Source of the DNA: Mustelus asterias | Lineage: Eukaryota | NCBI RefSeq assembly: GCF_964213995.1 | Contig: NC_135819.1 | Location: forward strand, 7,502,001 to 7,566,000 | Direction: 5' to 3' | DNA length: 64,000 nt | Part shown: positions 1 through 64,000 of the stretch, one piece after another | Position numbering within the stretch: position 1 is the stretch's first letter | Layout: every line of letters begins with the position of its first letter | Notes under the pieces: generated by a model | The model's database searches: none | The model's input: the letters and a program-made list of their open reading frames with translations, nothing else | What the model was told of the DNA's origin: nothing | Program-made: the position numbers and the translations under genes

Positions 1-3000
1 ATCGCTGTTACAGAGTGCGCAGTGTGTCCCCGATCGCTGTTACAGAGTGCGCAGTGTGTCCCCCCGATCGCTGTTACAGAGTGCGCAGTGTGTCCCCGAT
101 CGCTGTTACAGAGTGCGCAGTGTGTCCCCCCGATCGCTGTTACAGAGTGCGCAGTGTGTCCCCGATCGCTGTTACAGAGTGCGCAGTGTGTCCCCGATCG
201 CTGTTACAGAGTGCGCAGTGTCCCCCCGATCGCTGTTACAGAGTGCGCAGTGTCCCCCCGATCGCTGTCACAGAGTGCGCAGTGTCCCCCCGATCGCTGT
301 TACAGAGTGCGCAGTGTCCCCCCGATCGCTGTTACAGAGTGCACAGTGTGTCCCCGATCGCTGTTACAGAGTGCACAGTGTGTCCCCGATCGCTGTTACA
401 GAGTGCGCAGTGTGTCCCCGATCGCTGTTACAGAGTGCGCAGTGTGTCCCCGATCGCTGTTACAGAGTGCGCAGTGTGTCCCCCCGATCGCTGTTACAGA
501 GTGCGCAGTGTGTCCCCCCGATCGCTGTTACAGAGTGCGCATTGTGTCCCCCCGATCGCTGATACAGAGTGCGCAGTGTGTCCCCGATCGCTGTTACAGA
601 GTGCGCAGTGTGTCCCCGATCGCTGATACAGAGTGCGCAGTGTGTCCCGCCGATCGCTGTTACAGAGTACGCAGTGTGTCCCCGATCGCTGTTACAGAGT
701 GCGCAGTGTCCGCCCGATCGCTGTTACAGAGTGCGCAGTGTGTCCCCCCGATCGTTGATACAGAGTGCGCAGTGTGTCCCCGATCGCTGTTACAGAGTGC
801 GCAGTGTGTCCCCCCGATCGCTGTTACAGAGTGCGCAGTGTGTCCCCCCGATCGCTGTTACAGAGTGCACAGTGTCCGCCCGATCGCTGTTACAGAGTGC
901 GCAGTGTGTCCCCCCGATCACTGTTACAGAGTGCGCAGTGTGTCCCCGATCGCTGTTACAGAGTGCGCAGTGTGTCCCCGATCGCTGTTACAGAGTGCGC
1001 AGTGTCCCCCCGATCGCTGTTACAGAGTGCGCAGTGTCCCCCCGATCGCTGTTACAGAGTACGCAGTGTGTCCCCCCAATCGCTGATACAGAGTGCGCAG
1101 TGTCCCCCCGATCGCTGCTTCTGGGCGTTTAGCGTGTCTCCCCTGATCGCTGATACAGAGTGCGCAGTGTGTCCCCCCGATTGCTGATACAGAGTGCACA
1201 GTGTCCGCCCGATCGCTGTTACAGAGTGCGCAGTGTCCCCCCGATCACTGTTACAGAGTGCGCAGTGTGTCCCCGATCGCTGTTACAGAGTACGCAGTGT
1301 GTCCCCCCGATTGCTGATACAGAGTGCGCAGTGTGTCCCCCCGATCGCTGCTTCTGGGCGTTTAGCGTGTCTCCCCTGATCGCTGATACAGAGTGCGCAG
1401 TGTGTCCCCGATCGCTGTTACAGAGTGCGCAGTGTCCCCCCGATCGCTGTTACAGAGTGCGCAGTGTCCCCCCGATCGCTGTTACAGAGTGCGCAGTGTG
1501 TCCCCCCGATCGCTGTTACAGAGTGCGCAGTGTGTCCCCGATCGCTGTTACAGAGTACGCAGTGTGTCCCCCGATCGCTGATACAGAGTGCGCAGTGTGT
1601 CCCCCCGATCGCTGTTACAGAGTGCGCAGTGTGTCCCCCCGATCGCTGTTACAGAGTGCGCAGTGTGTCCCCCCGATCGCTGTTACAGAGTGCGCAGTGT
1701 GTCCCCGATCGCTGTTACAGAGTACGCAGTGTGTCCCCCGATCGCTGATACAGAGTGCGCAGTGTGTCCCCCCGATCGCTGATACAGAGTGCACAGTGTC
1801 CGCCCGATCGCTGTTACAGAGTGCGCAGTGTCCCCCCGATCACTGTTACAGAGTGCGCAGTGTGTCCCCGATCGCTGTTACAGAGTACGCAGGGTGTCCC
1901 CCCGATCGCTGATACAGAGTGCGCAGTGTGTCCCCCCGATCGCTGTTACAGAGTGCGCAGTGTGTCCCCCCGATCGCTGTTACAGAGTGCGCAGTGTCCC
2001 CACGATCGCTGTTACAGAGTGCGCAGTGTCCCCCCGATCGCTGTTACAGAGTGCGCAGTGTCCCCCCGATCGCTGTCACAGAGTGCGCAGTGTGTCCCCC
2101 CGATCGCTGTTACAGAGTGCGCAGTGTGTCCCCCCGATCGCTGTTACAGAGTGCGCAGTGTCCCCCCGATCGCTGTCACAGAGTGCGCAGTGTGTCCCCC
2201 CGATCGCTGTTACAGAGTGCGCAGTGTGTCCCCGATCGCTGTTACAGAGTGCGCAGTGTGTCCCCCCGATCGCTGTTACAGAGTGCGCAGTGTGTCCCCC
2301 TGATCGCTGTTACAGAGTGCGCAGTGTGTCCCCGATCGCTGTTACAGAGTGCGCAGTGTCCCCCCAATCGCTGTTACAGAGTGCGCAGTGTGTCCCCGAG
2401 CGCTGTTACAGAGTGCGCAGTGTGTCCCCCCGATCGCTGTTACAGAGTGCGCAGTGTGTCCCCCCGATCGCTGTTACAGAGTGCGCATTGTGTCCCCCCC
2501 CGATCGCTGTTACAGAGTGCGCAGTGTGTCCCCCCGATCGCTGTTACAGAGTGCGCAGTGTGTCCCCGATCGCTGTTACAGAGTGCGCAGTGTGTCCCCC
2601 CGATCGCTGTTACAGAGTGCGCAGTGTGTCCTCCCGATCGCTGTTACAGAGTGCGCAGTGTGTCCCCGAGCGCTGTTACAGAGTGCGCAATGTGTCCCCC
2701 CGATCGCTGTTACAGAGTGCGCAGTGTCTCCCCTGATCGCTGATACAGAGTGCGCAGTGTGTCCCCGATCGCTGTTACAGAGTGCGCATTGTGTCCCCCC
2801 GATCGCTGTTACAGAGTGCGCAGTGTCCCCCCGATCGCTGTTACAGAGTGCGCAGTGTCCCCCCGATCGCTGTTACAGAGTACGCAGTGTGTCCCCCCAA
2901 TCGCTGATACAGAGTGCGCAGTGTCCCCCCGATCGCTGCTTCTGGGCGTTTAGCGTGTCTCCCCTGATCGCTGATACAGAGTGCGCAGTGTGTCCCCCCG

Positions 3001-5610
3001 ATTGCTGATACAGAGTGCACAGTGTCCGCCCGATCGCTGTTACAGAGTGCGCAGTGTCCCCCCGATCACTGTTACAGAGTGCGCAGTGTGTCCCCGATCG
3101 CTGTTACAGAGTACGCAGTGTGTCCCCCCGATTGCTGATACAGAGTGCGCAGTGTGTCCCCCCGATCGCTGCTTCTGGGCGTTTAGCGTGTCTCCCCTGA
3201 TCGCTGATACAGAGTGCGCAGTGTGTCCCCGATCGCTGTTACAGAGTGCGCAGTGTCCCCCCGATCGCTGTTACAGAGTGCGCAGTGTCCCCCCGATCGC
3301 TGTTACAGAGTGCGCAGTGTGTCCCCCCGATCGCTGTTACAGAGTGCGCAGTGTGTCCCCGATCGCTGTTACAGAGTACGCAGTGTGTCCCCCGATCGCT
3401 GATACAGAGTGCGCAGTGTGTCCCCCCGATCGCTGTTACAGAGTGCGCAGTGTGTCCCCCCGATCGCTGTTACAGAGTGCGCAGTGTGTCCCCCCGATCG
3501 CTGTTACAGAGTGCGCAGTGTGTCCCCGATCGCTGTTACAGAGTACGCAGTGTGTCCCCCGATCGCTGATACAGAGTGCGCAGTGTGTCCCCCCGATCGC
3601 TGATACAGAGTGCACAGTGTCCGCCCGATCGCTGTTACAGAGTGCGCAGTGTCCCCCCGATCACTGTTACAGAGTGCGCAGTGTGTCCCCGATCGCTGTT
3701 ACAGAGTACGCAGTGTGTCCCCCCGATCGCTGATACAGAGTGCGCAGTGTGTCCCCCCGATCGCTGTTACAGAGTGCGCAGTGTGTCCCCCCGATCGCTG
3801 TTACAGAGTGCGCAGTGTCCCCACGATCGCTGTTACAGAGTGCGCAGTGTCCCCCCGATCGCTGTTACAGAGTGCGCAGTGTCCCCCCGATCGCTGTCAC
3901 AGAGTGCGCAGTGTGTCCCCCCGATCGCTGTTACAGAGTGCGCAGTGTGTCCCCCCGATCGCTGTTACAGAGTGCGCAGTGTCCCCCCGATCGCTGTCAC
4001 AGAGTGCGCAGTGTGTCCCCCCGATCGCTGTTACAGAGTGCGCAGTGTGTCCCCGATCGCTGTTACAGAGTGCGCAGTGTGTCCCCCCGATCGCTGTTAC
4101 AGAGTGCGCAGTGTGTCCCCCTGATCGCTGTTACAGAGTGCGCAGTGTGTCCCCGATCGCTGTTACAGAGTGCGCAGTGTCCCCCCAATCGCTGTTACAG
4201 AGTGCGCAGTGTGTCCCCGAGCGCTGTTACAGAGTGCGCAGTGTGTCCCCCCGATCGCTGTTACAGAGTGCGCAGTGTGTCCCCCCGATCGCTGTTACAG
4301 AGTGCGCATTGTGTCCCCCCCCGATCGCTGTTACAGAGTGCGCAGTGTGTCCCCCCGATCGCTGTTACAGAGTGCGCAGTGTGTCCCCGATCGCTGTTAC
4401 AGAGTGCGCAGTGTGTCCCCCCGATCGCTGTTACAGAGTGCGCAGTGTGTCCTCCCGATCGCTGTTACAGAGTGCGCAGTGTGTCCCCGAGCGCTGTTAC
4501 AGAGTGCGCAATGTGTCCCCCCGATCGCTGTTACAGAGTGCGCAGTGTCTCCCCTGATCGCTGATACAGAGTGCGCAGTGTGTCCCCGATCGCTGTTACA
4601 GAGTGCGCATTGTGTCCCCCCGATCGCTGTTACAGAGTGCGCAGTGTCCCCCCGATCGCTGTTACAGAGTGCGCAGTGTCCCCCCGATCGCTGTTACAGA
4701 GTGCGCAGTGTCCCCCCGATCGCTGTTACAGAGTGCGCAGTGTCCCCCGATCGCTGTTACAGAGTGCGCAGTGTGTCCCCCCGATCGCTGTTACAGAGTG
4801 CGCAGTGTGTCCCCCCGATCGCTGTTACAGAGTGCGCAGTGTCCCCCCAATCGCTGTTACAGAGTGCGCAGTGTCCCCCCGATCGCTGCTTCTGGGCGTT
4901 TAGCGTGTCTCCCCTGATCGCTGATACAGAGTGCGCAGTGTCCCCCCAATCGCTGTTACAGAGTGCGCAGTGTGTCCCCCCAATCGCTGTTACAGAGTGC
5001 GCAGTGTGTCCCCCCAATCGCTGTTACAGAGTGCGCAGTGTGTCCCCGATCGCTGTTACAGTGTGCGCAGTGTGTCCCCCGATCGCTGTTACAGAGTGCG
5101 CAGTGTGTCCCCCCGATCGCTGTTACAGAGTGCGCAGTGTCCCCCCGATCGCTGTTACAGAGTGCGCAGTGTGTCCCCCCAATCGCTGTTACAGAGTGCG
5201 CAGTGTGTCCCCCCGATCGCTGTTACAGAGTGCGCAGTGTCCCCCGCGATCGCTGTTACAGAGTGCGCAGTGTCCCCCCGATCGCTGTTACAGAGTGCGC
5301 AGTGTGTCCCCGATCGCTGTTACAGAGTGCGCAGTGTCCCCCCGATCGCTGTTACAGAGTGCGCAGTGTCCCCCCGATCGCTGTTACAGAGTGCGCAGTG
5401 TGTCCCCCCAATCGCTGTTACAGAGTGCGCAGTGTCCCCCCGATCGCTGTTACAGAGTGCGCAGTGTCCCCCGCGATCGCTGTTACAGAGTGCGCAGTGT
5501 CCCCCCGATCGCTGTTACAGAGTGCGCAGTGTGTCCCCGATCGCTGTTACAGAATGCGCAGTGTGTCCCCGATCGCTGTTACAGAGTGCGCAGTGTGTCC
5601 CCGATCGCTG
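1..5610. repeat. Tandem satellite, 32-34 bp monomer (cgatcgctgttacagagtgcgcagtgtgtcccc(cc)) with an 1821-bp higher-order duplication
   Basis: The monomer is directly visible. Near-identical ORF translations recur at +1821 (1160/2981, 1789/3610, 1919/3740). The array runs off the window start. Confidence 0.97.
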
Positions 5611-6366
5611 CTTCAGGGCGTACAGCGTGTCTACCCTACAATTGGCGTGCTCCTCCAGGGCCCCATCCTCTTTGCACCACCTGGTGGGCACTGTCAGTGT
5701 AACGGACCAGCAGTACCATAGAGCCCAATGGGCACTGCCGGAATGTCAGATGGGCAGTGGCAAATTGGCACTGTCCAAGAGGCAGCCCCCTGTGTTCCTG
5801 ACCTCCTAGGAGAGCCTCGATGGCCTCTGGTCCTCCTGGCGAGGCAATGACTTCTGGTCTCCTTGATGGTGACCATATGTCATCCTCGCCGGAGAGTACA
5901 TTGACCGGTGAAGCCGCAGAGGCCAGTGAGCTCAGATGACTGCGGCCGGGGCTCTTTCGTCATATTTAAATTCTCCTTTGAATAGTATTTTAATGTTGAG
6001 ATCAGTCTCATGTCTTTTTCAGGTGTGAGACTTTCTGCCTCCGGATATCCGGTTCCGGTAAGACCGCAAAAGGCGGGAAATCTCTCGTGTTCTTATCGGC
6101 TCGCTGTACCCATTGGCCGATCGGGCGAAATGGTAAGATCGTGGTCTCTGTATTTGACTTAAACACCCTGAACTCTGCTGAGTTAAATTCAGAAGCAAAC
6201 ACCCCTTTAATTCGACTATGTTCAGATTTTCTCCACAAGACTTTACCGTCAGATTACAACAAGCATCCTCTGTTGCAACAGGGGAAGAATTTCATAGACT
6301 TCTCCCTCTCTCACTCAGTACTGGAAAAACCAGTCCCATCAAAACCTTGCAGATACAACAATTGTG

Positions 6367-6687
6367 TTTTTTTTATACTTTTCCAATTCAATCAAATCAA
6401 GTCCAATTCAGAGTCTCAACCAGTTGAGACATTTCCGATCCAGGCTGACAAGACAGGGTCTGCGACCCTTTACCCTGTCTTGGGCCTGATCTACATGAGC
6501 CAAGCTGATTGGAGTCGGCGGAGGTTTCCTCCTTCAAGGTTTGATCTCATTTGCATCTTAGCCAAAAGGCCGAGATGCTGCTTTTAAAAATTGCTTCATA
6601 TGAAAATGAAGCTTAAATGCAACCCAATGACCTCAACCAAGTGCAGCATCCGCATAACTACACTTGATCTCAGCCAAAAGGCCGAGA
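6367..6687 (-). mobile_element. Retroposed chimeric element with a U2 snRNA 5' head and short poly(A) tail (Keno/Tx1-related or SINEU-like)
   Basis: 6657-6687 is the reverse complement of U2 nt 7-37 (1 mismatch). A second U2 nt 7-27 copy lies at 6555-6575. T8 at 6367-6374. Flanking direct repeat tacaacaattgtgtt at 6354-6368 and 6688-6702. Confidence 0.8.
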
Positions 6688-6736
6688 TACAACAATTGTG
6701 TTGTTGTATCTGCAAGTGGCTGCCAACAGCTTTCTT

Positions 6737-7420
6737 GATGTGGAGATGCCGGCGTTGGACTGGGGTAAACACAGTAAGAAGTTGAACAACACCAGGTTAA
6801 AGTCCAACAGGTTTATTTGGTAGCAAAAGCCACACAAGCTTTCGAAGCTCTAAGCCCCTTCTTCAGGTGAGTGGGAATTCTGTTCACAAACAGAGCTTAT
6901 AAAGACACAGACTCAATTTACATGAATAATGGTTGGAATGCGAATACTTACAACTAATCAAGTCTTTAAGAAACAAAACAATGGGAGTGGAGAGAGCATC
7001 AAGACAGGCTGAAAAGATGTGTATTGTCTCCAGACAAGACAGCCAGTGAAACTCTGCAGGTCCACGCAACTGTGGGAGTTACAAATAGTGTGACATGAAC
7101 CCAATATCCCGGTTGAGGCCGTCCTCGTGTGTGCGGAACTTGGCTATCAGTTTCTGCTCAGCGACTCTGCGCTGTCGTGTGTCGCGAAGGCCGCCTTGGA
7201 GAACGCTTACCCGAATATCAGAGGCCGAATGCCCGTGACCGCTGAAGTGCTCCCCAACAGGTAGAGAACAGTCTTGCCTGGTGATTGTCGAGCGGTGTTC
7301 ATTCATCCGTTGTCGCAGCGTCTGCATAGTTTCCCCAATGTACCATGCCTCGGGACATCCTTTCTTGCAGCGTATCAGGTAGACAACGTTGGCCGAGTTG
7401 CAAGAGTATGTACCGTACTA
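6737..7420 (-). mobile_element. Penelope-like element, 5'-truncated (GIY-YIG C-terminus plus pLTR/tail)
   Basis: ORF 7079..7327 matches the GIY-YIG end of ORF 24664..25791. 12-bp TSD aacagctttctt at 6725-6736 and 7421-7432. Confidence 0.85.
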
Positions 7421-7484
7421 AACAGCTTTCTTCACAGCACAGTTCAGCGCACATGCTCTTCAGGATCTCATGGCCACTCCTACT

Positions 7485-7588
7485 CAGTAAGAAGTTTAAC
7501 AACACCAGGTTAAAGTCCAACAGGTTTATTTGGTAGCAAAAGCCACACAAGCTTTCGGAGCTCTAAGCCCCTTCTTCAGGTGAGTGGG
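7485..7588 (-). mobile_element. Penelope-like pLTR fragment
   Basis: Near-identical to 6772-6875 and 24375-24477. Confidence 0.8.
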
Positions 7589-7649
7589 CTCATGCAGCCT
7601 TCAATTTGCAGTCTAACTGTCTTCAGTCTAATTCAATTAGTCACCCCCT

Positions 7650-7687
<38 letters not shown>
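7650..7687. repeat. (CA)n microsatellite
   Basis: Directly visible. Confidence 0.95.
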
Positions 7688-7688
<1 letters not shown>

Positions 7689-8176
7689 GCCTGGTTCACA
7701 ATATATCACAGTGCTACTTGAAAAATATTGCAAAATATGATACTTCATCCCATTTACATTGTGTCTGAATAGGCCAGGCCAGGCCAGGCCATGCAACCAG
7801 TACGTCAAGTTATAAATAAATAATAATGGTTTTAACAAACTAGTCTTGACTAGTTTACCCAGAGAAACCCCGAAGAACCCCATTTTGACTCTGAACACAC
7901 AATGAAACAGAAACTGTGGATGTATAGATTTCTGCAAGCTGAAAAGAACAGGATGAGTGCAGAAATCCCCTAAATTCTTGTCAGTTGACAGTTGATTCTA
8001 CCGGAAGGGTTGGTAGATGCTGTTTGAAGTGACGCTACTCAACTCAAGCTCTCAATTGCTCCGTGAATAAATTGATGTAATGCCAGGGAAGTACTGTAGC
8101 TTTAGTCAAATACTCTAAAGGTTTGAGCTTTTAGGGTTATTGTGGATCCAGAGCACATCTTTTTTGAAATTCAATC

Positions 8177-8243
8177 ATGATGGATTTTCGACTAATTTCA
8201 CCGGTTGAGTGCCTGTGGCTTTTCACATTTTCCATTGTAACAG
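8177..8243 (+). CDS. ICAM/VCAM-like gene, candidate signal-peptide exon (MMDFRLISPVECLWLFTFSIVT)
   Basis: ATG at 8177, 22 codons + 1 nt, donor gtgggt. Phase 1 joins the next exon to give ...FSIVTAIVTG-FEIRI, a plausible cleavable leader. Confidence 0.65.
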
Positions 8244-8387
8244 GTGGGTGTGACTATGATTCTATAAAGAGCTTTTAAATATAAGAAAATTTTATTTATT
8301 TTCAGAGCCTCAAATAGTATGAAATGGTATTTGCATCAACACAGTTGAAATGATACTTGTTGGTTTTATTCTGCAATCAACCATTAC

Positions 8388-8690
8388 AGGTCGGGGAGTC
8401 CAAAACTCGGGGTCATAGTTTGAGGATAAGGGGTAAATCTTTTAGAACTGAGGGGAGGAGAAATTTCTTCACCCAGAGGGTGGTGAACGTGTGGAATTCA
8501 CTCCCACAGAAAGTAGTTGGAGACAAAATGTTGTGTGATTTCAAGAAGGAAGTCGATTTCGCTCTTGGGGCTAAAGGGATATGGAGGGAAAGGGGGGGAT
8601 CAGGATGTTGAATTTAATGATTAGCCATGATCAGAATGAATGAAGGAGCAGGTTCAAAGGGCCGCGTGGCCTACTTCTGCTTCCATTTGT
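8388..8690 (+). mobile_element. CR1 LINE 3' fragment
   Basis: Encodes TRGHSLRI...FFTQRVVNVWNSLP. Confidence 0.85.
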
Positions 8691-9371
8691 TTTGATGTAC
8701 TGGGTTCCTGTCATACTGCAAGGTTTCAGTTTGATGACGGGAAATAGAAATTTAACTGATGGTGAAAAAGGTCGAAAAGAAATAAAAGCAGGCAGCTATT
8801 CAAGATATATGTGCATTCACAAGTGCACCTTAAATTAGTCCTACAGTCATTGGTAAACATATAACATTAGTTTGCCTTGTGATCCATGTGTCTGTTTCAC
8901 AATTACTGCGATCCCCTTCCGTGTTCACTGTTTTGTGTGCTGGGAAAAGGAAGAGATTTTCTAGACTATACCTTGCTTCAGGGTATATTTTCAACTTTCA
9001 GCCAGGATATATAACAGCCATTTGTAGATAAGTCATCAGTTAGACAACGGCCTTTCCTGTGTGACATTAACCTCTAAAAATAAGAAACCATACCAGCGTA
9101 AGTTCTGTTCTGCTGCAACAATATTAAGTGCACACAAGCCAGCCCACTTTTGCTTCCGACTGTTCTGTACTTGCATTTTCCTCACATGTGCTTAGTGCTT
9201 TTAAGGTGCAAACTCCTCTGTGGCCAGAGAGGTGAGTGGCTGCAGACATCCTGTTGCTTGCATTTCTAATCCTGGGCAACCTGATGTCCTCTGAGGAGAA
9301 AATTGAAGGCTATGTTGCTCTCCTGAGAGGGCCTTGGAAAGAAAGGAAGACCTATGTTTAGATATATCAGG

Positions 9372-9490
9372 ACACCAGGTTAAAGTCCAACAGGTTTATT
9401 TGGTAGCAAATAAACCTGTTGGACTTTAACCTGGTGTTGTGAGACTTCTTACTGTGTCCACCCCAGTCCAACGCCGGCATCTCCACATCA
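9372..9490. mobile_element. 119-bp fold-back Penelope-like mini-insertion
   Basis: 31-bp perfect stem of pLTR sequence plus tail. 12-bp TSD agatatatcagg at 9360-9371 and 9491-9502. Confidence 0.85.
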
Positions 9491-9649
9491 AGATATATCA
9501 GGGCCAGGTACATTGGAGTGTGAGTGGCAGGTTGGTATCCTCTTCCCTACATCTGGTAAAATGATATTCTCCACACCAATGAATGAAGGGAAGCACTCAA
9601 CCTGGACTTTTTATGAGTAATTTCAAATGGTTCCACATGAAATGATGGC

Positions 9650-11230
9650 AGAAGTTGATCACAGTTAATCAGCATGGATTTGTTCATGGAAGGTTGAATC
9701 TGACCAAGTTAATTGAATTTTTTTAAGAAATGTCAATGAAGGTAGAGTGCTTGATGAGGTCTACGTGGCTTTAAGCAAGGTTTTCGAAGAGTCCTCACAC
9801 GGCAGCTTGGTCAGAAAAGTAAAAGCCAATGGGATTTAAGGAAAAGTGGAAGATTGGGGTGGCATGTTGGCACTGCGGTTAGCACTGCTGCCTCACAGCG
9901 TCAGGGACCCGGGGGGGGTTCAATTCCGCCGTTGGGTCACTGTCTGTGCACATTCTCCCCATGTCTGCATGGGTTTCCTCTGGTTGCTCCAGTTTCCTCC
10001 CATAGTCCAACAATGAGTGGGTTAGGTGGATTGGCCGTGCTAAATTAACTCTAGTGCCAGGGGGATTAGCAGGGTAAATGTGTGGGGTTACGGGAATAGG
10101 GCCTGGGTGGGATTGTGGTCGGTGCCGACTCGATGGGCCGAATGGTCTCCTTCTGCACTGTAGAGATTCTATGAAAGAAAATTCTATAAAAATGTGGTCA
10201 GTGGCAGGAAGCAAAGCGTATCAGCCAGAGGGTGTTTTTGTGACAGGAAAGCAGTTTACAGTGAGATGTAAAGAACTCAGTAAAAGACACCTTGCTTCTC
10301 CATGGCATATGTCAACGTTTTAGAATTAAATATAGGGGACATGATTACAATTTTGCAGGTGATGAAAAAATTGGCTGTGCGGTCGATAATAAGGAAGAAA
10401 GCTGTAGACTGCAGGGAGAGATCAAGGGGCTGGTCAGGTGGGTAGAATTCAACCCAGAGGAGTGTGAGGGAGGATTTAGGGAGGATGCGTAAGGCCAGAG
10501 GAGACTAAGTAATAATGTTTGGATAGTTAGAAGTTAAAGGAGTGGAAAAACTTGGAGTACATGTCCACAAACACTGAAGGTAGCAGTTAGGTAGACAAGG
10601 TGACAAGAAGACATAAAGAATACTTTTCCTTTTCAGCCAAAAAATTGCTGATAAGAGCAGATATGCTACAACTGTATAAAACACTGGCTATGACTCAGTT
10701 AAAGTACTGCACACAGTCCTGATCACAGCGGTTCAAACAGGATGTGGAAACAACAGAGAGGGTGTGAAAAGACTTCCAAGCATGTCGTCCGGACAGGAGA
10801 ATTTTAACTATCAGAAAAGACCAGATAGGCTGGGATTGTTTCTTTGGAATAAAGCAGCTGTGGGAAGATTGAGGTGTGTAAAATTATGAGGGGCCTGGAT
10901 AGAGTGACTCTGAAGGACTTATTTTCTCTTAGCAGGGAGGTCAATAGGCAGGGACGCCGATTTAAAGCGATATGGAGAAGGATTAAAGAGGAATTGTGGT
11001 GGGATCTTTTCACTAAGTGGGCAGTGGTGGGGGCCTGGAACTCACTGCCTGCAGGGTGGTAAAGGCAGAAACCTCAACACATTTAAAAACCACTTGGGTA
11101 TGCTCTTGAATTGCTGAAATTGGCAGGTCTACCCAGCAGGGTCAGGCTGGATAGCTCTATTTTAATGTGAGCAGACTTGATGGGCTGAATAGCCTCATTC
11201 TGTGCTGTACATTTCCATGATTCTATGAAT
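9650..11230 (+). mobile_element. Old degenerate CR1 RT/3' region, interrupted by a SINE
   Basis: Remnants of the QHGF, FA.D.KIG and WNSLP motifs, with a ttctatg tail at ~11220. Confidence 0.7.
9858..10173 (+). mobile_element. tRNA-derived SINE with CR1-type tail (HE1-like)
   Basis: A/B-box-like head (ggttagcactgctgcctcacag...ggttcaattcc) and tail gattctatg. Same family as 12591, 27148 and 34918. Confidence 0.85.
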
Positions 11231-11379
11231 TTCACATAATCAGTGCCTTGTTTTAGAGAGAGGCCTGCTTAATTGGGTAGTTAGAAAATGTGCTTTTCCC
11301 TTGAGGAGTTACCCTCAATAAGTGCAACACTGAATGGGATCAATATCCATGGATTTACTGTGATTTGTTTCCTTGGCAG

Positions 11380-11655
11380 CTATTGTAACTGGATTTGAGA
11401 TCAGAATCAACACAGACCCCTCAGCTGTGGAATTTGGAGATTCTTTAGAGGTGAACTGTACTACCACATGTACAGACCCAATAATCAATGTGGAATATAA
11501 ACCAGGGACACAGCATCACAGAACAACTGGCAGTAATTGGTTCACAGACTATTTCCCGACTGTCCACACATGGGATTTTGCAGCACCATGCACTGTGACC
11601 TGTAAATCGGAGAGTTCTCAGCTGAAGGAGGAGAAAATGGTGGTCACGGTATACA
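11380..11655 (+). CDS. ICAM/VCAM-like gene, Ig domain 1 exon
   Basis: Acceptor ttccttggcag, donor gtaagt, 276 nt, phase 1-1. Four-cysteine D1 pattern CTTTC...CTVTC. The Glu in PIINVEY lies at the position of the ICAM (G)IET integrin-binding motif. Confidence 0.88.
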
Positions 11656-12590
11656 GTAAGTGAAAACTCTTGTTCTGTATGTGAATGGAAAATAGAAATT
11701 TGGGCGAAAGGCAGTCTAAACATTTTTAGACGGTGAAAAGTATCCTGAACTTGGTGGTGGGAAATGGATGTTTCCAAGCATCTGCTGTCCTTTTCCTCCT
11801 AGGCGGTATAGCAATGCGGACCAGATGTGATGGCCTCGCTTGTGGGACCAAAGGCCATTGAGGCCCCCCTGAGGTTGGGCACGGGGGAGTTGCAGTGCCA
11901 GCCTGGCACTGCCAACCTGGCACCCTGGCACTGCAAGCCTGACACTGCAGGCAGCGCCAATGGGGCAAGGCCTCAGGGGTGGGGCCAGTCGGGGGTGGTC
12001 AGACGGGGGACAGGTAGAAGGGAAGGGAAAGAGGGAAGTCTGTATCGGGGGTGGGGGGTACTGGTGGGCCGACGAGCATGGATCGGGACCAGCCATCAAA
12101 GGCCGGGGCTGGCCATTGGGGTGGGGGGGATGTCAATTGATCTCCCAGTGTACTGGGAGATCGATGCATGCCCAATGAATGGCCCCCGAGTACTCTGCTG
12201 CCTTCCTCTCCAGCAGGTTTAGGCTCCGCCCGCTACTGGCATGAGTCACCTGACAGCCTCTGTATTGCACAGAGTGCCCTATCTAACCGAGACACAAGTC
12301 AACCAAAAAGCGGGCGGGAAAACGGGAGGTCTTCCTGCCTGTTGGACACTTTGATTTTTGGGGGGAAAATCGTTCCCCCCCAATTTTAGAAGTCATGAAT
12401 TCTCATTATTCGGCCATTATGCTGGAATTAAGCGCCCCTTTCAAATTATACTCTCCAATAGAGAGAAATTTGTGCGTTCAGATTCACGACTGCATATAAA
12501 TGGTGTGCTGCTGGTGAGGTCTTCTTCTTGGAACTTGAGCGAGTAATTGCTGCTTTGTCCTTTTTGGAGAATGCACATAAATGTCAGATG

Positions 12591-12942
12591 CGGCACGGTA
12601 GCACAGTGGTTAGCACTGCTGCTTCACAGCTCCAGGGTCCCGGGTTCGATTCCCGGCTCGGGTCACTGTCTGTGTGGAGTTTGCACATTCTCCTCGTGTC
12701 TGCGTGGGTTTCCTCCGGGTGCTCCGGTTTCCTCCCACAGTCCAAAGATGTGCAGGTTAGGTTGATTGACCAGGTTAAAAAAAAAATTGCCCCTTAGAGT
12801 CCTGAGATGCGTAGGTTAGAGGGATTAGCGGGTAAAATATGTGGGGGTAGGGCCTGGGGTCAAACTCAGGGATTGTGGTCGGTGCAGACACGATGGGCCG
12901 AATGGCCTCCTTCTGCACTGTAGGGATTCTATGATTCTATGA
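12591..12942 (+). mobile_element. HE1-like tRNA SINE
   Basis: Head ggcacggtagcacagtggttagcactgctgc...gggttcgattccc and tail (attctatg)2. Confidence 0.88.
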
Positions 12943-13594
12943 TCTTGATTGAGGTTGGGTGCCAGTAGACCAAGCTGCATGGGAGCTGGACAGGGGTGGC
13001 AAGGATGTCCGGGGAAGGATGTCAGATTGTCTAGGACATGTTGGGAGGGGTAAGCATGTCACACAGGCCTCGGTCCAGTTGTAGGGTGGTGGATGGGCTT
13101 TCTGGGCAGTGAGCCGTGTAGAGAGATGGGTCTAAAGGGTATGGTCGATGATGTCAAGACTTTGGGCCTAAGGGGTTGAATAAGGCAGACAGTAAATTGA
13201 CAGTCAGGGGAGTTGGATCAATAGGGTGGACGTTCTAGGCTCAAGGGGAGGTAGTGGATGGTCTTACTGGGGAAGTCGCAGAAAGTCAGGGTCTAGCTGG
13301 CCTTGAGAACAGGAGGGTTTAGTATCAAGAGGGCATGTGTATATAAATGGTTATGGAGTTGGGGGGAGAGCAGGAATGTCCACATAAATAGCAACAAGGT
13401 CCAAGAGGGGGAGTTTGAAAGCTTACAGATGGGTCAAGTATGACAGGTGTTGATTCTATAGGGTGATGGGGCCACTTGGTGGGTATCAAAGGGAGGGTAG
13501 AAGATGCGCTGGCAAAATTCAAACGCACCATGGAACTGCCAAGGTTGTTGTCGGTTCATGAAATCTTTCCAGCATTTGATGGAAAGGCCATAGG

Positions 13595-15240
13595 GAGGCC
13601 ATGGAACCTTTACAGATTAAAGGGGAGGAGGTGCTCGCTGTCTTGAGGCAAATCAGAGTGGATAAATCCCCAGGACCGGACAGGGTATTCCCACGGACCT
13701 TGAGGGAAGCTAGTGTTGAACTTGCAGGGGCCCTGGCAGACATATTTAAAATGTCAGTATTCACGGGGGAGGTGCCGGATGATTGGAGGGTGGCTCATGT
13801 TGTTCTGTTGTTTAAAAAAGGTTCCAAAAGAAATCCGGGAAATTATCGGCCAGTAAGTTTGACGTCGGTGGTGGGCAAGTTATTGGAAGGTGTGATACGG
13901 GATAGGATCTACAAATATTTGGATAGACAGGGACTTATTAGGGAGAGTCAACATGGCTTTGTGCGTGGTAGGTCATGTTTGACCAATCTATTAGAGTTTT
14001 TCGAGGAGGTTACCAGGAAAGTGGATGAAGGGAAGGCGGTGGATGTTGTCTACCTGGATTTCAGCAAGGCCTTTGACAAGGTCCCTCATGGGAGGTTAGT
14101 TAGGAAGGTTCAGTCGCTAGGTATACATGGGGAGGTAGTAAATTGGATAAGACACTGGCTCAATGGAAGAAGCCAGAGAGTGGTTGTGGAGGATTGCTTC
14201 TCTGAGTGGAGGCTTGTGACTAGTGGTGTGCCACAGGGATCGGTGTTGGGTCCATTGTTGTTTGTCATCAATATCAATGATCTGGATGATAATGTGGTCA
14301 ATTGGATCAGCAAGTTTGCTGATGATACAAAGATTGGAGGTGTAGTGGACAGTGAGGAAGGTTTTCAAAGCTTGCAGAGGGATTTGGACCAACTAGAAAA
14401 ATGGGCTGAAAAATGGCAAATGGAATTTAACGCAGACAAGTGTGAGATATTGCACTTTGGAAGGACAAATCAAAGTAGAACGTACAGGGTAAATGGTAGG
14501 ACTCTGAAGAGTGCAGTTGAACAGAGGGATCTGGGAATACAGGTACAGAATTCCCTAAAAGTGACGTCACAGGTGGATAGGGTCGTAAAGAGTGCCTTTG
14601 GTACATTGGCCATTATAAGTCGGAGTGTTGAGTATAAAAGTTGGAGTGTTATGGTAAGGTTATATAAGGCATTGGTGAGGCCAAATTTGGAGTATTGTGT
14701 ACAGTTCTGGTCACCTAGTTACAGGAAGAATGTAAATAAGATTGAAAGAGTGCAGAGAAGGTTCACAAGGATGTTGCCGGGACTTGAAAAGCTGAGTTAC
14801 AGAGAGAGATTGAATAGGTTGGGACTTTATTCCCTGGAGCGTAGAAGATTGAGGGGAGATTTGATAGAGGTGTATAAGATTTTGATGGGTATAGATAGAG
14901 TGAATGCAAGCAGGCTTTTCCGCTGAGGCGAGGGGAGAAAAAAACCAGAGGGCATGGGTTAAGGGTGAAAGGAGAAAAGTTTAAAGGGAATATTAGGGGG
15001 GGCTTCTTCACGCAGAGAGTGGTGGGAGTGTGGAATGAGCTGCCGGATAAAGTGGTAAATGCGGGGTCACTTTTAACATTTAAGAAAAACTTGGACGGGT
15101 TCATGGATGAGAGGGGTGTGGAGGGATATGGTCCAAGTGCAGGTCAGTGGGACTAGGCATAAAATGGTTCGGCACAGACAAGAAGGGCCAAAAGGCCTGT
15201 TTCTGAGCTGTAATTTTCTATGGTTCTATGGTTCTATGGA
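13595..15240 (+). mobile_element. CR1 LINE, 5'-truncated (RT domain, ORF 13601..14926)
   Basis: Motifs [40 protein letters not shown]. Tail (ttctatgg)3. Confidence 0.95.
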
Positions 15241-16794
15241 TGGGGGAGCAGTCTCTTTTCGGGTGGGACGTGGGAAGGGCCTCGCAAATGGCTGTTATTA
15301 CCCTGGTCAATCCCCAAGGACACTGAGGTATGAAAGAGAAGAAAACTAATCTGCAGTCCTCCAGAATGTCCTTCACCTTGTAGGTGCGGGGTGGGGAGAC
15401 CCAAGTCTAGATGATGCCAAGAATAGGGCTTAGCATTGGCTTAAAGACTCAGAGATGGAGGCAAAACTAGAATGAGTGTGCTGTGTCGATGTATCTTTGC
15501 AATTTGTTCACTCATCCACTCAGACAGAGATGATGCCAGTTCCAGACAATCCTGCTGTTCTACTCACTGTGGTCCAGATGTGGAGGAACATATAAATAGA
15601 ATTCAGAGCCATTCAGCTCCTTGAGCCTGCTGCACCATTCAATAAGATCATGGCTGATCTGATTGTAACCACAATTTCACATTCCCCCACCTCTGATGAC
15701 CTTTCACCCCCTTATTTATCAAGAATCTGTCTAAGCTCTGCCTTAACAATATTCAAAGACTCTCTCCAAAGACTCATGGTCCCTGAGAGAAAAAACATCT
15801 CCCAATCTTTTTCTTAAAAGGGTGACCCATTATCTTTAAACAGTGGCCCTTAGTCCCAGAATCCTCCACAAGAGGAAGTATCGGGCGGGATTTTCTGGCC
15901 GCGCTCGTCCCGAAACCGGAAAATCCTGCATGAGGTCAACGGACCTTTGCATAAGAACATAAGAACTCGGAGCAGGAGTGGGCCACGAGCCCTCGAGCCT
16001 GCTCCACCATTCAATAAGATCATGGCTGATCTTTTTGTGGACTCAGTTCCACTTACCCGCCCGCTCACCATAACTCTCCTTTACTGTTGAAAAATCTAGC
16101 TATCCTTTGCATGGTCCCGCCCGCCTGCTCGCTACAATCCGGTGGAGGGTGGGATGGGAAAATTCCCCCCATCATCTCCAGATCCACTCTGTCAAGACCC
16201 TTCGGGATCTTACACGTTTCAATCAGGTTGCCTCTTTCTCTTCTAAACTCCAGCGCAGGTTAGCACAGGTCCATTAACAGCAAGAGGTAGTAGAGCCAGA
16301 AGAAGATCAGAATACTAGTGCCCAGGTACCAGTGCCACAGCGATTAGCCTGAATACGGGTATATCAGGGGTGGTGCAGCTACCGGCAGATGTGTGTGATG
16401 CTGGAGTCACTTTCGGATGTCTGGAATGGGGTTGTTTTGACCCCTGACGTAAGGAAGCAAACTGCGACTTCTTTCCTATCCCTGCAAGATTCACCAAGCT
16501 ACTTGCACATGCATATCTAATGACCTGACCAGCACAGGATCGCTCTTCCACCCCAAATAAAAATCTTTCTAATTTCTATGTCTGCCACTCAACTTTAGAT
16601 TGTGCCCTGTCATTTTATTCCATGATAGTTTCATTTTTCATCATTGTTAATTATAATCAAAGTCCAAGATCATTACTCAAGGCTGAGTACAAAGTGCAGA
16701 GAATAGTTGAAGCAGAGTTTGGATAGGGCTTGTGGACCAGAGGAACATTTTTGATTAGAATATCCTAGGAGGGAAATTTGATACGGCTCTTCAG

Positions 16795-19779
16795 GGGGGT
16801 TTAAACTAATTTGTCAGGGGAGTGGGAAAAGGAGTTGTAGTCCAGAAGTCAGTGAGGGTGGTGAGGTATTGGGGAAGGTATCAGGGTCAAGGGTGGGTAC
16901 CGGTAGACAGGAAGGTGGGTTGAAGTGTGTCTACTTCAATGCAAGGAGCATCCTGAACAAGGTAGATGAACTTGGGGCGTGGATTGGTACTTGGGACTAC
17001 GATGTTGTGGCCATTACGGAGACGTGGGTAGAACAAGGACAGGAATGGTTGTTGGACGTTCCGGGGTATAGATGTTTCAGTAAGTGTAGGGAAGCTGGTA
17101 AAAGAGGTGGAGGAGTGGCATTGTTAATCAAGGATAGTTTAACGGCTGCGGAAAGGCACTTCGAGGGGGATCTGCACACTGAGGTAATATGGGCTGAGGT
17201 TAGAAATAGGAAAGGAGCGGTCATGTTGTTAGGAGTTTACTATAGGCCCCCAAATAGTAATAGAGATGTGGAGGAAGAAATTGCTAAGCAGATTATGGAT
17301 ATGTGTGGGGGTCACAGGGTAGTTGTCATGGGGGACTTTAACTTTCCAAATATTGATTGGAACCTTTGTAGGTCAAATAGTTCGGATGGGGCAGTTTTTG
17401 TGCAGTGTGTGCAGGAGGGTTTCCTGACACAATATGTGGATAGGCCAACAAGAGGTGAAGCCACATTGGATTTGGTACTGGGAAATGAACCGGGCCAAGT
17501 GTTAGATTTGGTTGTGGGAGAGCACTTTGGAGATAGTGACCACAATTCGGTGTCTTTTGTTATTGCAATGGAGAGGGATAGGGCCGTACGGCAGGGCAAG
17601 GTTTACAATTGGTGGAGAGGTAATTATGATGCGATTAGGCAAGAATTAGGGGGCATAAATTGGGAACAGAAACTGTCAGAGAAAGGAACCAATGAAAAGT
17701 GGAACTTTTTCAAGGAACAAATACTGGGTGTCCTTGATAGGTATGTCCCTGTCAGGCAGGGAGGAAATGGCCGAGTGAGGGAACTATGGTTCACGAAAGA
17801 GGTGAAATGTCTTGTGAAAAGGAAGAGGGAAGCTTATGTAGGGATGAGGAAACAAGGTTCAGATGGCTCGATTGAGGGTTACAAGTTAGCAAGGAATGAG
17901 CTGAAAAAGGGGCTTAGGAGAGCTAGGAGGGGACACGAGAAGTCCTTGGCGGGTCGGATCAAGGGAAACCCCAAGGCTTTTTACTCTTATGTGAGGAATA
18001 AAAGAATGACCAGGGTGAGGTTAGGGCCGGTCAAGGACAGTAGTGGGAACTTGTGTATGGAGTCAGTAGAGATAGGCGAGGTGATGAATGAATACTTTTC
18101 TTCAGTGTTCACCAAGGAGAGGGGCCATGTTTTTGAGGAAGAGAAGGTGTTACAGGCTAATAGGCTGGAGGAAATAGATGTTCGGAGGGAGGATGTCCTG
18201 GCAGTTTTGAATAAACTGAAGGTCGATAAGTCCCCTGGGCCTGATGAAATGTATCCTAGGATTCTTTGGGAGGCAAGGGATGAGATTGCAGAGCCTTTGG
18301 CTTTGATCTTTGGGTCCTCGCTGTCCACGGGGATGGTGCCAGAGGACTGGAGAATGGCGAATGTCGTTCCTCTGTTTAAGAAAGGGAATAGAAATGACCC
18401 TGGTAATTATAGACCGGTTAGTCTTACTTCGGTGGTTAGTAAATTGATGGAAAAGGTCCTTAGGGATGGGATTTATGACCATTTAAAAAGATGCGGATTA
18501 ATCCGGGATAGTCAGCACGGATTCGTGAAGGGCAAGTCGTGCCTCACAAATTTGATAGAATTTTTTGAGGAGGTAACTAAGTGTGTTGATGAAGGTAGGG
18601 CAGTTGATGTCATATACATGGATTTTAGTAAGGCGTTTGATAAGGTCCCCCATGGTTGGCTTATGATGAAAGTGAGGAGGTGTGGGATAGAGGGAAAGTT
18701 GGCTGATTGGATAGGTAACTGGCTGTCTGATCGAAGACGGAGGGTGGTGGTGGATGGAAAATTTTCGGATTGGAGGCAGGTTGCTAGCGGAGTGCCGCAG
18801 GGATCGGTGCTTGGTCCTCTGCTCTTTGTGATTTTTATTAATGACTTAGAGGCGGGGGCTGAAGGGTGGATCAGTAAATTTGCTGATGACACCAAGATTG
18901 GTGGAGTAGTGGATGAGGTGGAGGGCTGTTGTAGGCTGCAAAGAGACATAGATAGGATGCAAAGCTGGGCTGAAAAATGGCAAATGGAGTTTAACCCTGA
19001 TAAATGTGAGGTGATTCATTTTGGTAGGACTAATTTAAATGTGGATTACAGGGTCAAAGGTAGGGTTCTGAAGACTGTGGAGGAACAGAGAGATCTTGGG
19101 GTCCATATCCACAGATCTCTAAAGGTTGCCACTCAAGTGGATAGAGCTGTGAAGAAGGCCTATAGTGTGTTAGCTTTTATTAACAGGGGGTTGGAGTTTA
19201 AGAGCCGTGGGGTTATGCTGCAACTGTACAGGACCTTGGTGAGACCACATTTGGAATATTGTGTGCAGTTCTGGTCACCTCACTATAAGAAGGATGTGGA
19301 AGTGCTGGAAAGAGTGCAGAGGAGATTTACCAGGATGCTGCCTGGTTTGGAGGCTAGGTCTTATGAGGAAAGGTTGAGGGAGCTAGGGCTGTTCTCTCTG
19401 GAGCGGAGGAGGCTGAGGGGAGACTTAATAGAGGTTTATAAAATGATGAAGGGGATAGATAGAGTGAACGTTCAAAGACTATTTCCTCGGGTGGATGGAG
19501 CTATTACAAGGGGGCATAACTATAGGGTTCGTGGTGGGAGATATAGGAAGGATATCAGAGGTAGGTTCTTTACGCAGAGAGTGGTTGGGGTGTGGAATGG
19601 ACTGCCTGCAGTGATAGTGGAGTCAGACACTTCAGGAACATTTAAGCGGTTATTGGATAGGCACATGGAGCACACCAGGATGATAGGGAGTGGGATAGCT
19701 TGATCTTGGTTTCAGATAAAGCTCGGCACAACATCGTGGGCCGAAGGGCCTGTTCTGTGCTGTACTGTTCTATGTTCTA
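16795..19779 (+). mobile_element. CR1 LINE truncated at the end of ORF1, with complete ORF2
   Basis: Starts at the ORF1-terminal ttaaactaa, has an uninterrupted ORF2, and ends in ttctatgttcta. Confidence 0.95.
16869..19703 (+). CDS. CR1 ORF2: APE endonuclease plus reverse transcriptase (944 aa, intact)
   Basis: Endonuclease motifs YFNARS, ITETW, GDFN, SDH. RT motifs [12 protein letters not shown]. Confidence 0.93.
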   Translation: MGKVSGSRVGTGRQEGGLKCVYFNARSILNKVDELGAWIGTWDYDVVAITETWVEQGQEWLLDVPGYRCFSKCREAGKRGGGVALLIKDSLTAAERHFEGDLHTEVIWAEVRNRKGAVMLLGVYYRPPNSNRDVEEEIAKQIMDMCGGHRVVVMGDFNFPNIDWNLCRSNSSDGAVFVQCVQEGFLTQYVDRPTRGEATLDLVLGNEPGQVLDLVVGEHFGDSDHNSVSFVIAMERDRAVRQGKVYNWWRGNYDAIRQELGGINWEQKLSEKGTNEKWNFFKEQILGVLDRYVPVRQGGNGRVRELWFTKEVKCLVKRKREAYVGMRKQGSDGSIEGYKLARNELKKGLRRARRGHEKSLAGRIKGNPKAFYSYVRNKRMTRVRLGPVKDSSGNLCMESVEIGEVMNEYFSSVFTKERGHVFEEEKVLQANRLEEIDVRREDVLAVLNKLKVDKSPGPDEMYPRILWEARDEIAEPLALIFGSSLSTGMVPEDWRMANVVPLFKKGNRNDPGNYRPVSLTSVVSKLMEKVLRDGIYDHLKRCGLIRDSQHGFVKGKSCLTNLIEFFEEVTKCVDEGRAVDVIYMDFSKAFDKVPHGWLMMKVRRCGIEGKLADWIGNWLSDRRRRVVVDGKFSDWRQVASGVPQGSVLGPLLFVIFINDLEAGAEGWISKFADDTKIGGVVDEVEGCCRLQRDIDRMQSWAEKWQMEFNPDKCEVIHFGRTNLNVDYRVKGRVLKTVEEQRDLGVHIHRSLKVATQVDRAVKKAYSVLAFINRGLEFKSRGVMLQLYRTLVRPHLEYCVQFWSPHYKKDVEVLERVQRRFTRMLPGLEARSYEERLRELGLFSLERRRLRGDLIEVYKMMKGIDRVNVQRLFPRVDGAITRGHNYRVRGGRYRKDIRGRFFTQRVVGVWNGLPAVIVESDTSGTFKRLLDRHMEHTRMIGSGIA

Positions 19780-19909
19780 ATAGCCTCTATTGTACACATT
19801 GACTATTGACAAACTTGGTGAAAATGGTGTGTGATGAGTGAAAGGAGAAGTGAAGAGAAGCTTTCAGATATATTCTGTTTCCATAATTCCTGCTCATCTC
19901 CTTTAACAG

Positions 19910-20224
19910 ATCGAGAGATAAGCATTACTTCACCTCCGGAAGTGCTGGAAGCTAACAGAACATATAGTCTGGAGTGCCTTGGTCCGAGGGTCTATCCAAA
20001 CAATAAACTCATACTCACATGGCTGAGGGGGAGTGAGATTGTTCAGAGCAATTCCACAGGAGAACAAGGTTATCCAGATGAAGATAAAAGATTGAGGAAT
20101 GTCTTCAGTTTCACTGCAAGTGTGTCAGATGATGGACAGGTGTACACCTGCTCAGCCGAAGTGGATTCGGGTTCTAGCGACAGAAAACTAATCGCAAACT
20201 CCTCTGTAACTCTGCAAACTCACT
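19910..20224 (+). CDS. ICAM/VCAM-like gene, Ig domain 2 exon
   Basis: Acceptor ctttaacag, donor gtaagt, 315 nt, phase 1-1. Motifs YSLEC..RVYP..LILTWLRG..DDGQVYTC. Confidence 0.88.
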
Positions 20225-20244
20225 GTAAGTTCTACTTGCGTGAG

Positions 20245-20521
20245 TGATGCGCGATTAATTCACTTGGGAGGCTAGATCGTACCCGGGAATAAAGGCTTTC
20301 ATTCGCAACAAGAATAGAGCATACTGCTTAACAATACTAACCCAGACTAAAGGGTCACTAGGAAGTGCAGTGACCTTTATACTCCTATAGGAAGGCGGAG
20401 CCAACCGGAGTGTACCACAGAACACTGCTAACAGGTGGAACACCCCAACCCTAACCCCAACAGTAACAAGAGTAACATATGTACAAGTACCCATAGTGGT
20501 AACCATCTATGGTTCACCACA
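20245..20521 (-). mobile_element. Solo LTR (tgtggtga...gcatca family)
   Basis: TG..CA ends with 5-bp TSD gtgag at 20240-20244 and 20522-20526. Lies 20 bp downstream of the Ig2 donor. Confidence 0.88.
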
Positions 20522-20864
20522 GTGAGAAACACTCTCCTTTTTTTAAGAATGGGTTTAATATCTCTAATTTGTGGAGAATAAGTAATGGGAGGCATTCTAG
20601 CAATAAATTTCTCAGTAGCTCCTGTTTTATCCATTGCACAAAAATCATTGGATCAAAAATTGTGCATCTTGAATCCAGGAGCAAATTTGCAATGCTCTTA
20701 TTTCCCCAAAGTGTAACTGGAAGTTTTAGTTTTTTAGTCAGCCGGGGAATGTGCAAAATTAGTTTGAAAGGACCGAGAATGATTTTGCAAGACATAAGAA
20801 CTTGAGGAATTGGAGCAAGAATAGCCAGGCAACCCCGTCAACTTGTTTTCTTTCTTCTTTAATG

Positions 20865-21075
20865 GGACATTGGTGCCACTGGCAAGGCCAGCACTTGTTG
20901 GCCAGTTGAGTGGCTTGCTGGCCCATTTCAGAGGACAATTAAAAGCCAGTCAACCACTTTGCTGTGGCTCTGGAGTCACATGTTGGCCAGACCAGGTAAG
21001 GACAGCAGATTTCCTTCCCTAAAGGACATTCGTGAACCAGATGGGTTTTTAGAAAAATCAGTGATAGTTTCATGG
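20865..21075 (-). mobile_element. Deu-domain SINE (SacSINE1-like) fragment
   Basis: Contains ggagtcacatg..ccagaccaggtaaggacagcagatttccttccctaaagg, also present at ~36.9-37.25 kb and in reverse at 39.5-39.8 kb. Confidence 0.7.
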
Positions 21076-21268
21076 GCAGTGTTACTGAGACGAGGAGCCC
21101 GATTCTCCCATCCCGACACGCACATTCTTTGGTGCATCGGGATGGGAGAATCGCGTGTCGGCCATTTCGTGGGATTCGTGCACGCGTTCCCGATGCAGGC
21201 GCATCTCCCACAGCTGGAGAACAGGCGCAATCGGGACCGCACTGGAAACAGGTGGGAGGAGAGGTAAC

Positions 21269-21584
21269 TGATGCGCATCAATTGGACACGAGGCTCAAAG
21301 CTTCGGTAAAAGAAGGCTTTTATTAACTAACAATGGAACTATCAGAACTTTAACACACTATCCCAGACTGAAGGGGTCCCGTCCGAGCAGGGGGTCTTAT
21401 ACCTCTCCCAGGAGGCGGAGCCCGACTGGGATGTGCCACAACAGTAACAACCACAGGTGTATCAATCCCACCCTAGCCCAACAACAACATTAGTACAATC
21501 CCACAGTAACCTATATACATTCCCATAGTGCTGGCCAGCCCTGGCCCAGTACTATCCAGTGGGAACCAACGATGGTTCACCACA
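21269..21584 (-). mobile_element. Solo LTR (same family)
   Basis: tgatgcgc...ggttcaccaca, flanked by gtaac/gtaag (4/5 TSD). Confidence 0.85.
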
Positions 21585-21815
21585 GTAAGTAACTTAAATC
21601 TTATTTTAAATGTGATTATCGGGCCCAGCACGGAATTGTCTGTGCCCGAAAGCATCTCCCACCCCGCCAGGAGTCTTTCACACTGGCGGGGTTCAGTGAT
21701 GGATTCCTGCAATGTGTGTATTGGCAGTGTGGGTCAGTTTCCACTCTGTCCATTAGGAATTCAAACACATCTCAGCAAAAATCCAAATGAAGTGAATTTC
21801 TTATCCGTGTTGCAG

Positions 21816-22102
21816 CTTTTATGGATCCGCCTAGAATCCTTGACAAAAGATCCATAGAAGTGAAGCGAGAAGCCACGTTAACATGTGAGGTCTCGAATGT
21901 CTATCCTGCTGAGAAAATGAGGGTAAGATGGTCTCAGGATGGTAAAGAACTGAATTCAACGACATCAAGACCAAATTCCAATACTGTCCGGGAAACAGCA
22001 GCATGGACACCACAGGTGTCGGGTCTGACGGAAGTTGTCTGTACGGCTGATTTTGAGGAGTATCCATCAGTTCCACCAAAGAATAACACCATTTTCATTA
22101 TG
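21816..22102 (+). CDS. ICAM/VCAM-like gene, Ig domain 3 exon (3' end disrupted at a CR1 tail)
   Basis: Acceptor gtgttgcag, phase 1. Motifs ATLTCEVSNVYP..RVRW..VVC. No phase-1 GT precedes the CR1 tail at ~22104, and read-through stops at 22120. Confidence 0.8.
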
Positions 22103-22103
22103 G

Positions 22104-23657
22104 TAGAACATAGAACATAGAAAAACCACAGCACAAACAGGCCCTTCGGCCCACAAGTTGCGCCAGTCGTGTCCCTACCTACCTAGGCTTATATATAGGC
22201 TTACCGATAACCCTCAATCCCATTAAGTCCCATGTACTCATCCAGAAGTCTCTTAAAAGACCCTATCGAGTTTGCCTCCACCACCACTGACGGCAGCCGA
22301 TCCCACTCACCCACCACCCTCTGAGTGAAAAACTTACCCCTGACATCTCCTCTGTACCTACTCCCCAGCACCTTAAACCTGTGTCCTCTCGTAGCAACCA
22401 TTTCAGCCCTGGGAAAAAGCCTCTGAGAATTCACCCGATCTATACCTCTCAACATCTTGTAAACCTCTATCAGGTCACCTCTCATCCTTCGTCTCTCCAA
22501 GGAGAAAAGACCGAGCTCCCTCAACCTATCCTCATAAGGCATGCGACCCAATCCAGGCAACATCCTTGTAAATCTTCTCTGCACCCTTTCTATGGCTTCC
22601 ACATCCTTTCTGTAATGAGGCAACCAGAACTGAGCACAGTACTCCAGGTGGGGTCTGACAAGGGTCTTATAAAGCTGCATCATTATCCCCGGACTCCTAA
22701 ACTCAATCCCTCGATTGATGAAGGCCAGCACACCATACGCCTTCTTAACCACCTCCTCCACCTGCGAGGCCAATTTAAGAATCCTATGGACCCGGACCCT
22801 AAGGTCCTTCTGATCCTCTACAGTACTAAGAGTCTTACCCTTTATATTGTACTCCTTCATCCCATTTGACCTGCCAAAATGTACCACTACACATTTATCC
22901 GGGTTGAAGTCCATCTGCCACTTCTCCTCCCAGTCTTGCATCCTATCTATGTCACTCTGCAGCTTCTGACATCCCTCCAAACTTTCCACAACACCACCAA
23001 TCTTCGTGTCGTCGGCAAACTTGCCAACCCATCCCTCCACTTCCTCATCCAGGTCATTTATGAAGATGACAAACAGCAAGGGTCCCAGAACAGATCCCTG
23101 GGGCACTCCACTGGTGACCAACCTCCATTCAGAAAAAGACTCATCTACAACCACTCTCTGCCTTCTGCAGGCAAGCCAGTTCTGGATCCACAAGGCAACA
23201 GCCCCTTGGATCCCATGCCCTCTCACTTTCTCGAAAAGTCTTGCATGGGGGACCTTATCGAACGCCTTGCTGAAGTCCATGTAAACCACATCTACTGCTT
23301 TTCCTTCGTCAACGTGTTTAGTCACATTTTCAAAGAACTCCACCAGGCTCGTAAGGCACGATTTGCCTTTGACAAAGCCGTGCTGACTACTTTTGAGCAT
23401 ACTAAACTTCTCTAAATGCTCATAAATCCTGTCCCTCAGGATCTTCTCCATCAACTTACCAACCACTGAGGTTAGACTCACCGGTTGGTAATTTCCTGGG
23501 CTATCCCTATTCCCTTTCTTGAATATAGGAACCACATCTGCAATCCTCCAATCCTCCGGAACCTCTCCCGTCTCCATCGACGACACAAAGATCATCGCCA
23601 GAGGCTCTGCAATTTCTTCCCTCGCCTCCCACAGTAACCCGGGGTACGTCCCATCTG
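22104..23657 (-). mobile_element. CR1 LINE, 5'-truncated (ORF 22201..23676)
   Basis: RT motifs present. The tail (agaacat)n abuts Ig exon 3. No TSD seen. Confidence 0.93.
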
Positions 23658-23839
23658 GGATCAACGAACAAATCACCTATCAGATAATCATTTCATCAAA
23701 GTGATTCACGTTCTCTATCCACAAATGTTCCTCTAAGCTGTGTAGACACAATGATACACAGTGATCAGGAATATATCGTATTTGAAGAAACATCAACCAC
23801 AAGTGCCAATCATGATGCCCCAACTAAACTATAAAAAAA

Positions 23840-24310
23840 ACTTCTGCCCTTACTCGGTCCGTATCCCTCTATTCCCTCCCTATTCATGAACCCATCCAGA
23901 TGCCTCTTAAATGTTGCTAATGTTCCTGCTTCCACCATCACCTCTGGCAGCTCGTTCCAGGCACCCACCACTCTCTGCATGAAAAACGTAACCTAAACAT
24001 CTCCTTAAACTTTCCCCCTCTCACCTTGAACTGAGCCCCCTTGTAATTGACACTTCCACCCTGGGAAAAAGCCTCTGACTATCCACCTTGTCTCTGCCTC
24101 TGATAATTTTGTAGACCTCTATCATATCTCTCCTTAGCCTCCGTCTTTCCAGTGAAAATAATCCTACTTTATTCAACCTCTCCTCATAGCCAACGCCCTT
24201 GAGACCAGGCAACATCCTGGTGAACCTTCTTTGCACTCTCTCCAAAGCTTCCACATCCTTCTGGTAGTGTGGCGACCAGAACTGCACACAATACTCCAAA
24301 TGCGGCCGTA
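23840..24310 (-). mobile_element. CR1 3' fragment
   Basis: ORF 24021..24338 encodes [13 protein letters not shown]... Confidence 0.85.
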
Positions 24311-24374
24311 CAAATTTCTTCTTCAAATCACGCAACATTTTGGCCTCAACTACTTTCTGTGGTAGTAGAATATT

Positions 24375-26302
24375 GTAAGAAGTTTAACAACACCAGGTTA
24401 AAGTCCAACAGGTTTATTTGGTAGCAAAAGCCACACAAGCTTTCGGAGCTCCAAGCCCCTTCTTCAGGCGAGTGGGAATTCTGTTCACAAACAGAGCATA
24501 TAAAGACACAAACTCAATTTACATGAATAATGGTTGGAATGCGAATACTTACAACTAATCAAGTCTTTAAGAAACAAAACAACATGAGTGGAGAGAGCAT
24601 CAAGACAGGCTAAAAAGATGTGTATTGTCTCCAGACAAGACAGCCAGTGAAACTCTGTGGGGGTTACAAATAGTGGGACATGAACCCAATATCCCGGTTG
24701 AGGCGGTCCTCGTGTGTGCGGAACTTGGCTATCAGTTTCTGCTCAGCGACTCTGCGCCGTTGTGTGTCGCGAAGGCCGCCTTGGAGAACGCTTACCCGAA
24801 TATCAGGGGCCGAATGCCCGTGACCGCTGAAGTGCTCCCCAACAGGAAGAGAACAGTCTTGCCTGGTGATTGTCGAGCGGTGTTCATTCATCCGTTGTCG
24901 CAGCGTCTGCATAGTTTCCCCAATGTACCATGCCTCGGGACATCCTTTCTTGCAGCGTATCAGGTAGACAACGTTGGCCGAGTTGCAAGAGTATGTACCG
25001 TGTACCTGGTGGATGGTGTTCTCACGTGAGATGATGGCATCTGTGTCGATGATCCGGCACGTCTTGCAGAGGTTGCTGTGGCAGGGTTGTGTGGTGTCGT
25101 GGTCACTATTCTCCTGAAGGCTGGGTAGTTTGCTGCGGACAATGGTCTGTTTGAGGTTGTGCGGTTGTTTGAAGGCAAGAAGTGTGGGTGTGGGGATGGC
25201 CTTGGCGAGATGTTCGTCTTCATCAATGACATGTTGAAGGCTCCGGAGGAGATGCCGTAGCTTCTCCGCTCCGGGGAAGTACTGGACGACGAAGGGTACT
25301 CTGTCCACTGTGTCCCGTGTTTGTCTTCTGAGGAGGTCGGTGCGGTTTTTCGCTGTGGCGCGTTGGAACTGTTGATCAATGAGTCGAGCGCCATATCCTG
25401 TTCTTATGAGGGCATCTTTCAGCGTCTGGAGGTGTCTGTTGCGATCCTCCTCATCCGAGCAGATCCTGTGTATTCGGAGGGCTTGTCCGTAGGGGATGGC
25501 TTCTTTAACGTGTTTAGGGTGGAAGCTGGAGAAGTGGAGCATCGTGAGGTTATCCGTGGGCTTGCGGTACAGTGAGGTGCTGAGGTGACCGTCCTTAATG
25601 GAGATGCGTGTGTCCAAGAATGCAACCGATTCCGGAGAGTAGTCTATGGTGAGTCTGATGGTGGGATGGAACTTGTTGATGTCATCATAGAGTTGTTTCA
25701 GTGATTGTTCACCATGAGTCCAAAGGAAGAAAATGTCATCGATGTATCTAGTGTATAGCATCGGTTGAAGGTCCCGTGCTGTGAAGAGCACTTGGGGAGC
25801 ACTTCAGCGGTCACGGGCATTCGGCCTCTGATATTCGGGTAAGCGTTCTCCAAGGCGGCCTTCGCGACACACGACGGCGCAGAGTCGCTGAGCAGAAACT
25901 GATAGCCAAGTTCCGCACACACGAGGACGGCCTCAACCGGGATATTGGGTTCATGTCCCACTATTTGTAACCCCCACAGAGTTTCACTGGCTGTCTTGTC
26001 TGGAGACAATACACATCCTTTTAGCCTGTCTTGATGCTCTCTCCACTCATGTTGTTTTGTTTCTTAAAGACTTGATTAGTTGTAAGTATTCGCATTCCAA
26101 CCATTATTCATGTAAATTGAGTCTGTGTCTTTATATGCTCTGTTTGTGAGCAGAATTCCCACTCACCTGAAGAAGGGGCTTGCAGCTCCGAAAGCTTGTG
26201 TGGCTTTTGCTACCAAATAAACCTGTTGGACTTTAACCTGGTGTTGTTAAACTTCTTACTGTGTTTACCCCAGTCCAACGCCGGCATCTCCACATCATGA
26301 CT
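24375..26302 (-). mobile_element. Penelope-like element with inverted terminal pLTR
   Basis: ORF 24664..25791 has RT YIDD and GIY-YIG (NVVYLIRC..YIGET). 25790-26260 is an inverted copy of the left end. 13-bp TSD gtagtagaatatt at 24362-24374 and 26303-26315. Confidence 0.92.
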
Positions 26303-26694
26303 GTAGTAGAATATTACCAGGGCTCATAGCCTTCACAGCATCCAATGCCTTCAGCCTTTTTTGATATCACAAAAGGTTGATACAATGAGCATAAGATACT
26401 AATCTGAATATTTTATTCATTGTTTTAAATAATTCCAGTGTGTGTTCTGGATTACTAAGGAGCAGCTTGATCTAATATGATGGGCTGTGCACTCCCAGCA
26501 CCATACTGGACCGGAGGTACCTGTTTTGCAACATTGAGTTTCTCGGCCTTGGTTTCTGGACAGACTGTGGAATGTGTCCCACACTGACACGGCTGGAATT
26601 GGGAACTCACTGGTAATGGGCTTGAACTTGTGTCCCATCACTGCTGCTTCTCCAAACACCTTCGTTTTCATACTATTTCACATTTCTTTTCCAG

Positions 26695-26976
26695 ATAAAC
26701 CAGGAAACACAACCATTTCAGTAAATGACAAAACTGTGTCAGGATTTCCAGTAAATGTCAGTAAAGGTGATGAGGTTACACTGATCTGCAATTCCAATGG
26801 AAATCCCACACCTACATTAAAATGGGAAGATCCCAGTAATGGCAGCAACGTCGAGATTGCTCCTCCTGGAATTCTCCATATTCCCCACGCAACATCAGGA
26901 CATCAAGGAATTTATAAATGTACAGCTACCAATCCATATGGAATTGATGAGAAGGAAGTGGACATCAGGGTCACAG
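26695..26976 (+). CDS. ICAM/VCAM-like gene, I-set/C2 Ig exon, copy A
   Basis: Acceptor ttttccag, donor gtcagt, 282 nt, phase 1-1. Motifs GDEVTLICNSNGNPTP..W..GIYKCTATNPYG. Confidence 0.88.
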
Positions 26977-27147
26977 GTCAGTTTGTAATATTGATCAGAA
27001 TTCAAAGGATAAATAATTAATCTTTGGAGGATTGAAAAATCAGTTCAGTTCCTCCCATTAAATCCTGAATGTCCATTGGTTTGTGAAATTGTGTTATTTA
27101 TTTATTTTGTTTAAGTTTCCTGTTCCACTCCATCCTTGCTGATGAAG

Positions 27148-27493
27148 GGTAGCAAGCTGGCACAGTGGTTAGCACTGCTGCCTCACAATGCCAAGGACCT
27201 GGGCTCGATTCTGGCCTTGGGTGACTCTCCATGTGGGGTTTGCATGTTCACCCCCTGTCTGTGTGGGTTTCCTCCGGGTTCCTCAAACTGTCAAAGGATG
27301 TGCAGATTAGGTGGATTGGGCATGCTAAACTGCCCCTTTGTGTCCAAAGAAGTGTAGGTTAGGTGGACTAGCCATGGTAAATGCATGGGGTTAAGACGAT
27401 AGCGCAGAGGAAGGGACTGGCAGGGATGCTCTTTCGGAGAATCGGTGCAGACTCGATGGGCCAAATGGCCTCTTTCAGAACTGTGGGGATTCA
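27148..27493 (+). mobile_element. HE1-like tRNA SINE
   Basis: Same head and body as 12591. Sits at the junction of the exon duplication. Confidence 0.8.
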
Positions 27494-27572
27494 ATGTCCC
27501 ACACTGACACGGCTGGAATTGGGAACTCACTGGCAATGGGGTTGAACTTGTGTCCCATCACTGCTGCTTCTC

Positions 27573-28184
27573 TGTGGTGAACCATCGTTGGTTCCCACTA
27601 GATAGTACTAAGCCAGGGTCTGGCTAGTACTACAAGTATGTATATATGTTGCTGTTGGGGTTAGGGATGGGTTGTTCTACTTGTTGCTGTTGGGGTTCGG
27701 GTTGGGCTGTTACACCTTGTATTATAGTTATTGTGGTACATCCCAGTCGGGCTCCGCCTCCTGGGAGAGGTATAAAGGTCACTGCTCTGTCTGGGACCCC
27801 TCAGTCTGGGATCGTGTATATAATTACTGGCTTCGTTGTAACAGCAAATAAAATTGATGCGCGTTATCACACACGAGGCTTGAGATGCTCAGGAAATAAA
27901 GGCTTTTATTTGCTGTTACAACGAAGCTACTAATTATATGCACGATCCCAGACTGAGGGGTCCCAGACAGAGCAGTGACCTTTATACCTCTCCCAGGAGG
28001 CGGAGCCCGACTGGGATGCACCATAATAACTATAATACAAGGTGTAACAGCCCAACCCTAACCCCAACAGCAACAAGTAGAACAACCCATCCCTAACCCC
28101 AACAGCAACATATATACATACTTGTAGTACTGGCCAGACCCTGGCTCAGTACTATCTAGTGGGAACCAACGATGGTTCACCACA
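27573..28184. mobile_element. Palindromic double-LTR insertion (281-bp inverted arms, 50-nt spacer)
   Basis: A complete LTR on the minus strand (27855-28184) is joined to an inverted copy truncated after AATAAAA (27573-27853). 5-bp TSD ttctc at 27568-27572 and 28185-28189. The empty site is visible in the duplicate at ~26641-26660. Confidence 0.92.
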
Positions 28185-28228
28185 TTCTCCAAACACCTTT
28201 TTCATATTATTTCACTTTTCTTTTCCAG

Positions 28229-28510
28229 ATAAACCAGGAGACACAACCATTTCAGTAAATAACAAAACTGTGTCAGGATTTCCAGTAAATGTCAGTAAAG
28301 GTGATGAGGTTACACTGATCTGCAATTCCAATGGAAATCCCACACCGACATTAAAATGGGAAGATCCCAGTAATGGCAGCAACGTTAAGATTGCTCCTCC
28401 TGGAATTCTCCGTATTTTCCACGCAACATCAGAACATCAAGGAATTTATAAATGTACAGCTACCAATCCATATGGAATTGATGAGAAGGAAGTGGACATC
28501 AGGGTCACAG
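28229..28510 (+). CDS. ICAM/VCAM-like gene, I-set/C2 Ig exon, copy B (tandem duplicate)
   Basis: About 97% identical to 26695-26976 with the same splice sites and an open frame. Confidence 0.85.
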
Positions 28511-29111
28511 GTCAGTTTGTAATATTGATCAGAATTCAAAGGATAAATAATTAATCTTTTGAGAGAAAAGCAGAAATTGATGGAAAATCTCAGCAGGTCT
28601 GGCAGCGTCTGTGGAGAGTGAAATACAGTTAATGTATCGAATCTGTATCAGTTCTTCAGCTTTTGAGGATTGAAAAAGCATTTCAGTTCCTCCAACCCAA
28701 TCCTGAGTGTCACATTGGTTTAGGAACTTCTCTTTATTCATTGGCTGAGTTTTTACAGCCTTACCCATCCTGAAACCATCAAATCCTGCCCGAGGTCAAC
28801 GGACCTTCCCACACTCCACCCCTCGCCTGCTCCGATTCCCCTGGCAGGTGGGCCGGTAAAATTCCGGCCATTGTGTTGAAGACTCCTGTTCCACTCCATC
28901 CTTGCTGATGAAGAGGCAAATGGACAAACTCGCTGATTCTAACAATGTTGCTCTGTGACTGGCCTCTGGGACATTAGTACAAGTGGTTCAGAGTGACACT
29001 TCCTGTTCCTTTTTGTGTAGAAGCACCTTCCTCCGGCTCTGTGTTTGCCCAGACTGCCCGGGCAGTAACACCGCAAGAGAGGAGGTACAGCTGTGAACCC
29101 ACACGCTGCCA

Positions 29112-29877
29112 GTACACGGGGCAGGGTGTTGGCAGCACAGTGAGCTGTGGTACACGGGGCAGGGTGTTGACAGCTCAGTGAGCTGTGGTACATGGGGCAG
29201 GGTGTTGGCAGCACAGTGAGCTGTGGTACATGGGGCAGGGTGTTGGCAGCTCAGTGAGCTGTGGTACACGGGGCAGGGTGTTGGCAGCTCAGTGAGCTGT
29301 GGTACATGGGGCAGGATGTTGGTAACTCAGTGAGCTGTGGTACACGGGGCAGGGTGTTGGTAACTCAGTGAGCTGTGGTACATGGGGCAGGGTGTTGGTA
29401 ACTCAGTGAGCTGTGGTACATGGGGCAGGGTGTTGGTAACTCAGTGAGCTGTGGTACACGGGGCAGGGTGTTGGTAACTCAGTGAGCTGTGGTACATGGG
29501 GCAGGGTGTTGGTAACTCAGTGAGCTGTGGTACATGGGGCAGGGTGTTGGTAACTCAGTGAGCTGTGGTACACGGGGCAGGGTGTTGGTAACTCAGTGAG
29601 CTGTGGTACACGGGGCAGGGTGTTGGTAACTCAGTGAGCTGTGGTACATGGGGCAGGGTGTTGGTAACTCAGTGAGCTGTGGTACATGGGGCAGGGTGTT
29701 GGTAACTCAGTGAGCTGTGGTACATGGGGCAGGGTGTTGGTAACTCAGTGAGCTGTGGTACATGGGGCAGGGTGTTGGTAACTCAGTGAGCTGTGGTACA
29801 TGGGGCAGGGTGTTGGTAACTCAGTGAGCTGTGGTACATGGGGCAGGGTGTTGGTAACTCAGTGAGCTGTGGTACAT
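29112..29877. repeat. 38-bp minisatellite, ~20 copies (tggtacatggggcagggtgttggtaactcagtgagctg)
   Basis: Directly visible. Early copies carry gcagc and later copies gtaac. Confidence 0.95.
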
Positions 29878-32221
29878 TGTTAGTGTTAGTGAATGCTTTT
29901 CGATGAAAACTGAAAAATGATCCAGATCTCTCATAAAATCAAACTGGAGAGATAAGCAAACGGAGAGGAAGTATCAGTGAAATTTTGGAAAATGCATTCC
30001 TCTACTTGCATTCCTAAGCACTCAAGGTGTTTTACAGAAGCAGTTTTTTTTTTTGTTACTAACCTCATGGTACCAAGCCTTGGATTGGTGACAAAAGCTT
30101 AATCAAAGAAGTAGGTTTTAAAGAAACTGTGAAAGGAGATTGGGAATATTGGAAAGAGGTCATTTCCTAACCATTGCTATTCCTTTTGCTGCAAAGTAAA
30201 ATTTTTCTAGTCCTTGGTCCCAATTTTTGCAATGATTCTGGAGCCTTTTAAACATGGCAGATTGGAGTAAATTCCAAGGATTCCAAACGTCATTCCTGAT
30301 GCCCCTATTTTTGCCGGCAGAGAATAAGGAGAGGGGAGCAAGACTGCATTGTGCACCCCTCCCGACCCGGCCAGCTTTATTTCAGGGGTAAGTAAATCCT
30401 AGCCCACACTGTCAACAAATTTAATGGAGTTGGGCCAACTTATCCATGAGCACCCATGCTCCCCATGAGACATCATGGTCCTCATAAAACTCCATGATCT
30501 CTTTTAGCCTCCATACTAACTCAATGCCAATTCATGGCCCCACCCAAACCCAATGGCCTTTCATACTCTTAGCTCATGCCCTTTCCACGCCCATTGGCCC
30601 AAGATACTCTAATTCATTCACGAGCCCTGGCTCTCAGCCAAGCAGGCATAACAAAGATCAACGAACAGTACAGCACAGGAACAGGCCCTTTGGCCCACCA
30701 AGCCTGTGCCGACATGTCACACCTTTCTAAACTAAAGGCCTTTTCCCTCTACGCAGTCCGTATCCCTCTATTCGCTGCCCATTCATGTATCTGTCAAGAT
30801 GCCTGTTAAATGTTGCTAATGAGGCCATCCACTTCTACTGAAAATTCTTAAACCCTTCCTCATTAGGATTGCTGGGTGAGATGCCAGTTGCATGAATGGA
30901 ATTTTTCAGGAGGATTCTGTTTTGACATGTAGAGAAAATAGTCAACTTTGCTTGATTGACATCTTTAAGTGATTATATTAAGTTATTCTTTCTGTGATCT
31001 CTTTTGTCGATGTCTCAATATTTACTTGCAAAAGCTTATGAACCTTCTGTTATTTATACTTTAAATACCGACAGTTTTATAGCATTGTAGGAACTGCAGT
31101 ATTTTTCCAAAGAAGATTTGTGAATGGTTGTATTCTTTTAACAGGGCAGTTTTACATATGCCAGTTACAGTAGGGTCCATGGATTCTGTACAGAATGTAT
31201 ATTGGATTAATGATCCTAGAAGAGTCATAATTTGGCATGAAGGGTATGAGGGATCAAACTGGGGTGGATGGCAGGCATGAATTGTCATTGAGTTGGTATG
31301 GGAGTCTAAGGGGCCATGGGGAGTGAGGGGTTTGAAAAGTAGGGATGAATGTCTGAATAGCCTTTAATACAACAGGGGCAATATTCCAGAGAACCAATGT
31401 AGGCCTTTTAACCAGCCTTCAGCCACCTCTGCGGTCACTTCTGATCTGCTTCCAGGAGCAGTGGGCCCAATTTTATACCACAGCCCCCCCGGCCTGACAG
31501 AAAATTGCGCCATTCAGGGCTTTTCTACCAAAATCAGTCCAGCAACTTGGGAAATTTCCTGACCTGAGCTACCTGCCTGAGCAGCAAAAGTCCGGGCCCT
31601 GGTATCTTATTTCATGTGCTTTCAACCACATATCCACACCATTACTAAGATCACTATTTTCATCTGTGTAAGGTTGATGGACTGCCTGAATTAGTCTGCT
31701 GCTGAAACCCCCGCTATTCCTTATGGCTGCCATTTTGACTTCTACCCGACATAAACTTGAGGTCATCTGAAACTCACCCACACCAAATCCTGTTCACTCA
31801 TCATCAGAGGTTGTGGAGGAGAATGGATCAAATAAATAAATGAACTAGATGCATCAGAGGGACAAGGAGTGTATGAGCAACTCAGAATGGTCCACGTTGT
31901 GGGCTGGAGTTAAATAAGTTAAAGAATACAACTTGAAATACAGCCAATAGTTGAGAATATGCAGACTTGGGGATTCCATGAAATATATTTATTTATTCTT
32001 TCACGGGATGCTTGTGTCTTTGGCCCAGCCAGCACTTAATGCCCATCCCTTGAGAATGACCTTTGAGAAGGTAGTGCTGAACTGCATTTCTGAACTACTG
32101 CAGTTTACCTGGTAAATATTTTCATATTGTAAATGAGCTATGGATCTTGGAAATTATCAGGAGTTTCAGAATATTTTGCTTTGAAATCAACTGATTTGTA
32201 TTTTTATTCATGTTTTTACAG

Positions 32222-32412
32222 ATGAAATAAAGGCTAGCTGGCCAATTTATGCAACAATCATCATAATCATCTCAATCGTCATCATTTTAATCGCCATGCT
32301 GTCCTGGTGTTTGTACACTGCCAAAAGAAAAGGGATCTATGATGTTACCAGAAATTCACTGGTGTGCAATGGAAATCAGAATACTATCCCTCTGAATAAT
32401 ATGAGCCAATAA
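32222..32412 (+). CDS. ICAM/VCAM-like gene, transmembrane plus cytoplasmic terminal exon
   Basis: Acceptor tttttacag, phase 1. Translates (D)EIKASWPIYATIIIIISIVIILIAMLSWCLYTAKRKGIYDVTRNSLVCNGNQNTIPLNNMSQ*. KRKGIYDV resembles the juxtamembrane GSYxV/L motif of ICAM3/VCAM1. Not in the ORF track. Confidence 0.88.
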
Positions 32413-33238
32413 TACCATGGGACAACAACAAATGCAAACAAATTTAGCCAAAAAGACATTTGGTGATTGTTTAATCAAGAAACTGAAACGACATTTTCCT
32501 TATTGAGTGCAATGACTGTTTGTAGGGTAGAATGTGTTTGGAAATAGAGTTAGGCTGGGGTTCTCCAATGTCGTATGCCACGTCATCACTGCCAGTGAGA
32601 ATGGAGAATTTGGCACTCAGCCATTTGTAGCTGAGGGACCGGACAATCCTAGCAGCGGGTGAGGCTGGAAAATCTGGGCTGTACTTTTTGGTTATTGTTT
32701 GGAATTTTCCACGCTCTGCACAGAGTGTAAAAAAAACACACAGCGTGCAACTTTCTGGATGCACAGCCGAGTCTTCCCGCCGGATAATCCAGCAGTCTGT
32801 GCAGAAACAATTCTGGAGGTGACCCATGCCGTAACACTGGCTGGGCGGGACTGGAAAGAGCCAGCAGCCGGGAATCCCGAATTAAGGGCCCCCCAATCTC
32901 AAAAAGGCAATATAGAAACCGCCCCCCGCCCACTTCAAATCGCACAGGGGAGACTCTCCCCATTGGAAATGGGGGAACTTCACCCCCAGCCCGCCCCCCC
33001 TCACCCCATCTCCTCCATGGACACGGGAAAGCCTCTTTCCACATGCACAAGGGGAACCCTCCCAACCGATAAGGTGAACCCAACCTCCCCACTGGAGCTC
33101 TTTGGCATTGCCAGTGCCAAGGGGCAGTGCTAGGATACTGCCCCATTCATGTCCCTTTCCCCCCGGGGGGGTTAAACCTACTGATGCACCCCCGGGCGAG
33201 TTCCCTTCACCTCGGTTCCCATTTTTATAAAAGCAGTT

Positions 33239-33523
33239 TGTGGTGAACCATTGTTGGAGTGCTGAGCCATGGTCTGGCCAGTACTATGAGTCTGTAGATA
33301 TGTTACTGTTGGGGTTAGGGTTGGGCTGTTCTACCTGTTAATATAGTCCTATGGTACACTCCAGTTGGCTCCGCCTTCCGGGAGAGGTATAAAGGTCACT
33401 GCTCTGCCTGGTGACCCTTTCGTCTGGGATTGTATATTGTATATAGTAGCTCCGTTATTGTTGGCAATAAAAGCCTTTATTTCCCGGGTACATCCAGCCT
33501 CCCGTGTGATTTATCGCGCATCA
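33239..33523 (+). mobile_element. Solo LTR (same family)
   Basis: tgtggtga...cgcgcatca with TATAAA and AATAAA. TSD cagtt at 33234-33238 and 33524-33528. Confidence 0.9.
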
Positions 33524-34917
33524 CAGTTGTAAACCTCACCAATGTGACATCACATCAGCAAAGAGGAAGTTCCTAATGTGGGTGGAACGCATGCTAATTG
33601 TGTTTAAACATATTGAAATGAGGCTTCCAGCCTTCCTCCTCACATCCCAGCAGGGGAGGCACAGGGAGAATCCGGAAACAAGAGCTTGCTGGCAAAATTC
33701 TCGTTTTCTGGGTTTCGCTTTTGCACTCATGGTGAATGGCTATGCAAATTTGTGGCAATGATGTTTGTATTTGTGTGTGTTGCACGTAAGCTGGAGCTTT
33801 AAGATTATGTGTTCCCTTCAAGTTTAAGCTTAGTTTATATTTCTGCAGTTGTGTGTTGAGGCAACTTGAGTTTTAAATTCACTGTAAAGGACTTTAAAGG
33901 AGATGTAAATTTTAATGAGGTTTTAATAACTTTTAGACTAAGGAAAACTATTTTTCTTAGTCTAAAGGGGTCAACAGAGACAGAAAAAAGCAGTTTTAAT
34001 TCAGTTGGAGAAAGACCCAGAAGAAAACACCAGCTCATAGAAACTTCTGGCACAGGCAGGGCATGCAAAGGGACAGAGAACATGTCCCAAACTAAAGAAG
34101 AAAGTTCCAGAAACCAGGGATAGAGAGGATAAAATCCCAAGACAACAGCTAAGTCAAGGAACAAGTACAGGCATTGTGCACAGATCTTGTTCAGTGAAGT
34201 GAAGAGTGAGTTTTAGAGGAAAAGGTCTCCAAGATAAAAGACAAAGTTGCAGAAAGCAAATAGGAAGCAATATAGGCTTGCAAGAAGCCGGAGACGAGAG
34301 AGAGAGCTGAAGGTCTATACCTCCTTACTGTGGACCTGTGAAGCACTAGTGTTCTGTTGACATAATATCTAAGAGATTGCATGGAAGGCAAAGCTGGAAC
34401 ACATGTGGTGGTCCAGAGGACAGGAACATCAGAAGGAGCTGTTGCAACCTTGGAGGTGAATCCTCGACAAAGACATCCAAGAGAAAGTGTTATTTGGGAA
34501 AGAAGTCCAAAGAGAGTTCTTTAAGAGCAACGATTGGAAACCCCTCATGTGAAAGACAGAGTCTCAGTGCAACCAATTGGCTCCTGGTATGACAAGTATC
34601 CGGGGAAGTTGGTGAGAAAGCCATAGCATCTACTTTGGTGCCATCTGTCACAGTTTGCCAGATGGTTTACATGTTCTGTGTACTCACCATGAACATTAGA
34701 GTATAAGCTAAATTGGTACCTTTTGTTATCCTTACAATTTTGTGTGTATATGATAAAGTTATAGTTGTGCATGAAGGAATAGTGTAATATAGTGCTTTCC
34801 TTGTTCAGTAAGTGTTTTACTCTTTTCCCAAAACTACATCAGCAGTCTCTATAACTCTGGTCAGTAGCTGCCCTCTATGTTTGTAAACAAAAATAAAATT
34901 TAATATCGATCAAGCCA

Positions 34918-35243
34918 GGCAGCTCGGTGGCACAGTGGTTTGCACTGCCGCCTCACAGCGCCAGGGACCTGGGTTCAATTCTGGCCTTGCGTCACTGTCT
35001 GTGTGGAGTTTGCATGTTCTCCCCGTGTCTGTGTAGGTTTCCTCCGGGTGCTCTGGTTTCCTCCCACAGTCCAAAGATGTGTGGGTTAGGTGGATTGGCC
35101 ATGCTAAATTAACCCTCAGTGTCAGGGGATTAGCAGGATAATTATGTGGGGTTATGGGGATAGGGCCTGGGTGGGATTGTGGTTGGTGGGCCAAATGGCC
35201 TCCTTCTGCACTGTCGGGATTCTAAGATTCTATTCTATTCTAT
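34918..35243 (+). mobile_element. HE1-like tRNA SINE
   Basis: Head, body and (attct)n tail as in the other copies. Confidence 0.85.
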
Positions 35244-35811
35244 GAAGCAAGAGTGCACCCTGGGATCAACTTGTCCAGTGGTAACATCAGCTGGGGTTCT
35301 AACAAATACCACTTGCCAGAAGCCAGAAAGTCGAGGAGACGATTGATGTACTTTATATGTAATATACTCTCGATTTTGGGGAGTTTAATGAATCATTTGT
35401 TTTTATAAATTATCTTATTTTCACATACTGGAGGATCATCTGAACTCAAACATCTTAGAATCAATGATAGCACAGAGGTACAGTGACACCATTGGCCATT
35501 CAATGTCTTGGGCCTGTCTCCATTCATTTGGATCATGATTGATCTCTACCTTAACTCCATGTACTTGCTTTTGTTCCAATCAGTTACCTATTTCTGTCTT
35601 GATATTTTTTGAGTTGAGCCCCAGCATCCTCAGCCTGTTGGGGTGGTGTTCCATATTTCCCCAACCTTTCTGTGGAAAAGTTACAGGAATTTTCTTTCCA
35701 GCTCACATGAGATTGATTCTATGCTGTCAGCAGGGAACTATTCACAGAGCGAGCGCTGATCAGTAACAGGGCTATAATACTGTCACCCAGTTCTTAGACA
35801 CATGCTACTTA

Positions 35812-36165
35812 GAACATAAGAACATAAGAAATAGGAGCAGGAGTGGGCCATCTAGCCCCTCGAGCCTGCCCCGCCATTCAATAAGATCATGGCTGATCTG
35901 ACGTGGATCAGTACCACTTACCCACCTGATCCCCATAACCCTTAATTCCCTTACCGATCAGGAATCCATCCATCCGCGCTTTAAACATATTCAGCGAGGT
36001 AGCCTCCACCACCTCAGTGGGCAGAGAATTCCAGAGATTCACCACCCTCTGGGAGAAGAAGTTCCTCCTCAACTCTGTCTTAAACCAACCCCCCTTTATT
36101 TTGAGGCTGTGTCCTCTAGTTTTAACTTCCTTACTAAGTGGAAAGAATCTCTCCGCCTCCACCCA
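35812..36165 (-). mobile_element. CR1 3' fragment
   Basis: ORF 35908..36186 encodes TRGHSLKI..FFSQRVVNLWNSLP. Tail (aacataag)n. Confidence 0.85.
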
Positions 36166-36904
36166 CTTAAGAGCTACTCCATTCACTGTATTACAGAATT
36201 ATCCCTTAGGAGAGAAATTTATCTTTAACTAAAATAATTTTTATGTAACTAATGAATGATACCTTAATGGTATACCTACAGTTTTATAAGGACATCTTGT
36301 GGCGCATTGGATAGTGTCCCTGCCTCTGGGTTTGAGTCCCACCCCAGAACTTGAAAGTGTGTTTTTAACACTTTGAGTATTAATCTGCAAAATTCTTCCA
36401 ACACATGCCAATGGCAGGTGGCAAGAGCAGGAGGGACTCCTGGTCAGCTGTGTTTGATGTGGAGTGACGTCCCTCAAGTTATGGTAATGTCGCCATAGTC
36501 CCACATGACCTTCGGCTGATGGTGGTGATTTTAACCTGAGGAGCACCACACCTCCGGCAAGGGGCAAGATTGAGAAGGCATGAATAACCTCAACTGGTAC
36601 GGGAATTGAACCCACGCTGTTGCCATTGCTCTGCATCATGAATCAGGCATCCAACCAACTGAGCTAATCGGCCTCCTCGACCTAAATGCCTCTGGTGACA
36701 GGCTAGCAACCTGTTCCAGGAAAATCTGGCTATGGATCTTGTGCATATAGGTGTGGTGTAGGAAAAGCAACAACAAAATCAATCATTTTGTTATGCATTA
36801 GTTGATTTCTTTTGCCTTCAGACAAAGTGGGATTATAGGGTATTGGATACTTGGACCAAGGCGCACATTCCATTTAAAAGTCATGCCTTCTTTTTTAAAA
36901 TTCA

Positions 36905-37250
36905 TGATTTGGATGTGTATGTCGCTGGCTGAGTCAGCATTTATTGCCCATTCCTAACTCCCTCCATTTCAGAGGGTATTTGAGAGTCAACCACATTGCT
37001 TTGGCTCTGGAGTCACATGTAGGTCAGACCAGGTAAGCATGGCAGATTTCCTTCCCTAAAGGAGATTAGTGAATGGGTTTTTCTGATAATTGACAATGAT
37101 TTCATGGTCACCATTAGACTTTTTAATTCCAGATGTTTTTATTGAATTCAAATTTCACCATCTGCCGTGGTGGGATTTGAACCCTAGTCCCCAGATCTTA
37201 TTCTAGGTTACTAGTCCAGTGCCAATACCACTATGATGCTGCCTCCCCCA
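36905..37250 (-). mobile_element. Deu-domain SINE (SacSINE1-like)
   Basis: Homologous to 20865-21075, with a B-box-like gggatttgaaccc. Confidence 0.7.
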
Positions 37251-37404
37251 GATGAGCTTGTTTCTGCATTGCTATTGCAAGAGTAGAAAAAATATAAATG
37301 CCTGGGTTAAATGTTGGTAAATGTACATTCATTAATGCTATACTAATTTAGTGAATAGACAGATGGCACTTAATGTGACAGAATGGTTCCAGATTTGTAC
37401 AGGC

Positions 37405-38838
37405 AGAGAGGTTTACAGCATGGAAACATGCCTTTCGGCCCAACTTGTCCATGCCGCCCTTTTTTTTTAAACCGCTAAACTAACCCCAATTGCCTGCATT
37501 TGGCCCATATCCCTCTATACCCATCGTACCCATGTAACTATCTAAATGCTTTTTAAAAGATAAAATTGTACCCGCCTCTACTCCTACCTTTGGCAGCTTG
37601 TTCCAGACACTCACCACCCTGTGTGTGAAAAGATTGCCCCTCTGGACACTTTTGTAACTCTCCCCTCTCATCTTAAACCTATGCCCTCTAGTTTTAGACC
37701 CCCCTACCTTTGGGGAAAAAATATTGACTATCTACCTTGTCTGTGCCCCTCATTATTTTATAGACCTCTATAAGGTCACCCCTCAGCCTCCTATGCTCCA
37801 GAGAAAAAAAAAGTCCCAGTCTCTTCAGCCTCTTTATAACTTAATCCGTCAAGTGCAGGTAGCATCCTAGTAAATCTTTTCTGCACTCTTTCTAGTTTAA
37901 TAATATCCTTTCTATAATAGGGTGACCAGAACTGCACACAGTATTCCAAGTGTGGCCTTACCAATGTCTTGTACAACTTCAACAAGACGTCCCAACTCCT
38001 GTATTCAATGTTCTGACCGATTAAACCAAGCATGCCGAACGCCTTCTTCACCACTCTGTCCACCTGTGACTCCACTTTCAAGGAGCTATGAACCTGTACC
38101 TTATGCTCTCTTTGTTCTGTAACTCTCCCCAACGCCCTACCATTAACTGAGTAAGTCCTGCCTTGGTTCAATCTACCAAAATGCATTACCTTGCATTTGT
38201 CTAAATTAAACTCCATCTGCCATTCATCAGCCCACTGGCCCAATTGATCAAGATCCTGTTGCAATTGGAGATAACTTTCTTCACTGTCCACTATGCCACC
38301 AATCTTGGTATATCTGCAAACTTACTAACCATGCCACCTATATTCTCATCCAAATCATTAATATAAATGACAAATAACAGTGGGCCCAGCACTGATCCCT
38401 GAGGCACACCGCTGGTCGCAGGCCTCCAGTTTGAAAAACAACTCTCTACAACTACCCTCTGGCTTCTGTCAAGAAGCCAATTTTATATCCATTTAGATAA
38501 CCTCACCCTGGATCCTGTGAGATTTAACTTTATGCAACAACCTACCATGCGGTACCTTGTCAAAGGCCTTGCTAAAGTCCATGTAGACAACATCAACTGC
38601 ACTGCCCTTATCTACCTTCTTGGTTACCCCTTCAAAAAACTCAATCAAATTTGTGAGACATGATTTTCCACTCACAAAGCCATGCTGACTGTCCCTAATC
38701 AGTCCTTGCGTCTCTAAATGCCTGTAGATCCTGTCTCTCAAAATACCTTCCAACAATTTACCCACCACAGATGTGAGGCTCACTGGCCTGTAGTTCCCAG
38801 GCTTTTCCCTGCAGCCCTTTTTAAACAAAGGCACAACA
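37405..38838 (-). mobile_element. CR1 LINE, 5'-truncated and frameshifted
   Basis: RT fragments in ORFs 37480..37671, 37791..38291 and 38493..38876. Confidence 0.92.
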
Positions 38839-39529
38839 GGATTGTAAAAGTAAAAAAAGATTGTAAATAGTGACAAAAAGCAATGTGATTACTCCTTGGG
38901 ATTTTGTTTAAAGGTTTTTGATTTTGTCAATAATAAAGAAAGATCAATTGGAAATATTAGATGAAGTAACTTTTCAAAATTTTATTTTCAAAAGTAGCGT
39001 TAACATTGTCTCATATTATTCCATTTTTCTGTAGAAGCCACTACTTATTGATGGTTGTACAGTTAGCTCAGGGCAGGCAACGTGAATCTGCATCTGGAAA
39101 GTGAGCATTGTGTTTTACTTCCTTTCACTGTATTGGAGAAAAGTAAAGATATTCTTCAGTGTAAAACCTAAATTCTCTGAATTTCTACATATCATGCGCA
39201 ATATATCAGTTTGTTTTACATTTGAATCTTGGCCCACTTGAGTGTTTTTCAGTCTGTCTTCTGTAAAGACAGAAGAATTCATAATGTGACAATACAGAAG
39301 CCGGTCTCTGCGGTCAGGTTTCTATTTTCACTCCTGGCCACATGATTTCATTGCTACATAAAGAGCAGTTATGATGAACATAGCCCAGTGCTGTCACGCT
39401 ACAGGAAGGTGTGAACAAAGACTGCCAGGCTGGATATTCTTCCCTTTCTGCTAATTACACATCTGGCTACAGCCTATAGCATCATCAGCAAGAATGCTGT
39501 GATATTGCTGCTTTTACAGGTGCGTTTGT

Positions 39530-39835
39530 GGGGAGGTGATGACATCGTGGTATTGTCACTGGACCCAGAGTAAATGCACTGGGGACCCGGGTTTGAATCC
39601 AACCGGAGCGGATGGTGAATTTTGAATTCAATAAAAATCTGAAATTAAACCATTGTCAATTGTTGTAAAAACCCATATGGTCAGTAATGTCCTTTGGGGA
39701 AGGAAATCTGTCTGGTCTGGCCTACATGTGATTCCAGATCCACAGCAATGTGGTTGACTCTGAAATGTCACTCAGTTCAATAAAGGATGCCCAAAAAACG
39801 CTGGCCGAGCCAGTGATACCCAATCCCACGATTGA
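39530..39835 (+). mobile_element. Deu-domain SINE (SacSINE1-like)
   Basis: tRNA-like head (gggtttgaatcc) and Deu-like core (ggtctggcctacatgtga..cacagcaatgtggttgactct). Confidence 0.7.
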
Positions 39836-40509
39836 ATACAATAAATTTAAATGTTAAAAATAAGCAAAATATATTGCAGATGAGATGAACAAGTTTAATG
39901 TTCCAGCAATGTGGAATCGCCCACTATTGAACTGCAAAATATTAATGCACACCTTATAAGAAACTTTAGTTAAAGTCAAAATAAGTTCTTGTTTCCATTG
40001 GTGTCTGTTTTTGGAGCACTCTGACAATAGACAACAAACCACAGAGTCAATTTTTATTAGGACAGAGGAGCTTAGGGACGATTTGATGGAGGTGTTTAAA
40101 ATTAAAAAACAATGGAGTTGTGTAGATAGAAACAGATTGTTCCCAGTGCTTGAAAGGATCTTTAACCAAGAAATAAGATTTGTAAATAAGATTGAATGGA
40201 GGAGATTTAGGACATAGATCAGGAAAATGTCTTTACACAGGAGACTGTGAGGTTATGGAGCAGAGTTAGTCATTGAAGCAACAAAGTGAGAGGTGATAAA
40301 GTCTCAGGGGAACTTGGGTGGGCACAGTTTATCAGAACCGCTGCTTATGGGGAGGATAAATGCTAACACAAACTGAACGGGTCAAACAACCTTATTCTGC
40401 TGTGATCTCTATTGTGTTGTCAGGACACAGATAGGAAATAAGGCCAGAGTTCAGTTTATAAAATCAAACAATAAAGATGGACAAAGAAGCCTGGCACATT
40501 TTATCTCTT

Positions 40510-41195
40510 AGAACCATAGAACCATAGAAAATTACAGCTCAGAAACAGGCCCTTTTGGCCCTTCTTGTCTGTGCCGAACCATTTTATGCCTAGTCCCACT
40601 GACCTGCACTTAGACCATATCCCTCCACACTCCTCTCATCCATGAACCCGTCCAAGTTTTTCTTAAATGTTAAAAGTGACCCCGCATTTACCACTTTATC
40701 CGGCAGCTCATTCCACACTCCCATCACTCTCTGCGTGAAGAAGCCCCCCCTAATATTCCCTTTAAACTTTTCTCCTTTCACCCTTAACCCATGCCCTCTG
40801 GTTTTTTTTTCTCCCCTAGCCTCAGCGGAAAAAGCCTGCTTGCATTCACTCTATCTATACCCATCAAAATCTTATACACCTCTACCAAATCTCCCCTCAA
40901 TCTTCTACGCTCCAGGGAATAAAGTCCCAACCTATTCAATCTCTCTCTGTAACTCAGCTTCTCAAGTCCCGGCAACATCCTTGTGAACCTTCTCTGCACT
41001 CTTTCAATCTTATTTACATCCTTCCTGTAACTAGGTGACCAAAACTGTACACAATACTCCAAATTCGGCCTCACCAATGCCTTATATAACCTTACCATAA
41101 CACTCCAACTTTTATACTCGATACTCCGATTTATAAAGGCCAATGTACCAAAGGCACTCTTTACGACCCTATCCACCTGTGGATAGGGTCGTAAA
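40510..41195 (-). mobile_element. CR1 3' fragment, near-identical to 14570-15240
   Basis: ORFs 40590..40781 and 40784..41176 are nearly identical to the 13.6-15.2 kb copy. Confidence 0.92.
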
Positions 41196-41943
41196 AATAG
41201 ATAGGATAGGTAAAAATAAATAAAGCTTCCTTTCTCATCACTGCAGCTTCAATGTATTTTGTCCCACGATCCTTACCATTGCTGAATCTCCCACCATCAT
41301 CATCCCTGGAATTATCATTCACCAGAAACTGACATCCAGGTGGTGTTTAATGACTGTTGCCATCTGAGCAAAACTGAGCCCAACAGGCATCAAGGAAAAA
41401 ATCTTCCATGACTGAGGCATAGCTGACACAGATGTTCAGGATTGTGATTGTTGAAAGCCAATCCTTGTATTCCAATGACACCCATCTTCCCTTGTTGTAT
41501 AAATAAATTAACGACCATAAATTCAAAATGAGACAATATTCTGTTCATCCACAACTGCTCCAAGAATGCAGTGGGCCGTGCTCAGCTACAGAAGGACTGG
41601 AACACCAGTCCAGTGGTACAAGAACAATATTCATGCTTCTTCAGTTCCAGGCAATGACCATCTTCATCAAAAAAAGACCCCAACATTTTCTACTCGAGAT
41701 TGAGATACACCCACATCACTGGATTCCTCACCATCAAGCACCCAGAAGTCACAATTTAACCGAGACTTGTGGACCAGGAATATTAAAAACAAAGTTACAA
41801 CAGCTAGCTGGATTCTGTGGACTGCTCACCTCCTCAGCCTTGAAAGCCCCTCCACCAGCTACAAGGCTTAAGTTAGGATTGTGTCCCTAATGTTTCAACA
41901 CCTGTTAAACACCAAAGTCACTGTCATCTCTGAGCAATTTTTC

Positions 41944-42492
41944 TGTGCATGTGTCTGTGTGTGTGTCTGTATGCATCTATGTCTGTATGTCTGTGTGAGT
42001 CTGTGTAGGGCGGGTGCATGTATATGTGTGTCTGTTGAATCTGTGTGTGTTTGTCTGTGTGTGTGTATGTGTGCGCGCGTGTGTTTGTATATGTGTGCGC
42101 ATGTGTGTTTGTGTGTGTTGCATATGTTTGTGTGAGTATGTGTTGTGTGTGTGTGTACTGTGTGAGTGTTGTCTGAGTGTTGTGTGTGTGTTGTGTGTAT
42201 TGTGTGTGTACTGTGTGAGTGTTGTCTGAGTGTTGTGGGTATTGTGTGTGTGTGTGTTGTGTGTCTGTGTGTGTGTGTTGTGTGTGTGTGTACTGTGTGA
42301 GTGTTGTCTGAGTGTTGTGTGTATTGTGTGTGTGTGTGTTGTGTGTCTGTGTGTGTGTATTGTGTGTGTGTGTACTGTGTGAGTGTTGTCTGAGTGTTGT
42401 GTGTGTGTCTGTGTGTGTGTTGTGTGTGTGTGTACTGTGTGAGTGTTGTCTGAGTGTTGTGTGTATTGTGTGTGTGTGTGTTGTGTGTGTGT
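41944..42492. repeat. Compound (TG)-rich simple repeat
   Basis: Directly visible. Confidence 0.93.
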
Positions 42493-42574
42493 ATTTTCTT
42501 ACTCCGGGATTGAGAAATTCAATTTAAAAAAATAGCCCAGCCACAATGCCTTGTTACTTAAAAATGAAAAACAC

Positions 42575-42812
42575 GGAAACTAGAAGCAGGAGGAGGCCAT
42601 TTGGCCCTTCGAGCCTGCTCCGCCATTCATTTTGATTATGGCTGATCATCGAATTCAATATCCAATCTTCCCCCCATATCCCTTTAGCTCCCAGAGCTAT
42701 ATCTAACTTCTTCTTGAAATCAGAGAACGTTTTGGCCTCAACTACTTCCTGTGGTAGTGAATTCCACACATTCACCACCCTCTGGGTGAAGAAATTTCTC
42801 CTCACCTCAGTT
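42575..42812 (-). mobile_element. CR1 3' fragment
   Basis: ORF 42554..42805 encodes FFTQRVVNVWNSLP. Confidence 0.8.
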
Positions 42813-42821
42813 ATAAAGTTA

Positions 42822-44286
42822 TAGAGGTTTACAGCATGGAAACAGGCCCTTCGGCCCTACCATGCCACTTAGTTTTTACCACTAAGCTAGTCCCAATTGC
42901 CCGCACGTGGCCCATATCCCTCTATACCTATCTTACCCATGAAACTCTAAATGCTTTTCAAGAGACAAAATTGTACCCACCTCTACTACTGCCTCTGGCA
43001 GCTTGTTCCAGACACTGAGTGAAAAAATTGCCTCCATGGGCCCTTTGTATCTCTCCCCTCTCACCTTAAACCTATGCCTTCTAGTTTTAGACTCCCCTAC
43101 CTTTGGGAAAAGATGTTGTATATCTACCTTATCTATGCCCCTCATTATAGACCTCTACAAGATCACCCCTCAGCCTCCAATGCTCCAGGAAAAAAAGTCC
43201 CAGTCTATCCAGCCTCTCCTCATAACTCAAGTCCCGGTAGCATCCTAGTAAATCTTTTCTGCGCTCTTTCTATTTTAATAACATCCTTTCTATAATAGGG
43301 TGACCAGAACTGTACACAGCATTCCAAGTGTGGCCTTGTACAGCTTCAACAAGACATCCCAATTCCTGTATTCAATGTTCTGACCGATGAAACCAAGCAT
43401 GCCGAATGCCTTCTTCACCACCCTGTCCACATGTGACTCCACTTTCAAGGAGCTATGAACCTGTGCTCCTAGATCTCTTTGTTCTCTAAGTCTCCTCAAC
43501 GCCCTACCATTAACTGAGTAAGTCCTCAGATTTATCTAAATTAAACTCTATCTGCCATTCGTCAGCCCACTGACCCAACTGATCAAGATCCCGTTGCAAT
43601 CCGAGATAACCTTCTTCACTGTCCACTATGCCACCAATCTTGGTGTCATCTGCAAACTTACTACCATGCCTCCTAAATTCTCATCAAAATTATTAATATA
43701 AATAGCAAATAACAGTGGACCTAGCACCAATCCCTGAGGCACACTACAGGTCACAGGCCTCCAGTTTGAAAAACAAAACAACCCTCTACAGCCACCCTCT
43801 GGCTTCTGTCGTCAAGCCAATTTTGTATCCATTTAGCTACCTCACCCTGGATCCCGTGAGACTTAACCTTATGCAACAACCTACCATGCGGTAACTTGTC
43901 AAAGGCCTTGCTAAAGTCCATGTAGGCAGCATCGACTGCACTACCCTCATCTACCTTCTTGGTTACTCCCTCAAAAAACTCAATCAAATTTGTGAGACAT
44001 GATTTTCCACTCACAAAGCCATGCTGACTGTCCCTAATCAGTCCTTGCCTCTCTAAATGCCTGTAGATCCTGTCTCTCAGAATACCTTCTAACAACTTAC
44101 CCACTACAGATGTGAGGCTCACCGGCCTGTAGTTCCCAGGCTTTTCCCTGCAGCCCTTCTTGAACAAAGGCACAACATTTGCCACCCTCCAATCTTCAGG
44201 CATCTCACCTGTGGCTGTCGATGATTCAAATTAAAGGGGACCTGCAATTTCCTCTCTAACCTCCCACAACGTCCTGGGATACACTT
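42822..44286 (-). mobile_element. CR1 LINE (3' part), continuing at 52884-53050 beyond the Gypsy insertion
   Basis: RT fragments. The flanks cctgggatacactt|catcaggtcccggg rejoin into the KSPGPDEVYPR motif on the minus strand. Confidence 0.9.
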
Positions 44287-44544
44287 TGTGGTGACCCACT
44301 GTAACTACATGTTATATTCCTGGACACACCCCTGCTGCGCCTGACCCGAGACTCCTCCCTTTCCACTTGATTGAGGTGTAAAGATAACGGTTCCTCCCCA
44401 CTGCCTCAGTCTGGCCCAGGCTAGCTACAAGGGTGTGTTCCAGTTCTTTGCGATTAAAAGCCTGTTGTTTTCACTCACTCGCTGGAGTCCTCGTAAATTG
44501 ATGGTGCATCAATTTTAATCGCAAAGAAAAACAAAACTCCTAGG

Positions 44545-45725
44545 ATGGAACAAATTTAGACCTGGATAAGTTAGACCTGGATCCGCAAGCTGTGGGAGTG
44601 GCTAACAGCTTCGATCACTGGCTGAAGTGCTTTGAAGCCTTCCTCGAAGCCTCCGCTGTCGTCCAGTCCGAATCAGACAAGCTGCACGTGCTCCACGCCC
44701 GGGTAAGCGATGTGGTTTATGCCACCATCCGTGACGCTGAGACGTACAGGGACGCGCTCGAGCTCCTAAAGAGCCAGTATCGTAAACAGACAAATGAAGT
44801 CTACGCCAGACACCTTCTGGCTACTCGAAGACAACGGCCGGGAGAATCGAGTGCACAGTTTCTCCGCGAACTACGGGTACTCGGCAGGGCCTGTAACTGC
44901 AAGGCTGTATCCGCCGGGCAGTACACGGAGGACTTAATCCACGATGCCTATGTTACGGGCATCGCGTCCAACTACATTTGGCAGCGACTGCTGGAGCAAG
45001 GTGGGCTGGACCTACCAAAAACAGTGGCGCTCGCTGAATCTTTAGAGGTGGCCTCCCGTAACCTCGAGGCTTACGCACCCGACCACACGGTTGCATCGTG
45101 GGCACCACGGCCGCTGCCACCCCAGTATCTAGGAGGGCCGCAGACGTACGCCACACCGCGCCTCACCAACGACTCGACTGCTGCGGCTGTTGCAGGTCCG
45201 AAGTGTTATTTTTGCGGCCTGGGGAAGCACCCCCGACAACGCTGCCCGGCGAGGGAGGTGTTCTGCTCTGGGTGCGGGAAGAAGGGCCACTGTGCTAAAG
45301 TCTGCAGGGCAAAGTCGTCCTCAAAGCCAAACAGTGCCACGTGCGACCCAAGGGAGCCGCCATTTCGGACGCCATCGACCGCGTGTGAGACAAGGGAGCC
45401 GCCATTTTGGACGCCATCGACCGCATGTGAGACAAGGGAGCCGCCATTTTGGACGCCGGCAACTGCGGTCGACCACCCTCCAGGATCCACGGTGGCAGCT
45501 GTCCAGCGAGATCAATCCCGTCCACATCAACTCGCCAGGTCCATGATGGACATCCAGGTAAACGGCCACGTGGGAAATTGTTTGTTCGACTGCGGGAGTA
45601 CGGAGAGTTTCATCCACCCCGATACGGTGAGCCGCGACGCCCTTTCCGTGTGGCCAGTTAAACAAACCATTTCCTTGGCCTCAAAGTCCCGCTCGGTGGA
45701 TGTCCTCGGGTACTGTGTGGTTCCA
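44545..45725 (+). pseudogene. gag: Gypsy gag plus protease N-terminus
   Basis: ORF 44592..45749 has zinc knuckles CYFCGLGKHPRQRC and CSGCGKKGHCAKVC and protease LFDCGSTESFI. Frameshift near the ATG at 44545. Confidence 0.88.
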
Positions 45726-48700
45726 CTGGAGCAAGCAGAGAGGGAGTGATTTGTGGCAGGAGTGCTGGTGAGAGATTTAAATATTTATTTATTTAGTCAG
45801 TTAGTGTGTTTTTTTTGCCTTTATTTTTGTAGCAGTATTTTTCTTAATTTTAAACTGAAAACCGGAAGGGGGCCGCTAAGGAGTCTGGGAAGGGTTTTTT
45901 AAGCGCACGAAGTATAAAAGGTAGGCTGCAGTATACAGCGGGCAGCGTCGGGAGCGGGCAGCGTAGTGAGCAGGGAGCAGAGTGTGAGCTATAAGGGCTT
46001 TGGCTCACAGGGCTTCGGGGGACAGGGCGAGCAGGGGGTGAGGTTTTCCTTTCATTCTTATTTACTTTTCTCTGTGTACCTTGGTATAAAGGGGCAAATA
46101 TGAGTGTGAAGCCAGTGTGTTGTTCCCAGTGTAGGATGTGGGAGGTCCTGGAGGCACCTGGCCTCCCGGACATCCACATCTGTGAGGGGTGTGTCGAGCT
46201 GCGGTTCCTGAGGGCCCGTGTTAAGGAGCTGGAACTGCAGCTCGAGGATCTTAGGCTGTTAAGGGAGAATGAGGAGGTGATAGACAAGAGCTATCATCAG
46301 GTGGTCAGACCAGGGCCATGCGTGGAGGCCAAGTGGGTGACGGCCAGGAAGGGTAAAGCTCGGGTGATTGAGAGCACCCCGGTGGATGTGCCCCTACACA
46401 ACAAGTACTCCTGCCTGAGTACTGCTGGGGGGGACAGCCCGCCTGGGGGAAGCAGCAGTGGCCGTGTCTCCGGAGTGGAGTCTGGTCCTGGAACTCAGAG
46501 GGCTAAGGAAAAGGGGAGGAAGGCAGTGTTAATCGGGGACTCGATGGTAAGGGGGTCGGACAGGCGTTTTTGCGGAGGCAGGCGGGAGTCTCGGATGGTG
46601 GTCTGCCTCCCTGGGGCCGGGATCCAGGATGTCGCTGGTCGACTCCCAGAAATCCTGAGGGGGGAGGGAGAGGAGCCAGAGGTAGCGGTACATATTGGTA
46701 CTGCTGATGTGGGAAGGAAGGGGGAAGGGGTCATGAAAAGAGAGTATAGGGAATTAGGGAGACAGCTGAGGAGGAGGAAAGCAAAGGTAGTAATCTCAGG
46801 ATTGCTGCCTGTGCCACGGGAGGGTGAGGGCAGGAATGGAGTGAGGTGGAGGATGAATGTGTGGCTGAGGGACTGGTGCAGGGGGCAGGGATTCAGGTTC
46901 CTGGACCATTGGGACCTCTTTAGGGGCAGGTGTGACCTGTACACAAAAAACGGGTGGCACTTGAATCCCAGGGGGACGAATATCCTGGCGGGAAGGTTGG
47001 CTAAGGCTACTGGGGAGAGTTTAAACTAGATAGGTTGGGGAGAGGGGATCAAGACGAGGTGACTGGGAGCGAGGAAGTTAGCTCGCAAACAGAGAAGGGT
47101 TATAGACAGTGCAAGAGTGAGGATGGACGGGGGATAGAGAAGGGGAGAGCTCAGACAAAAGGATTGAGATGTGTTTACTTTAATGCCAGGAGTATAGTGA
47201 ATAAAGGGGATGAGCTCAGAGCGTGGATCGATGCCTGGAAGTGTGATGTGGTGGCCATTACGGAGACTTGGATGTCTCAGGGACAGGACTGGATACTCCA
47301 GGTGCCGCGATTCAGATGTTTCAGGAAGGACAGGGAGGGAGGCAAGAGAGGGGGTGGAGTGGCACTGCTGATCAGGAATAGTGTCACAGCTGTAGAGAAG
47401 GTGTATGCTGTGGAGCGATTGTCTACAGAGTCTCTGTGGGTGGAAGTTCGGAGTGGGAAGGGGTCGAACACTTTGCTGGGAGTTTTCTATAGGCCGCCCA
47501 ATAGTGACAGGGAGGTGGAGGAGCAGATAGGGAAACAGATCCTGGAGAGTTGCAATAATAGCAGAGTTGTTGTGATGGGAGACTTTAGTTTCCCAAACAT
47601 AGATTGGAATATCCCTAGGGTAAGAGGATTGGATGGGGAGGAGTTTGTTAGGTGTGTTCAGGAGGGTTTCCTGACAGAGCATGTGGACAAGCCTACAAGA
47701 GGAGAGGCGGTACTTGATCTGATACTGACCAATGAGCCTGGACAGGTGTCAGATCTCTCAGTGGGAGAGCATCTTGGGGATAGCGATCATAACTCTATCT
47801 CCTTTATGCTTGCGTTGGAAAAAGAGAAGATCAGGCAAGATAGGAAAGCGTTTATATGGAGTAAGGGGAAACATGAAGACATAAGGCAGCAAATTAGAGG
47901 AGTAAATTGGAAGGAGGTATTCTCGGGGAAATCTGACTGAAGAGAGGTGGCAGTTTTTCAAGGAATGTCTGTCTAGGGTTCTACAGGACAATGTTCCGAG
48001 CAGACAGGGAGTAGTTGGTAGGTTAAAGAAACTGTGGTGCACGAAAGCTGTGCGGGACCTAGTCGAGAAAAAAAGGAAAGCATACAAAAGGTTCAGAGAG
48101 CTTGGTGAAGATAGGGATCTAGATGAGTATACGGCTTGTAGGAAGGGACTAAAGAAGGAAATTAGGAGAGCCAGAAGGGGTCACGCGAAGGCTTTGGCAA
48201 GTAGAATTAAGGAAAACCCTAAGGCGTTCTATAAATATGTGAAGAGTAAAAGGATGAGACGTGAAGGAATAGGGCCTATAAAAGGTGAAGGCGGGAAAAT
48301 CAGTACGGAACCAGTAGAAATGGCAGAGGTGCTTAATGAGTATTTTGCCTCGGTTTTCACAGAGGAGAAGGACATGGGTGGATGTACTGTGGGCTTGCGG
48401 TGGACTGAAAAGATTGAGTATGTGGAATTTAACAAAGAGGTTGTGCTGGAATCTTTAAATGGCATCAAGATAGATAAGTCGCCGGGTCCGGATGGGATGT
48501 ACCCCAGGTTACTGTGGGAGGCGAGGGAAGAGATTTCAGAGCCTCTGGCAATGATCTTTGCGTCGTCGATGGAGACGGGAAAGGTGCCAGAGGATTGGAG
48601 GATTGCGGATATGGTTCCTATTTTCAAGAAGGGAAAAAGGGATAGCCCAGGAAATTACCGACCGGTGAGTCTAACCTCAGTGGTTGGGAAGCTGATGGAG

Positions 48701-49913
48701 AAGATCATGAGGGACAAGATTTATGAGCATTTGGAGAGGTTTAGTATGCTCAAGAATACTCAGCATGGCTTTGTCAAAGGCAGATCGTGCCTTACGAGCC
48801 TGGTGGAGTTCTTCAAAAATGTGACTAAACACATTGACGAAGGGAAAGCGGTAGATGTGGTTTATATGGATTTTAGCAAGGCGTTCGATAAGGTCCCCCA
48901 TGCAAGGCTTCTAGAAAAAGTGAGAGGGCATGGGATCCAAGGGGCTGCTGCCCTGTGGATCCAGAACTGGCTTGCCCAAAGGAGGCAGAGAGTGTGTATA
49001 GATGGGTCTTTTTCTAATTGGAGGTCGGTCACCAGTGGTGTGCCCCAGGGATCTGTTCTGGGACCCTTGCTGTTTGTCATTTTCATAAATGACCTGGGTG
49101 AGAAAGTGGAGGGATGGGTTGGTAAGTTTGCCAACGACACGAAGGTTGGTTGGGTTGTGGATAGTCTGGAGGGATGTCAGAAGTTACAGAGGGACATAGA
49201 TAGGATGCAAGACTGGGCGGACAAGTGGCAGATGGACTTCAACCCAGATAAATGCGTCGTGGTCCATTTTGGCAGGTCAAATGGGATGAAGGAGTACAAT
49301 ATTAAGGGAAAGACGCTTAGTACTGTGGAGGATCACAGGAGTCCGGGGATAATGATGCAGCTATCTATATAAGACCCTCGTCAGACCCCACTTGGAGTAC
49401 TGTGCTCAGTTCTGGTCGCCTCATTACAGGAAGGATGTGGAAAAGATTGAAAGGGTGCAGAGGCGATTTACAAGGATGTTGCCTGGATTGAGTGACATGC
49501 CTTATGAGGATAGGCTGAGGGAGCTCGGTCTTTTCTCCTTGGAGAGACGTAGGATGAGAGGAGACCTGATAGAGGTATATAAGATGTTGAGAGGCATAGA
49601 TCGGGTGGTCTCTCAGAGGCTTTTTCCCAGGGTGGAAATGTCTGCTACGAGAGGACACAGGTTTAAGGTGCTGGGGGGTAGGTACAGGGGAAATGTTAGG
49701 GGTAAGTTTTTCACACAGAGGGTGGTGGGTGAGTGGAATCGGCTGCCGTCAGTGGTGGTGGAGGCAAACTCAATAGGGTATTTTAAGAAACTCCTGGATG
49801 AGTACATGGGACTTAATAGGATGGAGGGTTTATAGGTAGGCGTAAAAGGTAGGGATATGTTCGGCACAACTTGTGGGGCCGAAGGGCCTGTTTTGTGCTG
49901 TAGTTTTCTATGT
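45726..49913 (+). mobile_element. Near full-length CR1 LINE inserted in the Gypsy protease
   Basis: 5' UTR, ORF1 46100..47029, broken ORF2 (47035..47940, 48050..49372, 49392..49835), tail ttctatgtt. Possible ttcca TSD. Confidence 0.93.
46100..47029 (+). CDS. CR1 ORF1p: zinc finger, coiled coil and SGNH esterase-like domain
   Basis: CSQC..CEGC, heptad-rich segment, LIGDSMVRG, HIGT, GWHLN. Confidence 0.88.
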   Translation: MSVKPVCCSQCRMWEVLEAPGLPDIHICEGCVELRFLRARVKELELQLEDLRLLRENEEVIDKSYHQVVRPGPCVEAKWVTARKGKARVIESTPVDVPLHNKYSCLSTAGGDSPPGGSSSGRVSGVESGPGTQRAKEKGRKAVLIGDSMVRGSDRRFCGGRRESRMVVCLPGAGIQDVAGRLPEILRGEGEEPEVAVHIGTADVGRKGEGVMKREYRELGRQLRRRKAKVVISGLLPVPREGEGRNGVRWRMNVWLRDWCRGQGFRFLDHWDLFRGRCDLYTKNGWHLNPRGTNILAGRLAKATGESLN

Positions 49914-49920
49914 TTCCAAG

Positions 49921-52546
49921 ACCCTTACGGTTCGGGGGACCGAGTACGAAAATTTCAAGCTCCTGGTGCTGCCACACCTCTGCGCTCCTGTACTCCTGGG
50001 GCTCGATTTCCTGACCCATCTCAGGAGTGTCACGTTGCAGTACAACGGGCCTCTTCCCCCGCTCTCCGTCTGCAACCCACCGTTCTTAGACTGCCCACTG
50101 CGCACCACCTGTAGCCTCTCGACCCTTCAAGTCACCCCTCCCTCACTATTTGAACACCTCACCCCCGAATGTAAGCCTATTGCCACCAAGAGCAGACGGT
50201 ACAGTGCGGGGGACAGGACCTTCATTTGGTCCGAGGTCCAGCGCTCCTGAAGGAAGGGATCATTGAGGCTAGTACTAGCCCCTGGAGAGCACAAGTGGTG
50301 GTGGTCAAAACTGGGGAGAAACACCGTATGGTCATCGATTACAGTCAGACCATCAATCAGTACACGCAGCTGGACGCGTATCCCCTTCCGCGCGTATCTG
50401 ACATGGTCAATCAGATTGCGCAATACCGGGTGTTCTCCACTATTGACCTTAAATCGGCCTACCACCAGCTCCCCATCTGCCTGGAGGACTGCAAATATAC
50501 TGCTTTCGAGGCAGATGGCCGCCTCTATCACTTCCTTAGGGTCCCCTTCAGCGTCACCAATGGGGTCTCGGTTTTCCAGCGTGAAATGGACCGAATGGTG
50601 GACCAGAACGGGCTGCGGGCCACCTTCCCGTACATGGATAACGTCACCATCTGCGGCCATGATCAGCAGATCCACGACGCAAACCTCAATAAATTCCTCC
50701 GCACGGCCGCTCTCCTTAACCTGACCTACAATAAGGAGAAGTGTGTCTTCCGCACTCACCGCCTCGCCATCCTGGGGTATGTAGTGGAAAACGGGGTCAT
50801 ATGTCCCGATCCTGACCGCATGCGTCCCCTCCTGGAACTTCCCCTTCCCACCAATCTCAAAGCATTGAGGAGGTGCCTGGGCTTCTTCTCATACTACGCC
50901 CAGTGGGTCCCTACTTATGCGGATAAGGCCCGTCCGCTTATCAAATCCACGCTTTTTCCCCTGTCGGGAGAGGCCCGCTTGGCCTTCGACCGCATCAAAG
51001 CGGACATCGCGAAGGCCACAATTCACGCTGTGGATGAGTCAATCCCCTTCCAGGTGGAGAGCGATGCGTCTGACTTCGCCCTGGCCGCCACCCTTAACCA
51101 GGCGGGCAGACCCGTGGCCTTCTTCTCACGAACCCTCCAAGGCTCGGAAATTCGACACTCCTCTGTCGAGAAGGAGGCTCAGGCCATCGTTGAAGCAGTG
51201 CGACACTGGCGCCACTGCTTAGCTGGCCGACGGTTCACTTTGCTCACAACCAACGTTCGGTGGCTTTTATGTTCAACAACGCGCAGAGGGGCAAGATTAA
51301 GAACGATAAGATACTGAGGTGGAGGATTGAGCTCTCCACCTACAATTATGATATCTTATACCGGCCCGGGAAGCTCAATGAGCCTCCGGACGCCCTGTCT
51401 CGCGGAACATGTGCCAGCGCACAAGTGAACCAGCTACAGACTCTCCACAATGACCTCTGTCACCCGGGGGTCACCAGGCTCTACCATTTCATTAAGGCCC
51501 ATAACCTGCCCTATTCTGTTGAGGACGTCCGGTCTATAACCAGACACTGCCCGGTCTGCGCGGAGTGTAAGCCGCACTTCTATCGGCCAGACAGGGCACA
51601 CCTCATCAAAGCCACCCGCCCCTTTGAACGCCTCAGCATTGATTTCAAAGGGCCCCTTCCTTCTTCTGACCGCAACATCTATTTCCTCAACGTTATAGAT
51701 GAGTACTCCCGATTCCCTTTCGCCATTCCCTGCCCGGATATGACTTCAGCCAAGGTCGTCAGGGCCCTGCACGGCCTCTTCACCCTGTTCGGTTTCCCTA
51801 GCTACATCCATAGCGACCGGGGATCCTCCTTCATGAGTGATGAGCTGCGTCAGTACCTACTCTCTAAAGGCATAGCCTCGAGTAGGACTACCAGCTACAA
51901 CCCCAGGGGAAACGGACAAGTAGAGAGGGAGAATGCGACAGTCTGGAAGGCCGTTTTACTAGCGCTACGGTCTAAAGGTCTTCCAGTCACCCGCTGGCAA
52001 GAGGTCCTCCCTGATGCACTGCACTCAATTAGGTCACTCCTGTGTACGGCTACCAATGCCACCCCTCATGAGCGGATGTTTGCTTTCCCTAGGAAGTCCT
52101 CCTCGGGGATCTCACTACCGTCGTGGCTGACATACCCAGGCCCCGTTCTGCTCCGGAGGCATGTGCGGCCCCATAAGTCGGACCCCCTGGTTGAAAGGGT
52201 CCAGCTCCTCCACGCCAACCCCCAATATGCCTATGTGGCGTACCCCGATGGGCGGGAGGACACGGTCTCTATCCGGGACCTGGCACCTGCGGGTGCCCCG
52301 GAGCCCACTATGACCTCCCATCCCACATCCCTAGACCCCTCTGTTGTTCAGGTAGCACCAGGTCCGCTTACTTCTTTGTCCCCTGCATGCAGCTCGCCTG
52401 AGCCCCCAGAGTCACCACGCAGGACCCGACCAGGAGGGATGACGGCGGACTCGAGCGGTTTCACCCTGCCACCTGAAACAACACCACAACCAGTACTATG
52501 GCGGTCGCAGCGACGGATCAAACCGCCCGACAGGCTGAACCTGTGA
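49921..52546 (+). pseudogene. pol: Gypsy pol (PR end, RT, RNase H, integrase), frameshifted
   Basis: RT: SPW..MVIDY..IDLKSAYHQ..YMDN. RNase H: ESDAS..EKEA. Integrase: H..H..CPVC, SIDF..HSDRG..NGQVER. Confidence 0.92.
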
Positions 52547-53634
52547 GGGGTCGACGTCTTACTTCAGCCGTGACTCTTGTATATATTTTCGTGCCTCTGT
52601 ATATATTGTTCCACCCATCTCACCCCCGCCGGACTCTTTTTCTTAAACAGGGGGTGAATGTGGTGACCCACTGTAACTATGTATTATATGCCTGGACACA
52701 CCCCTGCTGCACCTGACCCGAGACTCCTCCCTTTCCACATGATCAAGGTATAAAGGTAACAGTTCCTCCCCTCTGCCTCAGTCTGGGCCAGGCTAGCTAC
52801 AAGGGTGTGTTCCAGTTCTTTGCGATTAAAAGCCTGTTGTTTTCACTCACTCGCTGGAGTCCTCGTCAATTGCTGGTGCATCACACTTCATCAGGTCCCG
52901 GGGATTTATCTACCTTGATGTGCTTTAAGACTTCCAGCACCTCCTTCTCTGTAATATGTACACTCCTTAAGACATCACTATTTATTTCCCCAAGTTCTCT
53001 AATATCCATGCCTTTCCTCAACAGTAAATACTGATGAGAAATATTAATTTACGATAAGGGTTTACCCCTTATCCTCAAACTATGACCCCCTAATTCTGGA
53101 CTCCCCCATCATTGGGAATATTCTTTCTGAATCTACCCTGTCTAACCCAGTTAGAATTTGACCAGTTTCTATGACTTTCCAGAGGCTGCTTTCACAGGTA
53201 TCTTAGTGGATAGAATCAGTCTGTGCAGAAGGTTGCTTGCTTCTCAGGTTCTACATGTACAGCACTTTCAAGTTGTCCAGTAGGACGGAAATCCCGGAGA
53301 TTTATCTATTATTTGCCTCATGATTTTCCCCATTACCTTTGCCACTTGTCACTTTATTCTCATTCTACACAGTGAAGACTGATACAAATTGTTTACTAAT
53401 GTCCTGATTTTCAAGGCTGTTTTTGCTATCTCCAAATAGACTGCTCCCTCTGGTGTTATTGACAATGTAACTACAGTCTTCTTCTCCCAGGCAATCCCTC
53501 GGGATTGAGGATATTTGTTTCCACACTGGGTTTTGAATAGCTGGTAAGTCCTGTGCACGGTCTGCAGACTCTGTCACATGTGAGGCAGGTGCTGCTTCAA
53601 GGATTGAGTAGATAGATAACTTTGAGGGTTACAT

Positions 53635-54366
53635 ATAGAACATAGAACATAGAACAGTACAGCACAGTACAGGCCCTTCGGCCCACGATGTTGTGCTGAA
53701 CCTTTTCCGAAACCAAGATCAAGCTATCCCACTCCCTATCATCCTGGTGTGCTCCATGTGCCTATCCGATAACCGCTTGAAAGTTCCTAAAGTGTCCGGC
53801 TCCACTATCACAGGAGGCAGTCCATTCCACACCCCAACCACTCTCTGAGTAAAGAACCTACCTCGGACATCCCTCCTATATCTTCCACCACGAACCTTAT
53901 AGTTATGCCCCCTAGTAACAGCTACATCCACCCGAGGAAATAGTCTCTGAACGTCCACTCTATCTATCCCCCTCATCATCTTATAAACCTCCTCCGCTCT
54001 AAAGAGAAAAGCCCGAGCTCCCTCAACCTTTCCTCATAAGACCTACCCTCCAAACCAGGCAGCATCCTGGTAAATCTCCTCTGCACTCTTTCCAGTGCTT
54101 CCACATCCTTCTTATAGTGAGGTGACCAGAACTGCACACAATATTCCAACTGTGGTCTCACCAAGGTCCTGTACAGTTGCAGCATAACCCCACAGCTCTT
54201 AAACTCAAACCCCCCTGTTAATAAACGCAAACACATTATAGGCCTTCTTCACGGCTCTATCCACTTGAGTGGCAACCTCCAGAGATCTGTGGATATGAAC
54301 CCCAAGATCTCTCTGTTCCTCCACATTCCTCAGAACCCTACCTTTGACCCTGTAATCCGCATTCGA
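53635..54366 (-). mobile_element. CR1 3' fragment, same subfamily as 16795-19779
   Basis: Identical C-terminus HMEHTRMIGSGIA and (atagaac)n tail. Confidence 0.92.
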
Positions 54367-55327
54367 ATACCAATGTGCACTTCCTCTGACACCTGGCCTT
54401 CCCTTCGCATTTTCCCAATGAAAGTTTGTCTTAATGTGTTCAGTGCCTTTCTGAATGAGCTTTCTCCATATTGGTTGGTCACACTTATCAGCAGGAATGT
54501 TTGACCTCTTCAGGAATGACTTCCCTAAAGGATTTCCAATGTCCTCCTGGGCGTCTCCTGCCGTAACTAAGATTCGAATAGAGCAGCTGCTTCAGGACTG
54601 GTGTCAGGCACACAAGTGGCATAACCTACCCAACAGAGCTGCGTTTGAGAGCTTCGTGCCTGTTGTGGGAAAAATCCACTAGTAGTCAGACTTCGAGATT
54701 CAGAAAATACGATTTATTAAACGGAGCTCCGGGAGTTAAGGCACATTGTTCGTAGAACACCTTTTCTCACTCGAATGTCAGGAGCGGTTCATTTTTATAC
54801 CCTTTACACAATGGGTAAACCGGTGATTCGAACATTATCACATCGTTTAAGCAAGTACAAACAGGTATAGACATTTAACATTTTATGAATGGGTACATTT
54901 CCTCATGCCTGTATCTATCAATGGTCAGTTTCGGCTCATTCAGGTGTTAATTGGTTTCCTCGCATTCATATTTTCCCGCTTTTCCTGAGGTTAATCTAAG
55001 CTCTTTGTTTCGGGTTTTCCTTATCTTAAAAGATGTCTTGACCCTTGGCTTGGCTTCCTGAGGTGTTTGTTTGCTATGAGTCACTGTCTGTGATTTGGGA
55101 ATGGCTTGTCTGTTAGGTTTTGATTTAAAGTGATTTCTGAACAGCGGGAGCCTGTGTCTGCTTTCTGGCTTCTTTCCCAGTTAACCCTTTATGTGCCAGG
55201 CAGCCATTTTAAAGTGTGATTTCTTGTATTTTCATTTTAAAGTGTGCTCCCTTGTATTTTTCCCTCTACAGTCCCTCCTTTTGGTCGGATTATAGCTTTA
55301 ACAATCCCCAGACCAACAATCATACAT

Positions 55328-56849
55328 TCACACATATAAATCTTCGTTCTTCTCTCCTTCTTTGCTTCTTTCGATGTCTTCATTTCTTCCAGTATCTTCA
55401 TTTCTTCTGACGTCTTCAGGGATCTTCATTAGGGGCTCTTCTTCGATGTACACACTGGCTCCTGGCACAATTTTTGTCAACATTATTTTAAAACAGACTT
55501 TAAGGCATCCCACAGTCAGACAACAGACAAGTATAATGACAATGAGTATGACCAATCCATGCAACAGGTACGATTCCCAGGATTCTCCCACCAGCCATGC
55601 CAGCCAACTACTTCCTCTCTTGGGTCCCTGTCTAAAGTTATCAAGTTGTTTCCTGATGTCATTGATGACCTGTGTAATATTGTAAGACTCATCTGTGACA
55701 TGGGTTATGCATTTGTTGCCTATGATTGCACATACTCCCCCTTGTTGTGCTAACTGGTAGTCCACTGCGTATCGTGTCTGCTGAGCATACAATCTTAGTT
55801 CAGCCATTTCTTGGTTAACAGCCTCCAATGCTTTTGAAGTGCTGTTTCCTAGGATTGTTAGCCCACAAACAATATGGTTTCTATTCTTTGCTCCAATTAC
55901 CCCGGCTGACCCCCCTAGAGATAAAGCTCCGAGGAACCCATACCCCAGTGAGGATCCCAGTGTACCGGGGCTTCCCAGTCAGCGCAGAATTCCCTGCTAA
56001 TAGCCCGGGTTACTATTCTCCTCCGAATGTACCCCTTCTGAGGGCATGGAACGGTCAGTGGCCCGATTGTTCCTACCGCAAAACGGTTTGGGAGGTTTGG
56101 TGTTTCTGTCATGTAGGTACCATTGAAGAGGAATATATATCCCTTCTTAGCCCGGTAACATTTAGTGTCCCGATTGTGAGTTTGCTCATACTGCCAATTG
56201 TTCAGTTTATTTGGCTTCCCGTTTGATCCCACCACCTGGTAAGTATCAAAGGGGTATGTCCATTTGGCTGAGCTTACGTGAGTTCCATTACATTGCCCGC
56301 AAATAAGCTGTCTTCCCGCGGTTATATTTAAACATTTTCGTTCATCACAAATACAAGTAATCTGTCCCTTGTTGATCCGACAATGTTGACGGACACACTG
56401 TGTCTGTACACAAGAATCATTCTTAGGGACTAAGGCATAGGCACATCCCCATCCCTGCCCCGTGAAACAAAGCGGATAGCTTGCAGTATCTGGGCAAGCT
56501 TTTCCTCCCTCCTGTTGGGACCCCTCGCATGTAGGATCTGTGGGGTTTACAAGTCCCACACATCTCCCCTGTAAACCTCTTTTATATTTGCCAATTTGTC
56601 CCTTACAGGGTGTCTCTGATGTATCTACAGTATATAAGTCATGAGGGGTCCACCAGGGGTGGCTACAAATAGGGCTTCTACAGATTGTGTTAATGGGTAA
56701 CATACAGTTCGATTCCCGTGTAAATGTATGTGAGCTTTGTAAAACAAATTATCTTCCAGCCCAGTCAAATTTACAGTTGCCACAACGCAAAATAATACAG
56801 TTACATACGTGATTACATACATATCCGCAACAGTCATAAAACTTAACAC
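55328..56849 (-). pseudogene. env: ERV env (SU+TM), with about two frameshifts
   Basis: Signal peptide (ORF 56625..56849), Cys-rich SU with a basic IRRR site, ISD-like QQTRYAVDYQLAQQGGVCAIIGNKC and a hydrophobic TM anchor. Confidence 0.85.
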
Positions 56850-56960
56850 TATAATTCAATTTTTTACAAGTTATTTTATTTATTAACCCGCGCACGCCGG
56901 CTCTTGCTTGCAGTCTTTGCCTGTGTTGAGGAAAGCAGTTCTGTTAGTTCATCAATTTAG

Positions 56961-57450
56961 CTACTTATCTCCTTTGTATAATTTCAGCTGCGTCCAGTGC
57001 TTCCAGACACCTTTCCCTCTTATGTCTATACAGGCACAGGTGTCCCCACTAATTATAATTTCATATGGCCCATTCCACTTTGGAGCAAACCCTGGTTTGT
57101 CGGGTAGTGTTTTCACTAGGACGCGACTTCCCACTGTTGGGACGTCAGGGAGCATTTCCAGCTCTCTCTCTGCGTCTTTTATTTCCAGATTATCTTTTAC
57201 CAATTTGCGCATCCCTTTTAGCTGGGTGCTCAGGTCCAGAACGTATCTCTTGATTTTATCTTTTAGTGGACCGACATCGGTCCCACCTGTTATGATGCTT
57301 TCTGGTAACTGCATCGCCCGTCCTGTCATTAGTTCATAAGGGGTTAATCTGGTTGTCCGGTTTGTGGTAGCTCGTAATTTCATTAGTATGGTGGGCAATA
57401 CCTCTGTCCACCTTCTCCCTGATGTTCGTATGGCTTTAGCTAGTGCATTA
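56961..57450 (-). pseudogene. pol: ERV integrase C-terminal fragment
   Basis: WTEVLP..LRAT..LTPYELMTGR..PKWNGPY..WKHWTQLK. Confidence 0.85.
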
Positions 57451-58839
57451 TACATTTTAACTATATATCCCCCTTCCATAGAAAGCTTAGTGTGAATTAA
57501 ATAACACTTTGTACTGGCCTTTTTTTTTAGCTGCAGTTGGACATCCATTCATTTGTATGTTATCTTATCAAAAGACATTGCTTTCCCCATTAAAATCACA
57601 TGCCATACAGTTCCGATCTTTATATGATGTACTCTTACATTATCTCTAATTTGATCATTTGTTTGCATGCAAGCGCCGCACCACAGTACTTCACAAAATA
57701 ATTATGTCTTTATCAATACCCAATATAGTATATGAATATATCATACAAAGTTGGTTAAGGCTTTTCAGGATTTGATGTTATTCTTGTGTCTATATGGCAG
57801 TGCTATACTGTATACTAAAAATAATCAAGCGGCAGTTGTATCATACCACTTTACACATCGTAACCGTGATATCCAAACCCTTTTAATTCAAGCCGTTTCC
57901 ATTTTTAAACTGAGCTCCAGATCAAAACCCCCGCACTCTAGGAAAAGTAACAGGCGCCGAATCAAAATCAAAGCAGGTACAATACATACCAGTTATTTGA
58001 TTAGGAACATTTTGGCTTCTTAACTGGCTAGATTTTAAGCTTTGCAGTGTTTTTATATTTGGCAAACCTTGAACAATAAATGGCACATGAAATTCCGACG
58101 GCAGTATATAATTTTAACTAGTTCAGAATACTAAACTATCTGACGTTCGTAAATCGCGATATTCTGCGATTAATACTGTATTTCACTGACTTGATATACT
58201 TTAAACTGACTCATAGACAATATGTTTACCTCAGTCTTTCGTTCCTGCTTTTCTACCTTTCCACAAAATAACTTATTTTCTTCTCTTAACTCCTCAACTA
58301 ACTCTTATAATTTCTACTTCAAGACAAAGGAAAGAGCACATGCTTCCTTCCAAGGTTTAAATCCTTTCTTAACATTAAAACATTAAAGCAAACAACAACA
58401 AAACATCCACGCAACCACTTTGTTTAAACACACACAGACACACATGGAAGCTTCCAAAAGTCATTCCACAGCACATCCTTTTTCATTCAAACTTATCATT
58501 TCAAACTGGGATGAGAGTAAAACATTCAAAGAGAATACAGAACGTTGATTAAGACGGTCGCTTTTATTCTTCTTTCTTCCAAACTGTAATTAACTCAAAA
58601 CAGAAGTAAATTCAAGAAATCCTATCACTTTAATCTTTAACAGTTTTAACACTCCCCCAGCCCCCCTGAGGCTAAACCAAGGTGCAATGCACTGCACCCA
58701 CTGCCTGCAACAGACATTCCACAGGAACAAACAGGCTTCTGCAGCTCCCTGCTCTCAATCTAATACAACAACAACCACCTACATTCGACAAGCTACCAGA
58801 TCTCACAAACACACTGAAATACAAAAACTAAGATCTCTC

Positions 58840-59889
58840 CTATCCATCTCCAGGTATGCCACTAGCCCATTCTACCAATTCATCGTAATCTTGGGACATA
58901 ATCACTCCCATTTTTAGGATGACCTGGTGAGAACTAGAGAGTCTATCCTTAAAAGCCTGGATGAACGCTCGATCTCCTCGCCCTGGATTCCCTTGTCCTG
59001 AGCACTCTTGGTATATCCGGAACAGTCGTTCCCCGTACTCAGAGGCTCCATCTCCCTTTAGCTGCCTTGTCGTGGTAATTCTGCTCCAGTTGGTGGGAGC
59101 ATTCCCTAAGACCCTCTGAATTTCTTCTTTAAACTGTAAGAAGGGTGCCTGTTGGGCATCTATCTCTGCTGTTAGGGGAATTACATGTGTCCACTGTCCC
59201 CCATTATAGTCCTGTGCTATAGGGGCAACAGGTCCCCCTGCTACCTGCCTCCACTTATCCGCTGGACAGGCTGCCCTGACCAGCTGGTGTACGTCTCTTC
59301 GGTGTAATTGGTGTCCTACCCAGATTGTGTCTAATTCTTCCCAGAATGTAGTGTTTGCGTTTCTAGTTTGTAATTTGCCCAGGGAAGCCATTATCTGCTG
59401 TCTCTCCCCTGGGGTAAAGGGTTTATAATTTGCCTTTGGTCGCGCTGCTGTCCCCCCTCTAGTTATGGGCGCTAAGTTGTGTTCCAGCTGTTCCCATTCT
59501 TCTGAGGGAGCGGTTGGTCCTTGCTGGGTAGACTCATAAGAAGGTAGAGGATCAGTTTCTCCTCCCCCTTGCCTTTCTAAAACCTGATTTTGTTTTTCCA
59601 GTTCCCTCACTCGGGATTCTAATTCTCTAATTCTTTCTTTATCTTCCCTCCATTTCCTCATAGAGGCAACTACTTGTTCAATTAGACCTGCTAACTGATC
59701 TGTTAACATTATTCCTATTTTCTTCGTTCTGTTTCTTTTTTCTTTATCTATCCACTTTCTCTGCTGCTCTAAGGTTTGAGAAGTATCCCAGCCATCCTTT
59801 TGCATTCTCTTTATTAACTCCTTCCTGTCTGTCATGTAGATTTCAATTAGGGAACCTGCAGATCCCCTTTTAACTTCACTATCTGCCAT
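58840..59889 (-). CDS. gag: ERV gag-like ORF (349 aa)
   Basis: First long ORF after the PBS, with a coiled coil and MHR-like RQLKGDGASEYGERL. No zinc knuckle seen. Confidence 0.78.
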   Translation of the reverse strand: MADSEVKRGSAGSLIEIYMTDRKELIKRMQKDGWDTSQTLEQQRKWIDKEKRNRTKKIGIMLTDQLAGLIEQVVASMRKWREDKERIRELESRVRELEKQNQVLERQGGGETDPLPSYESTQQGPTAPSEEWEQLEHNLAPITRGGTAARPKANYKPFTPGERQQIMASLGKLQTRNANTTFWEELDTIWVGHQLHRRDVHQLVRAACPADKWRQVAGGPVAPIAQDYNGGQWTHVIPLTAEIDAQQAPFLQFKEEIQRVLGNAPTNWSRITTTRQLKGDGASEYGERLFRIYQECSGQGNPGRGDRAFIQAFKDRLSSSHQVILKMGVIMSQDYDELVEWASGIPGDG

Positions 59890-60623
59890 TTCGCAGATTT
59901 CACTAACCCCGCCCCGGCCACGATTATTCTTTAGTAAAGTGTGCCATCTACCATAGGGACTTCACTACCCCCGGCCATTATTACTATTCTTAGCAGCGTG
60001 TGCTCTCTACCGTAGGGACTTCACTACCCCCGGCCACTATTGCTATTCTCACACCGTGTTTCACTGCCGTTACAGGGTTTCAAGTTATACTCACGGCTTC
60101 CACGATTATCACTTCGGCAATGGGCTTCTCCACCGGAGTCCGGTTTAGGTCAGAGTTGATCAAACTCCTGTTCCGCCCTGCTTTTCACAACATTGACAGT
60201 ACATTTCTCAACTTCTCAATACTTTCATGCAATCAGCTGGCACCTCTGCGTCTGTTCGCCACTACAGAGGGTGATGTTAAGCCGACTTCTGCCCTTTTGT
60301 GCTTCACAATCCTTTAGTGCCCTTGGTGTCTCTCACTCACTTCAATTCCTGACCTTCATGTGGCAAATTTCTGCTCTTAATAGCCAGTCTAAGGCAGAGG
60401 TTTTGAGACCGGCACTACCTTGTCCTTTTGTCGATCAGCACAAATGAGTTACTTATTACTGTCAGCAGTTAGTACTTATCACTATAACAAAATACTATCA
60501 CAAATACACAGTACAAATATTTCCCCCTTATAAACCGTATTTTCTGATCCAGTCTGACTGTCACAGATTCCGCGATCTCTACCCCGGCTGCGACCGTGGC
60601 CAATCGATCTCACCAGTAATAGG

Positions 60624-60641
60624 ATCCTGCCGACTACGCCA
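60624..60641 (-). promoter_or_regulatory. Primer-binding site for tRNA-Ser
   Basis: The minus strand reads TGGCGTAGTCGGCAGGAT, the complement of the vertebrate tRNA-Ser 3' end (ATCCTGCCGACTACGCCA), 3 nt from the LTR. Confidence 0.9.
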
Positions 60642-61556
60642 ATTTGTTGTGGGAAAAATCCACTAGTAGTCAGACTTCGAGATTCAGAAAATACGGTTTA
60701 TTAAACGGAGCTCCGGGAGTTAAGGCACATTGTTCATAGAACACCTTTTCTCACTAGAATGTCGGGAGCGGTTCATTTTTATACCCTTTACACAATGGGT
60801 AAACCGGTGATTCGAACATTATCACATCGTTTAAGCAAGTACAAACAGGTATAGACATTTAACATTTTATGAATGGGTACATTTCCTCATGTCTGTGTCT
60901 ATCAATGGTTAGTTTCGGCTCATTCAGGTGTTAATTGGTTTCCTCGCATTCATATTTTCCTGCTATTCCTGAGGTTAATCTAAGCTCTTTGTTTCGGGTT
61001 TTCCTTATCTTAAAAGATGTCTTGACCCTTGGCTTGGCTTCCTGAGGTGTTTGTTTGCGATGAGTCACTGTCTGTGATTTGGAAATGGCTTGTCTGTTAG
61101 GTTTTGATTTAAAGTGATTTCTGAACAGCGGGAGCCTGTGTCTGCTTTCTGGCTTCTTTCCCAGTTAACCCTTTATGCGCCAAGCAGCCATTTTAAAGTG
61201 TGCTCCCTTGTATTTTTCCCTCTACAGTGCCCCACTGCTCGGCAGGTTGGCTTGGAAGAAGGCGTTGTTTTAGACCCTCTTACTTGCTACCAGATTTGGA
61301 GGATCTTGCAGAGGCCCCACTGGTACATCTCAGGTGCTTGGAGGTGCCTGTTATCAGTTGTCCAAGTCTGCAAAGCACTGCCACTCACTAAACCATGACC
61401 TTAGTTTAGGTTTTGAGACAGATTAGCAAACGCTGGTATGAATGAATCCAGAGTTTTAATATTGGCAATGGCTGGAGCAGCTTTTTTCAAGCCACACCTA
61501 ACATTGAGATAGGATAATCTGAGATACCAGAAACCAGCAACCGGGCGTGAGGACGC

Positions 61557-61833
61557 ACCTGGAAAGAGTAACCGGGAATGAGGAGGTACCTGGAAAGAGT
61601 AACCGGGAATGAGGAGGTACCTGGAAAGAGTAACCGGGAATGAGGAGGTACCTGGAAAGAGTAACCGGGAATGAGGAGGTACCTGGAAAGAGTAACCGGG
61701 AATGAGGAGGTACCTGGAAAGAGTAACCGGGAATGAGGAGGTACCTGGAAAGAGTAACCGGGAATGAGGAGGTACCTGGAAAGAGTAACCGGGAATGAGG
61801 AGGTACCTGGAAAGAGTAACCGGGAATGAGGAG
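61557..61833. repeat. 31-bp minisatellite, ~9 near-perfect copies (acctggaaagagtaaccgggaatgaggaggt)
   Basis: Directly visible. Confidence 0.95.
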
Positions 61834-64000
61834 GGAGCCTCAATGAGTGACTCGGAATGAGGAACCTCAATGAGTGACTCGGAATGATGGAACCTCAATG
61901 AGTGACTCGGAATAAGGGAACCTCAATGAGTGACTCGGAATGAGGGAGCCTCAATGAGTGATTCAGAGTGAGGAGGGAGACTCAATGAGTGACTCGGAAT
62001 GAGGGAACCTCAATGAGTGACTCGGAATAAGGGAACCTCAATGAGTGACTCGGAATGAGGGAACCTCAATGAGTGACTTGGAATGAGGGAGCCTCAATGA
62101 GTGACACGGAATGAGGGAACCTCAATGAGCGACTCAGAGTGAGGAGGGTGCCTCAATGAGTGACTCGGAATGAGGAAGCCTCAATGAGGGACTCGGAATG
62201 AGGGAACCTCACTGAGTGATTCGGAGTGAGGAAGCCTCAATGAGTGACTCAGAATGAGGAGAGAGCCTAAATGAGTGACTCGGAATGAGGGAACCTCAAT
62301 GAGTGACTCGGAATGAGGGAACCTCAATGAGTGACTCGGAATAAGGGAACCTCAATCAGTGACTCGGAATGAGGGACCCTCAATGAGTGACTCGGAATGA
62401 GGGACCCTCAATGAGTGATTCAGAGTGAGGAGGGAGACTCGAAGAGTGACTTGGAATGAGGGAACTTCAATGAGTGACTCGGAATGAGGAAGCCTCAATG
62501 AGTGACTCGGAGTGAGCCTCAATGAGTGACTCAGAATGAGAGAGCCTCAATGAGTGACCCGGAATGAGGGAACCTCAATGAGTGACTCAGAATGAGGGCG
62601 CCTCAATGAGTGACTTGATATGAGGGAGTCTCAATGAGTGACTCAGAATGAGGGAACCTCAATGAGTGACTCGGAGTGAGGGAACCTCAATGAGTGACTC
62701 GGAGTGAGCCTCAATGAGTGACTCAGAATAAGGGAAACCCAATGAGTGACTCGGAATGAGGGAGCCTCAATGTGTGACTCGGAGTGAGGAGGAAGCCTTC
62801 ATGAGTGACTCGGTATGAGGGAGCCTCAATGAGTGACTTGGAGTGAGCCTCAATGAGTGACTCAGAATAAGGGAAACCCAATGAGTGACTCGGAATGAGG
62901 GAGCCTCATGAGTGACTCAGAATGAGGGAACCTCAATGAGTGACTCGGAGTGAGCCTCAATGAGTGACTCGGAATGAGGTAACCTCAATGAGTGATTCCG
63001 AGTGAGGAGGGAGACTCAATGAGTGACTTGGAATGAGGGAACCTCAATGAGTGACTCGGAATGAGAGAGCCTCAATGAGTGACCCGGAATGAGGAAACCT
63101 CAATGAGTGACTCAGAATGAGGGAGCCTCAATGAGTGACTCGAAATGAGGGAACCTCAATGAGTGACTCGGAGTGAGCCTCAATGAGTGACTTGGAATGA
63201 GGGAGCCTCAATGAGTGACTCAGAATGAGGTAACCTCAATGAGTGATTCCGAGTGAGGAGGGAGACTCAATGAGTGACTCGGAATGAGGGAACCTCAATG
63301 AGTGACTCGGAGTGAGCCTCAATGAGTGACTTGGAATGAGGGAGCCTCAATGAGTGACTCGCAATGAGGTAACCTCAATGAGTAATTCCGAGTCAGGAGG
63401 GAGACTCAATGCGTGACTTGGAATGAGGGAACCTCAATGAATGACTCAGAATGAGGGAACCTCAATGAGTGACTCGGAGTGAAGGAGCCTCAATGAGTGA
63501 CTCGGAATGAGGAAGCCTAAATGAGGGACTCGGAATGAGGGAACCTCACTGAGTGATTCAGAGTGAGGAAGCCTCAATGAGTGACTCGGAATGAGGAGAG
63601 AGCCTAAATGAGTGACTCGGAATGAGGAAACCTCAATGAATGACTCGACATGAGGGAACCTCAATGAGTGACTCGGAATGAGGGAGTCTCAATGAGTGAC
63701 TCAGAATGAGGGAAGCTCAATGAATGACTCAGAATGAGAGAGCCTCAATGAGTGACTCGGAATGAGGGAACCTCAATGAGTGACTCGGAATGAGGGAGTC
63801 TCAATGAGTGACTCGGTATGAGGGAACCTCAATGAGTGACTCGGAATGAGGGAGTCTCAATGAGTGACTCAGAATGAGGGAAGCTCAATGAATGACTCAG
63901 AATGAGAGAGCCTCAATGAGTGACTCGGAATGAGGGAACATCTATGAGTGACTCGGAGTGAGGGAGCCTCAATGGGTGACGCAGAATGAGGGAACCTCTA
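61834..64000. repeat. ~28-bp satellite (cctcaatgagtgactcggaatgagggaa), degenerate, runs off the window end
   Basis: Directly visible. Confidence 0.95.

Follow-up and report, generated by a model that had tools for sequence, protein, structure and literature searches.

Reverse transcription primed by an element's own RNA has been described for the Tf1/sushi chromoviruses and for TAR Copia elements (PMC6317226, PMC4600332, PMC5341516). The Tf1 primer is the first 11 nt of the RNA and is released by RNase H (PMC7175516, PMC10085805), and approximately 50% of Tf1 cDNA retains a single-stranded copy of the PBS and approximately 20% a copy of the PPT (PMC11042837). Minus-strand strong-stop DNA of HIV-1 can also self-prime, giving products that are dead ends, are suppressed by nucleocapsid and were undetected in particles (PMC6088434).

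The locus described here lies at 27573–28184 of a 64,000-nucleotide stretch of Mustelus asterias DNA (the window, to which coordinates refer unless a relative is named) and is an inverted dimer of one LTR integrated in an intron. The geometry of its junction and of the PBS of a full-length Gypsy element in the window is like that of the Tf1/sushi elements (Tf1, Tf2, Tj1, sushi-ichi, Tcn1): the PBS is complementary to the LTR of the same element and is not of the tRNA type, and an inner stem is predicted, the modelled inner stem extension of the window LTRs resembling the Tf1 inner stem. In Tf1, however, the self-primer comes from the very start of the RNA (PMC7175516), whereas the duplex here ends at the poly(A) hexamer, approximately 50 nt past the inferred start, and the Tf1/sushi integrase carries a chromodomain (PMC10085805), whereas none was detected in the integrase frame of the window's element or among the listed relatives. 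The dimer thus appears to work like a by-product of Tf1-type self-priming but, judged by the chromodomain, does not belong to the Tf1/sushi group. Self-priming outside the chromoviruses is also predicted for TAR-lineage elements (Houba, Osr-1), but these are plant Copia elements (PMC6317226). The self-primed HIV-1 DNA is alike in its fold-back and extension by RT; it differs in that the minus strand and the TAR hairpin are involved and in being a non-integrated dead end formed in vitro (PMC6088434).

Several classes of small elements share features with the dimer. MITEs are likewise short and non-coding with long inverted repeats and a TSD, but the arms of the dimer are LTR sequence, its TSD has the length found in the Gypsy family, and nothing points to many copies or to a partner transposase. 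TRIMs and solo LTRs are also small non-coding LTR derivatives with TG..CA termini and a TSD; TRIMs, however, have direct LTRs with a PBS and a PPT (PMC6934838), whereas the LTRs of the dimer are inverted and no PPT is present, which sets it apart from that class. The Saci2/lennie clade of flatworms comprises compact, single-ORF animal Gypsy elements like those considered here, but is distinguished by its published descriptions, which give a 4-bp TSD and a tRNA-assigned PBS (PMC12471100, PMC4558846) in place of 5-bp TSDs and a self-complementary PBS. In the available parts of PMC3601003, PMC6934838 and PMC6238403, the geometry of the dimer and PBS is undescribed, and a literature search, conducted mostly at the level of titles and abstracts and outside Repbase and key older papers, turned up neither an inverted LTR dimer in integrated form nor any self-primer located at the poly(A) hexamer. 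The novelty of the integrated inverted LTR dimer is accordingly provisional.

Structure and insertion site of the dimer

The earlier note had described an integrated palindromic LTR dimer with TG..CA ends and a clean 5-bp TSD, and both its coordinates and its anatomy proved to be exact. The dimer, its host exons and the other LTRs of its family are located as follows.

27568–27572, no strand: left TSD, TTCTC
27573–27853, plus strand: truncated LTR arm (U3 and the 5′ part of R), stopping at the final A of AATAAAA (27847–27853); putative promoter with a TATA-like box at 27771–27776 and an initiator-like A at 27803
27854, minus strand: spacer base, A on this strand, between the terminal CA of the LTR and the inverted arm
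27855–28184, minus strand: complete 330-bp LTR, TG..CA, with a TATA-like box at 27986–27981, an initiator-like A at 27954 and AATAAAA at 27910–27904
27855–27903, minus strand: unpaired centre of the palindrome, 49 nt (3′ part of R and U5)
28185–28189, no strand: right TSD, TTCTC
26648–26652, no strand: empty site, with TTCTC present once, in the other intron copy of the tandem exon duplication
26695–26976, plus strand: host Ig-domain exon, copy 1, ICAM/VCAM-like gene
28229–28510, plus strand: host Ig-domain exon, copy 2, with its splice acceptor 44 nt downstream of the insertion
20245–20521, minus strand: solo LTR of the dimer's family, 70% identical, TSD GTGAG
21269–21584, minus strand: solo LTR of the dimer's family, 77% identical, TSD matching at four of five bases
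33239–33523, plus strand: solo LTR of the dimer's family, 83% identical, TSD CAGTT

The LTR-derived palindrome is 612 bp long, has terminal inverted repeats and a TSD, and is non-coding; its TG..CA termini and its 5-bp TSD, within the range of 4–6 bp, are those of Ty3/Gypsy LTR derivatives. Read on the minus strand, it opens with the full LTR (28184–27855), continues with a single A and closes with LTR positions 1–281 in reverse complement. Position 282 of the LTR is a G, unlike the A of the spacer. The arms align without gaps and are mismatched at 8 of 281 positions (2.8% divergence); when the changes were polarised with the three solo LTRs, two were derived in the full arm, five in the truncated arm, and one was ambiguous. 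The share of these differences that falls in the primer-derived part of R (three of the eight in 51 of the 281 nt; P = 0.16) is uninformative as to an excess there. No purine run of at least 9 nt was found inside or beside the dimer, and a direct repeat is also absent. Lacking both a PPT and a direct repeat, the dimer therefore cannot re-enter the LTR cycle, and it was most likely dead on arrival. The one match to a hairpin family in Rfam (mir-15; 25.9 bits, below the threshold of 57.3) was taken to be chance.

The insertion is intronic, within an ICAM/VCAM-like gene. An exon at 19882–20223 matches an ICAM-like protein of Mustelus asterias at 99% identity and proteins of Scyliorhinus torazame at 82%. 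The Ig-domain exon is tandemly duplicated (26575–27025 and 27495–28563); both copies are open, with 9 differences in 282, and the second duplicate starts directly after a SINE-like repeat (27149–27494). The two copies of the intron align across the insertion site with 13 mismatches in 447 columns (2.9%), and nothing in the flanks of the dimer is duplicated or lost relative to the paralogous intron. The empty site survives in the duplicated intron, as the earlier note had held, with colinear flanks; since the other duplicate copy has a single TTCTC, the insertion was later than the duplication. The divergence of the arms matches that of the host duplication, consistent with two arms that carried no differences when they were inserted.

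The identities of the solo LTRs given above were measured against the full arm of the dimer. The arms are 97% identical to each other, compared with 70–83% for the other LTRs of the family in the window, and both therefore derive from one template lineage. A 5-bp TSD is common to the dimer, the solo LTRs of the family and the full-length Gypsy copy. In each of the six complete LTRs of the window, a TATA-like box is followed approximately 32 nt on by an initiator-like motif and then by the hexamer motif AAAA/GCC (the slash marking where the paired segment ends), which lies 50–52 nt past the initiator-like motif and 49–52 nt before the end of the LTR. Together with the three solo LTRs, the dimer makes up a set of four insertions from a single LTR family, each of a different subfamily, in 13 kb of one gene region. 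No further dimers were found in the 64-kb window, and none were seen in eight fetched loci with related elements (described below). A route from LTR elements to MITE-like palindromes, also suggested in the earlier note, gains no support from a unit of this composition, which has neither PPT nor direct repeat.

Other repeats in the window include a 468-nt inverted repeat (98%) around a GIY-YIG frame at 24375–26259, with a second copy near 6733–7588. We take this to be a Penelope-type element with an inverted terminal repeat. Further inverted repeats with short spacers and arms of at least 14 nt are at 9372–9437, 21100–21153, 41160–41195 and 60530–60701, and long minisatellite arrays, with units of 32/34, 38, 31 and 28 nt, are at 22–5900, 29000–30000 and 61459–64000.

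The PBS of the full-length element and its relatives

The following features belong to the Gypsy element in the second half of the window.

44287–52883, plus strand: full-length Gypsy element, TSD CACTT, with 225-bp LTRs that have 15 differences between them
44444–44459, plus strand: LTR segment ending ATTAAAA that pairs with the PBS; putative end of the self-primer
44512–44528, plus strand: one A and the 16-nt self-complementary PBS
52644–52658, plus strand: polypurine tract (PPT)

The element contains gag, PR, RT, RNase H and integrase, with pol broken across several frames. The order RT–RNase H–integrase and a PPT are present in it and likewise in one of its relatives, L001. A LINE, the first ORF of which is a GDSL-esterase and which also has an RT, lies at approximately 45730–49917 in the protease region. 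The 5′ LTR ends at 44511 and is followed by one A and then by 16 nt complementary to LTR positions 158–173; the 3′ LTR holds the identical 16-nt complement to the PBS. The LTRs of the dimer and of the full-length element have termini, TATA, initiator and hexamer motifs in common, and it is through these that their kinship is suggested. They have 50–54% identity over aligned columns and no blastn match, and the full-length element is therefore a relative and not the parent of the dimer, and the PBS ascribed to that parent is inferred. No direct parent, with the LTR subfamily of the dimer and a PBS, was seen in the 64-kb window or in the eight fetched loci.

The paired LTR segment ends at AAAA/GCC both in the full-length element (ATTAAAA/GCC) and in the dimer (AATAAAA/GCC), in one aligned column block that lies 52 and 49 nt, respectively, before the end of the LTR. 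By post hoc arithmetic, a random breakpoint would land in that register approximately once in 300.

Relatives were obtained by scanning GTDB contigs with an RT alignment, which gave eight loci (L001–L008) of 45–68% identity. These are evidently animal DNA binned into marine MAGs. One animal Gypsy element in the MAG contigs is annotated as a bacterial DDE integrase, and some have satellite-rich flanks; the presence of Gypsy elements in bacterial MAG contigs is likely host contamination. The LTR/internal junction of this lineage is absent from L006, L007 and L008, which were excluded from the count, and L001, L002 and L004 are collapsed contigs with a single LTR, the ends of which were set from the PPT and the CA. 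In all five visible junctions, the CA that ends the LTR is followed by exactly 1 nt and then by 10–15 nt complementary to an LTR segment ending in ATTAAA, AATAAA or AGTAAA. Because L003 and L005 are of one family, the five represent four independent families, in addition to the two in the window. That the junction of the dimer reproduces a self-complementary PBS geometry, as had been claimed from the window alone, is thus borne out by the same register in the dimer, the full-length element and five of five relatives. L006 also contains, at its positions 2381–2890, a near-perfect palindrome of approximately 510 bp, flanked by TTA/TAA, with an incomplete second copy at 10763–11034; considered as a possible LTR dimer, it was found to be unrelated to LTRs and is ordinary and MITE-like.

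When each LTR was subjected to 2000 single-base shuffles, the observed pairing was matched 0 times in six junctions and once in 2000 in L002; for the full-length element of the window, none of the 2000 shuffles of its LTR reached 16 nt. Each PBS pairs with the LTR of its own family, the best pairing across families being 4–8 nt, so that the paired sequence has turned over between families while the register has been kept in the dimer, the full-length element and the five relatives. Such a turnover would be expected of self-priming, because the PBS would be recopied from the primer in each cycle. The PBS is complementary to its own LTR in all seven junctions, as in elements of the Tf1/sushi type, and TGG, by which alone a tRNA-type PBS was judged, occurs in the first 8 nt of none of the seven. 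A normal tRNA PBS had been named in the earlier note as evidence to the contrary; all five relatives and the element of the window have a self-complementary one.

Full-length protein matches at E ≤ 1e-100 number 727, those named being from coral, whipworm, woodlouse, damselfly and tunicate. A chromodomain (under what we take to be its accession) is absent from the Pfam lists of the 120 listed among these 727 relatives, and none is present in the integrase frame of the window's Gypsy element. A motif search of the literature and published supplements for a clade name gave 0 matches. Comparison of the sequences supports the view that the self-complementary PBS type is lineage-wide.

The self-primer duplex covers the whole poly(A) hexamer in seven of seven junctions, and in both examples from the window the RNA is predicted to fold with the primer duplex and an inner stem (z of −2.5 and −2.2). 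In the window LTRs and at the LTR ends of L003–L005, the GCC after the hexamer can pair with a GC near the end of the LTR, lengthening the primer helix past a 5-nt bulge. Because the PBS follows the 5′ LTR only, the 5′ poly(A) signal would be masked by the duplex, whereas the 3′ signal would stay accessible.

Origin of the dimer

The dimer is probably a by-product of reverse transcription in a self-priming Gypsy element that was then inserted by integrase, a statement that covers two routes together: snap-back of the plus strand and mispriming at the 3′ R. To the snap-back route, with integration via two U3 ends, we give an even chance. In the folded RNA, pairing of the PBS with R would extend as far as the last base of the poly(A) hexamer, where, by analogy with Tf1, a cut would yield the primer of the minus strand. 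The plus strand, started at the PPT, would run through U3-R-U5 and one further base into the RNA primer and so acquire a 3′ tail, between 16 and approximately 51 nt long, that is complementary to its own R. With the second strand transfer skipped, this tail would anneal to R, either on its own strand or on a sister plus strand, and be extended back across U3; the opposite strand would be made from a reused PPT primer or from a second nascent plus strand, and integrase would join the two U3 ends to give the 5-bp TSD. The predicted stability of the fold-back as DNA is −13.4 kcal/mol with a tail of PBS length and −45.5 kcal/mol with a tail that extends to the initiator. Primer length and the positions of the cut and of the start are those suggested by motifs. 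From that start site the primer would be approximately 50 nt long with only its last 13–16 nt paired; in normal copies, the unpaired part might be lost by trimming of the primer, or the true start might be closer than its motifs indicate. Precedents for parts of this route are the PBS and PPT copies kept on Tf1 cDNA (PMC11042837) and the self-priming of HIV-1 strong-stop DNA (PMC6088434). Against snap-back are the single dimer, the lack of a parent of the same subfamily, the dead-end fate and suppression of the self-primed HIV-1 products (PMC6088434) and the synthesis of the opposite strand, which would be a second unusual event.

In 3′-R mispriming, a possible but doubtful route, the PBS would pair with the 3′ LTR segment of the packaged RNA, and a cut there would give a primer that consists of PPT-U3-R. 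The plus strand would read through U5 into this long primer, the PPT of which would start the other strand, and integrase would trim the product and insert the U3-to-U3 core. The 3′ LTR has the same 16-nt complement, the plus strand of the window reads exactly as a U3-R primer, a T and a minus-strand copy of U5-R-U3, and a PPT would be supplied for both strands without a template switch. However, a long 3′ overhang past one U3 end would have to be removed by integrase, and direct evidence for this route is lacking. The product alone is the same under the two routes. Of the strong-stop snap-back put forward in the earlier note, the junction in PBS register and the single TSD around two U3 ends have held up, whereas the route itself is not separable from 3′-R priming.

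Origins that do not involve such a by-product can be compared with the same features. Long terminal inverted repeats, a TSD and the absence of coding capacity would also suit a MITE-like unit of single origin that is now amplified from chromosomal DNA by a DDE transposase or integrase; this is improbable with one dimer in 64 kb against three solo LTRs of the same family, and the PBS register fully accounts for the junction. We know of no LTR integrase that excises its element. Short inverted repeats seed palindromes, and the PBS/R inverted repeat is predicted to fold as DNA, so that the same junction would be expected if a resident full-length copy had suffered a break or a stalled fork, folded back at the PBS, had R and U3 copied and been rejoined to the far flank. 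Such a chromosomal rearrangement is quite improbable, however, as the return switch must hit exactly the last base of U3 at the far TSD, where the shared homology is only CA, and no flank was duplicated or lost.

It is very unlikely that one solo LTR inserted into another in the opposite orientation and that a deletion followed. Although solo LTRs of the family are common, with three in the window, the rest of the host LTR is missing, and the 97% identity of the arms contrasts with the 70–83% of unrelated copies. The second TSD expected in such a case was looked for and is absent: AAAAT is to the left of the full LTR and TTCTC to its right, and one TSD flanks two U3 ends. A nested pair of solo LTRs is therefore rejected. 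Long hairpins are a known class of artefact, but an assembly or library fold-back is scarcely credible here and was rejected on the eight differences between the arms, the unique flanks that are colinear with the paralogous intron and the clean TSD.

Implications for the Gypsy lineage

As a by-product of self-primed reverse transcription, the integrated U3-to-U3 dimer would be a fossil replication intermediate. If this reading holds, two U3 ends suffice for integration in the germ line, and the dimer marks the primer junction to single-base precision. Such dimers would be mislabelled by software for LTR annotation and by MITE finders alike. In maize, an inverted duplication of a transposon end, Mu killer, is transcribed from a host gene into a hairpin RNA (PMC3440606); it differs in that a DNA transposon is concerned and silencing was shown, whereas silencing by the dimer is a possibility. 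Speculatively, the 281-bp intronic hairpin could supply small-RNA silencing of the LTR family.

A broader joint reading, which we advance tentatively and with somewhat less than even confidence, is that a large chromodomain-less lineage of animal Gypsy elements (in sharks, rays, corals, molluscs, arthropods, worms and tunicates, by protein matches) primes with a capped RNA of approximately 50 nt, released from the R of the same element by a cut where the hexamer ends, that one helix also hides the 5′ poly(A) signal, and that the over-copied primer regularly leads to integrating U3-to-U3 palindromes, which would constitute an unrecognised LTR-derived fold-back class and a source of intronic hairpin RNA. 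The lineage-wide PBS carries more of the interest than the single dimer. The main point is this PBS, which indicates self-priming in a chromodomain-less Gypsy lineage, in a different register and always over the poly(A) hexamer, and the duplex that covers the hexamer offers a testable answer to the question of how short LTRs avoid termination at the 5′ poly(A) signal.
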